The notes under the pieces were generated by a model. It saw only the letters and a program-made list of their open reading frames with translations, was not told the origin of the DNA and ran no database searches. Of a DNA stretch of 49,809 bases, positions 1 to 49,809 are shown piece after piece. Where the stretch lies: NCBI GenBank assembly GCA_964472425.1, contig CAYYLF010000002.1:1-49809 (forward strand). The letters run 5' to 3'. Both the position numbers and the translations under genes were made by a program. Within the stretch, counting starts at the first letter, position 1. The number at the start of each line of letters is the position of its first letter. The DNA is from an uncultured Muribaculaceae bacterium. GTDB taxonomy: Bacteria > Bacillota_I > Bacilli_A > RF39 > UBA660.

Positions 1-416
1 ATCCCGAGTTCCTTATGTTAGAAATACCAAATCCCACAAGATTTGTGATTGAGCCGATTTTTTGATGAAAAAAATTTTTATTACATCCTTAATTTATGCT
101 GGGAGTTATGTCAATATAGGAGACTATAGGCAAAGGAGTAAAGCCTTTAAAAAACACGTCATTTTGGATTTGGAAAATAGAAAAATATGTGGACAGAAGG
201 CTAGTCTTTTATGTACTCAAATTTAGGAAAAGAGCACTGAGTTTTTTGTCAGTGTATAGTTGCAAATGAAGTAATTTGAAAGATAATGTGGTATGATTTA
301 GGAAAGTAAAAGTTAGCACAGTAATTGCATAAGAGAACGAAGATACGACAAAATTAGAAAGAGTTCCCAATTACAATGGTAACTAGGTCAAACAAAAAAA
401 AGGAGAAAAGATATAT

Positions 417-1130
417 ATGAAAAAAAGAATGGTCAAGCTTGTTGTATGTATAATAACGATATTTAGTATAGGAATTAGTATTTATATCGGAAAATCAGAT
501 GATACAAAGGAGAACGTTTCTAGTACGGAAAATAATGCAATTTCGATGTACATAGAAAATGATAATGGTGAATACATGACAAACCAAAGCTCTTCCTTTC
601 CTACCGATGGATATATCCTAAACACGAACAAATCAGCATGTGAAAATGGGGGAATCATAACTCAAGATGAAACTACAAAAGCGTTGAGCGTTCGAACATC
701 GCGAACAGATAGTTGTAATTTCTATTTTGATGTAGAACCTAAGCTTTTAAATTTCGTCTACGATTTGACCGAGATCGGAGGACCTTCAATAGGGGATACA
801 TTTTACGATGATATAACCGTTTCTTCGGTAGAAAGTGCTGCAAACAATATCGAAAAGTACCATATAAAGGTAATAAATCAGGGAAGAGAAATAACAGAAA
901 AAACAGAATATGTTTCGGAAGATTTTACTAATCTTCCATATACAAAAAGTTTGAGAAACATTATTCCTTATAGTGTCTATGAAGTTTGCATAATAATCGA
1001 AATGTACTATATTGATAAAAATGGGCATCAATCCAATGTATACACTTTGCCGGAAAATTATAAAGAAGAATGTATTATAGATATAGGCGACCCTGATATT
1101 CCATTGGAGCCTGATATTCCATTGGAGTGA
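417..1130 (+). CDS. Anchored/secreted protein, short member of the paralog family (N-terminal module only)
   Basis: AGGAG at 401-405 upstream of the ATG. Hydrophobic anchor VKLVVCIITIFSIGISIYIG. AISMYIENDNGEY..DGYILNTNKSACENGG..TKALSV..SCNFYFDV aligns with the N-module of 7014..8261 and 21697..22953. The C-terminus is unrelated and ends in a PDIPLE-PDIPLE duplication. Confidence 0.6.
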   Translation: MKKRMVKLVVCIITIFSIGISIYIGKSDDTKENVSSTENNAISMYIENDNGEYMTNQSSSFPTDGYILNTNKSACENGGIITQDETTKALSVRTSRTDSCNFYFDVEPKLLNFVYDLTEIGGPSIGDTFYDDITVSSVESAANNIEKYHIKVINQGREITEKTEYVSEDFTNLPYTKSLRNIIPYSVYEVCIIIEMYYIDKNGHQSNVYTLPENYKEECIIDIGDPDIPLEPDIPLE

Positions 1131-1156
1131 TTATTTTATAACTTAAAAAATTACAT

Positions 1157-1185
1157 TTGTATTTTACAATAAACTGTGTTATAAT
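1157..1185 (+). promoter_or_regulatory. Sigma-A-type promoter of the rimP-nusA-infB operon
   Basis: TTGTAT (1157-1162), 17-nt spacer ending in TGT, then TATAAT (1180-1185). Confidence 0.5.
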
Positions 1186-1205
1186 CAGTTTGTTAAACAG
1201 AAAGG

Positions 1206-1232
1206 AAGTGGGGAACGCAAACCCACTTTTAT
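1206..1232 (+). terminator. Leader stem-loop plus T-run between promoter and rimP (possible attenuator)
   Basis: AAGTGGG (1206-1212) pairs with CCCACTT (1222-1228), followed by TTTATT. It lies between the predicted -10 and the rimP start. Confidence 0.4.
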
Positions 1233-1250
1233 TAATGAATGGAGAAGTGT

Positions 1251-1505
1251 ATGAAGGAAAAACTAGACAAAATTAAAGAAGCCATCACAGGACCGATGGA
1301 ACGCATGAACATCATAGTAGACGAGATAATATACGTGACCGAAAACGGCTACAACTTTCTCAAAATCACTCTAGACAAAGTGAACGGACTCGACATGGAC
1401 ACCATAGTCGAAGCTACGAACGTCGTAAATCCGATAGTCGACGAACTTGACTTGATAGACGAAGAATACATACTAGACATATCTAGCAAAGAAAGAGGTA
1501 ATTAA
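1251..1505 (+). CDS. rimP: Ribosome maturation factor RimP, N-terminal domain only (short form)
   Basis: Sits immediately upstream of nusA. Pattern ...FLKITLDK.NG.D.D.....N..I...LD......Y.LDISS resembles the RimP N-domain. GGAG at 1241-1244 favours the ATG at 1251 over 1239. The stop is 2 nt before the nusA ATG. Confidence 0.6.
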   Translation: MKEKLDKIKEAITGPMERMNIIVDEIIYVTENGYNFLKITLDKVNGLDMDTIVEATNVVNPIVDELDLIDEEYILDISSKERGN

Positions 1506-1506
1506 A

Positions 1507-2661
1507 ATGGTTAAAAAAGAACTAGACGAAAAGAAAGCCAAGAAAAAAGCTGCCAGAGACTTCATCTCGAACGTTCATCTGATTGCTCAAGAAAAGGACA
1601 TCGACGAACAAGTCATCTTCGATGCGATGGAACAGGCGCTCATCACGGCCTATAAGAAAAACTACAATGCGAAAACCAACGTCAAACCGAAAATCGACCA
1701 GAAGACCGGCGAAATCAAGATTTTCACGTATTACGTAGTAGTAGAAGACTACGAAGATCCCGAAGTGACCGTCGACGAAGAAGGAAACGAAGTCGTCAAA
1801 GAACCGGAAGTCCCAGTTGACGCCCAAATACTTCTAGAAGATGCGCGTAAGAAAGTCCCAGACATAAACGTCGGAGAGACCATCGAAGAAGAAGTCACGC
1901 CTGACGACTTCGGTCGAGTAGCTGTTCAAACGGCCAAACAGGTCCTCATCCAAAAGATTAGGACGGCCGAACGCGAAAGCATCATGGCCGACTTCGATGG
2001 CAAAGAAGGCGAAATGATGATGGGCATGCTCGCCATGGAAGACGAGAAAAACTACTACGTCGACCTCGGCCGTGCTCGCGGAATACTCCCTAAATCCGAA
2101 ATGATTCCGAACGAAAAAGTCGAAATGGGTTCCAGCATCAAAGTCTACCTTCAAAAAGTCGAAGAGACTCCTAAAGGACCTCTCATCCTTTGCTCTCGAA
2201 AACACTACAACTTCGTAAGAAGACTCTTGGAAAGCGAAATTCCCGAACTCGTCGACGGTACTATCCTTCTCTATGGAGTCGCGCGTGAAGCAGGTCTTCG
2301 AAGCAAAGTCGCCCTCGCATCTACCGACGAACGCATAGACCCTATAGGCGCATGCATAGGAGAAAAGGGCACTAGAATCGCTTCCATTCTCCGCGAACTG
2401 AACGGTGAAAAAATCGACCTCGTTCTCTACTCGGATGACCCAGCCGAATTCATCAAAAATGCTCTTAGCCCTGCCAAAAATGTCTATGTTTCTATAGACA
2501 CCGAAGCCGAAAAGAACGAGGCCTTTGTAACTGTCTCGGACGACGAACTATCGCTCGCCATCGGCAAGAAGGGCTCCAACATCAGACTCGCAAGCAAACT
2601 TACGAAATATCACCTTACCGTCAAATCGATGAGTCAAGTCAACGAAGAAGGAAATAGATAA
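1507..2661 (+). CDS. nusA: Transcription termination/antitermination factor NusA
   Basis: S1-like segment GEMMMGMLAMEDEKNYYVDLGRARGILP. Two KH motifs (IGACIGEKGTRI, LAIGKKGSNIRLAS). Conserved operon position. Confidence 0.95.
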   Translation: MVKKELDEKKAKKKAARDFISNVHLIAQEKDIDEQVIFDAMEQALITAYKKNYNAKTNVKPKIDQKTGEIKIFTYYVVVEDYEDPEVTVDEEGNEVVKEPEVPVDAQILLEDARKKVPDINVGETIEEEVTPDDFGRVAVQTAKQVLIQKIRTAERESIMADFDGKEGEMMMGMLAMEDEKNYYVDLGRARGILPKSEMIPNEKVEMGSSIKVYLQKVEETPKGPLILCSRKHYNFVRRLLESEIPELVDGTILLYGVAREAGLRSKVALASTDERIDPIGACIGEKGTRIASILRELNGEKIDLVLYSDDPAEFIKNALSPAKNVYVSIDTEAEKNEAFVTVSDDELSLAIGKKGSNIRLASKLTKYHLTVKSMSQVNEEGNR

Positions 2662-2918
2662 TGGGTATGAAAAAAATCCCGATGCGTATGTGTGTCGTCA
2701 CGAGAGAAAAACTTCCCAAAAAGGAACTCTTGAGAATAGTCAAATTCGATGGCCGCGTCTCGGTCGACGAGACCGGTAAACAAAACGGCAAAGGCTGCTA
2801 CCTCAAGAAAGATAGAGAAGTCTTAGCCAAAGCCAAAAAGACGCACGTACTAGAAAGAGTTTTGGAAACTGAGATTCCAGATGAAATATATGAAGAAATC
2901 GAAAAATTCGTAGATTAG
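2661..2918 (+). CDS. ylxR: YlxR/RnpM family RNA-binding protein (DUF448)
   Basis: PMRMCVVTREKLPKKELLRIV...GKGCYL motif. Located between nusA and infB. Confidence 0.85.
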   Translation: MGMKKIPMRMCVVTREKLPKKELLRIVKFDGRVSVDETGKQNGKGCYLKKDREVLAKAKKTHVLERVLETEIPDEIYEEIEKFVD

Positions 2919-2936
2919 AAAGGATGTGACCCTCAT

Positions 2937-5039
2937 ATGTTTAGTGTAAAAGATTATGCTGAAGAAATGGGAATAACTGTACAGGAAGTACTAAAAAAAT
3001 GTGCTTTTTTAGGAATAAAGGCGACTTCCGCCTCCGACACTTTAGAAGAAGATGACGTCATCATGCTCGACAATGCGATAGACATACTAGACGCCGTCGA
3101 AGAAGAGAAAGTCGAATACAACTCCGACGAAGAAGAAGAAACCCTGGTCATCGAAAACGAAAAAAAAGATACGAGACGTGGAAAGAGCGACAAGCTCAAG
3201 AAAGGCTTCTCGACCGAAGCTAAAAACAACTACGCGAAGAAACGCAAAGAAATGTACAAAAACAAGAGCAAATTGACCTCGACGACGAATGCCGATGAGA
3301 CGGTCGCCTTATATAAGGAAGGTATGACGGTCGGAGAACTGGCTCAAACCCTCGGAGTTAATGGAAACGACATAATCATGAAACTTATGGGCATGGGACT
3401 CATGATGCCTATAAATCAAAGTATAGACTTCGAAAATGCCGAGATAGTTGCCCTCGAATACGGACGCACTCTCAAGAAAGAGAGCACCCAAGACGTATCC
3501 AACTTCGAAGAACTCGAGATAGTCGACAACGAAGCGGACCTCACATCTCGTCCACCGGTCGTCACCATCATGGGACACGTCGATCACGGCAAGACAACTC
3601 TATTGGACTACATCCGTAATTCGCACGTCGTCGACAAAGAATTCGGAGGCATCACCCAACACATCGGTGCCTACCAAATAACCTACGACGAAAAGAAGAT
3701 AACGTTCATCGATACCCCTGGACACGCCGCTTTCACCGAGATGCGTGCTCGCGGAGCCTCCATCACAGACATAGTCATCATAATAGTCGCGGCCGACGAC
3801 GGAGTCATGCCTCAAACTGAAGAAGCTATCGACCATGCCCTGAGTGCAGGCGTACCTATAATTGTGGCCGTCAACAAGATAGACAAACCGGAAGCCAACA
3901 CGGAACGCATCTACACCGAGATGGCCGCTCACAATATCACACCTGAAACGTGGGGTGGAAACATCCCATTTGTAAACATAAGTGCCAAGACCGGTGAAAA
4001 CGTCGAAGAGATACTGAAAACTATTTTGGCCATCGCCGAAATGAACGAGTACAAAGCCAACCCTAATCGCTATGCCAGCGGTACGGTCATCGAATCTCGC
4101 ATAGACAAGGCGAGTGGGGGAGTATCTAGCCTCCTCATTCAAAATGGAACACTTCGTCTTGGCGACCCGATAGTTGTAGGAACTGCTTTCGGAAAAGTCC
4201 GCACCATCAAAAACGACCTCGGCCAATCGATAGTCGAAGCGGGCCCTTCTACACCGGTCGAAATCACAGGATTGAACGGCAATCCTAGTGCAGGCGACAA
4301 ATTTATGGCCTTCGAATCAGAGAAACTCGCCAAAGAAGTCGCCAACAAACGAAGCGTAAACCAGAAGGCATCCAAATACAAGACCGACGTAGTCTCGTTC
4401 GAAGACCTCTTTAGCCAGATTCAATCGGGTGTCAAAGAGATAAACGTCATCCTGAAAGCCGACGTTCGCGGTTCCGAAGAAGCCGTCAAAAACGCTCTAT
4501 TGAAGATAGACGTCGAAGGCGTCAAGGTCAAAGTCATAAGAAGTGGAATAGGAGCTATTACCGAGTCCGACATAGTCCTCGCGAATGCTTCTAACGCCAT
4601 CGTCATCGGCTTCAATGTCGTCGCCTCTAACTCGACCAAAGAAGCCGCCAAAGAATACTCGGTCGAAACGCGACTTTACACGATTATCTACAAACTAGTC
4701 GAAGACATGGAAGCCGCGATGAAAGGTATGCTCGACCCTGAGTACGAAGAAAAAGTGACTGGCACGGCCGAAGTTCGCCAACTCTTCAAATTCTCTAAAG
4801 TCGGCACCATCGCCGGAGTCAAAGTCCAAAAAGACTCCATCAAGAACGGTTCTAAAGTTCGCGTCATCCGCGAAGGAACCATCATCTACGATGGTGTAAT
4901 CTCGAGCCTCCAAAGAGAAAAAGACTCTGTCAAAGAAGTCAAAGAAGGCTACGAATGCGGCGTTACCATCGAAAACTTTAACGACATAAAAGTTGGTGAC
5001 ATCTTCGAAACATACACCCTAGTCGAGGTCAAAAGATGA
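2937..5039 (+). CDS. infB: Translation initiation factor IF-2
   Basis: GTPase motifs [24 protein letters not shown]. Conserved C-terminal domains. Operon context. Confidence 0.97.
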
Positions 5040-5374
5040 GCCTAAAAACTAAACGTATAGCTTCCGACATGATGCGTGCGATAAGCGTCATCCTAAACGA
5101 AGAAGCCGAAAACGAAATACTCAAAAAGGTGAGCATTACCGATTTAACAGTCGACTCCGACCTCACGTTCGCCAAAGTCTACTTCATGACGAGACTCGAC
5201 GACAAAGAAATGGTCGAGAGAGAATTGAACGAAGCTGCAAGTTTCATAAGAAAAGAACTCGCTCACTCGCTCAATTTGAGAAGTACCCCTGAGTTAAAAT
5301 TTGTCTACGACAAATCCTTAGATTACGGAGAAAGAATAGAAAGTATAATTGACAAAATAAACGAAGGAGAATAA
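5036..5374 (+). CDS. rbfA: Ribosome-binding factor A
   Basis: ATGA overlap with the infB stop. Size (112 aa), RIASDMMRAISVIL...ITDLTVDSDLTFAKVYF pattern, and position. Confidence 0.9.
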   Translation: MSLKTKRIASDMMRAISVILNEEAENEILKKVSITDLTVDSDLTFAKVYFMTRLDDKEMVERELNEAASFIRKELAHSLNLRSTPELKFVYDKSLDYGERIESIIDKINEGE

Positions 5375-5380
5375 TATAAA

Positions 5381-5908
5381 ATGACAATAAAAAATGCAAA
5401 AGACTTATCACCGAGAGAGTGGTACCTATTCTTGAAAGTCTATTCGAAATACTTTTCTAAAGTGTTCGTCGAAAGCAACAAAAATAGAGCGTTGAGCAAA
5501 GTAAAGCTTTACCTATGCTCAAACGGATATGCCGAACAAGAACTTCGCGACATAAAAGCCGGCTATCTCATTTCCTACGTAGGATTCGAGTATAGTCCTA
5601 AAAAGAGAGAAAACATTCCGGTCGGCTTCATGTCCGGATTCGAAACGGATAGTGGAATGCTCAATCTGCTCCACATATATGCAGTAGAACCTAGAAATCC
5701 ATCCGAGCTTCTTCCTCACATCCGCAGATTACAACTTCTAAAAGAACTGTACTCTGCCTTGGCATTAGAAGCCAAAAGTCGCGGTATGACCAAGGTTCAA
5801 ACGACTAGTGACCTCTTCGCACCTACGCTTACAGACGACCTCGAAAGCCTAGGCTTCGACCAACACGACATCGAAGGTACCGAAATAAACTATGGACGCG
5901 CTCTCTAA
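5381..5908 (+). CDS. Hypothetical protein (possible degenerate GNAT-like fold) inserted between rbfA and truB
   Basis: Long ORF on the operon strand that overlaps the truB start by 17 nt. No confident motif. Confidence 0.5.
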   Translation: MTIKNAKDLSPREWYLFLKVYSKYFSKVFVESNKNRALSKVKLYLCSNGYAEQELRDIKAGYLISYVGFEYSPKKRENIPVGFMSGFETDSGMLNLLHIYAVEPRNPSELLPHIRRLQLLKELYSALALEAKSRGMTKVQTTSDLFAPTLTDDLESLGFDQHDIEGTEINYGRAL

Positions 5909-6752
5909 TAAAGGAGGCCTCCTGATTGTCGACAAACCGCGAGGCCTCACCAGTCGAGACGTCGTAAATCGCGTCTCCAAAATACTCAAAACCAAAAAAA
6001 TAGGCCACACTGGAACACTCGATCCACTTGCGACGGGTGTTCTCATTTTGACTGTCGGCAAATGCACCAAACTCTCGGAATTCCTAACGAGCAAATACAA
6101 AGAATACGAAGCGACATTCACCTTGGGGTACGAGACCGACACTCTAGATAGCACGGGTCAAACTCTGAAGACGAGCACTCTTCGAGTCACCGAAGAACAA
6201 ATAAGAGAATCGGTACTTTCATTCAAAGGCACCTACCTTCAAGAAGTCCCGGCATACTCTGCGGTCAAAATAGACGGCAAGAAACTCTATGAATATGCTC
6301 GTTCTGGCCAAAAAATCGAACTCCCCAAAAGAGAAGTCGACATCCGCGATATAGAAATAATCTCCATTACAGAAAAAGAAGTGAGCATCCGTACGACCGT
6401 CTCGAAAGGCACCTATATCAGAAGTCTCATCCGCGACATAGGAGAAAAACTCGGCATCTATGCGACCATGACGAGCCTCAGACGAACCAAACAAGGAAAC
6501 ATCTCCATCGAAGACTCGACCACTTTAGAAGACATAGAGAAGGGCAACATAAATCTCATTCCACCCGTAGAAATACTCAAAGACGTCTACACAATCGACC
6601 TTGACGAATTCATGTACAAACAAGTCACGAACGGTATGAAGATGACCATCGATTCCAAAGAAGAATACATAAAATTCGTCTACGAAGGCGAACTGATTGC
6701 TCTTTACAAAAAAGAAAAAGACTTCTACAAAATGTACGTCAAATTTGACTAA
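5892..6752 (+). CDS. truB: tRNA pseudouridine(55) synthase TruB
   Basis: GLLIVDKPRGLTSRDVV...GHTGTLDPLATGVLIL catalytic Asp motif. A strong AAGGAGG at 5911-5917 lies inside the ORF, so a downstream non-ATG start (CTG 5922 / ATT 5925) is possible. Confidence 0.92.
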   Translation: MDALSNKGGLLIVDKPRGLTSRDVVNRVSKILKTKKIGHTGTLDPLATGVLILTVGKCTKLSEFLTSKYKEYEATFTLGYETDTLDSTGQTLKTSTLRVTEEQIRESVLSFKGTYLQEVPAYSAVKIDGKKLYEYARSGQKIELPKREVDIRDIEIISITEKEVSIRTTVSKGTYIRSLIRDIGEKLGIYATMTSLRRTKQGNISIEDSTTLEDIEKGNINLIPPVEILKDVYTIDLDEFMYKQVTNGMKMTIDSKEEYIKFVYEGELIALYKKEKDFYKMYVKFD

Positions 6753-6757
6753 TCACT

Positions 6758-6788
6758 CGGCACGATATTCGTGTCGTTTTTCTTTTTT
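6758..6788 (+). terminator. Rho-independent terminator after truB
   Basis: CGGCACGA-tat-TCGTGTCG hairpin followed by TTTTTCTTTTTT. Confidence 0.65.
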
Positions 6789-6852
6789 ATACAATACATA
6801 CGTTCCTATTTTCTCGTCCAAAAGCCCATAAATACAGCATTTAAAATTTTTC

Positions 6853-6883
6853 TTGACATCTTTCGGGGGGGGGGTGATAAAAT
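6853..6883 (+). promoter_or_regulatory. Promoter of paralog A with a G10 tract in the spacer
   Basis: TTGACA 6853-6858; G x10 6865-6874; TGA; TAAAAT 6878-6883. Spacer is 19 nt. Confidence 0.6.
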
Positions 6884-7013
6884 AGAAGCATAGAAGACTA
6901 AAGCAACCTCTTCGTCATAAGAAAAGGACACACGAGGAACTTATCAACAAAAAAATGTGAGGGCAGGAGGCCAGTCTTTTATGTACCCAAATTTTGGAAA
7001 GAGGAAAAAAGTG

Positions 7014-8261
7014 ATGAAGAAAAAATTGGTAATAATCTTATCTGTACTGGTAATATTTGGCTTTGGAATATATGTCGGTAGGGGACCGAGCAACCTCAAA
7101 AACATAACCAAAATACCATCCAGTTCGAGTAGTATGATTGCGATGTATATCCAAGACGAAGAAGGCAATTACAATTTGAGTAATGCACAAGAATTCCCGA
7201 AGGATGGATACGTACTCAATACCGAGAAGAGTAATTGCAAGAATGGTGGAGTGATAACTCAGAACGCCAGTACGAAGGCTTTGAGTTTGAAAGTCAAAAC
7301 GAGCGATGAATGCTCAGTATTCTTCGATGTTGAAACTCTCAAAGTTGGAGAAAGCGCAAGAACAATCTTAGCTAAAGCGAACGATGCAGGCATAACAACT
7401 TATAACAATGGAAACAAAAAAGAAATGTTCGTATTCGACCATCCGGAGGCAGAACAAACTACGGGCTGGACCGAAGAAGAAAGAAGAGACTACAGATACA
7501 TAGGAAATGAACCCAATAACTATATAACATTCAATGATGAAACCTGGAAAATTATAGGTGTATTTACTGTTGAGATAGAGAATGGTAATAAAGAGCAACT
7601 AATTAAAATAATAAGAAATGACTATATAGGAGTAGGTATGTGGAATAATCCTGCCTTCACAGGTATAAATGAATGGTCTTCGGCCTCATCACAAATTTTA
7701 TTAAATGAAGACTATTATAATCAAAGTGGAAGTTATACAAGTACAGCAAGTGTAAAAGGACTAAGTACTATAGCACGTGCCCAAATCGCGAAAGCAAAAT
7801 GGTATTTGGGTGGGCCGAATACGATGTCAAATTTAAATGGCTCAGACTATTATAATTTTGAGCGAAGCACGAGAACATGTATAACAGAAAATGTAACCGA
7901 ATGCAACAATCAAACAAGAACAACGAGTATAATGCAAAATGTAGGATTAATGTATCCTAGTGATTATTTATATACATTTTCGAACGGAGTAAACAACACT
8001 TGTTATTCCAACGGGCAAAATTGTCAAACTAGTAAAGGTGGAACCCCAAGTTTAAGTTGGTTATTTAAAGGTGATTATCAATGGACTCAAACTCCATATG
8101 CAGGTAATCATAATAGTGCAGTTTATATCTATAAAGACGGATATATTAGTTATGATTGCACTATAGGTAGATACTTTCGTCCTGCCCTCTATCTCAACTC
8201 TTCAGTCAAAATAACTGGTGGAGATGGCTCAGAAGGCAACCCTTACACCTTATCCGAATAA
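7014..8261 (+). CDS. Anchored/secreted surface protein, paralog A (N-module + C-module)
   Basis: GGAAAGAGGA RBS 8 nt before ATG 7014. Signal anchor KKLVIILSVLVIFGFGIYVG. C-module RDYRYIGNEPNNYITFNDETWKIIGVF...RPALYLNSSVKITGGDGSEGNPYTL is shared with 21697 and 35047. Cys-rich. Confidence 0.75.
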   Translation: MKKKLVIILSVLVIFGFGIYVGRGPSNLKNITKIPSSSSSMIAMYIQDEEGNYNLSNAQEFPKDGYVLNTEKSNCKNGGVITQNASTKALSLKVKTSDECSVFFDVETLKVGESARTILAKANDAGITTYNNGNKKEMFVFDHPEAEQTTGWTEEERRDYRYIGNEPNNYITFNDETWKIIGVFTVEIENGNKEQLIKIIRNDYIGVGMWNNPAFTGINEWSSASSQILLNEDYYNQSGSYTSTASVKGLSTIARAQIAKAKWYLGGPNTMSNLNGSDYYNFERSTRTCITENVTECNNQTRTTSIMQNVGLMYPSDYLYTFSNGVNNTCYSNGQNCQTSKGGTPSLSWLFKGDYQWTQTPYAGNHNSAVYIYKDGYISYDCTIGRYFRPALYLNSSVKITGGDGSEGNPYTLSE

Positions 8262-8270
8262 CACCAATAG

Positions 8271-8299
8271 GTAGAAGACTCAACACACTTCTACTTTTT
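8271..8299 (+). terminator. Rho-independent terminator after paralog A
   Basis: GTAGAAG (8271-8277) pairs with CTTCTAC (8288-8294), followed by TTTTT. Confidence 0.7.
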
Positions 8300-8336
8300 C
8301 TCATGCCACCAAGTGTACAATTTCCCCCAAATGACT

Positions 8337-8364
8337 TTGAAATCGACCTCGAGCATGATATAAT
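8337..8364 (+). promoter_or_regulatory. Extended -10 promoter of the vWA/XpaC-like/SBP/SPFH operon
   Basis: TTGAAA 8337-8342, 16-nt spacer, then TGaTATAAT (TG 8356-8357, TATAAT 8359-8364). It lies inside the long ORF-track reading frame, which argues for the ATG at 8390. Confidence 0.55.
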
Positions 8365-8389
8365 AGACTCAAGAGAGAATGTGATAAGA

Positions 8390-9994
8390 ATGAATAAGAA
8401 TCCAAATGTAAGAGGTTTCTTGATAATCGTAGGGATAATCCTAATCGTAGCCATAGTCGGGGCGGTAACTGAAAAATACGACGAATACAAAGAAAACCGA
8501 ACATTCAACATCATCTCCTCGACCTCGAACACCTTCTTCGACTCCGAACTCAAAAAGTTCGCCAAAGACAATAAGATAGACGTCCAAATAGACTACTTTG
8601 GCGACATCGAAATAGTCGACATCCTAAACAGCATGAACTCCGACCCTGCGAACAAAAAATACGACGCCGTCTGGATTTCTAATTCCATCTGGCTCTACAT
8701 GCTCGACAACTCCTATCTCGTCACGGACTCCAAATCGATTGCCATCAATCCGGTCGTTCTAGCCGTCACTAAAAGCAAAGCTCGCGAGCTCGGATTCGAT
8801 GACCGCGATGTGACCAACCAAGACATACTATCGGCCATCCGCAACAAACAACTGAACTATGTCATGTCGAGTGTTACTAAGACAAATACGGGTGCTTCGT
8901 CCTACTTGGGGTTCCTAAACAGTCTCGCCGGAAGCCCCGAAGTTCTAACCGTCGACATGCTAAAAAATCCTATTCTCATAAATGACATGAAGACCCTTTT
9001 CACGGGAGTCGAGCGGGTGAGTGGAGATGAACTATACTTAGAAGAAATGTTCCTAAACGGTTCCTACGATGCAATTATCAACTACGAATCGTCTCTCATC
9101 GACATCAACAAAAAACTCGCCTCACAAGGGAAAGAACCTCTCTACTTGGTCTATCCTGTCGATGGAGTTTCGATAAACGACATGCCTTTCGGATATGTGA
9201 GTCGCGAACAAAACAAGAAGGAAACCTTCGAGAAATTCTTGAGCTTCCTCCGAAGCGAAGAGACGAGCAAAACTCTCGAAACGTACGGACTCAGAACGTG
9301 GTACGGAGGGACGAACACATTCGCGGACTCCGCGTCTTTCAAAAGAGAATGGGGCATAGACACGAACGACTACCTCATTCCACTCAAGTACCCGAGCAAA
9401 AAAGTCATCACGGAAGCCCTCGACATATACGTCGAACAACTTCGTAAACCGAATCACACGGTCTTCTGTCTAGACGTCTCGGGAAGCATGATAGGCGAAG
9501 GGCTCGACGAACTACAGGACGCGATGAACTACATACTCGATAGAGAAAAGGCCGGCAAAGACCGACTCCAATTCTCGCCGAACGACAGAATCTCGATAAT
9601 CACCTTCAACAGCCAAATTCAAAAGAAATCGAACACCTTCACGGGCGACAATACACTCCCGCTCATCACCTTTACGAACTCCCTCTATGCTTCTGGCGGA
9701 ACGAACATCTACGATCCGGCCCAAGAGGCTCTCAAAATACTTGCAAGCACGGATGGCAAAGAATACACGCGGACGGTGATACTGATGACCGACGGAGAAT
9801 CGAATACGGGTTCCTTCGAAAACCTGTCTCGTTACTACCAAAACAACCGACTGGACATTCCCATATATAGCATAATGTTCGGCGAATCGAATGCGAGTCA
9901 ACTTTCCGCCATCGCCGACCTCACCAACGCCAAAGTCTTCGACGGCAAAGAAGGCCTCAAAAAAGCCTTCCAAGAAGTTAGGAGTTACAACTGA
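8390..9994 (+). CDS. Membrane-anchored fusion: periplasmic-binding-protein-like domain + von Willebrand factor A domain
   Basis: TM helix FLIIVGIILIVAIVGAV. C-terminal vWA with MIDAS DVSGS (VFCLDVSGSMIGEGL), ..IITFNS.., GGTNIY, MTDGESNTG. Confidence 0.8.
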   Translation: MNKNPNVRGFLIIVGIILIVAIVGAVTEKYDEYKENRTFNIISSTSNTFFDSELKKFAKDNKIDVQIDYFGDIEIVDILNSMNSDPANKKYDAVWISNSIWLYMLDNSYLVTDSKSIAINPVVLAVTKSKARELGFDDRDVTNQDILSAIRNKQLNYVMSSVTKTNTGASSYLGFLNSLAGSPEVLTVDMLKNPILINDMKTLFTGVERVSGDELYLEEMFLNGSYDAIINYESSLIDINKKLASQGKEPLYLVYPVDGVSINDMPFGYVSREQNKKETFEKFLSFLRSEETSKTLETYGLRTWYGGTNTFADSASFKREWGIDTNDYLIPLKYPSKKVITEALDIYVEQLRKPNHTVFCLDVSGSMIGEGLDELQDAMNYILDREKAGKDRLQFSPNDRISIITFNSQIQKKSNTFTGDNTLPLITFTNSLYASGGTNIYDPAQEALKILASTDGKEYTRTVILMTDGESNTGSFENLSRYYQNNRLDIPIYSIMFGESNASQLSAIADLTNAKVFDGKEGLKKAFQEVRSYN

Positions 9995-10608
9995 TGAGAC
10001 AAATACAAAAAAGATACCTATATTCGGGACTTCTCGCCGCCGCATTCTTCATAATAATATACGGAATAATCGATTTCGACATCCTCTTGTCGCTTCTCTT
10101 GACCGCCGTCATATACGTAGGAGGCATCTTCCTCTTCAAAGAGAAGGACATTCGCACTCTCACGCCGGAGAACATCGACAACTACTACTTTATGGCTTCC
10201 AAATGTGCCAATCGAGCGCGCCTCATCGAAGACGAAGAAATTATAGACTACGTCGACAAGATTACGGCTTATACGGATGAGATAATCGTGAGTCTCTCAC
10301 AAAGACCCAAAAAAGTCGAGACCGTCTTCGACTTCTTCGATTACTACCTCGACATCACGAACAAGATACTCTCTCGCTACTACGTGCTCATGAAACACGA
10401 CAAGAAAAGCAAGAAAGATACCGAATTTATAAACAAAACGAAAGAATACCTAAAAAAGATAACCGAGATGTTCTCTCGCCTGCTTTCCAACATGAAAGAG
10501 GCGAGAATGCTCGACATCGAAAGCGAAATCAGAATATTCGAACATACTATCGGACTCAAAAAGACCGATATAGAAGTGGGTGAAAAAGATGAACTTAAAC
10601 AATCCTAA
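9994..10608 (+). CDS. Two-TM helical protein resembling XpaC (5-bromo-4-chloroindolyl phosphate hydrolysis family)
   Basis: TGATG stop/start overlap with the vWA gene. Two N-terminal TM helices, then a helical cytoplasmic part (FDFFDYYLDITNKILSRYYVL). The family assignment is by resemblance only. Confidence 0.5.
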   Translation: MRQIQKRYLYSGLLAAAFFIIIYGIIDFDILLSLLLTAVIYVGGIFLFKEKDIRTLTPENIDNYYFMASKCANRARLIEDEEIIDYVDKITAYTDEIIVSLSQRPKKVETVFDFFDYYLDITNKILSRYYVLMKHDKKSKKDTEFINKTKEYLKKITEMFSRLLSNMKEARMLDIESEIRIFEHTIGLKKTDIEVGEKDELKQS

Positions 10609-11716
10609 AGAAGGAAAAATAGAGAAAATAATCGGAATAGTGATAGTCCTCATCGTCATAATCGCCGCCATCGTCATCAAGAATGCTTTTAACGGAGGAA
10701 ATGCCAAAGTGGACACCGTACGAGTCGCGGCCGGAGGTGGCAAGGAAGCCTTCATGGCCGACGAAGAAGTCTCCAAGATTATGAAGAAAAAGTACGGAAT
10801 CGAAGTATCTTCCGACTCCTGGTCGAACGGCAAACTCGTTTCTTCGCCGGTCGTCGACACCACGGGAAACAAATACGACGCGATATTTTTCTCGGACGAG
10901 AGATTCTACGACTACTACAAACTCGAACCGACGGGAACCGAAGCCCCTCGCGACCGCGTTCGCGACGGAAGTCTTACCTTGAACACGCCGATAGTCATCT
11001 ACAGTTGGGACACGGTCACGGATGCCCTCATGAAAGAAGGCATAGTCACCAACCGGGGAGGAGTCTACTACATCACCGATATGAACAAACTTCTCGATTA
11101 TATCCTCGAAGGCAAAACCTGGAGTGATGTCGGACTTTCGAACATATACGGAAAAATCAACATCGACTCGACCGACCCCGTCACCTCGAGTCCGGGCGCT
11201 ACCTACTATGGACTATTGCTTTCCATCATGACTGGTGGCGAAATGGACGCGACTCACATCCAAGAAGCTTTACCGAAACTCAAAGAATTTTACCTGAAAA
11301 GTGGATACATGAACAACACGCCGGCCGACCTCTTCGAAATGTATTTGAAGACCGGAGTAGGGGCCAAACCGATGATAGTCGATTACGAAAAGAGCATAAT
11401 CGAATTCGCAACGTCGAACCCGAACGGATGGAACCAAGTCAAAGACAAAATACGCATACTGTATCCGACCCCGACCATTTGGAACTCTCACTGCATCGCG
11501 ACTTTCAATGAAACGGGCGACAGATTCTTAAACGCCTTCGACGATGCGGACATCCAACAGATAGCCTGGTCGAAATACGGTTTCCGAGTCGGAGTAAGTG
11601 GAGGCAATTACGATGTGAAAGCCGTCGGGATAAATGGAATACCGCAGTCCATCGACTCGGTCACGGGCGGTCTCAAAATGAACGTCTACAACCAAATCAT
11701 CGATTATTTAAAATAG
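10589..11716 (+). CDS. Membrane-anchored substrate-binding-protein-like protein
   Basis: Overlaps the preceding gene's end. TM IIGIVIVLIVIIAAIVI. Shares a ..KYDA[IV]..S.. pattern with the N-domain of 8390..9994. A GTG at 10580 is an alternative start. Confidence 0.6.
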   Translation: MNLNNPKEGKIEKIIGIVIVLIVIIAAIVIKNAFNGGNAKVDTVRVAAGGGKEAFMADEEVSKIMKKKYGIEVSSDSWSNGKLVSSPVVDTTGNKYDAIFFSDERFYDYYKLEPTGTEAPRDRVRDGSLTLNTPIVIYSWDTVTDALMKEGIVTNRGGVYYITDMNKLLDYILEGKTWSDVGLSNIYGKINIDSTDPVTSSPGATYYGLLLSIMTGGEMDATHIQEALPKLKEFYLKSGYMNNTPADLFEMYLKTGVGAKPMIVDYEKSIIEFATSNPNGWNQVKDKIRILYPTPTIWNSHCIATFNETGDRFLNAFDDADIQQIAWSKYGFRVGVSGGNYDVKAVGINGIPQSIDSVTGGLKMNVYNQIIDYLK

Positions 11717-11736
11717 AAAGAAAGTAGGAAAAAAAT

Positions 11737-12678
11737 ATGGGATTTATCAAATCAATTCAAAAATCGGTCGGAGGACAATACGAAGACCAATTTAGGGAGG
11801 TCATCAAAAGCAACAACGACAACCCCGGCATACTCATCAAAAAAGTGACGACCGAAAACGGAGTCATCACGGACCAATCGCGACTTTTCGTCGAACCAGG
11901 TGAATGTGCCATCTTCACGGACAATGGAGCCATCAAAGACATCATCACCGAACCTGGCATGTACTTCATGGACACTTCATCTCCGACTCTTTTCCAAACG
12001 AACATCTTCAAAGGCATAGGAGCGAATTTCCTAGAGAGCATGAAGAGAATCGCTTACGAAGGCAAGACGATAACCGAACAAGCCGTCTACTTCGTATCTT
12101 TGACCGAAAAATTAGGGAACAGATTCGGACTAGACAAACCGATACTCTACAAAGACCCCGAGTGGGGACCAATCGAGATAGACGCCGGAGGAGAATTCGC
12201 CTTCCAAATCGTCAATCCAATCAACTTGCTCACGAACGTATCCGGTACGACGCGCGACTTCTACGTAGAAGACTTGGCCGGCACGATTAGACCTTACGTC
12301 ACCTCCGGCATCATGACCGAGATTTCGACGAGCGGTTTGAGTTTCGACACCATCTCATCCAAACAGATTGAACTCGGTTCGAAAGTAATCGAAGAGACCA
12401 AAGAAAAACTCGCGAGTATGGGTATCGAGATAACCAAACTCGTCGTCACTTACATAGATGTTCCAGAAGAAGTCAAGAACTCTATGAGAGAGAGAACGGG
12501 TATCAAGATGAAGGCGACCAGTGTCGACGAGGCCGAAGCAGATATCTATACCAAACTCAACAAAGCCGAAGCCATCAAAGACCTCGCGAACAATCCTTCG
12601 AACGCCGGTTCGACCATCATGGGCATGAACGTCGGCAACACCTTCGCTGGAATGCTCAAAGACGACGAGAAAAAATGA
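11737..12678 (+). CDS. SPFH-like protein of the B. subtilis YdjI / COG4260 type
   Basis: MGFIKSIQKSVGGQ...L.V.PG..AIF..NG.I.D....PG.Y N-terminus and a C-terminal helical segment typical of this family. Last gene of the coupled cluster. Confidence 0.6.
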   Translation: MGFIKSIQKSVGGQYEDQFREVIKSNNDNPGILIKKVTTENGVITDQSRLFVEPGECAIFTDNGAIKDIITEPGMYFMDTSSPTLFQTNIFKGIGANFLESMKRIAYEGKTITEQAVYFVSLTEKLGNRFGLDKPILYKDPEWGPIEIDAGGEFAFQIVNPINLLTNVSGTTRDFYVEDLAGTIRPYVTSGIMTEISTSGLSFDTISSKQIELGSKVIEETKEKLASMGIEITKLVVTYIDVPEEVKNSMRERTGIKMKATSVDEAEADIYTKLNKAEAIKDLANNPSNAGSTIMGMNVGNTFAGMLKDDEKK

Positions 12679-12774
12679 TGTCAACAAAACCTGGACCCAA
12701 CGGTCCTTTTCTTTTTAAAGAGAAAAAAGGAAAATAAATCCGCTGGTATTATTTAGTACTGCTTCTTTCTATAT

Positions 12775-12802
12775 TTGACATTTTCTCATTATTCTCTATA
12801 AT
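12775..12802 (+). promoter_or_regulatory. Sigma-A-type promoter
   Basis: TTGACA 12775-12780, 16-nt spacer, TATAAT 12797-12802. The predicted TSS falls after ATG 12805, which favours the start at 12844. Confidence 0.5.
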
Positions 12803-12843
12803 ATATGACGAAATACCAAAAAATCTTATGGGAGGTTTTACAT

Positions 12844-13866
12844 ATGAAAAACAGATACGGTTGGGTTTCCGAATATCAAAGGAAAAAATTTTTGGAAAGA
12901 CACGGAAACAAAAAAACTTCGAGTCCACTAAGCGATTCTTTCGATATAAATCTATCGCTCATAGATTTGAGCCCCGAAAGAAGTAAAGCGATTGCCGTAA
13001 TGCTCGACTTAGATGGCACGAGTACCGATATAGACGATGAAGGTGCAATCATGTTTGTAAGACAATTGGATACGTTGAGAAAAAAATTCGAGGCTGAAAC
13101 TTGTTATATAAGCATTTCGACTCATTATGGAGATATTGCCGATTATAAGATACGACCCGTTTTGAACTGCCTTTCTCGTCATTTAATCGAGCACATTCAA
13201 ATAGGGGAGACGTTCTATTATGATGGAACCTACAGTTACGAAGAAAATAGATTTTATCCCCGTCGTCCGCATTTCAATGCTGACAAAATCGCGACTTTTA
13301 CGGAGTACTACTTGAACCGCGACGATTTCGATACAGTTTGGTTCGCGCTCATCGACGACAACATCGACGAAAACGCTTACAGAGACTATCGAGATGATAA
13401 AACGATGCTCATCGCCAAACCGTCGGCAGGGATAGAAAATACCCCAGCCGATAACATCATGAGTATCTCGACGACTATGAAAGGATTCAGAGGTGTTTTA
13501 AAACTCTTGTCATCATATATCGCCGAGATAGAAAACTTGACTCGGAGCGACATACTCACTCGCCAACGTAACATGAATGACGTTCTCTCAAAACGAAAAC
13601 TACACGAAAAGATACTTATGAGAGACTATGCTTTCTTAGAAAACTATATCTGTGGCAATCGTGCTTCTGACACCGATTATGCAGAAACAATCGAATGGCT
13701 AATTTATACGAACGACAGAAGATATCCTACTTTAGAAGAACTCAAACACATCGAAAAAATTCTCTCTCACATAGCCTCTCATTATCGCGCTCGCGACCAT
13801 GAAATTGAAGCCGAGCACGTGATGAGACTATGCGAAGTATTTAAAAGAACGACTGAATCTAAATAA
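12844..13866 (+). CDS. Hypothetical protein with an HAD-like DxDGT motif
   Basis: GGGAGG 8 nt before ATG 12844. AVMLDLDGTSTD resembles HAD motif I. Otherwise unrecognised. Confidence 0.45.
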   Translation: MKNRYGWVSEYQRKKFLERHGNKKTSSPLSDSFDINLSLIDLSPERSKAIAVMLDLDGTSTDIDDEGAIMFVRQLDTLRKKFEAETCYISISTHYGDIADYKIRPVLNCLSRHLIEHIQIGETFYYDGTYSYEENRFYPRRPHFNADKIATFTEYYLNRDDFDTVWFALIDDNIDENAYRDYRDDKTMLIAKPSAGIENTPADNIMSISTTMKGFRGVLKLLSSYIAEIENLTRSDILTRQRNMNDVLSKRKLHEKILMRDYAFLENYICGNRASDTDYAETIEWLIYTNDRRYPTLEELKHIEKILSHIASHYRARDHEIEAEHVMRLCEVFKRTTESK

Positions 13867-13916
13867 AACTATACTCGAATGTTACCCAAAATGTGTCCAA
13901 AGTCGCCCAATATATT

Positions 13917-13945
13917 TGACATAGTCCCATATATTTGCTAAAATA
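13917..13945 (+). promoter_or_regulatory. Promoter of the rplU-prp-rpmA operon
   Basis: TTGACA 13917-13922, 17-nt spacer with TGc, TAAAAT 13940-13945. Confidence 0.55.
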
Positions 13946-13951
13946 CTCTTG

Positions 13952-14032
13952 TTTGTAATTATTTTATAAACCGCACTTCGAAGGTCGAAAGAGCAAATGT
14001 GCCACCTTCAGAAGGCGAGTCCTAAAAATGAT
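13952..14032 (+). promoter_or_regulatory. Structured 5' leader of rplU (position of the Firmicute L21 leader)
   Basis: About 95-nt leader with complementary segments (GCAC..GTGC; CTTCGAAGG / CCTTCAGAAGG). The call is mainly positional. Confidence 0.3.
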
Positions 14033-14045
14033 GGGAGGGAAAATA

Positions 14046-14345
14046 ATGAAAGCTATATTCGTAACAGGTGGAAAACAGTACTATGTTTCTGAAGGCGATG
14101 TACTTTACGTCGAAAAGTTAGACATCGAAGCTGGCAAAGAAGTCGAATTCGACGAAGTCCTCATGGTCGATGGCAAAGTCGGAACACCTACTGTAAAAGG
14201 TGCCAAAGTCGTCTGTAATGTCGAAAAACACGGCAAACAGAAGAAGATTGTCGTTTTCAAGTACAATCCTAAGAAGAAATATCGTAAAACTCAAGGTCAC
14301 AGACAACCTTACACTAAGTTAGTAGTTTCTAAAATAGTAAAGTAG
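14046..14345 (+). CDS. rplU: 50S ribosomal protein bL21
   Basis: [14 protein letters not shown]...; GGGAGGG RBS before ATG 14046. Confidence 0.93.
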
Positions 14346-14352
14346 GTCGGCA

Positions 14353-14646
14353 ATGATAAGAGTAAAAGTTAAACCTGACCACGTCACCATTACCGGCCAT
14401 GCCGAGTATGAAGATTACGGCAAAGACATCGTCTGTGCCAGTGTCTCATCGATAGTCACGACGACTGTAAACGCGATTCTCATGTTCAATCGCAAGACCA
14501 TCGATTACAAAGTGAGTGAAGGTTTAGTCGATATTCGCATCATCTCGCAAGATGATACCACGAAAAAACTCATCGATAATATGCTCGGACTCTTAAGCGA
14601 GTTGGAAGCAGATTATCCTAAGAATATTAAAGTAGAAAGAGAGTGA
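14353..14646 (+). CDS. prp: Ribosomal-processing cysteine protease Prp (YsxB family)
   Basis: GHAEYEDYGKDIVCASVSS motif. Located between rplU and rpmA. Confidence 0.85.
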   Translation: MIRVKVKPDHVTITGHAEYEDYGKDIVCASVSSIVTTTVNAILMFNRKTIDYKVSEGLVDIRIISQDDTTKKLIDNMLGLLSELEADYPKNIKVERE

Positions 14647-14652
14647 AATGTT

Positions 14653-14937
14653 ATGAATTTTATGAAATTGAACATCCAGTTATTCGCTCACGTCAAAGCC
14701 CAAGGTTCTACTCAAAACGGCCGCGATTCAGCCGGTCGTAGACTAGGAGCCAAAGCCTCAGATGGCGAGACGGTGAGTGCTGGAAGCATTCTTTATCGTC
14801 AAAGAGGTACCAAGATTTATCCAGGTACAAACGTCGGAATCGGTAAAGACCATACACTATTTGCCAAAGTCACGGGCGTAGTCAAATTCGAACGCCTAGG
14901 CCGCGACAAGAAAAAAGTAAGTGTTTACGAAGTGTAA
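14653..14937 (+). CDS. rpmA: 50S ribosomal protein bL27 with a Prp-cleavable N-terminal extension
   Basis: [22 protein letters not shown]... has the Firmicute pro-peptide pattern. An alternative ATG lies at 14662. Confidence 0.93.
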
Positions 14938-14940
14938 ATA

Positions 14941-15126
14941 TTGACAAAAGACAAAATTGAAGTATAATATATACTGTATTAAAGAGGAAAGCGATGTATC
15001 CACATCCACCTGACCCGCACATTACGAAGTTTAAGCGAGTAGGTAAAAAGCCGAGAATGAAAGTCCAAAGTGGACCGTTTCTAAATGTGCTTTTGAGGTG
15101 GATACATATAGTTATCTACCTTTTTA
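14941..15126 (+). promoter_or_regulatory. Promoter plus L20-leader-like attenuator upstream of infC-rpmI-rplT
   Basis: TTGACA 14941-14946, 16 nt, TATAAT 14963-14968. Terminator GGTGGATA (15097-15104) / TATCTACC (15113-15120) plus TTTTT. The upstream segment ATGTATCCAC (14993-15002) is a perfect complement of GTGGATACAT (15098-15107), giving an alternative long-range pairing. Confidence 0.55.
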
Positions 15127-15163
15127 TATTATTTATTGATGGAGGTGTGTTTTTATAGCACAA

Positions 15164-15685
15164 TTGAGAAAAGATGAGCAACCTATAAACGATAAGATTA
15201 AGGTCGCCGAACTTATGGTCATCGGACCTAATGGAGAACAGATGGGAATCAAAAAAATCGAAGACGCCTTGACTCTCGCGAGTTATGCCGGACTAGATTT
15301 GGTTTTGATGAGTGGGAACTCTACACCTGCTGTAGGCAAAATCATGGACTACAACAAGTATCGTTATGAAAAGCAGAAAAAAGTCAAAGAACAACAAAAA
15401 CGTCAAAGAGAGAACACCAAAGAACTGAAAGAATACAGATTGACTGCCAAAATTGACATAGGAGACTTCGAAACTCGCAAGAAAAATGCGAGAGAGTACC
15501 TCGTCAAAGGTCACAAAGTCAAAGGTTCTATCCGTTTCAAAGGTAGAGAGATGGCTCATACCGAGATAGGAGCAGATGTACTAAACAAGTTTGCCGCCGA
15601 ACTCTCGGATGTTTCGGACGTCGAACAAAAACCGTCGTTGGAAGGCCGCAATATGTCTATAATACTTGCACCTAAGAAGCAATAA
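15164..15685 (+). CDS. infC: Translation initiation factor IF-3
   Basis: INDKIKVAELMVIGPNGEQMGI... is typical IF-3. The ORF-track start is TTG 15164. An in-frame ATA at 15155 sits 9 nt after GGAGG (15141-15145). Confidence 0.93.
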   Translation: MRKDEQPINDKIKVAELMVIGPNGEQMGIKKIEDALTLASYAGLDLVLMSGNSTPAVGKIMDYNKYRYEKQKKVKEQQKRQRENTKELKEYRLTAKIDIGDFETRKKNAREYLVKGHKVKGSIRFKGREMAHTEIGADVLNKFAAELSDVSDVEQKPSLEGRNMSIILAPKKQ

Positions 15686-15717
15686 TAAAAGTAGAAAGAT
15701 TTAAGGAGGAATTAATC

Positions 15718-15906
15718 ATGCCAAAACAAAAGACACATAAATCTACAAAAAAAGTATTGAATGTAAGAAACAGTGGTAGTATCACTTACAAGAAATCGAA
15801 TGGTAACCACAAAACAGCGAAGGACTCTAGTAAACAAGTCCGCAAACGTAGAAAGGCTGGCTCTTTAAGTAAAGCGAACGCTGCTAGACTTAAAGCTGTA
15901 ATCTAA
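15718..15906 (+). CDS. rpmI: 50S ribosomal protein bL35
   Basis: MPKQKTHKSTKK...; size and position. Confidence 0.93.
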   Translation: MPKQKTHKSTKKVLNVRNSGSITYKKSNGNHKTAKDSSKQVRKRRKAGSLSKANAARLKAVI

Positions 15907-15920
15907 TAGGGAGGTAAATT

Positions 15921-16481
15921 ATGACAAGAGTTAAAGGTGGATCTGTTGCAAAAAACAGACGTAGAAAAGTTTTAAAACAAGCCAAAGGTTACTTTGGAAG
16001 CAAGCATAGATTGTTCAAGACGGCTCAAGAACAAGTATTCCACAGTGGTAAATACGCTTATCGTGACCGCAAAAACAACAAACGTAACTTCCGGAAACTT
16101 TGGATTACGCGTATCAATGCTGGTTGCCGTGCTAACGACATCAGTTACTCTAAGTTCATCGATGGTCTCAACAAGGCTGGGGTAGAAGTAAACAGAAAGA
16201 TGCTTTCCGAAATCGCCATCGACAATCCGGCACTATTCACTTCTTACGTAGAGATTGCTAAAGACGCATTAAACGGAAAAGCGCCTAAAGCTACGAAGGC
16301 CGACGCTCCAAAAGCGGAAGTAAAAGAGGAGAAGAAGACTGAAAAAGTAGAGAAGGCCGAAGAGTCTACGACTGACATCTCCAAGATGACTGTCGCCGAA
16401 CTCAAAGAATTAGCCAAAGAAAAAGGCATCGAAAACTACACTTCTATGAAGAAAGCTGAACTTATCGATGCACTAAAATAA
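15921..16481 (+). CDS. rplT: 50S ribosomal protein bL20 with a ~67-aa C-terminal extension
   Basis: Residues 1-118 are canonical bL20 (TRVKGG...KGYFG...YAYRDR...WITRINA). Residues 119-186 are a Lys/Glu/Ala-rich linker plus [31 protein letters not shown]. Confidence 0.93.
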
Positions 16482-16503
16482 GGACCAACAAGTCCTTTTT
16501 TTT
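16480..16503 (+). terminator. Rho-independent terminator after rplT
   Basis: AGGAC-caacaa-GTCCT followed by T x8. Confidence 0.7.
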
Positions 16504-16526
16504 GAAACATTTTTCTTGACGTCCGA

Positions 16527-16949
16527 TTAATCTTCCTCTAACATCGTAATTCCGTCATCTAAATCTCCGGTTGCTCGGATTAAGATACTTGCCAATTCTC
16601 CGGTTGGAGTTTTGCTGATATTTACAATCACATCCGCGTAATTTAGACCCAACTCCACGAAGTAAAAATCTTTATCGTTTGTCGCTCCGAGAGTATACAC
16701 TTCATCGCTAATCGTTCTCTTCTCTTCGCTGGCGGTTCCATCTACACCGGTCGAAACACTGATTGTTGCCTCAGTCAATTTTTTCCCTACATAATTTAGT
16801 ACTTTTTTGATGTAGACCTCGTTACCAGCGATACTTTCGTATACATTTTCTCCATTTTCGTCATAAAATGAGATATCTTTTGCCAAACGAACTACTCCAG
16901 AAAATTCTTCTGTGCGAGGCTCATCATTTTTTTCCTTATTGAAAAACAT
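16527..16949 (-). CDS. Hypothetical protein
   Basis: 140-aa ORF convergent with rplT. No recognisable motif. Confidence 0.45.
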   Translation of the reverse strand: MFFNKEKNDEPRTEEFSGVVRLAKDISFYDENGENVYESIAGNEVYIKKVLNYVGKKLTEATISVSTGVDGTASEEKRTISDEVYTLGATNDKDFYFVELGLNYADVIVNISKTPTGELASILIRATGDLDDGITMLEED

Positions 16950-17040
16950 ATAACATCACCTATCATAGTTATAACAAAATTGATATTTAGAGTCAATTCA
17001 TTTTTGGATAAGTTAACCCCAATTTACATATGTCAATGCA

Positions 17041-18396
17041 TCACTTTATTCCGATTTCTTCTTCGATGACCGCGGCAATCGCCTCGCAACAATCCGTAAT
17101 TTCGGCGATATCCCTTCCTTCCACCATGACGCGGATGAGATTCTCGGTCCCGGAAGGTCTCACGAGCACTCTTCCATCGCTACCTAACATCTCTTCGTTC
17201 TTTGCAATTTCCTTCGCGATTCGCTCGTTACTCGATAAAGATTCTTTTCCTTCGCGCGATACCTCGACGTTTTTCAAAACCGATGGATACTTTTCACAAC
17301 AGCTTGCTAGCTCGTGCAAGCTCTTGCCCGTTTCGCACATCACCTTGAGAACTTGCAAGGCCGTCAATTCTCCATCTCCCGTATTCGCATATTGCCTGAA
17401 TATTATGTGACCACTTTCCTCACCACCGAGAACGTAATCGTTTTCTAACATATTTTCGAGCACGTATCGGTCGCCGACCTTCGTCGACTCGAACCGAATT
17501 TCCTCGTCCTTGCAAAATTTTGCGAGTCCCATGTTCGACATGACCGTCCCGACTATGGCATTTCCCTTCAAAGAGTCTCTATCCTTCAAATATTTTCCAC
17601 ATATTGCGAGAATCTTGTCGCCATCGACAATCTCGCCCTTCGCATCGACCGCGAGACACCTGTCCGCATCGCCATCGAACGCAAAACCACAATCCAAACG
17701 ATTGTCGACGACGAATCGTCGTAACCCATCTATGTGAGTAGAACCGGCTCCATCATTTATGTTGTATCCATCCGGACTATCGTTTATGATTGAAACCTCG
17801 ACGTCCAAACTCGCAAACAACATGCGAGCCGTTTCGTAAGCCGAACCATTTGCCGTATCGACTCCAATTTTGAGCCCATTTATCTTTACTCCACTTAAAG
17901 TAGAAAGCAAAAAGTCGACGTAATCTTCTTTGTCAGATTCGATATAATCACAAACCCCGACCGTGTTTTCTTCCCTAGAAAGTTCGAAATTATCGTAAAT
18001 CGCGTCTTCGATTTCGGCTTCCAATTCGTCCTTCAACTTCATCCCGTTCTCGTCGAACACCTTTATTCCGTTGTACTTACTCGGATTGTGGCTTGCCGAA
18101 ACGACGAACCCTCCATCCAGACCGTACTTTTTTATGAGATGAGACACGGCCGGAGTAGGGATGACCCCAGCATCGACGACATCTGCGTTTTCGGATAAGA
18201 CTCCTGCAATTAAAGCATTACTCAAGACGTCCTTGGACGCTCTCGTATCGGTCCCGACCAAAAACTTTAACCTATGGTTATTGTTCTTCGAAAGCACTCT
18301 AGCCGTCGCCGCTCCGATTTTCAAAGCGAGTAGGGCATCCAACTCCGTTCCAACAATCCCACGAACTCCATCAGTCCCGAACAATCTTCCCATCAT
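17041..18396 (-). CDS. glmM: Phosphoglucosamine mutase
   Basis: GTDGVRG, SASHNPSKYNGIK (phosphoserine loop), DGDADR, GGEESGH. Confidence 0.95.
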   Translation of the reverse strand: MMGRLFGTDGVRGIVGTELDALLALKIGAATARVLSKNNNHRLKFLVGTDTRASKDVLSNALIAGVLSENADVVDAGVIPTPAVSHLIKKYGLDGGFVVSASHNPSKYNGIKVFDENGMKLKDELEAEIEDAIYDNFELSREENTVGVCDYIESDKEDYVDFLLSTLSGVKINGLKIGVDTANGSAYETARMLFASLDVEVSIINDSPDGYNINDGAGSTHIDGLRRFVVDNRLDCGFAFDGDADRCLAVDAKGEIVDGDKILAICGKYLKDRDSLKGNAIVGTVMSNMGLAKFCKDEEIRFESTKVGDRYVLENMLENDYVLGGEESGHIIFRQYANTGDGELTALQVLKVMCETGKSLHELASCCEKYPSVLKNVEVSREGKESLSSNERIAKEIAKNEEMLGSDGRVLVRPSGTENLIRVMVEGRDIAEITDCCEAIAAVIEEEIGIK

Positions 18397-19052
18397 ACAT
18401 CGTTCCTTTCGATTACATTATCCATAGACTTTACTATGCGATTGCCGGGCACGAATCCTCTAATCATCGTTAGAGGATACACTCTCGAATTCCGTCCGAT
18501 TACGGTCCCGGGATTCAACACGCAGTTGCATCCCACTTCGACATAATCGCCCAAGAAAGCCCCGACCTTGCGCAACCCAGTCTCGTGCACTTCCTCGCCA
18601 CATCGCATTGTCACGTTCGTCTTATCGCTCTTCAAATTAGAAACTATCACACCTGCACCTACGTGCGAATGACTTCCGAATATCGAATCTCCAACATAAT
18701 TGAAATGGGGCACTTGCATGTCGTCCATGAGAATCGAGTTCTTGATTTCACAAGAATTTCCAAGGACACATCTCTTTCCTATGATGACCGACCCGCGCAC
18801 GTACGCACAATGTCTTATTTCTGCACCTTCGTCTACGATGAGCGGACCATCTATGTGAGCAGTCTCGTCGACCTTTGCACTCTTGTGTATCCATACATCC
18901 TTGCAAGGACTCTCAAAATCCTCGCCCAGAGTCGGCCCGACTTTCAAAATGTAATCTTCGATATGTGGAAGAACCTCGTAAGGATATTCATACTCATCCA
19001 AAAGCGATTTAGAAATTGCGTTTATATCTTCAAACAAATTTTCTATCTTCAT
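18393..19052 (-). CDS. Left-handed beta-helix (hexapeptide) acyltransferase resembling the GlmU C-terminal domain
   Basis: Hexapeptide repeats (IDGPLIVDEGAEIRHCAYVRGSVIIGKRCVLGNSCEIKNSIL..VPHFNYVGDSIFG..VGAGVIVSN). ATGA overlap with glmM. The start is set at MKIENLF because the upstream 36 codons overlap the divergent promoter region. Confidence 0.65.
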   Translation of the reverse strand: MKIENLFEDINAISKSLLDEYEYPYEVLPHIEDYILKVGPTLGEDFESPCKDVWIHKSAKVDETAHIDGPLIVDEGAEIRHCAYVRGSVIIGKRCVLGNSCEIKNSILMDDMQVPHFNYVGDSIFGSHSHVGAGVIVSNLKSDKTNVTMRCGEEVHETGLRKVGAFLGDYVEVGCNCVLNPGTVIGRNSRVYPLTMIRGFVPGNRIVKSMDNVIERNDV

Positions 19053-19158
19053 AATTACCATCCTATCTAAGTCCATTATAGCAAAAGAAAAAGCCATATG
19101 CAAATTGCATTTGGACATCAAAACTGTTATAATAATTAACCAAAGGAAGGAAGAATTC

Positions 19159-20205
19159 ATGATGGAAAAGAAAATAGACTATTTAGGAATAAGGCATGTT
19201 TACGAAAGAGCCCAAAATAGACGAGGACTCGACCGATTAGTCCAAATATACTGTGCGACCACTTACGACGAGACACCGAACGAATGTGACCCCGTCTTGA
19301 AGAATATCGAAGTATCCGAGGATGCCATCAAAGAAATCTCCAACAATGGTCTTCTCGCACTCATCATAAGTGGCGCTAAACCGCAGGACGCTCTCTTAGA
19401 AGAAACTCTTACGAACCATAGTCGTACTGACAATGCTTTCTATCTTCTTTTTAGAAAGCTGATTACTGTCAAAACATTTAAAAAAACCATTCGACCAACA
19501 GAAAACTATAAAACCATCTCTCGTATAATATCTACTCTAGACTTAAGTTCTTTTGAAGGACTCGATATGAAGGAGTTAGAATCTGACCTCCTTTGGGAAT
19601 GGAATCCGACGAAATGTGACGCGACCAGGATAAATACGGCTTTGCTATTCTTAAAGCGTATCCCTTATAACGAATATCACTGTTCGCTCGCCATTCGCAT
19701 ATGCAAGACACTTCAAAAATCGGGAGATTCCAAAGAAAAAGAAACGGCTTTAAAGGAATTCAAGTACTTCATCGATAAACGAATTCCTTCGACTTTAAAA
19801 GGAAACGACCTCGTCGAAACCTTGTTCGCGCGACCAGACTATCAGAGTCTACTCGCAAATCTTCCCAAAGAAATGTCATTCAAAGCGGTCTTTTACGAAA
19901 ATGAAGAAAACGACTACGATAGCAAAGTCTCCGAACTCGCGAGCCTCATTTGCAAAGGAAATATTTCACATCCAGCCTTCGCTCTAGATTTTTTTAAAGA
20001 ACTGATGGATTACCGAATAACCATCTTAAATTACTGGGCCGCGAACGACATGGCTTTGGAATTGGATATCTATGGTCCGAACCTCATGTTGGGCACTTGC
20101 CCACAACCGGAGTTAGATGACATTTATATCGAAGAAAAAACCAAAAAAGGAACAATCGGCGAAGAAAAAAAACACGATTTGCAACCGGCCGACAAAAAAG
20201 GATAA
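19159..20205 (+). CDS. Hypothetical protein
   Basis: AAGGAAGG RBS before ATG 19159. 348 aa with no recognisable motif. Confidence 0.45.
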   Translation: MMEKKIDYLGIRHVYERAQNRRGLDRLVQIYCATTYDETPNECDPVLKNIEVSEDAIKEISNNGLLALIISGAKPQDALLEETLTNHSRTDNAFYLLFRKLITVKTFKKTIRPTENYKTISRIISTLDLSSFEGLDMKELESDLLWEWNPTKCDATRINTALLFLKRIPYNEYHCSLAIRICKTLQKSGDSKEKETALKEFKYFIDKRIPSTLKGNDLVETLFARPDYQSLLANLPKEMSFKAVFYENEENDYDSKVSELASLICKGNISHPAFALDFFKELMDYRITILNYWAANDMALELDIYGPNLMLGTCPQPELDDIYIEEKTKKGTIGEEKKHDLQPADKKG

Positions 20206-20206
20206 T

Positions 20207-21499
20207 TTATTTCAAAACCTTCCTTAGATTTATGACGTTCAAAGTGACGATTGTGAGAATATCCAATATCTCGCCTATGACGAGTCCGTAAAGGCCTATT
20301 CGCAAGAAACTGAATACCGTTATAGAAATCGTCTTGATGATTATTCCGCACGTGGCCGAACGGAATGCCAAATCCGTATGTCCGAGAGCCTGTAAAGTAG
20401 AGGATAGGGGCCCCTCCAAATTGTACAAGACGAACACCCCGGCCAATATTCTTATATATGTAGCCCCTTCGGTCGTCCCGTATATCAAATTGAGCAAGAA
20501 CTCGGGGAACAAAAAGACGATAGTATTAGAAACGAGTCCCAATACGAAGGACAACATCAAAGACTGCTTTAGCCGTCTTTTTATATTGCTACTATCTTTT
20601 TGCTCGTAAGACTTACTCACCTCAGGGACTAAAGCCGTGCTCACCGCTTGTATGATGAACGAAGGCATCATGAGCATGGGTACCACGTACGCATTGTATA
20701 TTCCGTATTCACCGACGATAAACTGGTTCGAGTAACCGACCGATTTCAACACGTAAGTCAAAATGATAGGTTCGAAAAAATACGCCACATTTCCGATGAT
20801 TCTTCCGCCTACGGTCGGAATACACAAATCCAAAACTTCCTTGGTCGTTCCAAAATCCGGCTTCAAATCTTCTTTCTCGATTGTAAAATTCTTCGGCAAA
20901 TAGAGTAGGAATATCACAATAGAGATAAACTCGCTCACGATGGAAAGCAAGATGAACCCGCACACTCCGTACATCGGACTCTCCCTTACGAGCCCCGGCA
21001 AGAACAACAAGATTATCACGAATCTGGCAATTTGCTCGATTATGTTCGACATCGTATGGGGCATCATTTTCTGTTTTCCGAAGAAATACCCTCGCAAGAT
21101 ACTCGAAATCGAAATGAACGGCAAGATGAAAGCCATCGACATTAAAGGATAACGAGCCGCCGGTTCATCGAGCAGATTGACTGCGATGTACTCGGCCGAG
21201 AAAATAATTGCAATCATCATGACCAAATTCAAGAACAAGGCGACCGGCACGACCGACATGACGATTTTCTTTCCTCGTTTATTTCCTCTCGCCACCAAAG
21301 TACTTATCGCCATCGGAAGTCCCAGCTGAGTTAAAGCGATGAGCAGGGAGTAGGTAGGCATGACTAAACTATAGAGATTTATCCCATCTGACCCGACTAT
21401 CCTCGTAAACGCGATTCTGATTAAAAAACCCATCGCCTTAGTCACCAATGAACCGATTAATAAAATAAAAGCACTTTTAAAAAATAGACTTTTCTTCAT
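20207..21499 (-). CDS. MOP-superfamily flippase (SpoVB / MurJ-like)
   Basis: Polytopic membrane protein. N-terminus KSAFILLIGSLVTKAMGFLIRIAFTRIVGSDGINLYSLVMPTY matches the SpoVB/MurJ pattern. Shorter (430 aa) than typical members. Confidence 0.7.
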   Translation of the reverse strand: MKKSLFFKSAFILLIGSLVTKAMGFLIRIAFTRIVGSDGINLYSLVMPTYSLLIALTQLGLPMAISTLVARGNKRGKKIVMSVVPVALFLNLVMMIAIIFSAEYIAVNLLDEPAARYPLMSMAFILPFISISSILRGYFFGKQKMMPHTMSNIIEQIARFVIILLFLPGLVRESPMYGVCGFILLSIVSEFISIVIFLLYLPKNFTIEKEDLKPDFGTTKEVLDLCIPTVGGRIIGNVAYFFEPIILTYVLKSVGYSNQFIVGEYGIYNAYVVPMLMMPSFIIQAVSTALVPEVSKSYEQKDSSNIKRRLKQSLMLSFVLGLVSNTIVFLFPEFLLNLIYGTTEGATYIRILAGVFVLYNLEGPLSSTLQALGHTDLAFRSATCGIIIKTISITVFSFLRIGLYGLVIGEILDILTIVTLNVINLRKVLK

Positions 21500-21533
21500 T
21501 CTAAGAAAATTTTATGCGACTACCAAATTTTTC

Positions 21534-21563
21534 TTGACAAAATTCGGGGGGGGGTGCTACAAT
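21534..21563 (+). promoter_or_regulatory. Promoter of paralog B with a G9 tract in the spacer
   Basis: TTGACA 21534-21539; G x9 21546-21554; TGC; TACAAT 21558-21563. Spacer is 18 nt. The flanks are homologous to 6843-6900. Confidence 0.6.
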
Positions 21564-21696
21564 AGGACTATAGAAGACTGTAGTTTCTTTTAATTGCTTA
21601 AGAAAAACGAGCGATTAGAGTATTATCAACCGAAAAAATATGTGGGCAGGAAGCCAGCCTTTTATGTACCCAAAATATGGAAAGAGGAAAAAAGTT

Positions 21697-22953
21697 ATGA
21701 AGAAAAAATTGGTAATAATTTTATCTGTATTGGTAATATTTGGCTTTGGAATATATGTCGGTAGGGGAACGAACCAACTCAAAAACATAACTAAAATACC
21801 ATCCAGTTCAAGTAGCATGATTGCGATGTACATCCAAGACGAGGAAGGAAACTATCAACTGAGCGATGCTCGCGAATTTCCGAAAGATGGGTATGTTCTA
21901 AATACTGAGAAAAGCAGTTGTAAGAATGGGGGCAAGATAACTCAAAATGCTAGTACTAAGGCTTTGAGTTTAAAGGTTAAGACAAGTGACGAATGTACGG
22001 TGTATTTCGATGTAGTGACGAGCGCAAATCCAAGTGCAGATATGTTGATTGCTAAAGCAAATGACTCAAGTATAACGACATATGCAACAGGGAACAAAAA
22101 AGAGATGTTTATTTTCGACCATCCGGAGGCAACTCAGACGACTGGATGGACCGATGAAGAGAGAAGAGACTACAGGTACATAGGAAATGAACCTAATAAT
22201 TATATAACATTCAACGACGAGACATGGAGAATAATAGGAGTATTTACAGTAGAAACTGAAACAGGAGATAAAGAACAATTGATTAAAATAATTAGAAATG
22301 AGTCCATAGAAAACCTCCCATGGGACTCAACTCGAAATGAATGGTCAACGGCCCAACTGCAAAAATTTTTGAATGAAGATTACTACAATAATGAAAACAG
22401 TTTTAAATATAACTACATCAATCAATATGGAAATTCACAAACTATCACTATTTCAAAAGGTTTAACTAGTTTAAGTCAAAAACAAATAATGAAATCAAAG
22501 TGGTATTTAGGAAGTGCAAGCAATAATCAAAACGGACAAGAATTATATATTACTGAAAGAGGAACTAGAACCTGTGTAACAACAGAACAATGTAGCGGAG
22601 AAACAAGAACGACAAGTATAATACAAAACGTAGGCTTAATGTATCCCAGTGATTATATATTTACATATGCTTATGGTGTAGATACAAAATGTTATTCCAA
22701 TGGAACAAATTGTTGGACTTCAAGTGGCGGTAATCCAAATAGTAGTTGGTTACTACACAAAGAATATCAAAATACATTGTCACCGTTTGATTATAATAGT
22801 ATCAGCATACTAGTTGTCTATTCTACGGGTGGTACATTTGCTCTTAGCGGTAAAGACAATAGAACTACACGGCCCTCTCTATACCTTTCTTCTTCAGTAA
22901 GAATAACCGGCGGCGACGGAAGCCAATCTAATCCTTACACGCTCGCCAATTAA
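21697..22953 (+). CDS. Anchored/secreted surface protein, paralog B (N-module + C-module)
   Basis: Same RBS, signal anchor and modules as paralog A. Ends RPSLYLSSSVRITGGDGSQSNPYTL. Confidence 0.75.
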   Translation: MKKKLVIILSVLVIFGFGIYVGRGTNQLKNITKIPSSSSSMIAMYIQDEEGNYQLSDAREFPKDGYVLNTEKSSCKNGGKITQNASTKALSLKVKTSDECTVYFDVVTSANPSADMLIAKANDSSITTYATGNKKEMFIFDHPEATQTTGWTDEERRDYRYIGNEPNNYITFNDETWRIIGVFTVETETGDKEQLIKIIRNESIENLPWDSTRNEWSTAQLQKFLNEDYYNNENSFKYNYINQYGNSQTITISKGLTSLSQKQIMKSKWYLGSASNNQNGQELYITERGTRTCVTTEQCSGETRTTSIIQNVGLMYPSDYIFTYAYGVDTKCYSNGTNCWTSSGGNPNSSWLLHKEYQNTLSPFDYNSISILVVYSTGGTFALSGKDNRTTRPSLYLSSSVRITGGDGSQSNPYTLAN

Positions 22954-22963
22954 CCCGAAAAAA

Positions 22964-22985
22964 TAGCATAGTCTGCTACTTTTTT
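22964..22985 (+). terminator. Weak terminator after paralog B
   Basis: TAGCA-tagtc-TGCTA then CTTTTTT. Confidence 0.45.
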
Positions 22986-23085
22986 GGAAAAATGTGATAT
23001 TTCTGCCAAGTATATCTAGAATTTCGTGATAAAACTCGTTGAAATAGACGGAATTTTGTGATAAATGCTTGTAGAGGTGAATGAA

Positions 23086-24423
23086 ATGCCAAGACTTAGA
23101 AGAAAAATAGATGCATTTTTGCTAAGTTGGAAAAACGATGAAAACAGACTTCCGCTCGTAGTAAAAGGGGCAAGACAGATAGGAAAAACCGACGCCATCG
23201 AAAACTTTGCGGCCAACAACTACAAGTACCTTGTAGATATCAACTTCGTACTAGACAAACAATACAAAGGCATCTTTGACGATGGATACGACGTGGACAC
23301 GATTATCAGAAACATCTCTCTCATCAATCCCAGATTTGAATTCGTTCCAAAAGAAACGCTCATCTTTTTCGACGAAATACAAGATTGTGCAAACGCAGCT
23401 ACTTCTTTGAAATCGTTCAACATACATGGCCGTTATGACGTCATTTGTTCGGGCTCGCTTATGGGTATAAATTATAACGAAATCGAATCTAATGCTGTCG
23501 GAAACAAACGAAATTACGAAATGTATTCCCTTGACTTCGAAGAATTTCTCTGGGCCAAAGGTTATAAAGAAGAACAAATCGAAGACATGTATTCCTACAT
23601 GAAAGAATGCAAGCCACTTCCCCAAATTATGTACGACGTCATGCTCGACAATTCCCGAGAATACATGGTCGTTGGAGGGATGCCTGCCATAGTAAATAGA
23701 TTCGTAACTCAAAAGAACTATAGTGGTATACTCGAAATGCAAAATCAGATACTCCTAGACTACAAAGAAGACATCACCAAATACGCCCAAGGTCTAGACC
23801 AGACTCGCATACTGAATGTCTATAACAAAATACCAGTTTTCTTGGGAAACGAAAACAAAAAATTCCAAATATCGAAAGTCGAACACGGGGCGAGAACACG
23901 CGAGTACATAGGTACAATCGATTGGCTCGACCGCGCTGGAATAATAAACATCTGCCACTGTCTCGAACAACTAGAGCTTCCCCTCAAAGCAAACTACAAT
24001 CCGGACAATTATAGAATTTACTTTAGAGATACAGGTCTACTAATCGCGTCACTCGACGAAGAATCTCAAATGGATTTGAGAAACAACAAAAACTTCAACA
24101 CATATAAAGGAGCTCTATACGAAAATATAGTAGGGGACATGTTAGTCAAAGCCGGCTATTCGCTTTACTTCTACAAAAACGAAAAAGGCACAATCGAAAT
24201 GGACTTCTTCGTAAGGGACGCCGATTCGCTCATCCCAATCGAAGTCAAAGCGAACGACAACAGTACTCCGTCGCTCAATAACTTGATAAACTCGGATTCG
24301 TTCAAAGTCATCAAATACGGAATAAAACTGTGCAACAAGAACATCGGCTTCAATGGCAAATTCTACACCTTCCCGTACTTTCTGACCTTCCTATTGAAAA
24401 GATATCTAAAAGAGAAAAAATAA
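23086..24423 (+). CDS. AAA ATPase of the COG1373 / DUF4143 type, copy 1
   Basis: Walker A GARQIGKT, Walker B LIFFDEIQ. C-terminal ..YENIVGDMLVKAGYSLYFYK....EMDFFV....IPIEVK nuclease-like tail. AGAGGTGA RBS before ATG 23086. Confidence 0.8.
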   Translation: MPRLRRKIDAFLLSWKNDENRLPLVVKGARQIGKTDAIENFAANNYKYLVDINFVLDKQYKGIFDDGYDVDTIIRNISLINPRFEFVPKETLIFFDEIQDCANAATSLKSFNIHGRYDVICSGSLMGINYNEIESNAVGNKRNYEMYSLDFEEFLWAKGYKEEQIEDMYSYMKECKPLPQIMYDVMLDNSREYMVVGGMPAIVNRFVTQKNYSGILEMQNQILLDYKEDITKYAQGLDQTRILNVYNKIPVFLGNENKKFQISKVEHGARTREYIGTIDWLDRAGIINICHCLEQLELPLKANYNPDNYRIYFRDTGLLIASLDEESQMDLRNNKNFNTYKGALYENIVGDMLVKAGYSLYFYKNEKGTIEMDFFVRDADSLIPIEVKANDNSTPSLNNLINSDSFKVIKYGIKLCNKNIGFNGKFYTFPYFLTFLLKRYLKEKK

Positions 24424-24484
24424 AACTATTGCCAAAAACGATGAGTTATTTGCTAAAGACTAACTCTTTTTTTCTTTTCTATGA

Positions 24485-24523
24485 TTTGTACAAAGTCGGA
24501 ATGCCATTCCAATTTTGTACAAA
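24485..24523. repeat. Imperfect 39-nt palindrome TTTGTACAAAgtcGGAATGcCATTCCaatTTTGTACAAA
   Basis: Read directly. Related to the palindrome at 25845-25879. Sits about 60 nt after the ATPase copy 1 stop. Confidence 0.85.
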
Positions 24524-24575
24524 AAAGTTTATTATTTCCGTATTATATGATATACTAATGCCGAGGTGAGATGAG

Positions 24576-25838
24576 ATGAAATACGTCAATAGAACTATGG
24601 AAAAAACACTAAAAAAATTTATAGGAAACTATCCTGTTATTTTAATCACTGGGCCACGTCAAGTAGGGAAAACGACACTTCTAAATTATTTATCCAGTAC
24701 TTCCAAGAAAAAAATAAACTATGTTACTTTAGATGACAAAATTGTAAGTGCTCAGGCAAGTGCCGATCCCGAGTTGTTTCTTAGAATGCACGAGACCCCT
24801 CTCGTAATAGACGAATTCCAGTATGCTCCAGAAATACTGTCGTATATCAAAATTCAAATCGACCAAGCGAGAAAAGATGCCATGTTCGGCAACAAAAAGG
24901 AAGTTGGCACACTTTATTATCTTACCGGTAGTCAGATTTTTGAAACGATGAAAGATGTGACAGAATCCTTAGCTGGAAGAATCGGAATACTGGATTTATA
25001 CGCCTTTTCGACGCGCGAACTCGAAAATTCTGAAGAAATACCTTTCGTACCAGATGTGCAAAAACTCAAAAAGAAAAAACAGGTTGATAGAGTATCCATT
25101 CCTAAATTATTCGAAAGAATACTGAAAGGAAGCTACCCAGAAATAAACTTTAACAAGAATATAAGTTTTGAAAATTATTTTAGGGATTACATTAGAACTT
25201 ACATAGAAAGAGATATAAGAAAGATAATAAACATCAAAGACGAAAACAAATTTATTCACTTCTTAACTTCAATTGCCGCCCGAACCGGACAAGAGTTTAT
25301 CGCTGAACACATAGGAAAAGAAATAGGAATAACGGGTAAAACTGTCGACGAGTGGCTATCGCTCCTCAAAAATACGGGTATAATTTACCTTTTAAAACCT
25401 TACTCGAATAACTTTGTCGCTCGTGCCATCAAAAGAGAAAAAATCTACTTTATGGACACAGGGCTTGCCTGCTATTTAACTGGCTACACCGACTCATCCA
25501 TCCTAGAAAAGAGTGCTTATAATGGCGCCATTTTCGAAACGTATATTATAAGCGAAATCGTCAAATCGTATGAAAATAATGGAATCGACCCCGACAGACA
25601 TCTATATTTTTATAGAGATAACCGCCAACAAGAAATCGATTTAATTGTAAACGACAATAATTTCCTTTATCCAGTCGAAATCAAAAAAAGCACCAATCCG
25701 AGTCGAGAAGCGACTAAAAATTTCGATGTTCTCAAAAATTCGGGGTACAATATAGGCAATGGAGTAGTGCTCTGCCTTTGTAAAGAAATCACGGCGATAG
25801 ACGACAACAACTATCGTGTTCCAATTGAATATATATAA
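24576..25838 (+). CDS. AAA ATPase of the COG1373 / DUF4143 type, copy 2
   Basis: Walker A GPRQVGKTT, Walker B LVIDEFQ. C-terminal ..FETYIISEIVKSY.......QEIDLIV......PVEIKKS. Confidence 0.8.
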   Translation: MKYVNRTMEKTLKKFIGNYPVILITGPRQVGKTTLLNYLSSTSKKKINYVTLDDKIVSAQASADPELFLRMHETPLVIDEFQYAPEILSYIKIQIDQARKDAMFGNKKEVGTLYYLTGSQIFETMKDVTESLAGRIGILDLYAFSTRELENSEEIPFVPDVQKLKKKKQVDRVSIPKLFERILKGSYPEINFNKNISFENYFRDYIRTYIERDIRKIINIKDENKFIHFLTSIAARTGQEFIAEHIGKEIGITGKTVDEWLSLLKNTGIIYLLKPYSNNFVARAIKREKIYFMDTGLACYLTGYTDSSILEKSAYNGAIFETYIISEIVKSYENNGIDPDRHLYFYRDNRQQEIDLIVNDNNFLYPVEIKKSTNPSREATKNFDVLKNSGYNIGNGVVLCLCKEITAIDDNNYRVPIEYI

Positions 25839-25844
25839 ACCACA

Positions 25845-25879
25845 TGTACAAAATTGGAATACCACTCCAATTTTGTACA
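25845..25879. repeat. Palindrome TGTACAAAATTGGA-N7-TCCAATTTTGTACA
   Basis: Perfect 14-nt arms starting 7 nt after the ATPase copy 2 stop. No T-run follows. Confidence 0.9.
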
Positions 25880-25960
25880 AACGTGATTAAACGTCAACTC
25901 CGACACACCCTTAGTAGATATTTCTTAGAAACTATAGTATAATTAAACAGGTGATACCCA

Positions 25961-26236
25961 ATGGATGGACTTACAAGCCAAGAAGAACTGTACAAGAAAG
26001 TCGAACCTGCTCTCAAAAGCAAGGTCAAAGACCTCACTCGAGTAGGGGTAAACTATGTCCAAAAAGCCGACGTCTGGAACTACCTCAAAAACAACGTATG
26101 GTGCAAAAAGACCAACCTCACCCTCGGTGAACTCGTAAACGACATCATGACTGTCACGAACACCGAACTCGAAATGTACGTCCAAGACCTCATGGCCAAA
26201 GGTATTCGCACGCGAGAAGACGACAATCTTCTCTAA
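25961..26236 (+). CDS. ComN/YrzD-like post-transcriptional regulator family protein
   Basis: VEPALKSKVKDL...VWNYLKNNVW......L.ELVNDIM pattern resembles B. subtilis ComN. 91 aa. Confidence 0.55.
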   Translation: MDGLTSQEELYKKVEPALKSKVKDLTRVGVNYVQKADVWNYLKNNVWCKKTNLTLGELVNDIMTVTNTELEMYVQDLMAKGIRTREDDNLL

Positions 26237-26264
26237 AACTATATATAAAGAGAGTTGAACTGAA

Positions 26265-28403
26265 ATGATTGAAGAACTGACGAGCGAACTTTTAAAGAAC
26301 GCCAAAGAATATATAAAAGAAGAGGGAATAAATGTTATTTCCTCTTCTATTGAGTACGCCAAAAAATATGGAACGGAAGTTTTAGATGTCAAAGGTAATT
26401 CTTACTTTGCCCACATCTTGAGGACGACCCTCATCCTGACCGAACTTCATGCCGACTACATCTGCATTGCCTCTTCCATAGTCCAATGGTTGCCGCAACA
26501 CATCGAAGGAATCACGGTGGAAGACATAACTCGCGAATTTGGTGAAGAAATCGGAGCCATCACAGACAGTCTCTACAAGATAAACAATCTCAAACTTAAA
26601 GACGTCAAAGAGGCGAGTGCCATCTACTTCCGAAAAGTTCTAGTTGGCCTTTCGACCGACGTTCGAGTCATAATCATCAAACTGGCCTGCCGCCTCGACA
26701 ATCTTCGCACGGTCTATACGGAACCGAACGAAGAGCAGAAAAACAAATGTCTCGAGACCGAAAGTGTCCTCATCCCGATTGCCCACCGTCTCGGCATCAA
26801 CTACATCAAAAGCGAACTAGAGGACCTGTGCCTCAAATATTTGAAACCGGATATCTACAACGAAATAGTCGAAAACCTAAACGCCGACCACGACGAACTG
26901 CAAGGCTACATCGACGAAATGAAGACGAGTCTTTCCGAAATCATGAACGAACACGGCATCAAGTTTCGTATCAAGGGACGCGTCAAATCTATCCACAGCC
27001 TTTACACCAAACTCGCCAAGGGAAAACGGTGGAGCGAAATATACGACATCTTGGCCCTGCGCATAATCGTCGAAGACGAATCGGAGTGTTACCTCGCCAT
27101 CGGACTCATCCATGCAAAATATAGACCTATCCCGAAACGCTTCAAAGACTACATAGCTCAACCGAAAGAAAACATGTATCAAAGTCTGCATACAGGCGTA
27201 ATCGGACCGAACGGCAAAATATTCGAAATTCAAATTAGAACCGAAGATATGGACGAGATAGCCGAATGCGGAATTGCCTCCCACTGGTCTTACAAAGAAC
27301 ACGGGACCAAAGCCATCCAAAACTTGATGGAACAAAAACTCGAACTGTTCCGCGATTCCCTCGAAATATCGGACGGCGAAGACGAAGCGATAAACGAATT
27401 CAAAGAAGTATTCCTCTCTAAGATGATATACGTCTTTACCCCTAAAGGCGACATTCTCGAACTGCCGGAAGGCTCGACACCCGTCGACTTCGCTTATCGC
27501 ATCCATTCTCACGTCGGAGACACTCTAGTCGGAGCCATCGTAAACGACCTCATAGTCCCAGTCGACACTCGTCTCGAGAACAACGACATAGTCAAAATCA
27601 TGACGAACGAAAACTCAACTCCGAACAAAGAATGGCTGAAATTCGTCAAAACCAACCAAGCCAAGAACAAAATCAAAGGTTTCTTCAACAAAAAAGACCG
27701 CGAAGAATACATCTCGAAAGGTCGCGAACTGCTCAAAAAAGAAGTCAAAAGACGGCACTTGAAAGAAAACGAAATTCTTTCTGACGAGAACCTTGCCGAG
27801 ATAGCCAATATCCTCAAACTCAAAGACGCGGACGAACTCGCTTTCTCGATTGGCAATCTCCATTACTCGGCCAACTATTGTATAGGCCTTCTCTTCGAAG
27901 AAAAGCCAAGTATCGAAAGTCAAATACTCGAAAAAATTGACAACCATGCCCATCGCGAGAAAAGCCATGCGAACGACATAATCGTCGAGGGATGTGACAA
28001 CATACTGATAACTACCGCCAACTGCTGTAAACCTATTTACGGAGATGAGATAATCGGATATATCACTAAAGGAGAAGGCATAGTCGTCCACAAGGCGAAC
28101 TGTGCGAACATCAAAAACATGGAGTCGCGTTTCATAGACGTCGCTTGGAATGACTCTCCGACCGAAGTTTACAGTGCGAGACTGCTCGTTCGTACGAATA
28201 CGACCGACAATAAGATACTCGACATAGTGACCAAATGTTCGGGCCGCAATCTCACCATCGAATCGTTCGAGACCATCGAAAAGAACGACCACACCGACTA
28301 CGAAATACTAGTTCGCGTGCCGGATAAAGAAAAACTGAACCTGTTCATGCTCGACTTGGAAACTCTGTCGTTCGTGGATACGGTCGAAAGGAAGGCGAAA
28401 TGA
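26265..28403 (+). CDS. rel: Long RelA/SpoT-homologue (p)ppGpp synthetase; the hydrolase (HD) domain appears degenerate
   Basis: Synthetase motifs RVKSIHSLYTKL, YDILALRIIV, FKDYIAQPKENMYQSLHT, EIQIRT, HWSYKE. TGS (VFTPKGDILELPEGSTPVDFAYRIHSHVG) and ACT-like C-terminus. Confidence 0.9.
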   Translation: MIEELTSELLKNAKEYIKEEGINVISSSIEYAKKYGTEVLDVKGNSYFAHILRTTLILTELHADYICIASSIVQWLPQHIEGITVEDITREFGEEIGAITDSLYKINNLKLKDVKEASAIYFRKVLVGLSTDVRVIIIKLACRLDNLRTVYTEPNEEQKNKCLETESVLIPIAHRLGINYIKSELEDLCLKYLKPDIYNEIVENLNADHDELQGYIDEMKTSLSEIMNEHGIKFRIKGRVKSIHSLYTKLAKGKRWSEIYDILALRIIVEDESECYLAIGLIHAKYRPIPKRFKDYIAQPKENMYQSLHTGVIGPNGKIFEIQIRTEDMDEIAECGIASHWSYKEHGTKAIQNLMEQKLELFRDSLEISDGEDEAINEFKEVFLSKMIYVFTPKGDILELPEGSTPVDFAYRIHSHVGDTLVGAIVNDLIVPVDTRLENNDIVKIMTNENSTPNKEWLKFVKTNQAKNKIKGFFNKKDREEYISKGRELLKKEVKRRHLKENEILSDENLAEIANILKLKDADELAFSIGNLHYSANYCIGLLFEEKPSIESQILEKIDNHAHREKSHANDIIVEGCDNILITTANCCKPIYGDEIIGYITKGEGIVVHKANCANIKNMESRFIDVAWNDSPTEVYSARLLVRTNTTDNKILDIVTKCSGRNLTIESFETIEKNDHTDYEILVRVPDKEKLNLFMLDLETLSFVDTVERKAK

Positions 28404-28404
28404 T

Positions 28405-28842
28405 ATGCGCGTACTAATAAGTCGAGTAGCCTATGCCGAAGTGCAAGTCGACGGAAAAACTACCGGCCAATGTGGAGTAGGACTCCTCGTACTCTCTTGT
28501 TTTACCGAAGGTGATGGCCCCAAAGAAGTAGAATACCTCGCCAAAAAATGTGCAAACCTTCGCATCTTCGACGACGAAAACGGAGTCATGAACTTGAGCG
28601 TTGGAGACGTCAGGGGCACGATTCTCTCGATAAGCCAATTCACTCTATACGCGGACGCGTCCAAAGGAAATCGTCCTAGTTACATAAAGGCTCTAGGTGG
28701 CCCCGAAGCGAGTGAACTCTACGACCTCTTCAATGAGCGCCTAAACGAATACGTTCACACCGAGACGGGAGTGTTCGGAGCCGACATGCAGATATCTGCT
28801 CATCACGACGGCCCGATAAACATCATCATAGATTCCAAATAG
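28405..28842 (+). CDS. dtd: D-aminoacyl-tRNA deacylase
   Basis: MRVLISRV..., SQFTLYAD..KGNRPS motifs. Directly follows rel, as in many Firmicutes. Confidence 0.9.
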   Translation: MRVLISRVAYAEVQVDGKTTGQCGVGLLVLSCFTEGDGPKEVEYLAKKCANLRIFDDENGVMNLSVGDVRGTILSISQFTLYADASKGNRPSYIKALGGPEASELYDLFNERLNEYVHTETGVFGADMQISAHHDGPINIIIDSK

Positions 28843-28853
28843 AGGATGCGACC

Positions 28854-29789
28854 ATGAAAAAAATAAAGACCATTATCATAATACTATTTATACTCGGCCT
28901 CGCCGGATTGGCAACTCTTCTGGGTCTCGACTACTACGTTCGTTCGAGCACGAGCGACTTCATCCTCGACCTCGAAGCCTCGAGTACCCTCGAAGACGTC
29001 GATTACATCCTCATTCTAGGCGCAGGCCTCAACTCCGACGGCACACCGAGTCCCATGCTCAAAGAAAGACTCGACGCCGGAATAGAGCTCTACAAAGAAG
29101 GAGTTTCGGACAAAATACTCGTGAGCGGCGACCACCTCGAAGCCGACCACGACGAGGTCAACTCGATGAAAAACTACATGACCAAAGAAGGTATCCCATC
29201 GGACGCCATCTACATGGACCACGCTGGTATTTCGACCTACGACTCCTTCTACCGAGCCAAAGAAATGTTCTCAGCCCATTCGGTAATCGCCGTTACCCAA
29301 AAATATCACCTCTACCGTTCCATATACATAGGTAAAAGTCTCGGACTCGCCGTTCACGGATACGACGCGACTAGGAAAACTTACTCGGGTCAACTCTACC
29401 GCGATGCTCGCGAAATTCTCGCCCGCGTCAAAGACTTCGTCAAGTGCTTAGCCAAACCGACCTCATCTTACCTAGGTGAAGCAATACCCGTCTCAGCCGG
29501 AGGAAATGCTACGAACGACCGCGAATATCTGATAATAGAAGGGACCGACTCCTCCGAAATATACCTGAGCGATGCGAACTGCCTAGAAAGAATAAAGACG
29601 ATTCTCGCCGATTGTGACTTCATTGACAAACGTAGCAATCGAGCAGACTATACCTTTCAGTTCCAATCGGGCGAAAAGTACACCATCGAAATAGATGATG
29701 ATAAAATCTACATTGCAACCGAAGAATGGAAGGCCACCTTGAACGAAGAAGACACCTCGTTTTTCCAACTCATCCTCGGCTTAGACTAA
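28854..29789 (+). CDS. SanA/YdcF (DUF218) family membrane protein with an extra C-terminal domain
   Basis: N-terminal TM. DYILILGAGLNSDGTPSPMLKERLDAGIELYKEG.SDKILVSGDH...EVNSMKNYM...GIP...IYMDHAGISTYDS. Confidence 0.7.
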   Translation: MKKIKTIIIILFILGLAGLATLLGLDYYVRSSTSDFILDLEASSTLEDVDYILILGAGLNSDGTPSPMLKERLDAGIELYKEGVSDKILVSGDHLEADHDEVNSMKNYMTKEGIPSDAIYMDHAGISTYDSFYRAKEMFSAHSVIAVTQKYHLYRSIYIGKSLGLAVHGYDATRKTYSGQLYRDAREILARVKDFVKCLAKPTSSYLGEAIPVSAGGNATNDREYLIIEGTDSSEIYLSDANCLERIKTILADCDFIDKRSNRADYTFQFQSGEKYTIEIDDDKIYIATEEWKATLNEEDTSFFQLILGLD

Positions 29790-29792
29790 AAG

Positions 29793-29863
29793 TTTTTCCA
29801 TCCTGCTGGAAAAAATCTAAAATTTTGCAAGTTTTTCCAATCCACTGGAAAAACTTTTATTTT
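29793..29863 (+). repeat. Two copies of a TTTTTCCA-N6-TGGAAAAA hairpin (second copy acts as a terminator)
   Basis: Hairpin 1 at 29793-29814. Hairpin 2 at 29831-29854, followed by TTTTATTTT. Confidence 0.8.
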
Positions 29864-29872
29864 GGTCGATAA

Positions 29873-30322
29873 TACTTAGAAGGACTGTGTTCGACATTCA
29901 TAATAAACAAAGTATACCGTTACGACATAAAAGGCAAAAACGTATTAAAATCTCTAAATAAATACTATGCGACCGATTTGGGAGTTAAAAAGATTAAAAC
30001 TGGCAACAAAGAAGTCAATTATTCCCAAGCCTTTGAAAACATCGTTTACAACGAACTTTTGAACAAAGGTTACGAAGTCTACATAGGCAAAACTCCGAAA
30101 GGAGAAATCGATTTCATCGTCTCAAAAGACGATAAAATAAAATACATTCAGGCCTGCTACGACCTTTCTAACGAAGATACGAGGAAAAGAGAGTTTTCGG
30201 CTTTCGGAAGCATAAACGACAACTATCCTTGCTATGTCATATCCAACAATGAAGAAAATTATTCGAGCGATGGCATCATTCACATGAACATCTTCGATTT
30301 TCTCATGAAAGACGATTTCTAA
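29873..30322 (+). pseudogene. 5'-truncated remnant of a COG1373/DUF4143 ATPase gene (C-terminal third only)
   Basis: The frame opens right after a TAA at 29870. It reads ...KVYRYDIKGKNVLKSLNKYYATDLGVKK...FENIVYNELLNKGYEVYIGK....EIDFIV......YIQACY......REFSAFGSI.DNYPCYVI. No Walker motifs or N-terminal part are present. Confidence 0.65.
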
Positions 30323-30404
30323 AGATTCGCCTTTTTTCTTATTTTTCAAAAACTCGTCATAATAATCCTCAAAAATAATAGACTTAACTGAAAGGATAGT
30401 ATTT

Positions 30405-31883
30405 ATGGAGAAAACACAAATATTTGAGTCTATTGCTAAACGCGGTAATGGCGAAATCTACTTAGGAGTAGTAGGAGCAGTAAGAACTGGTAAATCGACC
30501 TTCATAAAACGATTTATCGAAAACCTCGTCGTTCCTAATATAAAAGACGAGTACGAAAAAAAACATTGCCTTGACGAGATACCACAAAGTGCTCAAGGCA
30601 AGACGATTATGACGACCGAACCCAAATTCGTTCCTTCCAATGGGGCGAGCATCGAAGTAGGTGAACTTACGGCCAATATCAAACTCATCGACTGTGTCGG
30701 ATACGTCATCCCTGGTGCATCCGGATACGACGACGAAATGGGGAACCCTCGCATGGTCAAAACGCCATGGACCCCGGAAGAAATTCCGTTTACTGAGGCT
30801 GCCGAAATCGGAACCGAAAAGGTCATCAAGGACCACGCGACCATCGGAATAGTCGTGACGACCGATGGTTCCTTCGGGGAAATTCCTCGAGCTGAATACA
30901 TAAACGCCGAAGAGCGAGTCATCATGGAACTCAAAACCCTCGGCAAACCTTTCATAGTCATCATGAACACGGTCCATCCGACCAATACCGAAACGGTCCG
31001 TTTGTCCGGCGAAATATCCGAAAAATACGACGTTCCAGTCCTTCCGGTAAGTGTCGAGACGATGAACGAACAAGACATCATGGAAATACTCAAAACAGCC
31101 CTCATGGAGTTCCCCGTTCTAGAAGTGAACGTGAGCATTCCAGACTGGATACACGTCCTCGACAACACCCACGAAATAAAAGCCGAATTCTTAAATAAAA
31201 TAAGAGAATCGGTCATGGAAGTCGATAAAATAAAAGACATCGAAGCCATCCTCGGCCACTTTAACGAGACTAAATACATATCTAAATCTTACATGAGCGA
31301 GTTGGATGCGAATATCGGAGTCGTCACTTTAAAACTCGAAGCCTCTCGAGACCTCTATCGCGAGACACTCAAATCGGTCATGGGTGACGTCTCCCTTTCG
31401 AAAGCTAGTATTCTAAAGATGTTCATCAACATGAGTTCAGGGGCAAGTGAGACATTACAAATCAAAGACGCGCTCAAAATGGCGCGCAGTACGGGATACG
31501 GCATCATGTATCCAGACTTGAAAGATATGAAGTTGGAGACGCCTGAGATAATCAAGCAAGGCAACAAATACGGCGTCAAACTGAAAGCGGTCGCCAGTTC
31601 TATTCACTTGATTAAGGTCGACGTCGAGAGCACCTTCGAACCGATAATCGGAAGCGAACTTCAAAGTAAAGAACTCATAAACTTCATCATGAAAGACTAC
31701 GAGACCGACCCATCGAGTATCTGGAAAAGCGAAATATTCGGCCGCAGTCTCGACGTCATAGTCAAAGAAGGAATCCAAGGAAAACTTTCCCTCATGCCGG
31801 AAACAACCCGTTACAAACTCGGTTCGACCATCACCAAAATCGTCAACAAAGGGGCCAACAACCTTATCGCCTTCGTACTTTAA
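30405..31883 (+). CDS. spoIVA: Stage IV sporulation protein A (spore coat morphogenetic ATPase)
   Basis: IFESIAKRGNGEIYLGVVGAVRTGKSTFIKRF Walker A, 492 aa, conserved C-terminus NNLIAFVL. hup lies downstream, as in Bacillus. Confidence 0.93.
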   Translation: MEKTQIFESIAKRGNGEIYLGVVGAVRTGKSTFIKRFIENLVVPNIKDEYEKKHCLDEIPQSAQGKTIMTTEPKFVPSNGASIEVGELTANIKLIDCVGYVIPGASGYDDEMGNPRMVKTPWTPEEIPFTEAAEIGTEKVIKDHATIGIVVTTDGSFGEIPRAEYINAEERVIMELKTLGKPFIVIMNTVHPTNTETVRLSGEISEKYDVPVLPVSVETMNEQDIMEILKTALMEFPVLEVNVSIPDWIHVLDNTHEIKAEFLNKIRESVMEVDKIKDIEAILGHFNETKYISKSYMSELDANIGVVTLKLEASRDLYRETLKSVMGDVSLSKASILKMFINMSSGASETLQIKDALKMARSTGYGIMYPDLKDMKLETPEIIKQGNKYGVKLKAVASSIHLIKVDVESTFEPIIGSELQSKELINFIMKDYETDPSSIWKSEIFGRSLDVIVKEGIQGKLSLMPETTRYKLGSTITKIVNKGANNLIAFVL

Positions 31884-31906
31884 AAGGGTAATGCTCCCTT
31901 TTTTCT
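31883..31906 (+). terminator. Terminator after spoIVA
   Basis: AAGGG-taatgct-CCCTT followed by TTTTCTTT. Confidence 0.6.
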
Positions 31907-32088
31907 TTATTTCAAACTAGTCAAAAAAGCCCCAAAAAGGCGCTCACTTGTGTAAAATAAGTAAATTTTTATGCTATTTGACGCTTTTTACTTGATTTTT
32001 ACCCTTGAAATATGATAATTTATTGAATGTAAGGAAGATAAAGTAGTTCAGATTTCCTTATAAATAAAAACATAGGAGGTATTTTACA

Positions 32089-32361
32089 ATGAACAAAGCT
32101 GATTTAATGGAAAAGGTCGCAGCAACAGTTGGTCTTTCTAAAGCCGACGCTGGTCGTGCACTAGACGCTGTACTAGAGGGAATCTCTGAAGGCCTTAAAA
32201 AAGAGGGAAAGGTCACTTTGGTCGGATTCGGAACTTTCGAAAGAAAGACTCGTGCCGCTAGAAATGGTATCAACCCATTGACTAAACAACCAATCTCAAT
32301 TCCTGAAAAGAATGTCGTTTCATTCAAAGCTGGAAGCAAGTTAAAAGATTCAGTAAACTAA
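32089..32361 (+). CDS. hup: DNA-binding protein HU
   Basis: MNKADLMEKVA...GFGTFE...ARNGINPLT...V.FKAG; AGGAGG RBS. Confidence 0.95.
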   Translation: MNKADLMEKVAATVGLSKADAGRALDAVLEGISEGLKKEGKVTLVGFGTFERKTRAARNGINPLTKQPISIPEKNVVSFKAGSKLKDSVN

Positions 32362-32380
32362 GTAGAATACGAGTATTTTA

Positions 32381-32404
32381 AAGACCAAACGATTTGGTCT
32401 TTTT
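32381..32404 (+). terminator. Terminator after hup
   Basis: AAGACCAAA-cga-TTTGGTCTT followed by TTT. Confidence 0.75.
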
Positions 32405-32456
32405 AATCGGCCAATTTTATGGTAAAATGATATAAGAATAGGTTAGGTGAAGAACC

Positions 32457-33347
32457 ATGAACAATGGGGAAGAAAAATTAAAAGAACAAAAAGCCGGCAA
32501 TCCGATATTCATACTCATCATATTTGCAGCCATCATCGGGTTCATTTTCTACGTTCCCGATATATATAAAAAGTACAATGCCGAATTTAGCAAATTCTTA
32601 GGTGGGGGCAACTCCAAAGAAGAAGACAAAGGACAAAAGGAAGACGACAAATCTCCGATAAGTGCCTACTACCAGTTGGGAAGTCGAAGTACCCTCAAAT
32701 TCAACGAGATAACCCTTACAGATATCTCCTTGAGTCCAGACAAGACGCTTACCTTCACGATAAACTCCGAAAACCAAATCGACCTCGACGAACTTTACTA
32801 CTATGCCGAATTCTACAAAGAAAGGAAGACCTTCGTTGGTCGCCGACTACTCCACGGAAAAGTTCCCAAAAAACTCACGCTAGAACTCGACCTTGCGAAC
32901 CTCGACGTCGATACGACCACCTACATGACCGTGAGTCTCATCACGGACGATGGCATCCAACCGATAGAAGATTCGGGCGACGAATCGGGGCTCACTTCGA
33001 TACGATGCACCAAAGGTACAGAAACGTTCGATTACGATTTCTATCTAAAGAAACTAGCCAAGACGACCTACAAGTACACCTACGAAAACGAAAACATGGA
33101 CGAACTCTCGCGCTCTCTACTCGAAGCTCAAAAGAAAGAAAAGGCCTATAACGAATACACCGGTGTCACAGCCCACATCACGGAAAACGACACCTCTTAC
33201 ATCTTCCTATCCGAATTTGACTACGCGAACGTGACGACATTCCAAAAACTGGGCGACCCTCGCATCTTCGACAAAAATACCCTAAACAGTGTCGTCAAAT
33301 TCAAGATGGACGCGGAAGGATTCGATTGCGATGAAAAACGCGTTTGA
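32457..33347 (+). CDS. Hypothetical membrane-anchored protein
   Basis: One TM (IFILIIFAAIIGFIFYV). Overlaps the scpA start. Confidence 0.5.
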   Translation: MNNGEEKLKEQKAGNPIFILIIFAAIIGFIFYVPDIYKKYNAEFSKFLGGGNSKEEDKGQKEDDKSPISAYYQLGSRSTLKFNEITLTDISLSPDKTLTFTINSENQIDLDELYYYAEFYKERKTFVGRRLLHGKVPKKLTLELDLANLDVDTTTYMTVSLITDDGIQPIEDSGDESGLTSIRCTKGTETFDYDFYLKKLAKTTYKYTYENENMDELSRSLLEAQKKEKAYNEYTGVTAHITENDTSYIFLSEFDYANVTTFQKLGDPRIFDKNTLNSVVKFKMDAEGFDCDEKRV

Positions 33348-34059
33348 GTTTACCATCCAAGACTTCAGTGGACCATTAGACCTTCTTTTGCACCTCGTCA
33401 AAGAATCGAAGATGGACATCTACGAAGTTCCCATCGAACACATCACCCAAGAATACGTCGACTTCATAAATCAAATGGAAGAAATGAACATAGACGTCGC
33501 GAGCGAATACCTCGTCCTCGCAAGCGAACTTGTACATCTAAAGAGCAAAATGCTTCTCAATATCAAAGACCCAGACGAAGAGGGCGACCAGCTCGAATTC
33601 AAAATCGGTACGGAAGAAGAACTTCGTCATCGCTTAGTCGAATACCAACGCTACAAAGAACTTAGCGAAGACTTTAGGCTCTTAGAATCGAGAAGGGGAG
33701 AAGTCCACACCAAAATACCGGAATCTCTAACCGAATACAAAGACGACGTCACTCTCAATACGGATGTGAGCCTCGACGACCTCATGAGCGCATTGGCGGA
33801 AGTTTTAGAAAGACAAAAATACGTGCGACCTTTATCCACCAAGATTACTAAACGCGAGATGAGCGTCGAACATCGAACACGCGAGATAAGAGAGATTCTT
33901 TCGACCCGCAAGAGAGTAGAATTCTTCGAACTCTTCGAAGAGCCTTCTCGCGAATACATCGTCGTCACCTTCCTCTCCGTCCTAGAGATGACTAAGGCGA
34001 ACGAAATAAACATCAAACAAGAACAAAATTTTGCAAACATCTACATAGAAGCGAAGTGA
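33331..34059 (+). CDS. scpA: Segregation and condensation protein A
   Basis: FEFTIQDFSGPLDLLLHLVKESKMDIYEVPI..IT.EY motif. Start taken at the MKNAF Met. Confidence 0.88.
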   Translation: MKNAFEFTIQDFSGPLDLLLHLVKESKMDIYEVPIEHITQEYVDFINQMEEMNIDVASEYLVLASELVHLKSKMLLNIKDPDEEGDQLEFKIGTEEELRHRLVEYQRYKELSEDFRLLESRRGEVHTKIPESLTEYKDDVTLNTDVSLDDLMSALAEVLERQKYVRPLSTKITKREMSVEHRTREIREILSTRKRVEFFELFEEPSREYIVVTFLSVLEMTKANEINIKQEQNFANIYIEAK

Positions 34060-34065
34060 TAAAAT

Positions 34066-34653
34066 ATGAATTTATTGGGAGTTTTAGAAGGCATCCTCTT
34101 TGCCGTCGGCGACGAAGGCATAACGCTTAAAACTTTGTGCGAAGTCATGGACATCGACCTCGAGCAAGCCAAAGACTTGCTCCGTCAGCTCCAACATCGT
34201 TACGAAAGCGACGAATACGGAGTTCGCGTAAGTTACCTGGGAGACGCTTTCAAATTGACGACTAAGAAAGAACACAAAGACTACTACCACAAACTCTTAG
34301 GCAATCCGGAAACCCAAAGCCTCTCTGAGTCTTCATTAGAAGTCCTCGCCATCATAGCCTATAATCAACCGATTACGAGGATAATGATAGACGAAATGAG
34401 AGGAGTCGCGAGCGGGCAAATCGTCCGCAAACTCGTCGCCCGTGGACTAGTCAAAACCGTCGGCAAATCGAAAATGGCCGGCAAACCGAACCTCTACGGC
34501 ACGACGAAAGAATTCTTAGACTACTTCGGCCTTTCTACCATCGAAGACTTACCGAAACTCGAACTCGAAGAGCCACCGAAAGAAGAAGAGACCGAACTCT
34601 TCACCTCGATATACAAAGACGGCGAACAGACGCCAGAACCCGTCGAAAACTAA
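34066..34653 (+). CDS. scpB: Segregation and condensation protein B
   Basis: LEGILFAVGDEGI..., SLSESSLEVLAIIAYNQPITR..ID..RGV winged-helix motifs. Confidence 0.9.
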   Translation: MNLLGVLEGILFAVGDEGITLKTLCEVMDIDLEQAKDLLRQLQHRYESDEYGVRVSYLGDAFKLTTKKEHKDYYHKLLGNPETQSLSESSLEVLAIIAYNQPITRIMIDEMRGVASGQIVRKLVARGLVKTVGKSKMAGKPNLYGTTKEFLDYFGLSTIEDLPKLELEEPPKEEETELFTSIYKDGEQTPEPVEN

Positions 34654-34662
34654 AAAGACCTT

Positions 34663-34929
34663 TTACGACTTTTTCCTCGTAGAAGGTCTTTTCCTATCCT
34701 CAGCCCCATACATCATACTCACTGGCAGCCTATCCCTTTCATCCGTCCGATAGAGCAGATAATCTATGCTCGTATCGTAATAATCGGCCAACTTTTTGAG
34801 TATGTCCGTCGGTATATCATTAGTCTCAGTCTCGTATTGACTGTAACCTGTTTGAGACATATTTAATATTTTCGCAATTTCAGTCTGTGTTTTATCTACA
34901 TCTTCTCTTAACTCTTTTAATCTATTCAT
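34663..34929 (-). CDS. XRE-family helix-turn-helix transcriptional regulator
   Basis: RLKELREDVDKTQTEIAKILNMSQTGYSQYETETNDIPTDILKKLADYYDTSIDYLL. GGTGA RBS 8 nt before ATG 34929. Confidence 0.8.
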   Translation of the reverse strand: MNRLKELREDVDKTQTEIAKILNMSQTGYSQYETETNDIPTDILKKLADYYDTSIDYLLYRTDERDRLPVSMMYGAEDRKRPSTRKKS

Positions 34930-34956
34930 AATATTTATCACCGTATCAAATATAAT

Positions 34957-35029
34957 ATAACTTAAAATAAGTTATTGATTTTTATCACGAAATAAGTTAA
35001 AATATAATTGTGTAACCTAAAATAAGTTA
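34957..35029. promoter_or_regulatory. Operator-like repeats in the divergent XRE / paralog C intergenic region
   Basis: Inverted repeat ATAACTTA-aaa-TAAGTTAT (34957-34975) plus two further AAATAAGTTA copies (34990-34999, 35020-35029). TATAAT at 35003-35008. Confidence 0.45.
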
Positions 35030-35046
35030 GAAAAGAGGATGTATGT

Positions 35047-36597
35047 ATGAAATTAGAAACGAAGAGAATGATTTGCTTATTGATAGTAATCACGTCTATC
35101 ATCGCGATTGTAGGAACTGTATCTTTCGCGTACTTCACGTCGGTCGCCAATCCGGTTACGCAAGAGGCGAGCATATCGACGGGAACGACGAAGGTAACTT
35201 TTGCCGATGGAGACTTAGGGATGAGTGGTACTTTAAGTTTTGGTGATTCGGTTACAAAGAAGTTCACGATTACGAATACGGGTACGACTGTGGCAAGTGT
35301 GAAGTTATATTGGAAAGATTTAGTCAATACCTATACGACGGGAAGTCTCACTTATACTTTGAGTTATAGTGAAACGGAGAATGGGACATACAAAGAAGTA
35401 GTAGGGAAGAAGAATGTACCGAGCAGCAGTAGACTCCAAATGGCGACATTAGTCGATAAAGTGACTATTCCAGTTGGAGGAACATACTATTACAATTTGG
35501 TCATTACTTTAAATTACTTAGATGATGTAAATCAAGATGCCGATAAGATAGCGAGTCTATCTACATACTTCCAAGCAGAAGACTTACGTACAAATGTTAA
35601 ACCTACGAACGAGTTCGCAAACCTATTGCTCAGTAAAGCGAACGACGAAAATGTGACCGATTACAATTCGGGTAACAAACAAGAGATGTTCGTATTCGAC
35701 CATGAGATTACTAACTCGTACACGTATACAGAATATACTGAAGAAGGGGAAGAAGAAACATATACAGATACATGTACAGCAACCCAAATCGAAGATTGGA
35801 CAGATGAGGAAAGAAGAGATTATAGATACATAGGAAGTGAACCTAACAACTATATAACCTTCAATGACGAGACTTGGAGAATAATAGGAGTATTTACAGT
35901 CGAGACTGAGACAGGCGAAAAAGAGCAATTGGTCAAAATAGTTAGAGAAGAAAGTATAGGCAGTATAGATTTAGATCCTGAACAGCATGATACTCGTTAT
36001 TCTAGTCCCGGTTGGATAGGTACTGCAATGCAAATTATGCTAAACGGCGATTATTATAATAAAGAAAGTTTTACATACAAAAATGGTTCAAACGAAATAA
36101 CGATAAATGGTTTGAATTCTAAATCTCGTGGGCAAGTAGCCAAAGTAAAATGGTATTTAGGGAGTGAAAATTATGACGGTGGAATAACGGTGCATAACTA
36201 TTATTCTTCAGAAAGAGGAATAAAAGGGTGTATGTCTTTTTGTGACAAAAGAAAGGATGTATTTAATGTAGTACAAAATATTGGGTTTATATATGTGACC
36301 GACTATATGTTTACATACGCTGATGGAGTAAATGATAAATGTTACGACGATGGTAGATGTAATTCTGATAATGCAAAAGCAGGTTGGCTATATAATGGTG
36401 CATATCAATGGACTTTATCTCAATCGCTTAGTGGAATTACAATATTAGGAATTCGAGAAAGTGGAGCTATAATTCTTGCTTTCCCTGGCAATTTTACGGA
36501 GCTAACTTACAGTACTCGTCCATCTCTTTACCTCAATTCCTCTATCAAAATAATCGATGGGGACGGAAGTGCCGGAAATCCATACACGATAGGCTGA
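35047..36597 (+). CDS. Secreted protein, paralog C: SipW-type signal + TasA/camelysin-like module + family C-module
   Basis: AAGAGGA RBS. IVGTVSFAYFTSVANPV signal pattern. FGDSVTKKFTITNTGT. C-module RDYRYIGSEPNNYITFNDETWRIIGVFTVETE...RPSLYLNSSIKIIDGDGSAGNPYTI. Confidence 0.75.
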   Translation: MKLETKRMICLLIVITSIIAIVGTVSFAYFTSVANPVTQEASISTGTTKVTFADGDLGMSGTLSFGDSVTKKFTITNTGTTVASVKLYWKDLVNTYTTGSLTYTLSYSETENGTYKEVVGKKNVPSSSRLQMATLVDKVTIPVGGTYYYNLVITLNYLDDVNQDADKIASLSTYFQAEDLRTNVKPTNEFANLLLSKANDENVTDYNSGNKQEMFVFDHEITNSYTYTEYTEEGEEETYTDTCTATQIEDWTDEERRDYRYIGSEPNNYITFNDETWRIIGVFTVETETGEKEQLVKIVREESIGSIDLDPEQHDTRYSSPGWIGTAMQIMLNGDYYNKESFTYKNGSNEITINGLNSKSRGQVAKVKWYLGSENYDGGITVHNYYSSERGIKGCMSFCDKRKDVFNVVQNIGFIYVTDYMFTYADGVNDKCYDDGRCNSDNAKAGWLYNGAYQWTLSQSLSGITILGIRESGAIILAFPGNFTELTYSTRPSLYLNSSIKIIDGDGSAGNPYTIG

Positions 36598-36683
36598 TAA
36601 ATAAGGAATTTCTCAAAAATTATCACTTTTAGCAAAAAAGTTGACAAAAATCACAAAAAGTATGATATAATCTTCTTGTGATT

Positions 36684-36770
36684 GCCTCTGTGGCGGAATT
36701 GGTAGACGCGCTGGACTCAAAATCCAGTGGTAGCGATACCGTGCCGGTCCGAGTCCGGCCAGAGGCACCA
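36684..36770 (+). tRNA. tRNA-Leu (anticodon CAA), class II, CCA encoded
   Basis: Acceptor GCCTCTG/CAGAGGC. D-arm GCG-GAATTGGTAGA-CGC. Anticodon stem CTGGA/TCCAG with loop CTCAAAA. Long variable arm. T-arm GCCGG-TCCGAGT-CCGGC. Confidence 0.88.
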
Positions 36771-36782
36771 TTAATTGAAAAC

Positions 36783-36813
36783 AATCGTTCTTCACTAGCA
36801 AGAACGATTTTGT
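36783..36813 (+). terminator. Terminator after tRNA-Leu(CAA)
   Basis: AATCGTTCTT (36783-36792) pairs perfectly with AAGAACGATT (36800-36809), followed by TTGT. Confidence 0.7.
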
Positions 36814-36827
36814 ATATCAGGGGAGAA

Positions 36828-37340
36828 ATGAATATGACGAAAGAAATTATTTCAGACAACTGCTATTATTTACATCCTAAGACTCTGCTTTTTGCTATCT
36901 TAGTTCAACCTAATCATATAGACGAAGATATTGTCCAAATCGCACCTACAGAATGGGATGACATAATCAAGCGTTTTATGAATACAGGGCGACCAATGGT
37001 CGGTATCAATTGCCCGCGCAATGCAGCCGAACGATGGTTCGGCATGCAGCCATACATCAGCATTTTTGGAGATACTTGCACGGTTGATACGAAAATGTTG
37101 ATAGGGGACTTCGATTATACAACAGAAGAAAAAGAATACTTAGATGCAATAATCGCCCCGACTGGAAATCGGCATCAACACAAGACTTATGCGCTATTCT
37201 GTAGATTAGGAATCGATATTCGTCTAACCGACGATGACTTAACAGCCACTTTGTTAAACTTACGATTCTTAAATATACCAGATGAAAAATTACAAAAAGA
37301 CAAGACACCTCAACTTCGACCTGTAAAACCGACTAATTAA
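36828..37340 (+). CDS. Hypothetical protein
   Basis: GGGGAG RBS before ATG 36828. The longer ORF-track version runs through the tRNA and terminator. Confidence 0.5.
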   Translation: MNMTKEIISDNCYYLHPKTLLFAILVQPNHIDEDIVQIAPTEWDDIIKRFMNTGRPMVGINCPRNAAERWFGMQPYISIFGDTCTVDTKMLIGDFDYTTEEKEYLDAIIAPTGNRHQHKTYALFCRLGIDIRLTDDDLTATLLNLRFLNIPDEKLQKDKTPQLRPVKPTN

Positions 37341-37408
37341 AACAAGCGACTCTGCTTCCTTTTTTAGTCTACATCTGCTAAATTATAGACGAGAAGGAGT
37401 GACCTTTT

Positions 37409-38323
37409 ATGTCCAATCGAGTAATCATCACCTCGGGAGCCAAGTACTTAGACATAGATGCTTATGGAGCCATCTTTGCTTACCGAGAACTCCTCAAATC
37501 GCAAGGCATAGAAGCATACGCTATGTCCACTGTCAAACCGAACGAAAGTGTCTCACCCCTAATCATAGATTTAGGTTTCACTCTAGACGAAGTAAAAATC
37601 GAAGAAGACGATGCATTCACAATCTTAGACGTCTCCAATCCGGACTTTTTTGACACTTTCGTAAACCCCGAAAACATAATAGAAATAGTTGACCACCACA
37701 CGGGATACGAATCTTACTGGCAAGAAAAGGGCATCACCAGCCACATCGAATTCATCGGCTCAGTCTGCACCATCATCTACGAAAAATACGCCGAATACGA
37801 AAGAGAAAACTTACTCACCAAAGAACTTTGTCAAGTGCTTGCAACCGGCATTCTAGACAACACACTAAACCTCAAAAGCGCTATCACGACAGGCCGTGAT
37901 AAACATGCCTATGAGCGACTCCTCGAACTAGGCAACTTGGGGCACGACTGGAACGACACTTACTTTTCATCTTGCTATGGCGACATAGAAAAAAATCTCA
38001 AAGCCATCGAAGAGTCCATCAAAATAGAAAGAGTAAGTGACATCTTGCCCGAAGCATTCGGGCAACTCATCGTCCTCGACATAGACAGTATTTCCCAAAA
38101 TATGAATAGAGTAGAGGACATATTCTCGTCTTATGAAGAATGGATACTGAACATCATCTGTTTAAATGATAGCAAAAGTTACCTCTACTGCTCACCAAAT
38201 TCTAGAGAAAAACTTCAAAGACTTTTCCCTGATGCGACCGTCAACGATTATCTAATTCTAGACCGGTGCATTCTTCGTAAGGAAATAATGAAAATGGCGA
38301 GAAATAAAAGTAAAGCCGATTAG
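37409..38323 (+). CDS. DHH-family phosphoesterase
   Basis: DxD (YLDIDAYGA) and DHH (IVDHHTG) motifs. GIL.DT-like ATGILDNTLNLKS. Confidence 0.65.
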   Translation: MSNRVIITSGAKYLDIDAYGAIFAYRELLKSQGIEAYAMSTVKPNESVSPLIIDLGFTLDEVKIEEDDAFTILDVSNPDFFDTFVNPENIIEIVDHHTGYESYWQEKGITSHIEFIGSVCTIIYEKYAEYERENLLTKELCQVLATGILDNTLNLKSAITTGRDKHAYERLLELGNLGHDWNDTYFSSCYGDIEKNLKAIEESIKIERVSDILPEAFGQLIVLDIDSISQNMNRVEDIFSSYEEWILNIICLNDSKSYLYCSPNSREKLQRLFPDATVNDYLILDRCILRKEIMKMARNKSKAD

Positions 38324-38424
38324 AACAATCCAGATTTTAGCTTAGCATTATTCTTTCCCGATTACATATAATAATATTGACGTACGCAAAAAAGTACGTT
38401 ATAATGATATCGAGGTGAAAAAAG

Positions 38425-38682
38425 ATGAGTACTATCAATATTACAAACGCTAGACAAAATTTATACCAACTTGTATCGGATGTAAATGTGGGCTTTAACC
38501 CTATTACTATCGTAAATAACAAAGGACAAAATGCAGTCTTAATTTCCGAAGACGAGTGGAAAAATATAGAAGAAACCCTAAATCTTTCCAACATACCCGG
38601 TTTAGTCGAAAATATCAATGAGATAAGGAAAAACGAAGATTGGAAATCAGCTAAGGAATACGACGAAAATGAAGAATGGTAA
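38425..38682 (+). CDS. yefM: Phd/YefM-family antitoxin
   Basis: INITNARQNLYQLVSDV......I.....NAVLISEDEWKNIEETL. Overlaps the toxin gene by 14 nt. Confidence 0.85.
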   Translation: MSTINITNARQNLYQLVSDVNVGFNPITIVNNKGQNAVLISEDEWKNIEETLNLSNIPGLVENINEIRKNEDWKSAKEYDENEEW

Positions 38683-38950
38683 AAAATACACAATTAAGTT
38701 TTCCAAACAAGCCGAAAAAGATAAGAAAAAATTAAAAAACTCAGGATTAGATAAAAATTGTAAAGTCATATTAAACATGATGTCAAAAGACCCATTTTGT
38801 TATCCACCTTCTTACGAAAAACTCTGTGGAGAACTCACTGGATTATATTCTAGAAGAATAAACAGACAACATCGCATAGTATACGAAGTCTCAGAAAAAA
38901 CTGGTGAGATACATATCATCCGAATGTGGACACATTACGATAAAATCTAA
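38669..38950 (+). CDS. yoeB: YoeB/Txe-family mRNA interferase toxin
   Basis: ...LTGLYSRRINRQHRIVYEV.....IHIIRMWTHY C-terminal signature. Confidence 0.85.
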   Translation: MKNGKKYTIKFSKQAEKDKKKLKNSGLDKNCKVILNMMSKDPFCYPPSYEKLCGELTGLYSRRINRQHRIVYEVSEKTGEIHIIRMWTHYDKI

Positions 38951-38975
38951 AAACGAATTACTAAGGAGAATGCCC

Positions 38976-40136
38976 ATGTACTACTTAAAATTATTTGACG
39001 AAAATTTGCTTTCATTCGAAATGGACAACAAATTTGGGCTCAACATAACGAACATCGAACTACTAAGCGAAAATACCGAAATCTTTCCTATAAGACTTCA
39101 ATCGAATATTACACCAACGTCAATCGAAGAATTTATCGCATCGAGAATTATTCCCAAAAATAGAGCCTTCGTCCAAAACATACTCGAATCAGCTGGACTG
39201 AGTATAAATGACAAAAAGTCGATTATAGACGTCAGCAAAGGACTCTCTCTCACGGACAGCTACTGGGTGGTAAGAGACCCAAATTTAAAATTTGCCGACT
39301 ACAACCTCTACGATAACGATTTTTCCAAAGTGCTTTCACTTATCGCTTTCACAGGGTATACATCTAAAATAAAAGAATTGATAACATCCCCGGAACTCTC
39401 GACCAACGGCATGCTCCCCAAAGCGTGGAGAAAAATAGACGGACAAATCTATTTATATAAAGGAAGCACCGAAAGTTATCGCTTTGCCAACACAGGATAC
39501 GAACCATATTCCGAATTCTATGCGAGCCAAGTTGCCCAAAAAATGGGAATATCGCATGTAGACTACAATCTGAGCAAATGGAAAAATATGCTATCATCTA
39601 CTTGTAAACTGTTTACCGACCAAAATACATCGTATGTTCAAATAGGAGACTTAGTATCCAAAGGCGGAATTATCAAAGTGCATGAATATATAAAAAGTCT
39701 CGGATATGAAGAAAAATTCTCAGACATGATTTTGTTCGATGCCGTCTGCATGAACGTCGACAGACACTTCGGAAACTTTGGCCTTCTTAGAGACAATCGC
39801 TCTGGCCAATTTGTCGACTTCGCCCCAGTTTTCGACAATGGCGAAAGTCTCTTATGCAAAGCGATGCCCGATGTGTTCGAAAACAAAAAAGAATTTGCTA
39901 ATTATATCTTCAAGGACGAAGTGAACGTATCATTTTATGGAATCGCTTACGACGACTTAATACGAACCTTTTGTACAAAAAAACAGATTCCAAAACTGCG
40001 AAAATTGTTTAACTTTCGCTTTGAAAAACACACTAGTTACAATTTACCTTCCAAAAGATTAGATTGTCTCGGCCTGATGATTCGCGAACGAGCCAAAAGA
40101 TTTATCACAATTCTCGAAGAAAAAGATAATTCCTAA
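38976..40136 (+). CDS. HipA-like kinase-fold protein
   Basis: AAGGAG 7 nt before ATG 38976. Catalytic-loop-like MNVDRHFGNFGLL and ..FAPVFDNGESL, as in the HipA C-terminal domain. Confidence 0.55.
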   Translation: MYYLKLFDENLLSFEMDNKFGLNITNIELLSENTEIFPIRLQSNITPTSIEEFIASRIIPKNRAFVQNILESAGLSINDKKSIIDVSKGLSLTDSYWVVRDPNLKFADYNLYDNDFSKVLSLIAFTGYTSKIKELITSPELSTNGMLPKAWRKIDGQIYLYKGSTESYRFANTGYEPYSEFYASQVAQKMGISHVDYNLSKWKNMLSSTCKLFTDQNTSYVQIGDLVSKGGIIKVHEYIKSLGYEEKFSDMILFDAVCMNVDRHFGNFGLLRDNRSGQFVDFAPVFDNGESLLCKAMPDVFENKKEFANYIFKDEVNVSFYGIAYDDLIRTFCTKKQIPKLRKLFNFRFEKHTSYNLPSKRLDCLGLMIRERAKRFITILEEKDNS

Positions 40137-40327
40137 CACCACTTAAAATTATGTATGAAAAGGTATGTCTGCAAGAAATTTAAGATAAATGCAAAAATTT
40201 GCTGCAGAATTCAACAATAATGAATTCTTGCAAGAAGTCCTTGCAAAATTATCTTGGTCTTTCGTTACAACTATACGATTGGAAGAAGACTTAGAATAAA
40301 CATTAGTAAGAAAGAGGAACGAAAGAC

Positions 40328-40359
40328 TTATCACGATTTCTCGAAGAAAAAGATAACAC
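40328..40359 (+). repeat. Second copy of the 3' end of the HipA-like gene (gene remnant)
   Basis: TTATCACgATtTCTCGAAGAAAAAGATAA matches 40100-40131 (TTATCACaAT-TCTCGAAGAAAAAGATAA). Confidence 0.6.
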
Positions 40360-40395
40360 CTTGCAACCATTTTATGATATAATCAACTTGTGCCT

Positions 40396-40482
40396 GTCCT
40401 TGTGGCGGAATTGGTAGACGCGTTGGTCTCAGAAGCCAATGATAGCAATATCGTGCCAGTTCAAATCTGGTCGGGGGCACCA
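40396..40482 (+). tRNA. tRNA-Leu (anticodon CAG), class II, CCA encoded
   Basis: D-arm identical to the CAA tRNA. Anticodon stem TTGGT/GCCAA with loop CTCAGAA. T-arm GCCAG-TTCAAAT-CTGGT. Acceptor GTCCTTG/CGGGGGC needs three G-U pairs. Confidence 0.75.
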
Positions 40483-40493
40483 TTATGTAATTT

Positions 40494-40520
40494 CGAGCCT
40501 TTTGGGCTTTTTTCTTTTCT
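40494..40520 (+). terminator. Weak terminator after tRNA-Leu(CAG)
   Basis: AGCC-ttttg-GGCT followed by TTTTTCTTTTCT. Confidence 0.4.
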
Positions 40521-40577
40521 CATTTACGCCAAATTTGCTAATCCAACCGAGAAAACTACCAGTAACCATCCAAACTG

Positions 40578-40586
40578 TGCTATAAT
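40578..40586 (+). promoter_or_regulatory. Extended -10 element upstream of essC
   Basis: TGcTATAAT (TG 40578-40579, TATAAT 40581-40586). No good -35. Confidence 0.35.
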
Positions 40587-40613
40587 TATACATAATAGGA
40601 GTGGGAATCGCTT

Positions 40614-43600
40614 ATGAAGATATACTTGTACCTCAAAAACAAAATTTTGACCTTTGCACTTCCTCAAAAAGTTTCAGGAAACTTCAACTTCGACGAACAC
40701 TCGTACGAAGAATCCAAACTGATAAACATCGAAGCCATCGATTCCAAATGGTACTTATATTCGACGAGTGACGTAAACATCATCTCGAACGGAATGGTTC
40801 TCGCTCGTGTTGCTCTCGAAAAAGACCAATACTACTTCGTCAAGAGAGCAGGGGTAGACTACATGCTCTTCGCGACCGACGCCTTCGACGCGAGTTTCTT
40901 GCCGTACAAATACAGCCAAGACACGGCACTCACCATCGGAAACGACTCGTCTTGTAATATAAAATTCTCGTCTCCCTTCGTCAAAGGGGTCGCAGCCAGA
41001 ATAAGAATATCCGGCACGGACATAGGACTCGACACCTTAGAGACGACCGTCTATCTGAACAATGTCGCCCTCGAACCCAAGACGACGAACTATCCACTAA
41101 AAGGTGGGGACGAGTTGAACATCTATGGACTGAAACTCATGTTCCTAAATGGCTTTCTGCTTTTGAACAATCCTCACAACACGGTCACCTGCAACACGGC
41201 CAGTGCCAAACTGTCCTCGTACCAGCTCACCTATGGAAATGACCCGCAAGACCTCGAAATCAAAGATGCAGAACTCTACTCTAAAGACGACTACTTTTCG
41301 AAGTCCCCAAGAATAAGACGAACTATAAAGACCAAGGAGATAACCTTAAGCCCTCCACCTCGTCAAGACAAAGAGACCGAAATGCCACTTCTTTTGACGA
41401 TTGGACCTATGCTCACGATGGGGTGTGTTTCACTCATCATGTTTCTAAATACGCTAGGAAACATCTCGAACGGAAAAGCGACCCTCGCCCAATCTTGGCC
41501 GAGCCTCCTTTCTTCGATGGCCATGCTCGCCTCGACCCTTCTGTGGCCGACTCTCACGCGCATATTCAATAAGACACTCAAAGCCAAGAGAAAAAGAGAA
41601 CTCATTCGCAAATACACCCGTTACCTCGACACCAAAAGAGAAGAGCTTTCGAAAGAGCAAAAACTGCAACACGAAATACTTCTAGAAAATCTGATTCCAG
41701 TATCCGAATGTCTAAACATCATCCAAAGCGGAAAAGCTCGGTTCTGGGACAAGCGCATAGAACAGAGTGACTTCCTCGAAGTTCGCCTCGGCACGGGCAA
41801 AGAACACTTAGATGTCAAAATAAACTACCCGGAAGAGGGTTTCACCATCGACGAAGACGACCTTCGTAAACAAGCCGATGCTCTCGTCGAAGAATTCGCT
41901 TACTTGTACGATGTGCCAATAGGCTACTCGCTATACAAAAACAAGATAACCGCCCTCATGGGTGATGCGAACAAATGCAACGGAATGCTCCAAAACATCA
42001 TCCTTCAACTTCTGACCTTTTATAGCTACGAAGACATCAAAATAGTCGTCATCACGAACCCCTTGAACCAAGACAAATGGGAATACGTCCGTTACTTGAA
42101 TCACTCATTCTCGAACGACAAACAGATAAGATTCTTCTCTTCCGATGCCGAAGGAGCTAAGAGGATATGCGACTATCTGAACACCGAACTCACTTCGCGT
42201 ATCCAACTCGCTCAAGACGGGGCCAAATTCTTCAAACCGTACTATGTCATCTTCACCGACAACTACTCGCAAATCAAGCGGCACAATTTCACGAAGACGA
42301 TGACCGAATACGACGAAAATTTGGGCTTCAGTCTCGTCATTCAGGAAAGCCGAATGAGCAAACTTCCGAGCAAATGTAACAACTTCATAACCCTTAGTGG
42401 CTCGTCCGCGGACATCCTCAAAAACTCGTTCGAAGCCCAAGAAGCATCGAGTTTCCACGAAGAAATAAACGCGAGCATCGACATGATGGCCGTCGCCCGA
42501 AAAATCTCAAACATACCTATCGAATTCGAAGAAGGAACCAAACAACTGCCGGATTCCATAACCTTCTTGGAGATGGAAAGAGTAGGTAAAGTAGAACAAC
42601 TGAACATCATGAACCGTTGGGATACAAACGACTCGACGACGAGCCTCAAAGCGGAGATAGGTGTCGACGACGAAGGAAGCCCGATGTATTTGGACCTTCA
42701 CGAAAAATATCACGGGCCCCATGGACTTATCGCCGGCATGACCGGAAGTGGTAAATCCGAATTCATCATCACCTACATCCTATCGATGGCCATCAACTAC
42801 AGTCCCGACGACGTCGCCTTCATTCTCATCGATTATAAGGGTGGAGGACTCGCGGGAGCCTTCGAAAACAAGACGACCGGATTCGTCCTTCCACACCTCG
42901 CCGGAACGATTACCAACCTCGACAAAGCCGAGATGGACAGAACTCTCGTCAGCATAGACAGCGAAATAAAACGTCGTCAAAAGATATTCAACGAAGCCCG
43001 CGACCGCTTGGGCGAATCGACCATCGACATCTACAAATACCAGACCTTCTTCAAAGAAGGAAGATTAACTGAACCGGTCCCACATCTTTTCATAATATGC
43101 GACGAGTTCGCCGAGCTGAAAAGTCAACAACCGGAATTTATGGACAACTTGATAAGCGTAGCCCGCATAGGTCGAAGCCTCGGTGTTCACCTCATCTTGG
43201 CCACTCAAAAACCGAGTGGAGTGGTAAACGACCAAATTTGGTCCAACACCAAGTTCCGGGTCTGTTTGAAGGTTCAAGATGCCTCCGACAGTAAAGAAAT
43301 GCTCAAACGCCCGGAAGCCGCGAGCATCAAACAGACCGGTCGGTTCTACCTACAAGTCGGATACGACGAATACTTCGCACTCGGTCAATCGGCTTGGTGT
43401 GGTGCCAAATACTTCCCGAGCGAAAAAATCGTCAAACAAGTCGACAAGAGCATCAACTTCATAGACGACACGGGAAACGTCATCAAGAGCATCCAATCGG
43501 GCAACAACATCAAAATCGAAGCTCAAGGCGAACAACTCGCGGCCATCATGACCAACATAGTCGAGGTCGCGCGTACCTTCGGAAAGAAGACCAAAAGACT

Positions 43601-45194
43601 TTGGCTGAATGCCATCGACCCGATTATCTTGATAGACAACCTCGTCAAAAAATACGGCTTTGTCCGCACTCCGTACGACGTGAAAGCCATCATAGGTGAA
43701 TACGATGCGCCCGAAAAGCAAGAGCAAAACATCTTAATATACGACCTCGCCAAAGACGGCAATACGGTCATCTACGGAAACGACGAAATCGAAAGAGAAA
43801 AAGTTCTGAACGCGATTATCTACTCGATATGTACGGCCCACACGGCCAAAGAGATAAACATCTACTGCATCGACTACGGTTCGGAACAGCTGAGAATGTT
43901 CGGTCGTCTTCCTCAAATCGGTGGACTCGTCTACATGGGCGACGACGAAGGAATCAAAAACCTCTTCAAATTGATAGTCGAAGAGATTAAGTCGAGGAAG
44001 AAAAAACTCGTCCAATACGGCGGTTCACTCGAAAGTTACAACAAGAAAAACGAGGTTAAACTTCCTCAAATATTGTTCGTAATAAACAACTACGAAGGAC
44101 TCACCGAAATATACAATTCTATCTACGAGGACATCGCCTCTATCGGTCGCGACTGTGAAAGATACGGCATCACCCTCGTCCTCACGTGCAACACTCCATC
44201 GACCCTCGGTCGCCGCGTGGCTCAATGCTTCAACAACAAATATGCTCTCCATCTTTCGGACCCATCTGATTATTATGGCATATTCACTTTGAAATCGAAG
44301 ATAAGACCGCGAGACATTTTAGGACGGGGGCTCGTCTCGAACGACGGAGTACACGAATTTCAAACTGCTTCGATAGTGCCGCCGGAAACGAGTCTGAACG
44401 AATACGTCGAAAACCTCACCGAGCGTATAATCGAACTTGACACCTCGACTGCCAAACCGATTCCAGCCTTGCCTAAGAAGGTCACTTACGAAATCGTCGC
44501 GAACGAAATTTCAGACCTTTCCAAAGTGCCTATCGGCATAGCCAAAAATTCGCTCCGCGTGATAAAGTACGACTTCCGAGCTTTCCCGATGACGACCATC
44601 GCTTCGAACAAACTTTCGAACATCGACTCGTTCATGGATTCACTTCTCGAAGTATTGGTTCGCGTGAGCGAACTGACCGTCTTCTTTATCGATACGGTTG
44701 GAGTTCTGCCTGTCGCGGCAACTAAGGCAAATGGCAGCAAGAAGATAAACTATTTCGACACCGGATTCGACGAGATTCTCGAAAAGTTCACCTCGATTGA
44801 AAAGAGTTCAGAATACGACAAATACCAGATACTCTACATATTCTATGGCCTCGAAAAACTCAAGAGTAAAGCTGAAACTTCCAAAATTGAAGCTTTCTTT
44901 GGTGCCTTGAAGACGAGCGAACACAGTCATGCGATAATCGCGGACGGCTCTAAAAACCTCAAGTCTCTCGACATGGATATGTGGTATTCTAAAATCAAGA
45001 ACAACACAGACGGCATATGGATAGGTCGCGGCTTCTCCGACCAACAAAACTTCCGCATCAGCAAGATAACCAAAGAAATGTCCGAGCCGCTCGCCAACAA
45101 CTACGGCTTCTATCTAAACGAAAGCAATGCCGAACTCATGAAAGTTCTCGAATTCAACGATTTACTAAAAGAGGAGGATGAAGATGAAGAATAA
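40614..45194 (+). CDS. essC: Type VII secretion (T7SSb) FtsK/SpoIIIE-family ATPase EssC/YukB-like
   Basis: N-terminal tandem FHA-like region. Two TM helices (LLLTIGPMLTMGCVSLIMFL; LLSSMAMLASTLLWPTL). D1 Walker A GMTGSGKSE (42735-42758), Walker B LFIICDEFAEL, GVHLILATQKPSG. 1526 aa. Confidence 0.9.
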   Translation: MKIYLYLKNKILTFALPQKVSGNFNFDEHSYEESKLINIEAIDSKWYLYSTSDVNIISNGMVLARVALEKDQYYFVKRAGVDYMLFATDAFDASFLPYKYSQDTALTIGNDSSCNIKFSSPFVKGVAARIRISGTDIGLDTLETTVYLNNVALEPKTTNYPLKGGDELNIYGLKLMFLNGFLLLNNPHNTVTCNTASAKLSSYQLTYGNDPQDLEIKDAELYSKDDYFSKSPRIRRTIKTKEITLSPPPRQDKETEMPLLLTIGPMLTMGCVSLIMFLNTLGNISNGKATLAQSWPSLLSSMAMLASTLLWPTLTRIFNKTLKAKRKRELIRKYTRYLDTKREELSKEQKLQHEILLENLIPVSECLNIIQSGKARFWDKRIEQSDFLEVRLGTGKEHLDVKINYPEEGFTIDEDDLRKQADALVEEFAYLYDVPIGYSLYKNKITALMGDANKCNGMLQNIILQLLTFYSYEDIKIVVITNPLNQDKWEYVRYLNHSFSNDKQIRFFSSDAEGAKRICDYLNTELTSRIQLAQDGAKFFKPYYVIFTDNYSQIKRHNFTKTMTEYDENLGFSLVIQESRMSKLPSKCNNFITLSGSSADILKNSFEAQEASSFHEEINASIDMMAVARKISNIPIEFEEGTKQLPDSITFLEMERVGKVEQLNIMNRWDTNDSTTSLKAEIGVDDEGSPMYLDLHEKYHGPHGLIAGMTGSGKSEFIITYILSMAINYSPDDVAFILIDYKGGGLAGAFENKTTGFVLPHLAGTITNLDKAEMDRTLVSIDSEIKRRQKIFNEARDRLGESTIDIYKYQTFFKEGRLTEPVPHLFIICDEFAELKSQQPEFMDNLISVARIGRSLGVHLILATQKPSGVVNDQIWSNTKFRVCLKVQDASDSKEMLKRPEAASIKQTGRFYLQVGYDEYFALGQSAWCGAKYFPSEKIVKQVDKSINFIDDTGNVIKSIQSGNNIKIEAQGEQLAAIMTNIVEVARTFGKKTKRLWLNAIDPIILIDNLVKKYGFVRTPYDVKAIIGEYDAPEKQEQNILIYDLAKDGNTVIYGNDEIEREKVLNAIIYSICTAHTAKEINIYCIDYGSEQLRMFGRLPQIGGLVYMGDDEGIKNLFKLIVEEIKSRKKKLVQYGGSLESYNKKNEVKLPQILFVINNYEGLTEIYNSIYEDIASIGRDCERYGITLVLTCNTPSTLGRRVAQCFNNKYALHLSDPSDYYGIFTLKSKIRPRDILGRGLVSNDGVHEFQTASIVPPETSLNEYVENLTERIIELDTSTAKPIPALPKKVTYEIVANEISDLSKVPIGIAKNSLRVIKYDFRAFPMTTIASNKLSNIDSFMDSLLEVLVRVSELTVFFIDTVGVLPVAATKANGSKKINYFDTGFDEILEKFTSIEKSSEYDKYQILYIFYGLEKLKSKAETSKIEAFFGALKTSEHSHAIIADGSKNLKSLDMDMWYSKIKNNTDGIWIGRGFSDQQNFRISKITKEMSEPLANNYGFYLNESNAELMKVLEFNDLLKEEDEDEE

Positions 45195-45564
45195 AGTGCT
45201 GATAAGACTGTTCGTTCCCGAACTCGACTACACCTTCGATGTCTTTATACCGATTAACGAGATAATCTGGAAAGTGAAAAAACTCCTAGCTAAATCCGTG
45301 AGCGACCTCACTTCCGGTGCAATCAATCCTGCGGCCGACTACACTTTGATAAACAAAGTGACGAGCAAAGTCTATGACAACAACGACATAGTCGCGAACA
45401 CCGACATCCGAAATGCAACCGAACTTCTGTTTCTCTCGGTCAAGGAGAATAACATCGCTTTCAACAAGTCGATTCCCATTCCAGATTCACCAAAACATAA
45501 TGCTACTACCGAACCTAAACAAAACGTTCTCGAGAACATCTTCGAAAAGTTTACAGCCAAGTAA
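45178..45564 (+). CDS. esaB: YukD/EsaB-like ubiquitin-fold T7SS accessory protein with a C-terminal tail
   Basis: Overlaps the essC stop. VLIRLFVPELDYTFDVFIPINEIIWKVKKLL....... YTLINKVTSKVYDNNDIVANTDIRNATELLFL resembles YukD/EsaB. The GAGGAGG RBS favours the ATG at 45184. Confidence 0.6.
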   Translation: MKMKNKVLIRLFVPELDYTFDVFIPINEIIWKVKKLLAKSVSDLTSGAINPAADYTLINKVTSKVYDNNDIVANTDIRNATELLFLSVKENNIAFNKSIPIPDSPKHNATTEPKQNVLENIFEKFTAK

Positions 45565-45573
45565 ACTTTTTTC

Positions 45574-45607
45574 TTGGCAAAAGTAGGATGCATCCTACTT
45601 TTGCCAA
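45574..45607. repeat. Perfect 34-nt palindrome TTGGCAAAAGTAGGATG|CATCCTACTTTTGCCAA
   Basis: Read directly. Sits 10 nt after the esaB-like stop. Confidence 0.95.
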
Positions 45608-45653
45608 TGACTATTTCCGCAATTTGTTTTTTAATACTGCCAGGTGATAACGT

Positions 45654-46018
45654 ATGATTAAAAGAGAAATCGAGAAAAAACTTAAATCTATCTCCGATAC
45701 TAGACGAGTTTTGCTTATTACTGGAGCAAGACAAGTAGGGAAATCTACACTTGTAAAAAATATTCGAGAAACAGACCGTGTATATGTGACTTTAGATGAC
45801 TTATCTCTATGAGAGCTAACTCAAAACGGCCCTAAACTATGAAGGGAAAATTGATAATAGATGAGGTTCAGTATGCTCCAAAATTATTTTCCTATATAAA
45901 AATGGAAGTAGATAACTCTAAAGAAAAAGGTAAATTCTGGTTGACTAGCAATCAGTATGTTATGGGGATAAAAATGATAAAGAGAACTTGTCAAAAGTTC
46001 CCGTCGTGCCGAGCGTAG
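45654..46018 (+). pseudogene. Decayed COG1373/DUF4143 ATPase gene
   Basis: MIKREIEKKLKSISDTRRVLLITGARQVGKSTLVKN...YVTLDDLSL then TGA (45810). A second TGA at 45840. A frameshift, then KLIIDEVQYAPKLFSYIKMEVD..GKFWLTSNQ (Walker B region). The rest of the gene is missing. Confidence 0.75.
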
Positions 46019-46207
46019 GCGATGCCAACAGAGACGAACACATATTATCCAATAAGTTAATGAACACAATCATGTGTTCCTTTTTCTATTCTACTATACA
46101 CTCAAACCGTAAAACATATTGTGAAATCTTTAGAACTTTGTTACAATTAAAATAGTAGGTAATAGAAAAGCAAACTATATTATTTACCATGAAAAGAGAG
46201 ATAAAAA

Positions 46208-46879
46208 ATGAGTTTAAATCCAACGGGAGGAAATATCGTAGGTTACAATGCACAGGCAATTGAAGAACTGGGAAGTTATATAAACTCTATTGCTTCTAAA
46301 ACTGGAAGCAACATAGTAGAAAGACTACATACGAGCATCATCGTACCTATGTCGACAGTCTGGTATGCACCGGAGGCTAAATCTTTTTTTGAAGGACTAG
46401 CCACTGCCGTAGAACAATCTGGCGAAGCGATTACAGATGCCTTCGACGCTTTTAGAAACGCCATCCAAGAAGCCGGAAGAGTCTGGGCTGAAGCTACGGG
46501 CGGAGCCGTACCAACTTTGTCGTCCATTTGCAAAGTCGAATTGATTCTCTGCACATCCGAAATTCAATCGAGCAATGCTGGAAGTGTCACGATAGACGTC
46601 GCCCAAGCAACTGCGATTGCCAACAGCGTATCGGAAGTTAGAGAAACCATCAGAACCGACTTGCAAACGCTTGCCGACCAATTGGATGCCGAATCGGCAT
46701 TCATAGGACAAGGACAAGCCCAAGCCGTCGCTCAATGCTTTGCGACCATAAGCGAATGTGTCGACAAAATTTTCGACTATCTCACAGAAGGAGAAGACTC
46801 TCTACAAAGACAAATCAACAAGGCTGCCAAAAAATACAAAGACATGTCCGGCGAAGTATCTAGTGCTTTTACGAACTAA
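46208..46879 (+). CDS. Candidate T7SS substrate: helical protein with two WXG100-like halves
   Basis: Half 1: ...YNAQAIEELGSYINSI...STVWYAPEAKSFFEGL.... Half 2: ...IDVAQATAIANSVSEVRETI...SAFIGQGQAQAVAQCF.... Ala/Gln/Glu-rich, no TM. Context is downstream of essC. Confidence 0.45.
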   Translation: MSLNPTGGNIVGYNAQAIEELGSYINSIASKTGSNIVERLHTSIIVPMSTVWYAPEAKSFFEGLATAVEQSGEAITDAFDAFRNAIQEAGRVWAEATGGAVPTLSSICKVELILCTSEIQSSNAGSVTIDVAQATAIANSVSEVRETIRTDLQTLADQLDAESAFIGQGQAQAVAQCFATISECVDKIFDYLTEGEDSLQRQINKAAKKYKDMSGEVSSAFTN

Positions 46880-46974
46880 AGAATATTTTTCAGAAAGAGA
46901 ACATTCTTTCTCTGAATACATGGGAATGTATTGCATGAGTACATTCCCGTATATTTGGAAAATGGGTGATAACT

Positions 46975-47535
46975 ATGATAGAAGTCGATACGGCGAATCT
47001 TAAAACCGCCTTGACCACTTTAGAAACATTGATAAACGAATACGAAGAAATAGAACTCAACCTTTTCAACCAACTCAACCAAGTTGGAATAGACTGGCAA
47101 GATGGAAATGCCACAATCTTCGCGGACAAAATCTACCTCGATAAAAAGGAAAGCGACCTCTACGTACAGTCCCTGAAGGCGAAGAAAGACGTCACGGCAT
47201 ACGTGTATGAAAGGTATTCGAGTCTCGGTAAAAAAATACGTTGCAACTTGAATAGTCGTACGACTGTCCTTCGTGCCCTCGAAGAATGCCAAAATCGTGC
47301 CATCTCGCTCGCTCGCTCATTCGAAAACATCGATATAAATGTTCTTATGACCGAAAAAGACATCGTCGAAAGTCAAAGAAAAAAAATAAATAAAGTCGCA
47401 GCCACTTTAACGGAAATAAAGAAAGATACCTCTAAAATGTACGACCAAATAGAAACTATAGAAAAGAACGTCGAAGCCAAAATTCGTGACCTCGAAAAAA
47501 TCAAAATAAACGACTTCGGACTAGAACTCGAATAG
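46975..47535 (+). CDS. Candidate LXG/WXG-like helical protein (no toxin domain)
   Basis: MIEVDTANLKTALTTLETLINEYEEI...GIDWQDGNATIFADKI (W-x-x-G-x-A), followed by a coiled-coil-like region. GTG 46966 is an alternative start. Confidence 0.45.
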   Translation: MIEVDTANLKTALTTLETLINEYEEIELNLFNQLNQVGIDWQDGNATIFADKIYLDKKESDLYVQSLKAKKDVTAYVYERYSSLGKKIRCNLNSRTTVLRALEECQNRAISLARSFENIDINVLMTEKDIVESQRKKINKVAATLTEIKKDTSKMYDQIETIEKNVEAKIRDLEKIKINDFGLELE

Positions 47536-47545
47536 GAGGAAAACC

Positions 47546-47842
47546 ATGAACCAAGGAATACTCGATAGACCTGCCCTCGAAAGGGACATCGAACAGATAA
47601 ATTATTATTCTACCGAAGAAAAGGCGACTTTGACGGCTATATTCTCTCAGATGAATGCCTGCCTCGCGTGCTACCAAAGTCCAAACTCCAAACTGTTCGC
47701 CAATGAAATAGATGAAAGCAGAGAAGACATTGCCGCCCTCGAAAATAAAAGAACTATGTACACGGTGACTATCGATAAGGCTATTAGAACGTACGAAGAC
47801 CTCGCTAAACACACGACAAAATACTTTGGAGATATCGTATGA
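47546..47842 (+). CDS. Small helical protein of WXG100 size (98 aa)
   Basis: AGGAGG RBS. Predicted helix-turn-helix hairpin size. ATGA overlap with the next gene. Confidence 0.4.
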   Translation: MNQGILDRPALERDIEQINYYSTEEKATLTAIFSQMNACLACYQSPNSKLFANEIDESREDIAALENKRTMYTVTIDKAIRTYEDLAKHTTKYFGDIV

Positions 47843-48084
47843 GTGAAACAGAAAGGCAAAAGATTTCTAATGCCGTCTCGGAACTGGAAGGTCTCGTCAC
47901 AAAAATCGACAATTTAACCGAAGACATCGGAAGTTTAAAGACGACGATTGGCGATGACATCTCTATCGATGACCATCCCTTCGATGAGGATAAACTGAAT
48001 TCGATTGAAAGTGACCTCGCGTCGATTTCGCATACGATAAAAAATACAGTAATCCCAAAAATATTAGAAAAAATAGAAGAATAA
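47839..48084 (+). CDS. Small acidic helical protein (81 aa)
   Basis: Translationally coupled to 47546..47842. No motif recognised. Confidence 0.4.
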   Translation: MSETERQKISNAVSELEGLVTKIDNLTEDIGSLKTTIGDDISIDDHPFDEDKLNSIESDLASISHTIKNTVIPKILEKIEE

Positions 48085-48136
48085 ATTGGAGGATTCGCAA
48101 AAGACCTAAAGCTTTTAATTTGACAATTGTAAAGAT

Positions 48137-48165
48137 TTTACAAAAAAGGCATTTTGCCATATAAT
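48137..48165 (+). promoter_or_regulatory. Sigma-A-type promoter
   Basis: TTTACA 48137-48142, 17-nt spacer, TATAAT 48160-48165. It lies inside the long ORF-track frame, which supports the ATG at 48187. Confidence 0.45.
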
Positions 48166-48186
48166 AATGGTGAAAAGGAGGTTCTC

Positions 48187-49467
48187 ATGCAGACACTCGA
48201 ATACAAAATTCCCACCCAAAATAAAGTCGAAAAAAAATTCTTCGTCATCTCGGACCTCCACATCGCTCGCGAAAAAGACCTCGAAAAACTGGACAAAATA
48301 ATCTATCAACTTTCTAAAACGGCCGGCTTATCGGGAAGAAGATACGATGCGATATTCGTCGTCGGTGACATAATCGACGCGACTAACGCTCTTCGAAGCC
48401 CCAAAATCGTAAGAAAACTGTTGAATTTTCTTCGCGAACTCGGACAAACTGCTCCGACTTTCCTCGCTATCGGAAATCACGACTTGTGCTACTCGTACAA
48501 AACGAGATGGAAACCTCGTTACTTTCGACCTGACCCTTATTACTTACAAGAACACATCCTCGATGAAGCTTGGAACTACGAGGGAATCGAAATCTTAGAT
48601 AACGAAACATACGAACTCGACGACGACTACACGATAAGCGTCTACAATCCGCCTCTCGAATACATGTCCGATGCTCCCGACGGAAACGATTCCTATCTAG
48701 AAAGAAAAGAAATAAAGCAATATGCCTTCTTGAAAAAATTGGACCAAAACAAAGTTAATATTCTACTTTGTCATTATCCCAATGTCATAAAATTTCTTCA
48801 TAAAACCAATTATTTGAAAAAAATCGACCTCGCCATCGCCGGTCACAACCACCACGGCATGACACAGTTCTTGCACATGGATGCGATTCTCGATTTTTTG
48901 AGACTTCCGAATAGGGGAATAATTACCCCCGGAAAGAGTTTCAAACCGAAAGATACTAGAAAGATGAGAGGTCTCATGAAACTTGACGACACGACCCATC
49001 TACTCATAAATCCGGCCGTCACCTCACTTTCGTGGAACACGCGACCACTTTGCATCTTAAATCCACTTTTCTACTCGGGCTCATCCGCAGTTTCGTTAGT
49101 TACCATTTCAAACAAACCTGTAAAAGAAAAGAAAAAGAAAAAAATATACAAAGAAAAAGGAGAAACGCACATGGAATACATCGTAGAACTATTATTAGAA
49201 GTCGTCATAGAAGGCTCCATCGCCGGAAGCACGAACGACAAATTCCCGATGGCTATAAGAATAATTCTCGGAACTATAGTAGTCTTATTCTTCCTCTCTG
49301 TGACGATCGGACTCATCGTTCTCGGATTCGTCTTCTCGAAACAACATAAGATTTGTCTTCTGATATCTCTGATAGGTTTCATCATGCTAGGCTTTTCGCT
49401 CGGCAAAATATACGACTTATATATCGGAAACAAAAAAGAAAAACAGTCCGACGACTCTCAATTTTAA
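48187..49467 (+). CDS. Calcineurin-like metallophosphoesterase fused in frame to a C-terminal membrane module
   Basis: AAGGAGG RBS. VISDLHI, VVGDIID, AIGNHD, LLCHYP, IAGHNHHG motifs. The C-terminal ~100 aa carry two or three TM helices. Confidence 0.75.
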   Translation: MQTLEYKIPTQNKVEKKFFVISDLHIAREKDLEKLDKIIYQLSKTAGLSGRRYDAIFVVGDIIDATNALRSPKIVRKLLNFLRELGQTAPTFLAIGNHDLCYSYKTRWKPRYFRPDPYYLQEHILDEAWNYEGIEILDNETYELDDDYTISVYNPPLEYMSDAPDGNDSYLERKEIKQYAFLKKLDQNKVNILLCHYPNVIKFLHKTNYLKKIDLAIAGHNHHGMTQFLHMDAILDFLRLPNRGIITPGKSFKPKDTRKMRGLMKLDDTTHLLINPAVTSLSWNTRPLCILNPLFYSGSSAVSLVTISNKPVKEKKKKKIYKEKGETHMEYIVELLLEVVIEGSIAGSTNDKFPMAIRIILGTIVVLFFLSVTIGLIVLGFVFSKQHKICLLISLIGFIMLGFSLGKIYDLYIGNKKEKQSDDSQF

Positions 49468-49669
49468 AGTCTCACACGGGACTTTTTTTATCTTCAAAGA
49501 AAGTACTCAAATTGTGAGTAGATTCTCTGAGCTGTTATCAAAGGTAAATAATTCGTCATAATTTACAATCTTTTGTATAATTTTGGAGGCCAAAATCTTA
49601 TTAATTCCTTGAGTATTTTAGGCCATCATTTTATAATAGATATATACAAAGCCTAAGGGGGAATTGAGT

Positions 49670-49809
49670 ATGTATAGAGCATATAAGTTTAGATTGTATC
49701 CGACTCCCGAACAAAGACAGAGTATCAACCGATTTGTGGGTTGTTCACGCTTCATCTATAATCATTATCTTGATGTCATGAAAGAAAATGGATATAAAAA
49801 TAAGTTCGA
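49670..49809 (+). mobile_element. tnpB: 5' part of an IS200/IS605-family tnpB (OrfB) gene, truncated by the window edge
   Basis: MYRAYKFRLYPTPEQRQSINRFVGCSRFIYNHYLD matches the conserved TnpB N-terminus. GGGGGA RBS. Confidence 0.75.

Follow-up and report, generated by a model that had tools for sequence, protein, structure and literature searches.

Candidate slipped-strand poly-G switches in promoters of a predicted surface protein family from uncultured spore-forming gut Bacilli

Results

The window (the whole 49,809-nt stretch of DNA analysed here) was found to be chromosomal, carrying nusA, infB, truB, relA, spoIVA, a gene for an FtsK/SpoIIIE-family ATPase and two tRNA-Leu genes. It had been assigned earlier to a spore-forming Firmicute, and this context was borne out by SpoIVA, which is encoded at 30405-31883. 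Two paralogous genes on the forward strand are the subject of this study. Gene A (7014..8261) encodes a predicted DUF6273-type extracellular protein of 415 amino acids that bears a membrane anchor or signal at its N-terminus, and gene B (21697..22953) encodes its paralog of 418 amino acids. The two proteins are 64% identical, and an N-terminal hydrophobic anchor is present in both. Gene A is isolated from upstream transcription by the intrinsic terminator of truB (assigned by Pfam), which lies at 6758..6786 on the forward strand and consists of a stem-loop (6758-6776) and a T run. The upstream neighbour of gene B is a flippase-like gene that is divergently transcribed. With a terminator before the one and a divergent neighbour before the other, each gene needs its own promoter.

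Directly 3' of gene B we observed two tandem AAA_14/DUF4143 ATPase genes (23065-24423 and 24576-25838), and 76% similar segments (repeats D7 and D9) were seen in a third region at about 45700-45912. The tRNA-Leu genes (CAA and CAG) lie in 113-nt repeats of 80% similarity (36661-36773 and 40373-40485), which bracket about 3.6 kb including one gene of the DHH family and another that is HipA-like. TTGACA-19-TATAAT with a TGn precedes the first tRNA gene. The FtsK/SpoIIIE-family ATPase (1526 amino acids, 40614-45194) is of a size and type that suggest an EssC-like secretion ATPase.

The DNA upstream of gene A was read directly, and a perfect -35 hexamer, TTGACA, was seen at 6853..6858 on the forward strand, with the A/T-rich stretch aaaatttttc directly 5' of it. 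It is followed by the segment tctttc (6859-6864), a G10 homopolymer (6865..6874, the proposed slippage site) and an extended -10 (6875..6883) made up of TGA (6875-6877) and TAAAAT (6878-6883), so that the spacer (6859-6877) is 19 nt long. The same order was found on the forward strand upstream of gene B, with TTGACA at 21534..21539, aaattc at 21540-21545, a G9 homopolymer at 21546..21554 and an extended -10 at 21555..21563 (TGC at 21555-21557, TACAAT at 21558-21563); here the spacer (21540-21557) is 18 nt. The TGn extended -10 is common to both promoters. The original prediction had described these elements at gene A, and their recurrence at 21534-21563 with a different tract length. On direct reading the hexamers, the TGn and the 19- and 18-nt spacers proved exact to the base, and the two tracts did differ in length (G9 versus G10).

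When tracts of at least 7 nt between recognisable hexamers were considered, the two sites read TTGACA/G10/TGATAAAAT (A) and TTGACA/G9/TGCTACAAT (B). In each case the poly-G promoter was the only strong sigma-A match upstream of the gene. No further promoter match of 9/12 or better was found upstream of gene A, and a weak 9/12 match was found upstream of gene B at 21598-21626. Promoters scoring at least 11/12 with a TG numbered five in the window as against 0.17 in shuffles, and the remaining good sigma-A-like promoters of the window had spacers of 16-17.

The leaders between promoter and ribosome-binding site are about 125 nt long and contain a conserved element of about 55 nt. It lies on the forward strand at 6946..7000 in gene A, just 5' of the ribosome-binding site AGAGGA (7000-7005), and at 21629..21683 in gene B. 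Its core, CTTTTATGTACCCAAAT, is common to genes A and B and to the ORF at 417-1130, and a similar core, TATGTACCAAAT, was observed in the leader of a tract-less paralog from a related MAG (L233, about 1950-1990). The leaders of A and B folded no better than shuffles (z = -0.3 and -0.9), and a riboswitch or known RNA in the leader was ruled out using Rfam, where the two tRNA-Leu genes were the sole matches in the window. A metagenome scan with a 33-nt leader motif gave 0 matches. The element might be bound by a protein or mark a point of mRNA processing.

We also found a degenerate third copy of the promoter and leader at 60..230 on the forward strand, with the leader element at 176-230 and the letters gctGGGAGtt (GGGAG at 101-105) at the tract position. 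As it has gctGGGAG in place of the tract and no -35 at a usable distance, this copy is probably decayed or locked. The 237-residue gene downstream of it (417..1130, forward strand) is a relative that shares the N-terminal module only, its first 107 residues being 42% identical to the N-terminus of A.

Another DUF6273-type paralog in the window, of 516 amino acids (34663-35046 and 35047-36597), has a SipW/camelysin-like N-terminus and no G tract. The gene next to it is divergent and of the HTH_3 (XRE-type) kind, and the intergenic region is occupied by three copies of the repeat AAATAAGTTA. At L229 (1171-1500) a homolog also has an HTH_3 neighbour, and there the palindrome TGTCTTAAAATAAGACA fills a 17-nt TTGACA/TATAAT spacer. 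An XRE-type regulator and an operator-like repeat preceded some other family members as well. These neighbours, repeats and palindrome suggest that some members of the family are repressor-controlled rather than tract-controlled.

We further examined what the proteins might be. Neither A nor B gave a Pfam match to PF19789 (DUF6273) at E <= 0.01, and precomputed PF19789 matches were present for homologs at 37-60% identity to A/B. An AlphaFold (AF2) model of protein A (pLDDT 84) was searched against the PDB, and the sole significant match was 9qa6 (E 9e-7), the IgA peptidase of Thomasclavelia ramosa. The N-terminal domain of this peptidase is annotated as DUF6273, and the enzyme is secreted and predicted to be anchored to the cell wall via a C-terminal SPXTG sortase motif (PMC12402451). 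Proteins A and B may thus be called DUF6273-type by homology and modelled fold, not by the Pfam threshold. Many of their homologs carry a prepilin N-methyl signal (PF07963); the G-F-T-L-x-E prepilin motif is absent from the N-termini of A and B, which both begin MKKKLVIILSVLVIFGFGIYVG. The hydrophobic anchor of A and B and the several relatives per MAG make this a predicted surface or secreted multigene family.

The two tracts were the only G or C runs of at least 6 nt in the 49,809-nt window. From base composition about 7 runs of at least 6 and 0.07 of at least 9 would be expected. The probability of two or more runs of at least 9 is about 0.002 from composition, with sites A and B being paralogous and hence non-independent observations. 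Since about 7 runs of at least 6 were expected and these two were the only ones, G/C runs appear to be generally avoided and to be kept in these spacers. The flanks of the two sites have diverged (51% identity upstream and 74% downstream), and both tracts are uninterrupted.

A homolog of A (P0029, 45% identical) was found in the MAG CANSHI, which comes from a fairly close relative of the window's organism (81% identity in SpoIVA and 84% in HU). Its promoter (locus L005) reads TTTTTCTTGACA-attctc-G10-TGT-TAAAAT, and the 39 nt from there to the ATG hold no other feature. This promoter matches the window in the hexamers, the N6, the TGn and the TTTTTC 5' of the -35, while the other flanks are unalignable; at this level of flank identity (47%), G10 is found in both. 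An uninterrupted tract kept across such divergence appears to indicate selection for mutability. The relative's paralogs P0032 and P0086 had no tract within the retrieved DNA. In CANSHI the promoter and its family gene lie between hup and a gene for a 293-residue protein (L230, 1399-2847), and the window has neither at the corresponding position (32361-32457). The chromosomal location of promoter-gene units therefore differs between related genomes. The promoter was also the sole non-coding stretch shared by L230 and the window.

These observations bear on whether the real promoters might lie elsewhere, for example in the 130-nt leader, with the TTGACA/TAnAAT pair unused. The length of the leader, its conserved 55-nt element and the weak match before gene B would leave room for this. 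However, there is no second match of comparable score upstream of gene A, the short interval at L005 holds no other candidate, and it is the promoter alone that L230 and the window have in common outside coding DNA. We consider a promoter elsewhere to be highly improbable.

Tract length was then compared between assemblies. Exact-protein look-ups for A, B and the close homologs P0005, P0006 and P0011 gave no match, and nothing identical or near-identical to the two window loci was found in the collections. For P0029, the tract was G10 in SRR15510232 and SRR31301523 and G12 in ERZ14425207, with an identical protein and 2 substitutions in the remaining 2.2 kb between the G10 and G12 assemblies. 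SRR15510232 had been assembled by two pipelines, and both gave G10. The contig with G12 has a coverage of 4.6x, at which homopolymer lengths are easily miscalled, and we take this one case as no more than suggestive. The orthologous promoters L029 and L031 had G7 and G8, respectively, with flanks 98-98.7% identical. Thus, as would be supposed for a slipping tract, lengths in related genomes and metagenomes vary while the flanks stay constant (G10/G12 and G7/G8), these being homologous promoters and not the window loci themselves.

Error-prone homopolymer calling and the thinly covered G12 contig also raise the question of whether the tracts are a sequencing or assembly artefact, such as poly-G from two-colour Illumina chemistry. 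We give this next to no weight. The tracts are internal to contigs, with unique flanks and at the same promoter position, and two paralogs, dozens of independent MAGs and at least 120 metagenome contigs from different studies and assemblers all have them. The agreement of two pipelines on one sample also argues against it.

The wider family was scanned in one genome per GTDB species, with 80 loci (397 kb) retained. We found 438 relatives, whose hosts are uncultured gut Bacilli, Erysipelotrichaceae or 'Tenericutes' MAGs; a single genome often had many of them. The 80 loci contained 21 runs of G7-G11. Every run was intergenic, had its G's on the family gene's sense strand and lay 30-330 nt 5' of an ORF with a hydrophobic N-terminus; C runs of at least 7 nt were absent from these 397 kb. 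An uninterrupted G7-G11 run was present within 400 nt upstream of 17/72 family genes (24%), as compared to 2/141 other ORFs (1.4%), an enrichment with a Fisher p of 2e-7. Not all lineages use poly-G tracts, since none was found in CAZKKM, the closest GTDB genome (49-57% identity, about ten paralogs). Interrupted tracts were seen in L076 (GGGGAGGGGG) and L012 (GGGGGAGGGG), and these, together with the gctGGGAG copy in the window, are apparently locked versions.

Among family promoters with recognisable hexamers, the consensus spacers were 18-22, and none was 17. The tract lay cleanly between perfect hexamers in the window and in L005, L013, L048 and L066. About two-thirds of the family tracts were not within a clear -35/-10 spacer, and spacing may therefore not be their sole mode of action.

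Two further arrangements were observed. In eight loci (L029, L031, L034, L037, L039, L043, L073 and L080) the G7-G11 run comes after a conserved GTTTACAA-NN-TGTTACCT or TTTACA-N10 motif. What follows the run is either a weak TAnnnT, directly adjoining it, or no recognisable -10 at all, and in these loci the tract may act otherwise than by spacer length. In L023 (143-151), L025 (205-213), L027 (175-183) and L012 (2225), G9 is followed by tattatata-CCCC-TCTTTTTTT, with L012 having the interrupted form GGGGGAGGGG. From its letters, the G9/CCCC pair could form a short G/C hairpin with a U tail, resembling a terminator or attenuator, the stem of which would be tract-dependent.

We also scanned metagenome contigs with the pattern CTTGACA-N6-G(7 or more)-N0-4-TGnTAnAAT. 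The pattern matched at least 120 contigs/loci, which formed at least 80 clusters after dereplication. The sources among the matches listed were human gut, termite gut and sediments, with a GC content of 25 to 66%. The modal tract lengths of clusters among the matches listed were G7 in 14, G8 in 10, G9 in 22, G10 in 29 and G11 in 5. Chance would predict a steep fall from G7 (the pattern allows five configurations for G7 and one for G11), so the peak at G9-G10 points to a selected class. Where the leader was 80 nt or less, 27 of 41 clusters among the matches listed had an ORF with a lipobox, a signal/TM or a prepilin N-terminus; two DUF6273-type family members were among the matches listed. One promoter, at 133-164 of L095 (PDWI01088924.1, GC 26%), reads CTTGACAAAATTC-G10-TGCTAAAAT and is nearly identical to promoter B, whose N6 and TGC it shares. 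It lies on an unrelated low-GC contig before an ORF that does not look secreted, and the likeness would be due either to convergence or to promoter-module transfer.

In viral contigs the strict pattern was found with G in 6 cases and with C in 0. A relaxed pattern gave 15 with G9 and 7 with C9, and these C9 versions rule out an absolute polarity of G over C as a general rule; on these counts, the preference for sense-strand G appears to be real but not absolute. Within the gene family the G is always on the sense strand, and this may point to a constraint beyond simple spacing.

A phase-variable tract may also act by a mode other than spacing, for instance by altering how the open complex forms, by displacing the site of a regulator or through the 5'-end of the transcript. 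Many of the relatives' tracts abut a TAnnnT or have no recognisable -10 downstream (e.g., TTTACA-N10-11-Gn), all 23 of 23 family tracts carry G and none C on the sense strand, the strict design in viral contigs is likewise G in all six, and a tprL case with poly-G abutting the -10 and the transcription start is discussed in PMC7864442. On the other hand, the tracts of the window and of L005, L013, L048 and L066 sit cleanly between perfect hexamers, the polarity breaks down under the relaxed pattern, and within the family it may simply reflect common descent. For the tracts of A and B we regard such a mode as having only a small chance of being correct.

Tract length was polymorphic in 6 of the 17 multi-sample clusters, and not in the other 11, among the matches listed. 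The polymorphic near-identical pairs among the matches listed were G11/G10 (99.3% flank identity), G10/G9 (95%) and G8/G7 (100%). In one ortholog group among the matches listed the tract was G10 in 10/10 samples, and some tracts thus look stable at the level of the assembly consensus.

Such stability would fit a G run that is a fixed promoter element, setting spacer geometry or strength or making the promoter constitutively weak, with no meaningful switching. Several other groups among the matches listed were also invariant, the consensus spacers of the family cluster at 18-22 with no scatter about 17, and the TGn motif could carry the promoter alone. Against this, it is the homopolymer nature alone that is conserved, and not the N6 or the flanks, and sequences that are otherwise nearly identical differ in tract length. 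Nor would the run have to be uninterrupted if the element were fixed, and the window is otherwise free of G/C runs of at least 6. A perfect TTGACA at 19-22 bp from the -10 would also be puzzling unless shorter alleles are visited. We think a fixed element unlikely, though less so than the other alternatives.

Discussion

We conclude that the tracts of promoters A and B are probably (at about 70%) a slipped-strand contingency switch acting via the -35/-10 spacing. The reading of the G10 tract as a slipped-strand phase switch, with which the analysis began, has become a well-supported candidate through the length polymorphism and the family enrichment seen at homologous promoters. By replication slippage (slipped-strand mispairing) the G run would gain or lose one base, and this would alter the distance from the perfect -35 to the extended -10. 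The altered spacing would switch transcription of the surface gene between strong, weak and off states in a manner that is heritable and reversible. If the optimal spacing is 17 bp, G8 would be the strongest allele of either promoter. Among the assembled alleles, gene A (G10, spacer 19) is predicted to be weak or off, and gene B (G9, spacer 18) intermediate. The paralogs A and B, and probably further members of the family encoded in the same genome, would each switch on their own, so that cells of one population would differ in their surface proteins.

The slippage mechanism, the ON length, the transcription start and the biological pay-off are what we infer here, and escape from IgA or phage as the pay-off is a guess. 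The TGn extended -10 can lower dependence on the -35 spacing, and the effect of a single G could be modest. Since the spacers of the family are 18-22 and never 17, the promoters are either OFF most of the time or have an optimum other than 17 when the spacer contains a G tract. For the window we considered and ruled out reiterative transcription and a poly-G within the transcript, as the tract is upstream of the -10 and the truB terminator blocks read-through. A G-quadruplex was ruled out on general knowledge, since an intramolecular quadruplex takes more than one G run.

If the switch is real, uncultured spore-forming gut Bacilli vary a surface-protein family stochastically. This family has a fold in common with the T. 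ramosa IgA peptidase, and its variation would bear on coating by IgA, on susceptibility to phages and on the persistence of strains. The promoter motif would also give a simple signature for finding candidate phase-variable genes in metagenomes. The breadth of the poly-G promoter class in metagenomes is the most interesting by-product of this study. We only tentatively suggest, and hold it somewhat doubtful, that promoters A and B exemplify a broad class, undescribed in the open-access literature, of 'contingency promoters' with a poly-G tract (TTGACA - few nt - G9-11 - TGnTAnAAT). Many uncultured gut and environmental bacteria with sigma-A-type promoters, including spore-forming Bacillota, would use it to switch surface genes of the lipoprotein, pilin and DUF6273 types stochastically.

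The random on/off flipping of surface genes via promoter homopolymers is a known bacterial strategy, and simple-repeat phase variation is textbook knowledge for a few pathogens (Neisseria, Haemophilus, Campylobacter, Treponema and Mycoplasma). To our knowledge, there is little record of it in commensal gut Bacillota, for which most published work concerns invertible promoters. Our searches of the open-access literature yielded no account of promoter switching by poly-G in this family, in uncultured gut Bacilli or in spore-forming Bacillota.

The vlp system of Mycoplasma hyorhinis is a surface multigene family in which each gene has its own spacer homopolymer and switches independently. Like vlp, the genes described here belong to a surface multigene family of a Bacilli-related, host-associated lineage with a homopolymer in the -35/-10 spacer. 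The vlp tract, however, is a poly-A of about 17-20 nt and its products are lipoproteins with repetitive C-termini, whereas here the tract is a poly-G of 9-10 nt and the predicted products are globular and DUF6273-type. In Bordetella pertussis fim2/fim3, a promoter-region poly-C controls the expression of fimbrial subunits via spacing, setting the distance between the BvgA activator site and the -10; unlike in fim2/fim3, no activator site is evident here.

A possible further parallel is Bifidobacterium breve, in which a G-tract replication-slippage ON/OFF switch is reported to act on sortase-pilus gene clusters (PMC9187656); the resemblance to the present case lies in the G tract, the Gram-positive gut commensal and the surface structure. 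In Treponema pallidum, poly-G tracts of 7-12 lie upstream of paralogous surface proteins (tp0126 and tprE/G/J/L) and vary within isolates (PMC7864442). The tp0126 tract lies between the -35 and the -10, with an optimum at a spacing of 17, and in a tprL GFP reporter G8 was active and G10 near background (PMC7864442). The poly-G tracts described here are likewise upstream of paralogous predicted surface-protein genes. T. pallidum differs in being a spirochaete with outer-membrane proteins, in that the tprL tract abuts the -10 and the transcription start and is not in the spacer, and in that its tract variation was measured directly, while here it is deduced from assemblies.

In Neisseria meningitidis porA, a sense-strand poly-G lies between the -35 and the -10, and its length sets the spacing and the expression of the surface protein (PMC7864442). 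The promoters of A and B resemble porA in having a homopolymeric sense-strand G run inside a sigma-70-type spacer. The porA case concerns a Gram-negative proteobacterium and a single porin gene, whereas here the organism is a spore-forming Bacillota with at least two paralogs per genome. Unlike porA, the promoters described here have an extended -10 and are predicted to drive genes of an unrelated (DUF6273-type) protein family. Together, these comparisons indicate that the proposed mechanism is one already known from systems of the porA and tp0126 type, and that, as far as the open-access literature shows, the lineage and the gene family would be new for it.

What the first reader, a model, noticed from the sequence alone, without database searches (positions are those of the whole stretch)
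8337..12678. Translationally coupled four-gene membrane module: SBP-vWA fusion, XpaC-like, SBP-like, SPFH (YdjI-like)
One extended -10 promoter (8337-8364) precedes four genes with overlapping or tightly spaced junctions: TGATG at 9992-9996, a 20-29 nt overlap near 10600, and a 20-nt gap before 11737. The products are: (1) a TM anchor + binding-protein-like domain + vWA domain with an intact MIDAS (DVSGS...TDGESN); (2) a two-TM helical protein resembling XpaC; (3) a second anchored binding-protein-like protein; (4) a COG4260/YdjI-type SPFH-like protein. vWA (TerY-like), XpaC/TelA and SPFH/PspA-associated proteins are each linked in the literature to envelope or chemical-stress systems (Ter/TelA neighbourhoods, B. 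subtilis pspA-ydjGHI). This particular combination, with two extracytoplasmic ligand-binding-like domains, is not a system I can name. It may be a ligand-sensing membrane stress or scaffolding complex.
Basis: partly seen in the sequence, partly recalled or inferred. Interest (0 to 1): 0.7.

Follow-up and report, generated by a model that had tools for sequence, protein, structure and literature searches.

The report
Sensor-equipped XpaC module with SPFH output
This is a real, tightly packed four-gene operon for a membrane complex: two outward-facing binding-protein-like sensors, a small two-helix membrane adaptor (XpaC-like) and a cytoplasmic SPFH scaffold. It is a rarer version of a widespread, uncharacterised module whose fourth gene is usually the enigmatic stress protein TelA.

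Summary
Four + strand genes sit between an extended -10 promoter (8337-8364) and a terminator (12693-12706). The junctions are as described. Domain calls are confirmed:
- g1: TM + SBP_bac_11 + vWA, with a conserved MIDAS.
- g2: PF10112 (XpaC).
- g3: no Pfam family, but a predicted type II binding-protein fold, distantly paralogous to the g1 binding domain.
- g4: PF13421 SPFH with no TM.

The set is strongly conserved. A g3 relative is present in 292 species-representative genomes, and g1-g2-g3 are colinear in 77 of the 80 loci examined. The fourth gene is TelA in 59 loci, the SPFH protein in 10 (the window's type) and absent in 10.

The same SBP-vWA / XpaC / SBP / TelA operon occurs in Bifidobacterium. 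Permuted versions occur in a betaproteobacterium and a Deinococcus. One distant relative fuses the g3-like domain, across a TM helix, to a BTAD (SARP-type) regulator domain.

Best reading: an extracytoplasmic-sensing elaboration of the XpaC-TelA envelope-stress pair. XpaC recruits a TM-less sub-membrane scaffold, and SPFH has displaced TelA in this lineage. The ligand and the physical contacts are inferred. I rate it a new variant of a known kind. One key 2012 comparative-genomics paper could not be read.

The parts
8337..8364 (+). Sigma-70-type promoter: TTGAAA, 16-nt spacer, TGnTATAAT (extended -10).
   Evidence: 11/12 match, TG present. The -10 block CATGATATAAT is identical in the closest relative L006 and partly kept in L007.
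8390..9994 (+). g1: signal-anchored SBP-vWA protein of 534 aa. The mechanical ORF starts at 8303. N-terminal TM at about 8414-8470. SBP_bac_11 domain at about 8549-9295. vWA domain at about 9458-9934. MIDAS DVSGS at 9473-9487, plus the Thr of GGT and the Asp of TDGESN.
   Evidence: Pfam. Homologue lengths of 530-540 aa. MIDAS D-x-S-x-S / T / D at least 97% conserved in 81 sequences. One TM in 78/81. AF2 model with pLDDT 84.2; the SBP part matches AfuA, FbpA, Sbp, MctA and ModA.
9994..10608 (+). g2: XpaC-like protein of 204 aa. N-terminal two-TM hairpin followed by a helical domain of about 155 aa, predicted cytoplasmic. The start overlaps the g1 stop (TGATG).
   Evidence: PF10112, E 2.7e-12, above cut-off. 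Junction. Alignment A2 shows partner-specific indel and C-terminal motif differences between TelA-type and SPFH-type loci.
10589..11716 (+). g3: signal-anchored, binding-protein-like protein of 375 aa. It belongs to no Pfam or NCBIfam family. It overlaps g2 by 20 nt.
   Evidence: AF2 model with pLDDT 78.7; Foldseek gives type II SBPs at E 7e-9. hhalign against the g1 SBP domain gives E 3.6e-4 over 245 colinear columns. 116 columns are at least 97% conserved in 86 sequences. 734 clusters at 50% identity have E<1e-3.
11737..12678 (+). g4: SPFH protein without a TM (313 aa, Band_7_1). It follows a 20-nt gap that contains AGGA.
   Evidence: PF13421, E 2.3e-27. No TM in 16/16 homologues. Homologues down to 56% identity all lie in the same four-gene module.
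12693..12716 (+). Intrinsic terminator-like hairpin GGACC-CAAC-GGTCC followed by a T-run. This is the end of the operon.
   Evidence: An independent 12/12 consensus promoter follows at 12775-12802.

Best explanation
The operon encodes a membrane-spanning sensing and scaffolding complex. It is an elaborated form of the XpaC-TelA envelope-stress pair.

Proposed components:
- g1 and g3 are paralogous type II binding-protein domains, each held on the outer face of the membrane by one N-terminal TM helix. They act as sensors, not transport receptors. Their fold class is that of binders of anionic ligands (sugar phosphate, oxyanion, Fe-anion, metal-citrate) or polyamines.
- g1 adds a MIDAS-containing vWA domain. 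This probably mediates a metal-dependent contact with g3 or with an envelope component.
- g2 (XpaC-like) is the transducer and anchor. Its TM hairpin would contact the sensor anchors. Its cytoplasmic helical domain would recruit a TM-less peripheral scaffold.
- The recruited scaffold is TelA in most lineages. In the window's lineage it is a dedicated SPFH protein (g4) that has displaced TelA.

The output is local organisation or protection of the membrane, not transcription.

Shown here: gene order, domain identities, conservation, the TelA/SPFH alternation, and predicted topology.
Inferred: all protein-protein contacts, the ligand, and the stress-protective output.
For: 1. Operon anatomy with overlapping junctions, one promoter and one terminator.

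2. Conservation. 292 species-representative genomes encode a g3 relative. Of the 80 best loci, 77 carry g1-g2-g3 colinearly. The fourth gene is TelA in 59, SPFH in 10, none in 10, and 1 is at a contig end.

3. Flanking genes differ between loci (ftsH/PBP2, rpoC/ftsW, truB/rplU, pheT and others), so the set is kept as a unit.

4. Breadth. The same SBP-vWA / XpaC / SBP / TelA operon is in Bifidobacterium. Permuted sets are in Sphaerotilus (g3-like, TelA, vWA, 2TM-helical) and Deinococcus (g3-like, SBP-vWA, 2TM-helical).

5. In an NJ tree of g3, the TelA-type and SPFH-type loci fall into separate clades rather than interleaving. The swap is therefore old and stably inherited.

6. g2 carries partner-specific features: an insertion of about 12 aa after TM2 and a distinct C-terminal motif in TelA-type loci. 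This is as expected if g2 binds the fourth protein.

7. Topology. g1 and g3 each have a single N-terminal TM with more K/R before it than after. g4 and TelA have none.

8. In P0296, a g3-like domain lies across a TM helix from a BTAD (SARP-type) regulator domain, next to two SBP-vWA genes. This indicates an extracytoplasmic sensor-input role for the g3-like domain.

9. No ABC permease or ATPase is adjacent in any locus whose genes were listed.

10. Literature:
- xpaC-yaaN(telA) belongs to the core sigma-W regulon (PMC3498285).
- A Listeria telA mutant is nisin-sensitive (Collins 2010, as cited in PMC12791056).
- E. faecium XpaC controls daptomycin binding and lipid microdomains only when TelA is present (PMC6811118).
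- The TM-less SPFH protein YdjI needs integral membrane partners and organises PspA (PMC8581546).
Against: - No experiment or complex prediction links the four proteins physically.
- g2 is poorly conserved (median 27% identity). The proteobacterial and Deinococcus 2TM proteins are not detectably homologous to XpaC (hhalign E 0.23).
- 10 of 80 loci have no adjacent fourth gene, and one distant relative (L091) has only the vWA + g3-like pair. The sensors can therefore work without a linked XpaC, TelA or SPFH.
- The positive-inside bias supporting the topology is modest.
- The promoter looks housekeeping-type, not ECF-type. Stress induction is unsupported here.
- The ligand class is only a fold-level guess.
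Confidence: 0.6

Rival explanations
1. g1 and g3 are orphan substrate-binding proteins of an ABC importer encoded elsewhere. The operon's role would be uptake of an anionic solute, and XpaC and SPFH would be incidental neighbours.
For: Both domains have the type II SBP fold of the iron / oxyanion / sugar-phosphate cluster. SBP_bac_11 is a transporter-receptor family.
Against: - No permease or ATPase gene is adjacent in any locus inspected, across four phyla.
- The link to XpaC plus TelA or SPFH is conserved in about 70 of 80 loci.
- The proteins are TM-anchored and have no lipobox.
- One relative fuses the g3-like domain to a transcription-regulator domain.
- The fusion to a MIDAS vWA domain is not a transporter feature.
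Confidence: 0.1
2. The module is a surface adhesion or host-interaction device. The extracellular vWA/MIDAS domain of g1 would bind host matrix or mucin, or another cell, and the other genes would support its display.
For: vWA/MIDAS domains are classical adhesion modules. The domain is predicted to be outside the membrane. Almost all close relatives come from gut or rumen metagenomes.
Against: - Conservation is very high for a surface protein: g1 has 90 columns and g3 has 116 columns at least 97% conserved.
- Related sets occur in free-living Sphaerotilus and Deinococcus.
- A single N-terminal TM keeps the domains beneath the wall.
- There is no sortase signal or wall anchor.
- The link to cytoplasmic TelA or SPFH is obligate.
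Confidence: 0.07
3. It is an anti-phage or anti-colicin defence system of the Ter/TelA type. It would sense envelope perturbation by phage and trigger membrane-level abortive infection.
For: According to the abstract of Anantharaman et al. 2012 (recalled from memory, paper not readable here), the ter cluster and TelA have been implicated in resistance to phages and colicins.
Against: - No significant PADLOC match for any of the four proteins (TerY E 0.025 only).
- The locus sits among core housekeeping genes (truB, rplU, rpmA, infC, nusA, infB), not in a defence island.
- Inheritance is clade-wise and vertical.
- No phage-borne copies.
- No nuclease, protease or pore-forming effector.
Confidence: 0.08
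4. The four genes form two independent units that happen to be adjacent: an SBP-vWA/SBP dyad and an XpaC/SPFH dyad. There would be no joint complex.
For: The vWA + g3-like dyad exists alone in L091. XpaC-TelA exists alone in Bacillus, Listeria and Enterococcus (PMC3498285, PMC12791056, PMC6811118).
Against: - g2 is interleaved between g1 and g3, with overlapping reading frames, in 77 of 80 loci.
- The association recurs in a different gene order in other phyla. This argues for selection on co-expression.
Confidence: 0.12

Closest known systems
XpaC-TelA (YaaN) two-gene envelope-stress module of Bacillota (B. subtilis xpaC-yaaN, Listeria lmo1966-lmo1967, E. faecium xpaC-telA)
   Same: g2 is a PF10112 XpaC-family protein with the same 2TM + helical architecture. 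In 59 of 80 related loci the gene after g3 is a bona fide TelA (PF05816, E 1e-120 in L001). Both are operons with a membrane adaptor and a TM-less cytoplasmic partner.
   Different: The window has no TelA; a Band_7_1 SPFH protein occupies that position. Two extracytoplasmic binding-protein-like genes, one fused to vWA, are added and interleaved. There is no evidence here for sigma-W or ECF control; the promoter is sigma-A-like with an extended -10.
B. subtilis PspA-YdjGHI system (YdjI, a TM-less SPFH protein that links PspA to the membrane; PMC8581546)
   Same: g4 belongs to the same Pfam family (PF13421). It lacks a TM and would need integral membrane partners encoded in its operon, as YdjI needs YdjG and YdjH.
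   Different: - No pspA, ydjG or ydjH homologue in the operon or anywhere in the 49.8-kb window.
- g4 lacks the C-terminal zinc ribbon that Ravi et al. (PMC11237479) describe for the band-7 protein of that operon. Such a ribbon is present in a second Band_7_1 protein in L015.
- The g4 lineage was found only inside this module.
Binding-protein-dependent signalling, in which a periplasmic binding protein acts as a sensor partner of a membrane transducer (for example LuxP-LuxQ and TorT-TorS, named from general knowledge)
   Same: Type II binding-protein folds with no cognate transporter genes, coupled to a membrane protein. A relative (P0296) has the g3-like domain fused, via a TM helix, to a BTAD (SARP-type) regulator domain.
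   Different: No kinase, cyclase or DNA-binding output in the window's operon. The output is a scaffold protein (SPFH or TelA). The sensors are themselves TM-anchored, and one carries a vWA domain.
TerY-type vWA proteins of ter clusters; BatA/BatB-MoxR vWA systems
   Same: A vWA domain with an intact MIDAS in a stress-associated membrane context.
   Different: No ter genes, no PP2C or kinase partners, no MoxR ATPase. PADLOC TerY gives E 0.025 and NCBIfam BatA gives 23 bits against a cut-off of 380. The vWA domain here is predicted to be outside the cell and is fused to a binding-protein domain.

Membership tests
XpaC-TelA module | [quoted passage not shown] | tested here: met
   g2: PF10112, E 2.7e-12, 47.5 bits against a 29.8 cut-off, covering profile positions 4-190 of 191. 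Two hydrophobic segments at residues about 9-48.
XpaC-TelA module | An adjacent TelA (PF05816) gene in the same operon | tested here: not met
   No TelA in the operon or in any scanned ORF of the window. TelA is present at this position in 59 of 80 related loci.
XpaC-TelA module | Induction by envelope stress, or a contribution to resistance against membrane-active antimicrobials | not testable with these tools
   Needs expression or mutant data. Literature exists only for Bacillus, Listeria and Enterococcus (PMC3498285, PMC12791056, PMC6811118).
YdjI-type SPFH (PspA-YdjGHI system) | A Band_7_1 (PF13421) SPFH domain without a TM anchor | tested here: met
   PF13421, E 2.3e-27. No TM in g4 or in its 15 homologues.
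YdjI-type SPFH (PspA-YdjGHI system) | A C-terminal zinc-ribbon domain, as Ravi et al. (PMC11237479) describe for the band-7 protein of the ydj operon | tested here: not met
   g4 ends ...AGMLKDDEKK, with no Cys pairs and no Zn-ribbon Pfam hit. A different Band_7_1 protein in L015 does carry Zn ribbons.
YdjI-type SPFH (PspA-YdjGHI system) | An operon with pspA and the membrane proteins YdjG and YdjH | tested here: not met
   None in the operon, in the window, or in the SPFH-type loci L004 and L088-L090.
ABC-transporter substrate-binding protein | A type II periplasmic binding-protein fold | tested here: met
   g1: SBP_bac_11, E 8e-15; Foldseek E 5e-12, TMt 0.62-0.72. g3: Foldseek E 7e-9, TMt up to 0.64.
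ABC-transporter substrate-binding protein | Genomic linkage to permease and ATPase subunits | tested here: not met
   Absent next to the module in every locus with listed genes.
TerY / ter-cluster vWA | Profile-level membership and linkage to ter genes or PP2C/kinase partners | tested here: not met
   PADLOC TerY E 0.025 over 50 residues only. No ter, PP2C or kinase genes nearby.
vWA domain with a functional MIDAS | D-x-S-x-S, T and D metal-coordinating residues | tested here: met
   DVSGS (D391, S393, S395), T467 and D497 in 563-aa numbering, all at least 97% conserved in 81 sequences, including Bifidobacterium.

The most novel reading that the evidence does not exclude
The module defines a pan-bacterial signalling-to-scaffold system, found in Bacillota, Actinomycetota, Pseudomonadota and Deinococcota. 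A pair of paralogous extracytoplasmic binding-protein sensors, one with a MIDAS vWA domain, reports an envelope or solute cue through a small 2TM adaptor to an interchangeable sub-membrane scaffold. The non-homologous TelA-to-SPFH displacement would then mean that TelA, whose molecular role has been obscure for decades, is a functional analogue of SPFH/flotillin-type membrane organisers. 'Tellurite resistance' would be a by-product of this role.
Probability: 0.35. Interest if true: 0.75.

Novelty: new variant of a known kind. Interest (0 to 1): 0.6.

Why it matters
TelA and XpaC recur in screens for resistance to nisin, daptomycin, bacteriocins and tellurite. Their mechanism is unknown.

This locus shows three things:
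- The XpaC adaptor is very often embedded in a larger, strongly conserved operon with two dedicated extracytoplasmic binding-protein-like sensors.
- That operon is common in uncultured gut Bacillota and is present in Bifidobacterium.
- TelA can be replaced by a TM-less SPFH scaffold.

The replacement gives a concrete, testable hypothesis for what TelA does: it is a recruited sub-membrane scaffold. It also points to what activates the system: a ligand sensed outside the membrane. Finally, the g3 family (734 clusters at 50% identity, no Pfam model, annotated 'hypothetical') is flagged as a conserved sensor domain worth defining.

Tried and rejected
- PADLOC scan of all four proteins and both flanking proteins: nothing significant. 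The defence-system reading was rejected.
- NCBIfam: only far-sub-threshold vWA hits.
- Rfam over the whole window: two tRNAs only, with no riboswitch or leader upstream of the operon.
- tblastn of g3 against phage genomes: no match.
- PDB sequence searches for g2, g3 and g4: no meaningful hit.
There is therefore no model of the XpaC-like cytoplasmic domain.
- hhalign of the XpaC alignment against the Deinococcus 2TM protein: no similarity (E 0.23). Only an architectural parallel is claimed.
- Anantharaman, Iyer & Aravind 2012 (PMC4104200) is the paper most likely to have catalogued TelA neighbourhoods. It is not held. Full-text searches for combinations of XpaC, TelA, vWA, SBP and the Pfam/COG identifiers found no description of this four-gene set.
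- I checked whether the 'no fourth gene' loci hide a divergent TelA or SPFH gene just downstream. They do not; the downstream genes are unrelated.
- The SPFH gene about 4 kb upstream in L015 and L020 is a different, zinc-ribbon-bearing Band_7_1 protein, separated from the module by ffh.

Full report
**Observation**

The region 8337-12678 contains four consecutive + strand ORFs.

- g1: 8303-9994 as a mechanical ORF. The probable start is ATG 8390, giving 534 aa. Homologues are 530-540 aa, and the predicted promoter lies inside the longer ORF.
- g2: 9994-10608, 204 aa.
- g3: 10589-11716, 375 aa. This matches homologues of 375-376 aa aligned at 100% coverage.
- g4: 11737-12678, 313 aa.

The promoter TTGAAA-16-TGnTATAAT is at 8337-8364.
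- TGATG at 9992-9996, preceded by AGGAG.
- A 20/29-nt overlap of g2 and g3.
- A 20-nt spacer with AGGA before g4.

A hairpin plus T-run at 12693-12716 ends the unit. A separate perfect-consensus promoter at 12775-12802 serves the next gene.

Promoter-like hits are not enriched in the region overall (17 against 12.8 +/- 3.3). This one, however, is intergenic, and its extended -10 is positionally conserved in the two nearest relatives.

**Identity of the products**

Pfam gives:
- g1: SBP_bac_11 (E 8e-15) plus VWA (E 1.6e-13).
- g2: PF10112 Halogen_Hydrol/XpaC (E 2.7e-12, above the gathering score).
- g4: PF13421 Band_7_1 (E 2.3e-27).
- g3: nothing. NCBIfam also gives nothing for g3.

An AlphaFold model of g3 (pLDDT 78.7) matches type II solute-binding proteins in the PDB. 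The matches include a Bordetella SBP, ferric-binding FbpA/FutA, sulfate-binding protein and ModA (E 7e-9 to 1e-6, TM up to 0.64 on the target).

The g1 model (pLDDT 84.2) places its N-terminal domain in the same structural neighbourhood. Its matches include AfuA, FbpA, Sbp, MctA and ModA (E 5e-12 and weaker).

g3 and the g1 binding domain are distant paralogues:
- BLASTP: 22% identity, E 0.006, colinear.
- hhalign: E 3.6e-4 over 245 columns, though the reported probability is only 36.8% on shallow alignments (Neff about 1.8-2.6), so this rests on the E-value, the colinearity and the motifs.
- Shared motifs include YDA(I/V)..S, (S/T)xxGAT.Y.G.L, (V/I).YE.S.I and YG(F/L)R.

The MIDAS residues of g1 (D-x-S-x-S, T, D) are at least 97% conserved in 81 homologues.

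Hydropathy analysis gives:
- One N-terminal TM in g1 (78/81) and in g3 (86/86), with more K/R before the helix than after it.
- A TM hairpin in g2.
- No TM in g4 or TelA.

The predicted layout is therefore two binding-protein-like ectodomains (one with vWA) outside, a 2TM adaptor with a cytoplasmic helical domain, and a soluble or peripheral SPFH protein inside.

**Conservation**

A pattern scan of one genome per GTDB species found 292 genomes with a g3 relative. The 80 best loci were fetched. All are gut or rumen MAGs labelled Bacilli, Clostridia, Clostridium sp. CAG:524 or CAG:780, Ca. Scatovivens, Mollicutes and similar.

Scoring all ORFs of these loci with phmmer gave:
- g1-g2-g3 colinear in 77 of 80. 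Two more are cut by contig ends, and one lacks a detectable g1.
- The next gene is TelA in 59, a g4-type SPFH in 10, nothing related in 10, and 1 is at a contig end.

Pfam annotations of called genes confirm this.

The flanks differ between loci: ftsH/PBP2, rpoC/ftsW, pheT, and in the window truB and rplU-rpmA. The set is therefore maintained as a unit.

All g4 homologues whose contexts I inspected, down to 56% identity, sit in the same four-gene arrangement. g4 is thus a module-dedicated SPFH lineage.

In an NJ tree of g3 rooted on Bifidobacterium:
- The TelA-type loci form one large clade.
- The SPFH-type loci form adjacent groups that include the window.
- The 'no fourth gene' loci nest within the SPFH-type group.

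The exchange is old and rare, not sporadic. The tree has no support values, so the number of events is uncertain.

**Wider distribution**

- Bifidobacterium (B. reuteri; the g3-like protein is annotated 'substrate-binding domain-containing protein') has SBP-vWA / XpaC-like / g3-like / TelA in the same order.
- tblastn against plasmids found 22-25% identical g3 relatives on megaplasmids.
  - In Sphaerotilus the set is g3-like / TelA / vWA protein / a 226-aa protein with a TM hairpin and a helical tail.
  - In Deinococcus it is g3-like / SBP_bac_11-vWA / a similar 212-aa protein.
  - These 2TM proteins are not detectably homologous to XpaC, so only the architecture is shared.
- A 34%-identical relative (L091) has just a vWA protein plus the g3-like gene.
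- In L092, two SBP-vWA genes precede P0296. In P0296 a BTAD (SARP-type) regulator domain is followed by a TM helix and a g3-like domain.

P0296 is the best evidence here that the g3-like domain is an extracytoplasmic sensor input. It also shows that the domain works with SBP-vWA proteins independently of the particular output.

**Mechanistic reading**

Known facts about the closest system:
- xpaC-yaaN(telA) is in the core sigma-W regulon of B. subtilis (PMC3498285).
- A Listeria telA mutant is more sensitive to nisin and tellurite (Collins 2010, as summarised in PMC12791056).
- In E. faecium, deleting xpaC alone lowers the daptomycin MIC 8-fold and redistributes anionic lipid microdomains, but only if telA is intact (PMC6811118).
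- The TM-less SPFH protein YdjI needs the integral membrane proteins YdjG and YdjH. It is required to place PspA at the membrane and affects membrane fluidity (PMC8581546).

Against this background, a non-homologous displacement of TelA by a TM-less SPFH protein, at the same operon position and downstream of the same three genes, suggests two things. First, both proteins are peripheral scaffolds recruited by the XpaC-like adaptor. Second, the two ectodomain proteins supply the input.

Alignment A2 supports a g2-partner contact. g2 proteins from TelA-type loci share an insertion of about 12 residues after TM2 and a distinct C-terminal motif. Both features are absent from SPFH-type loci.

The fold class of both binding domains suggests an anionic ligand (sugar phosphates, oxyanions, Fe-anion, metal-citrate) or a polyamine. 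This is no more than a lead.

None of the contacts, the ligand or the physiological output has been tested.

**Rivals**

- Transport role: disfavoured, because no permease or ATPase is present in any locus.
- Adhesin role: disfavoured by extreme conservation, presence in free-living bacteria and the cytoplasmic partners.
- Defence role: disfavoured by negative PADLOC results, core-chromosome location, vertical inheritance and absence from phages.
- Two independent dyads: possible in principle, since each dyad exists alone somewhere. It is hard to reconcile with g2 being interleaved between g1 and g3 with overlapping frames, and with the association recurring in permuted order in other phyla.

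**Comparison and novelty**

The window's operon works like, and is evolutionarily an offshoot of, the XpaC-TelA module. It fails that module's membership test on TelA itself.

g4 shares family and TM-less character with YdjI. It lacks the zinc ribbon and the pspA-ydjGH context.

I found no description of the four-gene set, or of the TelA/SPFH alternation, in the searchable literature. The 2012 comparative analysis of Ter/TelA neighbourhoods could not be read and may well list the TelA version.

I therefore rate this a new variant of a known kind. Interest is 0.6. The finding is solid and conserved, and it gives a testable handle on TelA function, but the mechanism is inferred.

Noticed in passing
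L092:7001-9022 (protein P0296), with L092:1373-6986 upstream: A 673-aa protein combines a BTAD (SARP-type) transcription-regulator domain, a TM helix, a proline-rich linker and a g3-like binding domain. It follows two SBP-vWA genes, one of 1368 aa. It looks like a one-component transmembrane regulator that uses the g3-like domain as its sensor.
   Followed up: partly
L094:5833-10549 (Sphaerotilus sulfidivorans plasmid) and L095:5884-9090 (Deinococcus taeanensis plasmid): Permuted versions of the module occur outside the Gram-positives. One is g3-like / TelA / vWA / 2TM-helical protein. The other is g3-like / SBP-vWA / 2TM-helical protein. The 2TM proteins have XpaC-like architecture but no detectable sequence similarity to XpaC.
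   Followed up: partly
window 15921-16481: The ribosomal protein L20 gene (rplT) encodes a 186-aa product. It has a C-terminal extension that matches Rho_N/SAP-like domains (E 2e-10), which is unusual for L20.
   Followed up: no
window 23065-24423 and 24576-25838: Two tandem paralogous AAA_14 + DUF4143 ATPase genes.
   Followed up: no
window 40614-45194: A 1526-aa protein with FtsK/SpoIIIE ATPase domains, consistent with an EssC-like type VII secretion ATPase or a long SpoIIIE/FtsK. The window also carries spoIVA (30405-31883), so the organism is probably a spore-forming member of the Bacillota.
   Followed up: no
window 6957-8261 and 12805-13866: The genes flanking the operon have no family assignment. 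They are a 434-aa protein with an N-terminal hydrophobic anchor upstream and a 353-aa protein downstream. The downstream gene has its own perfect-consensus promoter (TTGACA-16-TATAAT, 12775-12802).
   Followed up: no
L006, L007, L063, L078 (record titles): The closest relatives of the window (83-85% identical g3) are deposited as 'uncultured Muribaculaceae bacterium' MAGs. Their gene content matches the Bacillota loci, and the window has sporulation genes. These taxonomic labels look wrong.
   Followed up: no
L015:778-1932 and L020:909-2063: In the clade whose module lacks a fourth gene, a different Band_7_1 protein with C-terminal zinc ribbons lies about 4 kb upstream. This is the architecture Ravi et al. 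describe for the ydj-operon SPFH protein. It is separated from the module by ffh and an unknown gene.
   Followed up: partly
window 8271-8299: A possible weak terminator for the upstream gene: GTAGAAG-10 nt loop-CTTCTAC followed by TTTTT.
   Followed up: no

Follow-up and report, generated by a model that had tools for sequence, protein, structure and literature searches.

The structures closest to the domain described here belong to the N-terminal helix bundle of Rho (PF07498; PDB entries 1a8v, 1a62 and 3l0o; rmsd of 1.1-1.5 Å over 36-39 residues, 31-33% identity). In Rho this bundle is the N-terminus of a helicase, and it is the next domain, an OB-fold, that does most of the RNA binding. The same helix-extended-helix (HeH) fold and motif are found in eukaryotic SAP domains (PF02037; Ku70, 1jjr; PIAS1, 1v66; Tho1, 4uzw; and FAN1). 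SAP proteins act in the nucleus, where they bind DNA or chromatin, and have no ribosomal context; the SAP domain of Ku70 is C-terminal and carried on a flexible linker. A further described system is NF011109 (PRK14537), "50S ribosomal protein L20/unknown domain fusion protein", in which L20 is followed by a linker and a small C-terminal domain that, as the name indicates, was catalogued without an assigned function. NCBI has curated a second type of extended L20, the "sunset domain variant" (NF051450). A full-text literature search found no paper on a fusion of L20 with an HeH domain. As for L20 itself, it is a known autoregulator of the infC operon, and its C-terminal globular domain adjoins bL21 on the solvent-exposed surface of the 50S subunit.

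We analyzed a bL20 gene (rplT) with an appended domain in an uncultured gut bacterium (GCA_964472425.1, contig CAYYLF010000002.1, positions 1 to 49,809 of the forward strand; "the window" is this whole stretch of 49,809 nucleotides). The assembly is a 1.50-Mb metagenome-assembled genome (MAG) of 103 contigs, 93% complete. According to the list of open reading frames (ORF) and their translation, rplT is a single unbroken frame of 186 codons (15921..16481, + strand), with a GGGAGG ribosome-binding site 7 nt 5' of its ATG. Preceded by infC and rpmI, it completes a compact, one-strand operon of three genes, with a promoter-like site 5' and a terminator-like site 3' (Table 1). The encoded protein has three parts: the bL20 core, a linker of 33 residues, and an HeH domain of 35 residues. 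The last two (residues 119-186) are encoded by positions 16275-16478, and the tail ends in ...[31 protein letters not shown]; both this ending and the linker match the peptides given in an earlier note on this DNA. That note had also described an uninterrupted frame followed by a strong terminator; the frame is indeed continuous, with the same architecture in relatives, and a terminator-like hairpin and T-run lie 3' of the ORF at 16480-16505.

Table 1. Features of the infC-rpmI-rplT operon and its flanks, in coordinates of the window.
Feature	Position	Strand	Basis
Consensus sigma-70-type promoter, TTGACA-16 nt-TATAAT, 5' of the infC leader	14941..14968	+	12/12 matches, pattern match only
Terminator-like hairpin (15095-15122) and T-run in the infC leader, possible attenuator	15095..15130	+	sequence pattern; without Rfam L20_leader match
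infC (IF3), first gene of the operon, listed start TTG	15164..15685	+	ORF and translation
rpmI (bL35)	15718..15906	+	ORF and translation
rplT, bL20 core, residues 1-118	15921..16274	+	PF00453, TIGR01032, pLDDT
rplT, Lys/Glu/Ala-rich polyampholyte linker, residues 119-151, predicted disordered	16275..16373	+	pLDDT, variability, dN/dS
rplT, helix-extended-helix domain of Rho_N/SAP type, residues 152-186	16374..16478	+	Pfam, model, fold searches
Stop codon TAA and intrinsic-terminator-like hairpin AAGGAC-N6-GTCCTT, then T8	16479..16505	+	sequence pattern

An Rfam scan of positions 14300-17000 (evalue mode) returned nothing, and hence no L20_leader, so that any attenuator here would be divergent or of a different kind. 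Beyond the rplT terminator, the window contains a convergent gene. On the other side of the operon, an ORF for a Prp-like cysteine protease (14353-14646) lies directly 5' of the L27 gene (14653-14937), whose product has an N-terminal propeptide ([12 protein letters not shown], followed by HVKAQGS...), as in the L27 maturation system of the Bacillota type.

Profile searches supported the three-part reading of the protein. Residues 1-118 had been taken for a normal bL20, and they are one: the Pfam model PF00453 (Ribosomal_L20) aligned to residues 3-107 with 150.1 bits (cut-off 30.8), and the NCBIfam model TIGR01032 (rplT_bact) to residues 1-114 with 156 bits (cut-off 65.65). The extension had been read as a Lys/Ala/Glu linker with a Rho-N/SAP-type HeH ending. 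Both the Rho_N and SAP profiles score above their cut-offs, and the AlphaFold model described below agrees with this reading. Rho_N (PF07498) matched residues 155-185 of the whole protein with 40.7 bits (gathering cut-off 24.9; E 2e-10), and scored 44.6 bits with the last 32 residues alone. The SAP matches (PF02037) are weaker, 26.6 bits with the whole protein and 30.3 bits with the tail alone (cut-off 23.9), and the HeH/LEM model (PF12949) stays under its Pfam cut-off of 28.9 with 22.6-25.6 bits. The tail protein is not a Rho by its TIGR00767 score (16 bits vs 509); unlike in Rho, neither an OB-fold nor a RecA-type ATPase follows the domain, which here is the C-terminus of a ribosomal protein. 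We also considered the L7/L12 dimerisation domain as a candidate for the tail; it was rejected, since Ribosomal_L12_N matched with E values of 0.006-0.12, far under its cut-off, which we treated as a compositional resemblance. Among the curated fusions, NF051450 scored 137.7 bits vs 375, aligning to the L20 part alone. The closest model is NF011109, which has the same architecture: residues 8-145 aligned to its positions 8-147, and the tail alone to positions 167-224 of 232 (E 1e-8). The whole-protein score, 182.3 bits, narrowly misses the curated cut-off of 187, and the rplT product is therefore a close outlier without formal membership.

Structure prediction gave the same picture. In an AlphaFold2 model of the whole protein, built on an alignment of 72 L20-HeH proteins, the L20 core is confident (pLDDT ~90 for residues 51-120), residues 125-150 are predicted to be disordered (pLDDT <50), and the HeH domain consists of two predicted helices (158-167 and 178-185) with an extended segment of 10 residues between them. 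The last 47 residues folded alone, on an alignment of 40 rows, reached pLDDT 83-91 across the HeH. Two fold searches of the PDB ranked residues 1-39 of E. coli Rho at the top: the best Foldseek match was 1a8v (probability 0.99, rmsd 1.1 Å over 36 columns, 33% identity) and the best VIA-align match 1a62 (Z 5.4, rmsd 1.5 Å over 39 residues). They were followed by the SAP domains of PIAS1, Tho1, Ku70, FAN1 and SLX4, and also by LEM domains. Since the domain has only ~35 residues, the statistics of these searches are weak in absolute terms, with nothing at E 0.001 in Foldseek against the PDB (top E 0.25); modest as they are, they agree with the profile result. A sequence search of the PDB with the tail gave weak matches to the SAP domain of Ku70 (E 0.0013) and to residues 8-45 of Thermotoga maritima Rho (E 0.005); the mitoribosomal chains it returned were non-significant, and no solved ribosome carrying the tail was found in it. 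Profiles and predicted models thus confirmed the appended domain as an HeH of the Rho_N/SAP type. Two copies of the tail modelled as a complex (score 0.00, mark 0.42) speak neither for nor against self-association.

The linker and the HeH domain show very different patterns of conservation. Across the 72 L20-HeH proteins, the linker differs in sequence and spans 16-41 residues, and 11 columns of the HeH are invariant (D152, T157, V158, L161, K162, M176, K177, K178, A179, L181 and L185). Conserved and exposed are K162, K166, K168, K177, K178 and Tyr173. In 19 codon-aligned orthologues from the genus or family, the mean pairwise identity is 83% for the core, 70% for the HeH and 31% for the linker, and the pooled Nei-Gojobori dN/dS is ~0.11, ~0.13 and ~0.47, respectively, values that are rough, with synonymous sites near saturation. 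By this estimate, purifying selection acts on the HeH nearly as strongly as on the L20 core. With 31% K/R and 23% D/E, the linker is a polyampholyte whose net charge averages +2; the HeH is roughly charge-neutral (mean +0.85).

We then looked at the distribution of the fusion. Eighteen of the 19 genus or family relatives examined have it, in answer to the earlier note's question of whether relatives share the extension. In a whole-genome protein search, a full-length L20-HeH in a single frame was found in 16 of the 17 genomes of the same genus, and in the 17th (G010) the match falls in two pieces on a single contig. Most other genera of the host's family and several other families also have the full-length fusion. 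Of 398 genomes sampled from the class, at least 89 encode L20-HeH, judged by alignments that stay in one frame up to residue 181 or further, and these genomes represent 13 of the 31 families; in the remaining families L20 has its usual 117-127 residues. In a metagenomic protein index 1190 proteins matched the tail and, among the matches listed, most have both PF00453 and PF07498. Records of L20-HeH that carry names come from uncultured gut MAGs labelled "Bacilli", "Tenericutes" and "Erysipelotrichaceae", from Firmicutes bacterium CAG:582, and from Candidatus Ventrenecus avicola. As judged from these genomes, the fusion is a lineage-wide feature. It is already catalogued in NCBIfam and among Pfam architectures, so the question that remains is functional and not descriptive.

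The same kind of tail is present on other proteins. In relatives, the ribosomal protein uS2 ends in a K/E-rich linker and the same HeH, and in other genera of the family the membrane protease FtsH has a C-terminal HeH (L105, - strand, 665 aa; L104, 664 aa), which we did not see on FtsH in this genome or its genus. A Pfam census of Rho_N in 61 genomes of the family, from 60 genera, returned ORFs of three size classes only: ~167-210 aa in 43 genomes, ~305-410 aa in 59, and ~546-677 aa in ~42 (two of them below the cut-off), which correspond to L20, uS2 and FtsH as verified at five loci and, elsewhere, as inferred from ORF size. Each of the 61 genomes has at least one HeH carrier, and many family members have an HeH on uS2 and an L20 without a Pfam-detectable one. 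In several members of the family (G325:C13 27515-28788; G021:C1 L107 971-2677; G241:C7; G428:C5), rpsB lies directly 3' of rplT, an arrangement that puts two HeH-encoding 3' ends ~1 kb apart.

Outside the lineage, we found bL21 or bL27 proteins that end with the tail motif, 63-72% identical across the last 47 residues. The neighbours of these loci (M16 peptidases, a gene of Kdo-transferase type and TPR proteins) are of Gram-negative type, and one L21-HeH protein is labelled Flavobacteriaceae; the bL21 and bL27 carriers look like Bacteroidota. All these proteins, uS2-HeH and FtsH-HeH in the family and bL21-HeH and bL27-HeH elsewhere, have the C-terminal linker and HeH design of the bL20 tail, and nearly the same motif, D-x-S-x-(M/L)-T-V-x-E-L-K...M-K-K-x-E-L. 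Their tails are 47-72% identical to that of the bL20 studied here over the last 47 residues. The carriers themselves differ, including a protein of the 30S subunit, a membrane protease and other 50S proteins, and the linkers of uS2 are often longer. By these matches, the tail is a general module and not a peculiarity of L20. A phmmer search of the tail against 1.84 billion representative proteins gave 842 matches at E values up to 0.001. The best of them were short fragments and, at lengths of 170-3700 aa, proteins that repeat the HeH 3-8 times in tandem.

In this 93%-complete assembly, bL20 is the only protein with a Rho_N domain. Its uS2 (contig C15, L108 1477-2298, 273 aa) ends exactly where the HeH of relatives begins. 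It keeps an acidic stretch, shows no sign of decay in the core of the gene, and is followed by tsf, which starts 44 nt downstream. All 17 genomes of the same genus have a second HeH match, in an ORF of ~280-350 aa, that we read as uS2 by its size. The uS2 tail thus appears to have been lost recently in this species, which suggests that the HeH carriers are at least partly redundant.

We also searched for Rho itself. Its RNA-binding domain (PF07497) had no match in this genome, and none above the cut-off in the 61 family genomes (this one and 60 others). That the family lacks Rho fits the known lack of this factor in certain small AT-rich genomes (PMC11347177). Nor did this genome yield a multi-domain S1 protein scoring over the TIGR00717 (rpsA) cut-off; in its S1 matches, ORFs of 149-739 aa, the S1 domain occurs singly. 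A general link between the loss of Rho and the presence of HeH tails is unlikely, since tails also occur on bL21 and bL27 in loci of Gram-negative type, and Bacteroides thetaiotaomicron, analyzed as a control, has Rho.

The reading that we favour, and hold to be moderately probable, is that this is a genuine bL20 with a disordered linker and an HeH domain tethered on the 50S subunit, where the domain captures a ligand, most probably nucleic acid. The bL20 core would anchor the protein in the 50S as usual, and the flexible linker would keep the HeH on the solvent side; given that the C-terminal domain of bL20 is located at that surface, ~33 residues of tether would give the HeH access to a large space outside the 50S. 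The tethered HeH would there capture a ligand conserved across bacteria, probably rRNA, mRNA or DNA. Here we infer that the full-length protein is incorporated into ribosomes, and likewise where its tail lies and what kind of ligand it binds. As one motif occurs on carriers in the 50S, in the 30S and on FtsH, and apparently in a second phylum, the ligand should be universal. Nucleic acid is suggested by the relatives of the tail in sequence and structure, namely the N-terminal domain of Rho, SAP, the C-terminus of Ku70 and the SAP domain of FAN1, all of which belong to nucleic-acid-binding proteins, and by the exposed, conserved Lys residues and Tyr. The near-neutral HeH and the polyampholyte linker do not favour a non-specific, electrostatic binding of nucleic acid. 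Further points count against nucleic acid as the ligand. The OB-fold with which Rho holds RNA is absent from the tail protein, and HeH domains of SAP/LEM type can also bind proteins: the fold matches include SLX4-MUS81 (7bu5), LEM-BAF (7ndy), the p53-binding domain of PIAS1 (1v66), and the C-terminal domain of CDNF with BiP.

A serious, if clearly less likely, alternative is that the HeH is a protein docking module on a tether. It would bring to the ribosome, and to FtsH, a conserved partner that could be RNA polymerase, an RNase, a chaperone or a factor, on the model of the bL12 C-terminal domain, which recruits GTPases. A near-identical motif on three machines of the family (bL20, uS2 and FtsH), and on bL21 or bL27 elsewhere, would be expected of such a module, as would the near-neutral charge of HeH and linker, and SLX4-MUS81, LEM-BAF and PIAS1 are consistent with it. 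However, no gene was consistently linked to the tail, its neighbours being ordinary genes of ribosomal operons, and no candidate partner was found; besides, the nearest relatives of the domain are in nucleic-acid-binding proteins.

We consider it improbable that the tail has no specific ligand and acts as a solubility aid, an entropic bristle or a help in the assembly of L20 in a reduced genome. Such a role would suit a linker that is disordered, polyampholytic and poorly conserved, and carriers that vary among genomes, such as the uS2 of this species, without HeH and with an undecayed core. It does not suit the HeH, which at a dN/dS of 0.13 is almost as constrained as the L20 core and keeps 11 positions invariant throughout 72 sequences; one motif kept on five carriers in two kinds of bacteria would be difficult to account for unless the domain had a specific binding surface.

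The earlier note had tied the extra domain to the autoregulation of the infC operon, and a stronger or modified binding of L20 to its own infC-rpmI-rplT leader could be imagined from the regulatory role of L20, and from the promoter and the terminator-like hairpin that precede infC. This connection was not supported, and we regard it as very unlikely. The tail is also found on uS2, FtsH, bL21 and bL27, none of which, to our knowledge, regulates infC, so the job of the module should be more general. Moreover, many members of the family have their HeH on uS2 and none that Pfam detects on L20, and Rfam identified no L20_leader between 14300 and 17000. Finally, that a missed stop, a frameshift or a chimeric MAG joined L20 to an unrelated small ORF, an artefact conceivable in a 103-contig, 93% complete assembly, is scarcely credible: no break occurs in the frame, and dozens of independent assemblies, single-contig genomes included, show this architecture, which excludes a missed stop or frameshift as far as assemblies can tell; the tail is matched by over 1000 database proteins (most, among the matches listed, with L20 and Rho_N domains); and the appended part is under purifying selection.

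Bacterial ribosomes differ in function in few ways, and one of these is the addition of lineage-specific parts to their proteins. The tail described here is small and strongly conserved, and recurs on five carriers (bL20, uS2, FtsH, bL21 and bL27) in at least two kinds of bacteria. A speculative extension of the tethered HeH, which we deem fairly improbable, is that the domain serves all its carriers as a common "address tag", binding one universal ligand (nucleoid DNA, nascent mRNA or RNA polymerase) and so co-locating the ribosomal subunits and FtsH. If this were true, transcription, translation and the quality control of membrane proteins would be physically linked in these Rho-less, S1-less gut bacteria with reduced genomes, and the tag on bL21 or bL27 would be an independent invention of the Bacteroidota. 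The genome analyzed here, in which L20 is the sole remaining carrier of the tail, is a convenient minimal case. The ligand of the HeH would reveal whether abundant uncultured gut Bacilli tether their ribosomes, and FtsH, to RNA, to DNA or to a protein factor.

Follow-up and report, generated by a model that had tools for sequence, protein, structure and literature searches.

Poly-G tracts in the promoter spacers of two paralogous genes for putative surface proteins, a candidate phase-variation switch in uncultured gut Bacilli

The stretch of DNA analysed here (49.8 kb, hereafter the window) belongs to the chromosome of a spore-forming Firmicute and carries nusA-infB-truB, infC-rplT, relA, spoIVA, a gene for a spoVB-like flippase and one for an EssC-like FtsK/SpoIIIE ATPase. 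It also carries three members of one protein family, referred to as paralog A, paralog B and the third paralog. The features on which the following analysis bears are listed below, starting with the cassette of paralog B.

21525..21533 (+): A/T-rich block AAATTTTTC abutting the -35 hexamer of B; identical in paralog A (6844-6852) and the upstream limit of homology between A and B
21534..21539 (+): -35 hexamer TTGACA (consensus), from the sequence and a promoter scan
21540-21545 (+): aaattc, between the -35 hexamer and the G run of the paralog-B promoter
21546..21554 (+): G9 homopolymer within the 18-nt spacer; proposed slippage site
21555..21563 (+): extended -10 of paralog B, with TG at 21555-56, C, and TACAAT at 21558-63
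21570..21696 (+): predicted 5'UTR of B, about 127 nt, from a predicted transcription start; 80-96% identity to A over its last 65 nt
21697..22953 (+): paralog B coding sequence, 418 aa
22957..22985 (+): weak hairpin resembling a terminator, TAGCA-tagtc-TGCTA with an adjoining A run and T run, past the stop codon of B; recognised by eye and unreported by the scan
6758-6776: truB terminator preceding paralog A
6853..6883 (+): paralog-A promoter, with TTGACA at 6853-6858, tctttc, G10 at 6865-6874, TGA and TAAAAT at 6878-6883; 19-nt spacer
7014..8261 (+): paralog A coding sequence, 415 aa, 65% identical to B
8271-8299: hairpin GTAGAAG-N10-CTTCTAC followed by a T run, after paralog A
34663-34941 (-): XRE-type HTH gene, divergent from the third paralog
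35047..36597 (+): third and more distant paralog, of 516 aa, which matches 74% of B at 45% identity and has no G tract

Paralogs A and B look like stand-alone monocistronic cassettes, each made of a promoter, a UTR, a coding sequence and a terminator. Because the gene upstream of B (spoVB-like) is divergent, B requires a promoter of its own, and the hairpin and T run at 8271-8299 make it unlikely that A is cotranscribed with the VWA and SPFH genes that follow it. The ATG at 21697 in B (7014 in A) was taken as the start codon because a good RBS, AGAGGA (21683-88 in B), precedes it; the upstream in-frame ATG at 21640, used as the start of B in the P0001 call, was rejected, having no RBS and a GTG as its equivalent in A. 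The 5'UTR of B matched none of the Rfam families and showed no significant fold (z-scores of -1.4 and -0.7), on which grounds a riboswitch or structured leader was rejected.

The neighbourhood of the cassettes holds several features of its own. On the minus strand the G9 tract reads as C9 and precedes, by 47-55 nt, the start of the divergent spoVB-like gene (20207-21499), which has no recognisable sigma-A promoter or SD and is probably dependent on a sporulation sigma factor. Directly downstream of B, two adjacent genes for AAA_14/DUF4143-type ATPases (23065-24423 and 24576-25838) occupy a lower-GC stretch (36-37%) which may, together with the B cassette, represent an inserted island. The ORF for ribosomal protein L20 (15921-16481) has a C-terminal extension of about 35 aa matching Rho_N / SAP / HeH (Pfam E 2e-10), an unusual L20 fusion. 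The third paralog, which has no G tract, and a family member on an unrelated Logan contig (L081:2475-3773, +) are each paired with a divergent XRE-type HTH gene (L081:2145-2381, -, in the latter), and this pairing of tract-less paralogs suggests an alternative, regulator-based control for some members of the family.

The promoter of B had first been described in a sequence-only reading, as TTGACA, aaattc, G9, TGC and TACAAT with an 18-nt spacer, and the element lies exactly where that description had placed it. A consensus promoter scan ranked it at the top of its region, with 11/12 matches, an 18-nt spacer and TG before the -10; as the scan covered spacers of 16-18 nt, the 19-nt site of paralog A is unlisted there. 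These features support the identification of a putative strong promoter of the sigma-A/sigma-70 type with a G run in its spacer, and the AAATTTTTC block upstream of the -35 is possibly an UP-like element. The predicted +1 of B coincides with a conserved ATAGAAGACT (21570-79).

A homopolymer of at least about 7 nt between recognisable -35 and -10 hexamers is present at both B (G9, 18 nt) and A (G10, 19 nt). No other G or C run in the 49.8 kb exceeds 5, and no other homopolymer, whatever its base, is as long as the two tracts: the census of G runs gave seven of length 5, none of lengths 6-8 and a single run each of 9 and 10, while C runs reach at most 5 and A and T runs at most 8 in a sequence of 58% A+T. 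Words of eight G occur in the window at the A and B tracts exclusively, as against an expectation of 0.17 from shuffled sequence, and their count was reached in 0 of 100 shuffles.

The promoters of A and B lie 14.7 kb apart and both have TG at -15/-14. Their homology, already proposed from the letters, was borne out by a sliding comparison, which revealed a conserved island made of AAATTTTTCTTGACA, the G run, TGnTAnAATAG and ATAGAAGACT. The flanks that the two promoters had been said to share need a small amendment. Upstream of the G run, AAATTTTTCTTGACA is indeed an exact match between A and B; downstream, the proposed 'CTATAGAAGACT.TAG' is slightly inaccurate, its first and last letters being specific to B. 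The downstream block reads GCATAGAAGACTAAAG in A and CTATAGAAGACTGTAG in B, and what is truly common to both is ATAG, 3-4 nt, then ATAGAAGACT.

Beyond this island the A and B cassettes are mosaic. The same sliding comparison found no homology upstream of about -45, and the roughly 50 nt of UTR that follow the promoter island are only about 56% identical. That an uninterrupted G-run promoter was kept while the neighbouring UTR decayed argues for selection on the promoter. Further downstream, the last 65 nt or so of the UTR together with the first 140 nt or so of the coding sequence are 86-96% identical in DNA, synonymous sites included (6947-7157 against 21630-21840), and identity falls to 30-70% in the C-terminal half of the coding sequence. 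The near-identical 5' ends suggest gene conversion, a recombination handle common to the paralogs, or selective constraint acting at the nucleotide level in the leader and signal-anchor region.

The protein encoded by paralog B is predicted to consist of a membrane-anchor helix (residues 5-16), a beta-sandwich (about 40-106) and a DUF6273 / C-type-lectin-like domain (about 135-418). Its AlphaFold2 model (pLDDT 77, pTM 0.72) accordingly shows an N-terminal helix, a beta-sandwich and a large C-terminal domain. In the PDB the model has a single significant match, to the DUF6273 domain at the N terminus of the T. ramosa IgA peptidase (9qa6; E 4.8e-05, probability 1.00, at a query-normalised TM-score of only 0.31), and its top BFVD matches include several phage proteins annotated as DUF6273. 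With Pfam PF19789, B gave no match even at E<=1 and A none at E<=0.01, and Pfam and NCBIfam together returned nothing meaningful for A and B, an HTS/MetA match being below threshold. Among 22 close homologues of B, 12 match PF19789 (best E 4.9e-06). The A/B family is very large, with 1,653 matches at E<=1e-3, and its members often carry PF19789 (DUF6273) plus the prepilin N_methyl domain (PF07963) or Flg_new repeats; PF19789 is a precomputed assignment in more distant homologues, and PF07963 is present in many of the more distant relatives. PF07963 is absent from A and B, whose N terminus MKKKLVIILSVLVIFGFGIYVGRG has no prepilin motif of the G/FTLIE type. Neither protein has a lipobox cysteine, the first Cys of A or B being residue 75, well past the hydrophobic anchor, nor a tandem-repeat region.

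DUF6273 has been described as a C-type-lectin-like domain that is targeted by DGRs in phage receptor-binding proteins, the 'tentaclins' (PMC10743442), and the IgA peptidase of Thomasclavelia ramosa has it at its N terminus (PMC12402451). With a membrane anchor and a lectin-like DUF6273 ectodomain, A and B can reasonably be regarded as the related surface proteins that the sequence-only reading took them for, presumably exposed at the cell surface. Such an anchored ectodomain of a ligand-binding type makes the product a fitting one for a contingency gene.

We then compared the window with 80 related loci (L001-L080; 258 kb in total, 30.7% GC) obtained from a scan of species-representative genomes; almost all belong to MAGs from the gut that bear the label uncultured Bacilli, Tenericutes, Erysipelotrichaceae or 'Mycoplasma sp. 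CAG'. These loci contain 20 runs of at least G7, where by our own estimate about 0.4 would be expected on the + strand, and all but one of the 20 mark the 5' end of a family gene; the exception is a G7 in the WYLGG motif of L038. The tracts fall into five architectures, as follows.

Class 1 (window A and B, locus L010): TTGACA-N6-G9/10-TGn-TAnAAT
Class 2: TTGAC-G7/8/10-about 10 nt-TATAAT
Class 3: TTGACA-N3-G7-TGGTGC-TATAAT
Class 4: TTTACA...GTTACCT-G9-11, with no clear -10
Class 5: run inside the membrane-anchor coding region

The L010 promoter (TTGACA-N6-G9-TGT-TACAAT) comes from a species whose proteins are about 44% identical and is recognisably homologous to the promoters of the window, while L011, in the same MAG, has kept the G9-TGA-TATAAT half with its -35 displaced (see the insertion in L088 below). 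Tract lengths in these homologous class-1 promoters are 9, 10, 9 and 9. Approximately three quarters of the family genes in relatives have ordinary promoters. For class 2, a look-up in an abundant clade of the human gut reduced 16 contigs to one place, and the ortholog there has an ordinary spacer of 17 nt and no tract, which makes the tract an optional add-on, dispensable for promoter function.

When the tracts of the window are counted with those of the 80 loci, all 22 runs of at least G7 are G on the sense strand, with no C run among them, across at least five positions relative to the promoter or coding sequence; candidate causes of this bias are a replication-strand bias of slippage, an effect of the non-template strand on RNA polymerase and shared ancestry.

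Two related loci appear rearranged. In a related species (L088:275-2455, contig NODE_1764 of ERZ14425193), a class-1 promoter is occupied by a 2.16-kb segment, located between TTGACA-N6-G9 and G9-TGATATAAT and thus with a G9 on both sides. The segment ends in perfect 22-nt inverted repeats (285-306 and 2423-2444) and encodes a 63-aa protein, a Fic protein, a protein of metallo-beta-lactamase fold and a 93-aa protein, with no evident transposase among its called genes. It appears to be a mobile element inserted in the G tract, with the G9 doubled in the manner of a target-site duplication. The L010 family gene, for its part, has next to it a partial second copy of gpmI, from the 3' end. In L083:1-3684, which is the same locus, the N-terminal module (209 aa) and the DUF6273 module (281 aa) are called as separate ORFs 138 nt apart, located between the full gpmI (iPGM) and a 93-aa copy of the gpmI C-terminal end, as if a cassette had integrated at the gpmI 3' end; the 281-aa ORF is identical in five assemblies.

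Differences in tract length were found at two sets of relatives. Paralogs of the rabbit-gut MAG CANQRX have a run that codes for LGGG in the membrane anchor. In L076 (1549-1557) it is a G9 and in frame, whereas in L033 (1329-1338) and L040 (362-371) it is a G10 that causes a frameshift and a stop after about five codons, the remainder being intact in the next frame. Judged from the assembled genes, this is the classic picture of translational phase variation. The L011 locus, in turn, has G9 in L088/L089 and G8 in L090, for an identical protein and strains 98% identical in DNA. This single polymorphism comes from a contig of about 5.5x coverage in a species other than that of the window, and the two strains differ by 8 indels in all. 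Taken over the gene family of A and B, G tracts are very likely to be hypermutable, as the comparative data indicate.

A search of metagenome contigs with a promoter pattern of variable G length gave one chance match, a high-GC contig with G6 (L082), and the same pattern gave no match in viral contigs. Exact-protein look-ups in indexed assemblies had no record of the flanking TruB, L20 and SpoVB-like proteins or of P0002, P0003 and P0011, the closest paralogs, and a look-up by cluster yielded no accession. None of these searches brought up another copy of the organism.

Within the window itself, the tracts do differ by one nucleotide as first noted, G9 in B and G10 in A. The reading of this difference as a signature of independent mutation goes too far, since the paralogs are old (65% identical in amino acids): a 9 versus 10 is compatible with independent slippage and could also be an old fixed difference or a homopolymer sequencing error.

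We propose, with a probability of roughly 0.6, that the G9 in the sigma-A-type promoter spacer of paralog B works as a simple-sequence contingency element, at which slipped-strand mutation would cause phase variation of transcription or set it like a rheostat. Mispairing of slipped strands at replication would add a G to the tract of B or remove one from it. Such a gain or loss would set the spacing between -35 and -10 at 17, 18 or 19 nt and alter the rotational register of the two hexamers, and the altered register would result in higher or lower transcription of the downstream monocistronic gene, in a heritable and reversible manner. A 17-nt spacer is optimal for promoters of the sigma-70 type. 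The predicted states would be a most active G8 (17 nt), an intermediate G9 as in B (18 nt) and a low G10 as in A (19 nt). Slippage being local, A and B would change independently of each other, and their independent switching would generate subpopulations that differ in surface repertoire, amounting to a combinatorial expression of the two genes. An extended -10 TG lessens the dependence of a promoter on its -35 and on the length of its spacer; with a TG in both promoters, the outcome may therefore be graded, as with a dimmer, and the effect is possibly modest. It also counts against a switch that neither of the assembled tracts gives the optimal 17-nt spacer (18 in B, 19 in A), and that most family genes in relatives have no tract, which is moreover dispensable in one ortholog.

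A first alternative, which we consider unlikely, is that the G run is a fixed spacer or recognition element, such as the site of a regulator or a DNA-shape feature next to the extended -10, and that 9 versus 10 is an old fixed difference. It would account for the conserved position of the run across paralogs and species, for the predominance of 9 and 10 among the class-1 lengths and for the fact that variation was seen only outside the window locus; the pairing of other paralogs with XRE-type regulators also suggests that the family uses conventional regulation as well. A single protein-binding site is nevertheless a misfit for runs that occupy several non-homologous places with respect to the -35 and -10 and that occur within coding sequences too, where G9 and G10 set different frames, and a fixed element does not agree with a G8/G9 difference between strains that have an identical protein. 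Uninterrupted runs of 9-10 G are also intrinsically prone to slippage, as is well established for the mutation of simple sequence repeats. Within single isolates of Treponema pallidum, tracts of 7-11 G have been observed (PMC7864442).

Less probable still is that the tract does mutate and is near-neutral at A and B, being a hotspot or leftover with no switching role, because an extended -10 promoter would fire at any spacing of 17-19 nt. The TG at -15/-14 in both promoters and the ortholog of a G-tract promoter that lacks the tract are what one would expect in such a case. A near-neutral run should hardly have stayed pure as A and B diverged, and from one species to another, however, while the adjoining UTR fell to about 56% identity, and it would leave the strong enrichment of tracts at the 5' ends of family genes only without a reason. 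Finally, an artefact of sequencing or assembly (two-colour Illumina poly-G calls or misassembly) was rejected as very improbable, for even if homopolymer lengths are error-prone and the related contig L084 begins 12 nt downstream of such a tract, the runs are short, internal, placed exactly between conserved -35 and -10 elements at two loci of one contig and recurrent in independent assemblies from several projects, so that at most their exact length, by plus or minus one G, could be artefactual.

The proposed contingency element has counterparts in well-studied bacteria. In Neisseria meningitidis, the poly-G tract of porA and the poly-C tract of opc, both located in the spacer, reportedly give high, intermediate or no expression of the surface protein. 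The references for these two tracts are Sarkari 1994 and Tauseef 2013, as listed in PMC5084427. The likeness lies in a homopolymer that sets the spacer length and in a graded expression, as predicted here for 17, 18 and 19 nt; by contrast, the host is a Gram-negative pathogen, porA and opc are single genes with no paralog family of homologous switch promoters, and the proteins are unrelated.

Each of the Mycoplasma hyorhinis vlp genes has a poly-A tract in its promoter, and indels in the tract switch transcription (Citti & Wise 1995 and Rosengarten & Wise 1991, summarised in PMC10502178; references in PMC11868660). This system resembles ours in consisting of paralogous surface-protein genes that form separate transcription units with homopolymer promoters of their own, in the combinatorial surface that results from independent switching, a feature of the Vlp system, and in a host from a Bacilli-related lineage of low GC. 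It differs in several ways. The tract is poly-A instead of poly-G, and Vlp proteins are lipoproteins that contain internal repeats; A and B lack a lipobox and have a DUF6273 lectin-like ectodomain, so that the likeness is one of regulatory logic only. The vlp genes are clustered, unlike A and B, which stand 14.7 kb from each other in a setting of housekeeping genes. The present host is a spore-former (the window contains spoIVA and a spoVB-like gene), and the switching, which is demonstrated for Vlp, is proposed here from sequence.

Closer in the nature of the tract are tp0126, tprL and tprE/G/J of Treponema pallidum, for which the length of a poly-G tract sets promoter activity (PMC7864442 and its references 15 and 16). 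There too, tracts of about 7-11 G are found in promoters of paralogous genes for surface or outer-membrane proteins, that of tp0126 being between -35 and -10, and several tract lengths coexist in one isolate (PMC7864442). The host is however a spirochaete, the tract of tpr subfamily II is upstream of the start site and not strictly in the spacer, and the proteins (Tpr porins, OmpW) are unrelated (PMC7864442).

A different kind of parallel is offered by the phage tentaclins and DGR targets with DUF6273 (PF19789; PMC10743442) and by the T. ramosa IgA peptidase (PMC12402451; 9qa6), which resemble the C-terminal part of B in predicted fold. They share with B a C-type-lectin-like, ligand-binding domain that has repeatedly come under diversification mechanisms. 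The mechanisms are not the same: DUF6273 is there the object of DGR mutagenesis of the binding site, or part of a protease, whereas a variability of expression by promoter slippage is proposed here. Among those ORFs of the window that were scanned against Pfam, a subset of the whole, none has a reverse-transcriptase domain.

The literature searched contains no description of the A/B system, of poly-G switching in these lineages or of repeat-based regulation of DUF6273 genes, and simple-sequence contingency loci were not found described there in uncultured commensal gut Firmicutes. Such loci are textbook examples in Neisseria, Haemophilus, Campylobacter, Helicobacter, Treponema and Mycoplasma, which are host-adapted pathogens. 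The mechanism is thus classical, in a lineage and a gene family for which it had no description in that literature.

Sense-strand poly-G tracts may have been acquired repeatedly, and apparently independently, by genes of one lectin-like surface-protein family, each at its 5' end, in many uncultured gut Bacilli. More broadly, we tentatively suggest, at somewhat less than even odds, that the uncultured gut Bacilli (RF39, 'Tenericutes', 'Mycoplasma sp. CAG'-like bacteria and related spore-formers) carry a lineage-wide 'phasome'. It would consist of a large family of membrane- or pilin-anchored DUF6273 lectin-like proteins under the control of sense-strand poly-G tracts, which would have arisen repeatedly (in at least three promoter-spacer registers, an upstream context and the N-terminal coding sequence) and would act by both transcriptional and translational switching, one tract also being an insertion point for a mobile element.

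A sense-strand run of at least seven G at the 5' end of a family gene provides a signature with which metagenomes can be mined for phase-variable genes. If the promoters do switch, this would explain the assembly breaks and the strain heterogeneity at these loci, and the DUF6273 lectin-like family would be the variable surface face of these bacteria, for which phage, IgA and the binding of host glycans are plausible selective pressures.

What the first reader, a model, noticed from the sequence alone, without database searches (positions are those of the whole stretch)
40578..48084. Pared-down T7SSb-like locus: EssC and YukD/EsaB-like only, followed by atypical WXG/LXG-like genes
A 1526-aa FHA-TM-FtsK/SpoIIIE ATPase is translationally coupled to a ubiquitin-fold YukD/EsaB-like protein. 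This pairing is a hallmark of Firmicute type VIIb secretion. No ORF in the window resembles the other canonical membrane components (EsaA/YueB, EssA, EssB/YukC). No canonical about-100-aa EsxA precedes the locus. Instead, four small helical proteins (223, 187, 98 and 81 aa) follow, separated from the machinery genes by a decayed ATPase pseudogene. The locus starts right after a tRNA-Leu gene and a toxin-antitoxin/HipA-like islet, and a tnpB fragment lies at the far end. This is compatible with a horizontally acquired island. Either the missing parts are encoded elsewhere or this is a reduced or novel variant of the system.
Basis: partly seen in the sequence, partly recalled or inferred. Interest (0 to 1): 0.75.

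Follow-up and report, generated by a model that had tools for sequence, protein, structure and literature searches.

The report
Stripped-down type VII secretion gene cluster
This is a conserved six-gene version of the Gram-positive type VII protein-export system, found in more than 50 uncultured small-genome gut bacteria, that keeps only the motor ATPase and its ubiquitin-like partner as locally encoded machinery and so may be the simplest natural form of the system.

Summary
Window 40614-48084 encodes a genuine EssC (TIGR03928, 984 bits against a cutoff of 778). It overlaps a small protein with a ubiquitin fold that is a divergent YukD/EsaB relative. After a dead AAA_14/DUF4143 ATPase remnant come four soluble helical proteins. 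Three of them (223, 189 and 98 aa) are divergent WXG100-superfamily members. No EssB, EsaA, EssA or canonical EsxA is in the window.

New here: the same module, in the same order, recurs in about 55 species-level genomes of uncultured gut and rumen Bacilli. One of these is a closed 1.26-Mb chromosome. The flanks differ between genomes and no membrane partner is conserved nearby. All six genes are under purifying selection. In relatives the module is followed by CHAP-domain proteins or giant polymorphic proteins that look like cargo.

None of the published subtypes T7SSa-j has this composition. I read it as a reduced T7SS variant in which EssC plus the ubiquitin-like protein is the only machinery encoded at the locus.

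I could not test whether partners lie elsewhere in these genomes.

The parts
40614..45194 (+). essC/tsxC. Membrane FtsK/SpoIIIE-type T7SS ATPase, 1526 aa. Layout: divergent N-terminal FHA region, two TM helices (about 258-316), a DUF/stalk, then three ATPase domains. Only D1 has intact Walker A (GMTGSGKS, residue 708) and Walker B (LFIICDE, residue 825).
   Evidence: TIGR03928 scores 984 bits, above the 778 cutoff. YukB 9qks_G matches at E 5e-124. Median identity to the window by domain: D1 0.83, FHA 0.33, D3 0.28.
45178..45564 (+). Ubiquitin-like protein (TsxB; divergent YukD/EsaB), 128 aa. The conserved core is about 88 aa and is followed by a lineage-specific tail of about 40 aa. The gene overlaps the essC stop. 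The likely true start is 45184.
   Evidence: The AF2 core has pLDDT above 93 and a beta-grasp fold. Foldseek finds ubiquitin and the EccD5 UBL, 7npt_D8 and 7np7_D2. A cluster member in L058 passes the Pfam YukD gathering score at 33 bits. The window protein aligns to that member at 27% identity over 82 aa, E 3e-7. A UBL gene is present in 55 of 55 loci.
45576..45605 (.). 30-nt perfect palindrome immediately after the UBL stop codon. It may be a hairpin or terminator, or an insertion boundary. Not followed up.
   Evidence: Read directly from the sequence.
45651..45937 (+). Remnant of an AAA_14/DUF4143 ATPase gene. It is frameshifted and only about 105 of about 420 codons remain. It is an insertion and not part of the secretion module.
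   Evidence: blastx against the intact paralog at window 24576-25838 finds two frames, E 2e-14.
46208..46879 (+). c3, 223 aa. A single-chain tandem WXG100-like, LXG-like helical protein. It has an invariant Trp52 at the first hairpin turn and a conserved F165-x-G-x-x-Q turn in the second half. It is the most constrained gene of the module.
   Evidence: Alignments A2 and A4. The AF2 model has pLDDT 91 with helices 15-49, 55-97, 131-162, 170-193 and 199-222. Weak hits: WXG100 at E 0.003-0.03 and ESAT-6 at E 0.02-0.03. hhalign gives 71% for the N-half against WXG100 and 87% for the C-half against c7. The WXG HMM hits both halves of many family representatives. dN/dS is 0.007-0.05.
46966..47535 (+). 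c2, 189 aa (186 aa from the ATG at 46975). It has a WXG100-like N-terminal hairpin (invariant W44, then F52) and a further helical region of about 90 aa. It is fused to the c7 family in some relatives. In 'variant 2' loci it carries a C-terminal extension of 200-250 aa.
   Evidence: Alignment A3. hhalign gives 96.4% for the N-half against WXG100, E 1e-9. The c7 HMM hits the 263-305 aa c2 proteins of L001, L027 and L050.
47546..47842 (+). c7, 98 aa. A divergent WXG100-family protein with Y-x-S in place of W-x-G. It is the candidate EsxA/TsxA or Lap-like partner.
   Evidence: The family HMM recovers Pfam-positive WXG100 proteins of related loci. hhalign gives 92.3% against WXG100 (E 5e-7) and 96.6% against c13.
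47839..48084 (+). c6, 81 aa. A small helical protein that overlaps the c7 stop. It is homologous to c30 and c164 of variant loci. No link to WXG100 was detected.
   Evidence: HMM cross-hits. hhalign gives 95-96% for c164 against c6 and c30.

Best explanation
The locus is a working, reduced subtype of the Gram-positive type VII secretion system. It is characteristic of a clade of uncultured, small-genome gut and rumen Bacilli.

**Shown**
- The conserved unit is six genes: essC, a ubiquitin-like gene, c3, c2, c7 and c6.
- EssC and the ubiquitin-like protein are the only recognisable machinery parts.
- c3, the N-half of c2, and c7 belong to the WXG100 superfamily.
- All six genes are under purifying selection.

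**Inferred mechanism**
- EssC hexamerises through its DUF/stalk and its two TM helices to form both channel and motor. Only ATPase domain D1 is catalytic. D2 has lost its P-loop lysine. D3 is degenerate and fast-evolving, as expected of a substrate-recognition domain.
- The ubiquitin-like protein sits between the EssC FHA region and the DUF, as YukD does in B. subtilis. This locks EssC into an assembly-competent shape. It also explains why the FHA region and the UBL are kept together although EssB is missing.
- c3 is a single-chain equivalent of an EsxA dimer or an LXG domain. Together with c2, c7 and c6 it forms helical-bundle complexes that are exported. These complexes also act as targeting adaptors for larger cargo.
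- In relatives the cargo is encoded just downstream: CHAP-domain proteins, CW_7-bearing proteins, and polymorphic proteins of 0.8-2.5 kaa, each followed by a small gene. This suggests cell-wall-directed antagonism or wall remodelling.
- The window itself has no cargo gene next to the module.
For: **Identity of the machinery**
- EssC passes the TIGR03928 equivalog cutoff and matches YukB.
- The UBL fold is confirmed, and its link to YukD is shown.

**Conservation of the module**
- 56 related loci were found in GTDB species representatives, plus further metagenome contigs.
- Gene order is the same while flanks are unrelated.
- The UBL is present in 55 of 55 loci. Among 43 loci with enough downstream DNA, c3 is in 33, c2 in 37, c7/c13 in 36 and c6/c30 in 29. 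Divergent c3 members raise the c3 count further.
- dN/dS is 0.007-0.23 for all six genes.

**Missing partners**
- No conserved TM protein lies near essC.
- No YukC, EssA or EsaA Pfam hit appears in any Pfam-labelled context or among the window's TM proteins.

**Helical proteins and cargo**
- c2 and c7 occur as a fusion in some relatives.
- A c3-like domain forms the N-terminus of 384-740 aa proteins.
- L012 has polymorphic cargo, with two copies identical over 835 aa and then divergent.
- A CHAP domain and a CW_7 motif occur in the downstream proteins of relatives.

**Literature**
- YukD clamps between the YukB FHA domains and the DUF, and YukB forms the central channel (PMC12637312).
- Published subtypes T7SSc-j show that T7SS can lack EssB, EsaA and EssA. 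None has this composition (PMC11217815).
Against: - Whole genomes could not be searched, including the closed 1.26-Mb chromosome OZ006994.1. Partners encoded elsewhere are therefore not excluded.
- No T7SS has been shown experimentally to work with EssC as its only membrane protein.
- The WXG100 assignments rest on profile-profile scores and sub-threshold database hits. Foldseek gave nothing specific for c3.
- c6 has no detectable family link.
- The organisms are uncultured, so there is no expression or secretion evidence.
- The window lacks an adjacent cargo gene, and a pseudogene interrupts the cluster. In this particular genome the two halves may therefore be transcribed separately.
Confidence: 0.6

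Rival explanations
1. Split canonical T7SSb. The genome does encode EssB, EsaA and EssA (and perhaps a canonical EsxA) at another locus. This cluster would then be only the essC-esaB part plus one substrate/adaptor set.
For: - EssC passes the T7SSb EssC equivalog model.
- It keeps an FHA region, which in T7SSb contacts EssB (PMC12637312).
- Only about 50 kb of this genome, and +/-10 kb around each relative, could be inspected.
Against: - In canonical T7SSb the machinery genes are contiguous (PMC11217815).
- None of about 55 loci with different flanks carries any of these genes within 10 kb.
- The FHA region does not align to YukB at all. It is among the fastest-evolving parts of the protein.
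- Keeping the FHA region is explained by UBL binding alone.
Confidence: 0.2
2. Reduced T7SS with unrecognised, non-homologous partners. Lineage-specific membrane or wall-spanning proteins, encoded elsewhere or too divergent to cluster, complete the machine. This would parallel the kinase, TsxH/I/K or beta-propeller components of T7SSc-j.
For: - Each published subtype has its own extra components.
- Most species in the related orders are predicted to have a peptidoglycan wall, which a secretion system has to cross (PMC10868615).
- A CHAP hydrolase follows the module in six loci.
Against: - No such gene is conserved next to essC in any sizeable subset of loci beyond single genera.
- BLAST clustering at E 1e-5 and the HMM searches found only the six families.
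Confidence: 0.15
3. Decaying relic. The cluster is a remnant of a once-complete T7SSb, left behind in a genome undergoing reduction, and it no longer secretes anything.
For: - A pseudogene sits inside the cluster.
- The D2 and D3 P-loops are degenerate.
- No cargo gene lies next to the module in the window.
- The lineage has reduced genomes (PMC10868615).
Against: - All six ORFs are intact here and in dozens of species.
- dN/dS is 0.007-0.23.
- The D1 Walker A motif is present in every clade member (G-[MT]-TGSGKS).
- The pseudogene is an unrelated AAA_14/DUF4143 ATPase, not a T7SS gene.
- The degenerate D2 motif is itself conserved as G-x-D-x-x-E-R-E.
Confidence: 0.04
4. Not a protein-secretion system. 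The FtsK/SpoIIIE ATPase is a DNA translocase of a conjugative or integrative element.
For: - There are weak secondary hits to TraB, FtsK and HerA models.
- A tnpB and a toxin-antitoxin pair lie nearby.
Against: - The three-ATPase-domain EssC architecture scores far above the FtsK and TraB models (984 bits against 58 and 23).
- A YukD-like UBL and WXG100-like genes are co-conserved with it.
- There is no relaxase, integrase or other conjugation gene at the locus.
Confidence: 0.01

Closest known systems
T7SSb (Ess/Yuk system of Staphylococcus aureus and Bacillus subtilis)
   Same: - The EssC-type ATPase has an N-terminal FHA-like region, two TM helices, a DUF and three FtsK-like domains.
- A small YukD/EsaB-type ubiquitin-like protein is present.
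- WXG100-superfamily small proteins and LXG/Lap-like helical partners are encoded next to the machinery.
- Polymorphic, probably wall-directed cargo follows the module in relatives.
   Different: - No EssB/YukC, EsaA/YueB or EssA/YueC lies at the locus in about 55 genomes.
- There is no canonical esxA upstream.
- The UBL gene follows essC instead of preceding it.
- The EssC D2 P-loop is lost.
- The FHA region cannot be aligned to YukB.
- The WXG-like proteins fall below all curated thresholds, and one is a single-chain tandem.
T7SSg and T7SSf of Garrett, Higginson & Palmer 2024 (PMC11217815), the simplest published non-a/b subtypes
   Same: - Both have a small component set built on TsxA (WXG100), TsxB (UBL) and TsxC (ATPase).
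- Neither has EssB, EsaA or EssA.
- Candidate toxins with Lap-like small partners lie nearby.
   Different: - T7SSg's ATPase lacks FHA domains. That system also has the DUF5050 beta-propeller TsgL and adjacent Tad pilus genes.
- T7SSf has a PPM phosphatase, a DUF6382-FHA membrane protein and an AAA+ ATPase.
- None of these components is present here.
- That survey used RefSeq, and the uncultured lineage found here is not among the organisms it names. I did not place this EssC on their tree.
LXG toxin with Lap1/Lap2 targeting complexes of T7SSb
   Same: - A helical domain of about 200 aa sits with two or three small helical partner genes beside it.
- The c3-like domain also occurs at the N-terminus of 384-740 aa proteins with variable C-termini.
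- c2 and c7 occur as a fusion in some genomes.
   Different: - Pfam LXG and the Lap families (DUF3130, DUF3958) are not hit.
- In the window, c3 and c2 are stand-alone domains without a toxin part.
- The set is conserved as part of the core module rather than varying with the toxin.
EccD N-terminal ubiquitin-like domain of mycobacterial ESX (T7SSa)
   Same: It has the same beta-grasp fold and is among the top structural matches to the window UBL (7npt_D8, 7np7_D2). In ESX-5 it contacts EccC.
   Different: In ESX it is a domain of a polytopic membrane protein. Here it is a free protein of 88-128 aa, and no EccD-like protein is present.

Membership tests
T7SSb (canonical Ess/Yuk) | [quoted passage not shown] | tested here: met
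   TIGR03928 scores 983.9 bits against a cutoff of 778.4. YukB matches at E 5e-124. FHA is only a weak Pfam hit (E 0.0017), and the N-terminal 218 residues do not align to YukB.
T7SSb (canonical Ess/Yuk) | EsaB/YukD ubiquitin-like protein | tested here: met
   The window protein itself misses Pfam YukD. Its model is a confident beta-grasp that matches ubiquitin and the EccD5 UBL. It aligns at E 3e-7 to a cluster member that passes the YukD gathering score.
T7SSb (canonical Ess/Yuk) | EsxA: a WXG100 protein of about 100 aa that passes family thresholds, usually first in the cluster | tested here: inconclusive
   No protein reaches the WXG100 or TIGR03930 cutoffs, and no gene precedes essC. The 98-aa protein is related to bona fide WXG100 proteins by profile comparison (92%, E 5e-7). 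Its W-x-G motif is replaced by Y-x-S.
T7SSb (canonical Ess/Yuk) | EssB/YukC pseudokinase membrane protein | tested here: not met
   Absent from the 49.8-kb window. Absent within +/-10 kb of essC in about 55 related loci. The rest of the genomes could not be searched.
T7SSb (canonical Ess/Yuk) | EsaA/YueB and EssA/YueC membrane proteins | tested here: not met
   Same searches as for EssB. No protein of the right size, topology or family is present, and no TM protein is conserved near essC. Absence across whole genomes was not testable.
T7SS in the broad sense (TsxA/TsxB/TsxC core of PMC11217815) | A membrane EccC/EssC-type ATPase, a WXG100-family protein and (almost always) a ubiquitin-like protein, encoded together | tested here: met
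   TsxC and TsxB are met as described above. WXG100-superfamily membership of c7, the c2 N-half and c3 is supported by hhalign and HMM results.
Published subtypes T7SSc-j | Subtype-specific accessory components: Ser/Thr kinase TsxD, PPM phosphatase TsxF, DUF6382-FHA TsxJ, TsxH/I/K, EspG-like TsxG, beta-propeller TsgL, AAA+ TsfV | tested here: not met
   None appears in the window's module or its flanks, or as a conserved neighbour in the clade. By inspection of their sequences, proteins with kinase-like and phosphatase-like motifs do appear next to the distant essC genes of L058, L059 and L062, at 33-35% identity. Those loci were not scanned against Pfam. Phylogenetic placement against the paper's data set was not done.
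LXG polymorphic toxin / Lap system | An N-terminal LXG domain (PF04740) fused to a C-terminal toxin, with DUF3130/DUF3958-type partners and an immunity gene | tested here: not met
   No LXG or Lap Pfam hit was found for c3, c2, c7 or c6. The window proteins have no toxin domain. The resemblance is architectural only.
tRNA-associated genomic island | An integrase, a direct repeat of the tRNA 3' end at the far border, and atypical composition | tested here: not met
   There is no att-like repeat and no integrase among the ORFs. The G+C of essC equals that of the housekeeping genes. tRNA adjacency is not conserved in relatives.

The most novel reading that the evidence does not exclude
EssC plus one free ubiquitin-like protein is a complete, self-sufficient type VII secretion machine in these reduced-genome gut Bacilli. 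No EssB, EsaA or EssA, and no analogous membrane or wall-spanning partner, exists anywhere in the genome. The machine exports a single-chain 'pre-dimerised' WXG100/LXG-like protein together with its helical partners and giant polymorphic cargo. This would be an eleventh T7SS subtype and the natural minimal system.
Probability: 0.35. Interest if true: 0.75.

Novelty: new variant of a known kind. Interest (0 to 1): 0.55.

Why it matters
What forms the T7SSb channel, and which components are truly indispensable, are still open questions. The 2025 B. subtilis cryo-EM work places EssC at the centre, with YukD as an assembly clamp and EssB as an outer crown.

A natural lineage that keeps only EssC and the ubiquitin-like protein would argue that this pair is the irreducible core. 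It would also argue that EssB, EsaA and EssA are accessory adaptations. Conservation across more than 50 species under purifying selection supports reading the pair as functional.

Practical consequences:
- It offers a six-gene system small enough for heterologous reconstitution and structural work.
- It shows that highly reduced, uncultured gut Bacilli still invest about 7.5 kb in a contact or competition weapon, with cell-wall-directed and giant polymorphic cargo. This bears on their ecology in human and animal guts.
- The single-chain tandem WXG100/LXG-like protein is a new family for recognising T7 substrates in metagenomes.

Tried and rejected
- **Exact-sequence look-up of the window EssC.** Not on record.
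- **Profile of the UBL family against PDB sequences.** No hit even at E 10. The fold had to be shown by structure prediction.
- **Foldseek of the c3 model against the PDB.** Only generic helical bundles (ferritin/Dps, de novo designs) at E of 0.036 and above. Uninformative.
- **PDB profile searches for c3 and c2.** Mostly coiled-coil noise. ESAT-6 appeared only at E 0.02-0.03.
- **Pfam on the large downstream proteins of relatives and on the extended c3-domain proteins.** Essentially nothing.
- **c18 (about 1040 aa) as an EsaA candidate.** Rejected. Its N-terminus reads like a class I aminoacyl-tRNA synthetase (my reading of the sequence).
- **L050's 1583-aa neighbour.** It is PolC.
- **c19 and c20 of the 40%-identity group.** No relation to c3, c2 or WXG100 was detectable.
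- **Internal duplication of c3 (N-half against C-half).** Not detected by hhalign.
- **Promoter and terminator scan.** Counts were no higher than in shuffled sequence, so I made no operon claims from it.
- **Literature search linking CAG-451 to RF39.** The passage was not within the held text. The RF39/RFN20/ML615J-28 assignment therefore stays an inference from record titles and my memory of GTDB.


Full report
**1. What is in the window**

- EssC lies at 40614-45194 (+) and is 1526 aa. It scores 983.9 bits on NCBIfam TIGR03928 'type VII secretion protein EssC', whose curated cutoff is 778.4. It also hits Pfam FtsK_SpoIIIE and, weakly, FHA.
- Its best solved relative is B. subtilis YukB (9qks_G, E 5e-124). 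The alignment runs from the linker and TM region through ATPase domain 1. The N-terminal 218 residues do not align.
- Only D1 has canonical Walker A and B motifs. D2 carries G-N-D-E-I-E-R-E where the P-loop should be, and D3 is degenerate.
- A 128-aa ORF (45178-45564) overlaps the essC stop.
- Two out-of-frame pieces of an AAA_14/DUF4143 ATPase follow. They match residues 2-54 and 76-104 of an intact paralog at 24576-25838.
- Then come ORFs of 223, 189, 98 and 81 aa. None has a predicted TM segment.
- The next gene (48154-49467) is a metallophosphoesterase with C-terminal TM helices. It has its own promoter-like site, and I do not count it as part of the module.
- Upstream lie tRNA-Leu(CAG), a HipA_C-like protein that scores below threshold, a YefM/YoeB pair and a second tRNA-Leu.
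- At the far end, the N-terminal HTH of a TnpB runs off the window.
- The rest of the window appears, from ORF sizes and sequences, to be ordinary chromosome: nusA, infB, truB, ribosomal proteins and glmM. This reading was not scanned against any family library.

**2. The ubiquitin-like protein**

- It has 145 relatives in the 5.8-billion-protein collection. All come from uncultured Bacilli or Firmicutes and none carries a Pfam annotation.
- The conserved core is about 88 residues. The window protein has an extra tail of about 40 residues.
- A PDB sequence-profile search found nothing.
- Single-sequence Pfam scans gave only weak UBL_UBAC1 hits (31 of 57 members) and YukD hits (2 of 57).
- AlphaFold2 with the family alignment gives a confident beta-beta-alpha-beta-beta core, with pLDDT above 93.
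- Foldseek returns ubiquitin variants. At ranks 4 and 10 it returns the N-terminal ubiquitin-like domain of EccD5 in the ESX-5 complex.
- One member of the same BLAST cluster (L058) passes the Pfam YukD gathering score at 33 bits. The window protein aligns to it at 27% identity over 82 residues, E 3e-7.
- I conclude that it is a divergent YukD/EsaB (TsxB) family member.

**3. Comparative genomics**

- A scan of one genome per GTDB species with the window EssC returned 56 loci at 33-76% identity.
- Nearly all are gut or rumen MAGs. Their titles read uncultured Bacilli, Tenericutes, Mycoplasmatota or Acholeplasmataceae, or 'Clostridium sp. CAG:451'.
- One is a closed 1,256,474-bp chromosome (OZ006994.1, L017).
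- These names fit the reduced-genome uncultured orders RF39, RFN20 and ML615J-28. That assignment is my inference. For background on those orders see PMC10868615.
- I called ORFs in all loci and clustered them. The recurring pattern is EssC, UBL, c3 (about 215-245 aa), c2 (about 185 aa), c7/c15 (about 98 aa), c6 (about 82 aa). Further contigs with precomputed Pfam labels show the same order.
- A second arrangement (L038, L042, L043, L049, L054, L055, L060, L061) permutes the same families: UBL, c13, c3, c30, c11. HMM and hhalign results show that c13 is c7-like, c30 is c6-like, and c11 is c2 with a C-terminal extension.
- The UBL is present in 55 of 55 non-redundant loci. Of 43 loci with more than 3.5 kb downstream, c3 is found in 33, c2 in 37, c7/c13 in 36 and c6/c30 in 29. 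The c3 count rises when the divergent clusters c128, c131 and c61 are included.
- Flanking genes differ between genera, and no TM protein is conserved next to essC.
- No context with Pfam labels shows YukC, EssA or EsaA. None of the window's TM proteins hits them either.
- The more distant essC loci (33-35% identity: L058, L059, L062) do carry Ser/Thr-kinase-like and PP2C-like neighbours. That is my reading of sequence motifs, not a family scan. They probably belong to other published subtypes.

**4. The four helical proteins**

- *c7 (98 aa).* Its family HMM recovers proteins of related loci that pass or nearly pass Pfam WXG100. hhalign gives 92% (E 5e-7) against those WXG100 proteins and 96.6% against c13. 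The W-x-G turn reads Y-x-S.
- *c2.* It has an invariant Trp44 followed by Phe52, which is the W-x-[GD]...F signature. Its N-half scores 96.4% (E 1e-9) against WXG100. In L001, L027 and L050, c2 is fused to a c7-like domain. This argues that the two proteins act together.
- *c3.*
  - It has an invariant Trp52 at the first hairpin turn, which is literally W-[KVH]-G in the second arrangement. A conserved F-x-G-x-x-Q turn lies in the second half.
  - Evidence that it is WXG100-like is individually weak but consistent. Pfam and TIGR03930 hit the C-half at E 0.003-0.03. ESAT-6 hits the N-half at E 0.02-0.03. hhalign gives 71% and 87%. The WXG HMM hits both halves of many family representatives at E 3e-6 to 3e-4.
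  - The AlphaFold2 model is confident (pLDDT 91, pTM 0.84) and all-helical with two hairpin units. Foldseek finds nothing specific.
  - An exhaustive profile search finds only 325 cluster representatives. Most are 210-250 aa. A few are 384-740 aa, with the c3 domain at the N-terminus, a Gly/Asn/Pro-rich linker and a further C-terminal domain. This is how LXG domains are used in T7SSb toxins.
- *c6.* It has relatives (c30, c164) but no detectable WXG100 link.

**5. Selection and domain conservation**

- Among six related species (L014, L017, L018, L019, L025, L032), dN/dS is 0.05-0.08 for essC, 0.03-0.12 for the UBL, 0.007-0.05 for c3, and 0.10-0.23 for c2, c7 and c6. The module is maintained by selection, and c3 is its most constrained gene.
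- Across the clade, EssC D1 is 83% identical to the window at the median. The FHA region (33%) and D3 (28%) are the most variable.
- The D2 motif G-x-D-x-x-E-R-E is conserved in the clade. Distant relatives, and a second EssC copy in L016, keep G-x-x-G-x-G-K-T.

**6. Likely cargo**

- In six loci a protein of 415-459 aa with a C-terminal CHAP domain follows c6.
- In others, proteins of 0.8-2.5 kaa follow. They have no Pfam domain and share a central region, but their ends vary.
- L012 has two copies that are identical for 835 residues and then diverge. Small c16 genes (74-88 aa) accompany these large proteins in L012, L043 and L061.
- One such giant protein has a weak CW_7 cell-wall-binding hit.
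- This is the pattern of polymorphic toxins with immunity genes. The window has no such gene next to c6.

**7. Mechanism**

- *Shown.* The composition, the conservation, the UBL fold and the WXG100-type relationships.
- *From the literature.* In B. subtilis, YukB forms the central channel. YukD is gripped between the YukB FHA domains and the DUF, and it stabilises the unit that then recruits YukC (PMC12637312).
- *Inferred.* In this clade the EssC-UBL sub-complex is kept while the EssB crown and EsaA/EssA are not. EssC alone provides the membrane channel, driven by D1. c3, c2, c7 and c6 form exported helical bundles that also target the downstream cargo.

**8. Comparison with what is known**

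- Garrett, Higginson and Palmer (PMC11217815) defined T7SSa-j from RefSeq.
- All subtypes share TsxC and TsxA, and most share TsxB. Each has its own extras: kinases, phosphatases, FHA proteins, a beta-propeller, EspG-like chaperones, or large wall-spanning proteins.
- None combines an FHA-bearing EssC with a UBL and nothing else. The organisms that paper names do not include this uncultured lineage.
- Full-text searches found no 'T7SSk' and no paper linking T7SS with RF39 or Tenericutes.
- I therefore rate this as a new variant of a known kind. It is not categorically new.

**9. What is not supported or not resolved**

- The island hypothesis lacks support in composition, att repeats, an integrase, and conserved tRNA linkage.
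- The two tRNA-Leu genes, each with about 23 nt of upstream sequence, are 80% identical over 113 nt. They bracket the DHH, YefM-YoeB and HipA-like genes, not the T7 module.
- The decisive test is a whole-genome search for EssB, EsaA, EssA or other partners. It could not be run with these tools.

Noticed in passing
window 43746-43769 (EssC residues about 1045-1052); alignment of L001-L062 EssC proteins: The Walker A motif of EssC ATPase domain 2 is replaced by a conserved G-x-D-x-x-E-R-E motif throughout the clade. Distant relatives (L058, L059, L062) and a second EssC copy in L016 keep GxxGxGK[TS]. The loss is conserved, which suggests a fixed regulatory or structural role for D2.
   Followed up: partly
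L001:11118-12035, L027:15743-16612, L050:18949-19740: In these loci the c2 and c7 families are fused into one protein of 263-305 aa. This natural fusion implies that the 189-aa and 98-aa window proteins work as a pair.
   Followed up: partly
P0251 (675 aa), P0271 (740 aa), P0243, P0237: In some metagenomic proteins the c3-like domain forms the N-terminus. It is followed by a Gly/Asn/Pro-rich linker and a C-terminal domain of about 300 aa with no Pfam hit, rich in Gly and Ala. These are candidate toxins with an LXG-like layout.
   Followed up: partly
L012:12221-19086: Two tandem genes of about 1100 aa are 99.5% identical over their first 835 residues and then diverge. A small 82-aa gene lies between them. 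This is the classic arrangement of a polymorphic toxin with a displaced C-terminus.
   Followed up: no
L049:9974-21931, L054:9974-21408; also L016 and L041: Some genomes carry two essC genes in or near the same cluster. The second copy is shorter (1460-1487 aa) and has a divergent D1 P-loop (GIPG[SA]GKT).
   Followed up: no
window 45576-45605: A 30-nt perfect palindrome (GGCAAAAGTAGGATG/CATCCTACTTTTGCC) lies directly after the UBL stop codon, at the border of the pseudogene insertion.
   Followed up: no
window 36661-36773 and 40373-40485: Two tRNA-Leu genes (CAA and CAG anticodons), each with about 23 nt of upstream sequence, are 80% identical over 113 nt. They bracket a 3.6-kb block that holds a DHH phosphoesterase, a YefM-YoeB toxin-antitoxin pair and a HipA_C-like protein.
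   Followed up: partly
window 23065-24423 and 24576-25838: Two intact tandem AAA_14/DUF4143 ATPase genes. They are paralogs of the decayed copy that sits inside the T7SS cluster.
   Followed up: yes
window 6844-7621, 21525-22301 and 35797-35946: Two predicted surface proteins of about 435 aa have near-identical N-termini (79% DNA identity over 788 nt). They also share a 150-nt segment (86%) with the 516-aa protein that carries a camelysin-type signal. This looks like a small paralogous family of exported proteins.
   Followed up: no
window 8303-12678: A cluster encodes a fused solute-binding/VWA protein, an XpaC-like (Halogen_Hydrol) membrane protein, an unknown 378-aa TM protein and an SPFH/Band_7_1 protein. 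It may be a membrane-stress module and seems unrelated to the T7SS.
   Followed up: no
window about 49670-49809: The N-terminal HTH_OrfB_IS605 domain of a TnpB/IS605 OrfB gene (E 1.5e-19) runs off the window end. The window cannot show whether the gene is intact.
   Followed up: partly
L017:16706-18085 and its orthologues in L014, L018, L019, L025, L032: A protein of 415-459 aa follows c6. It has a low-complexity N-terminal region, a C-terminal CHAP domain and no evident signal peptide. Its dN/dS is 0.10-0.36. It could be T7 cargo, or a wall-opening hydrolase analogous to S. aureus EssH (the EssH comparison is from my memory).
   Followed up: no
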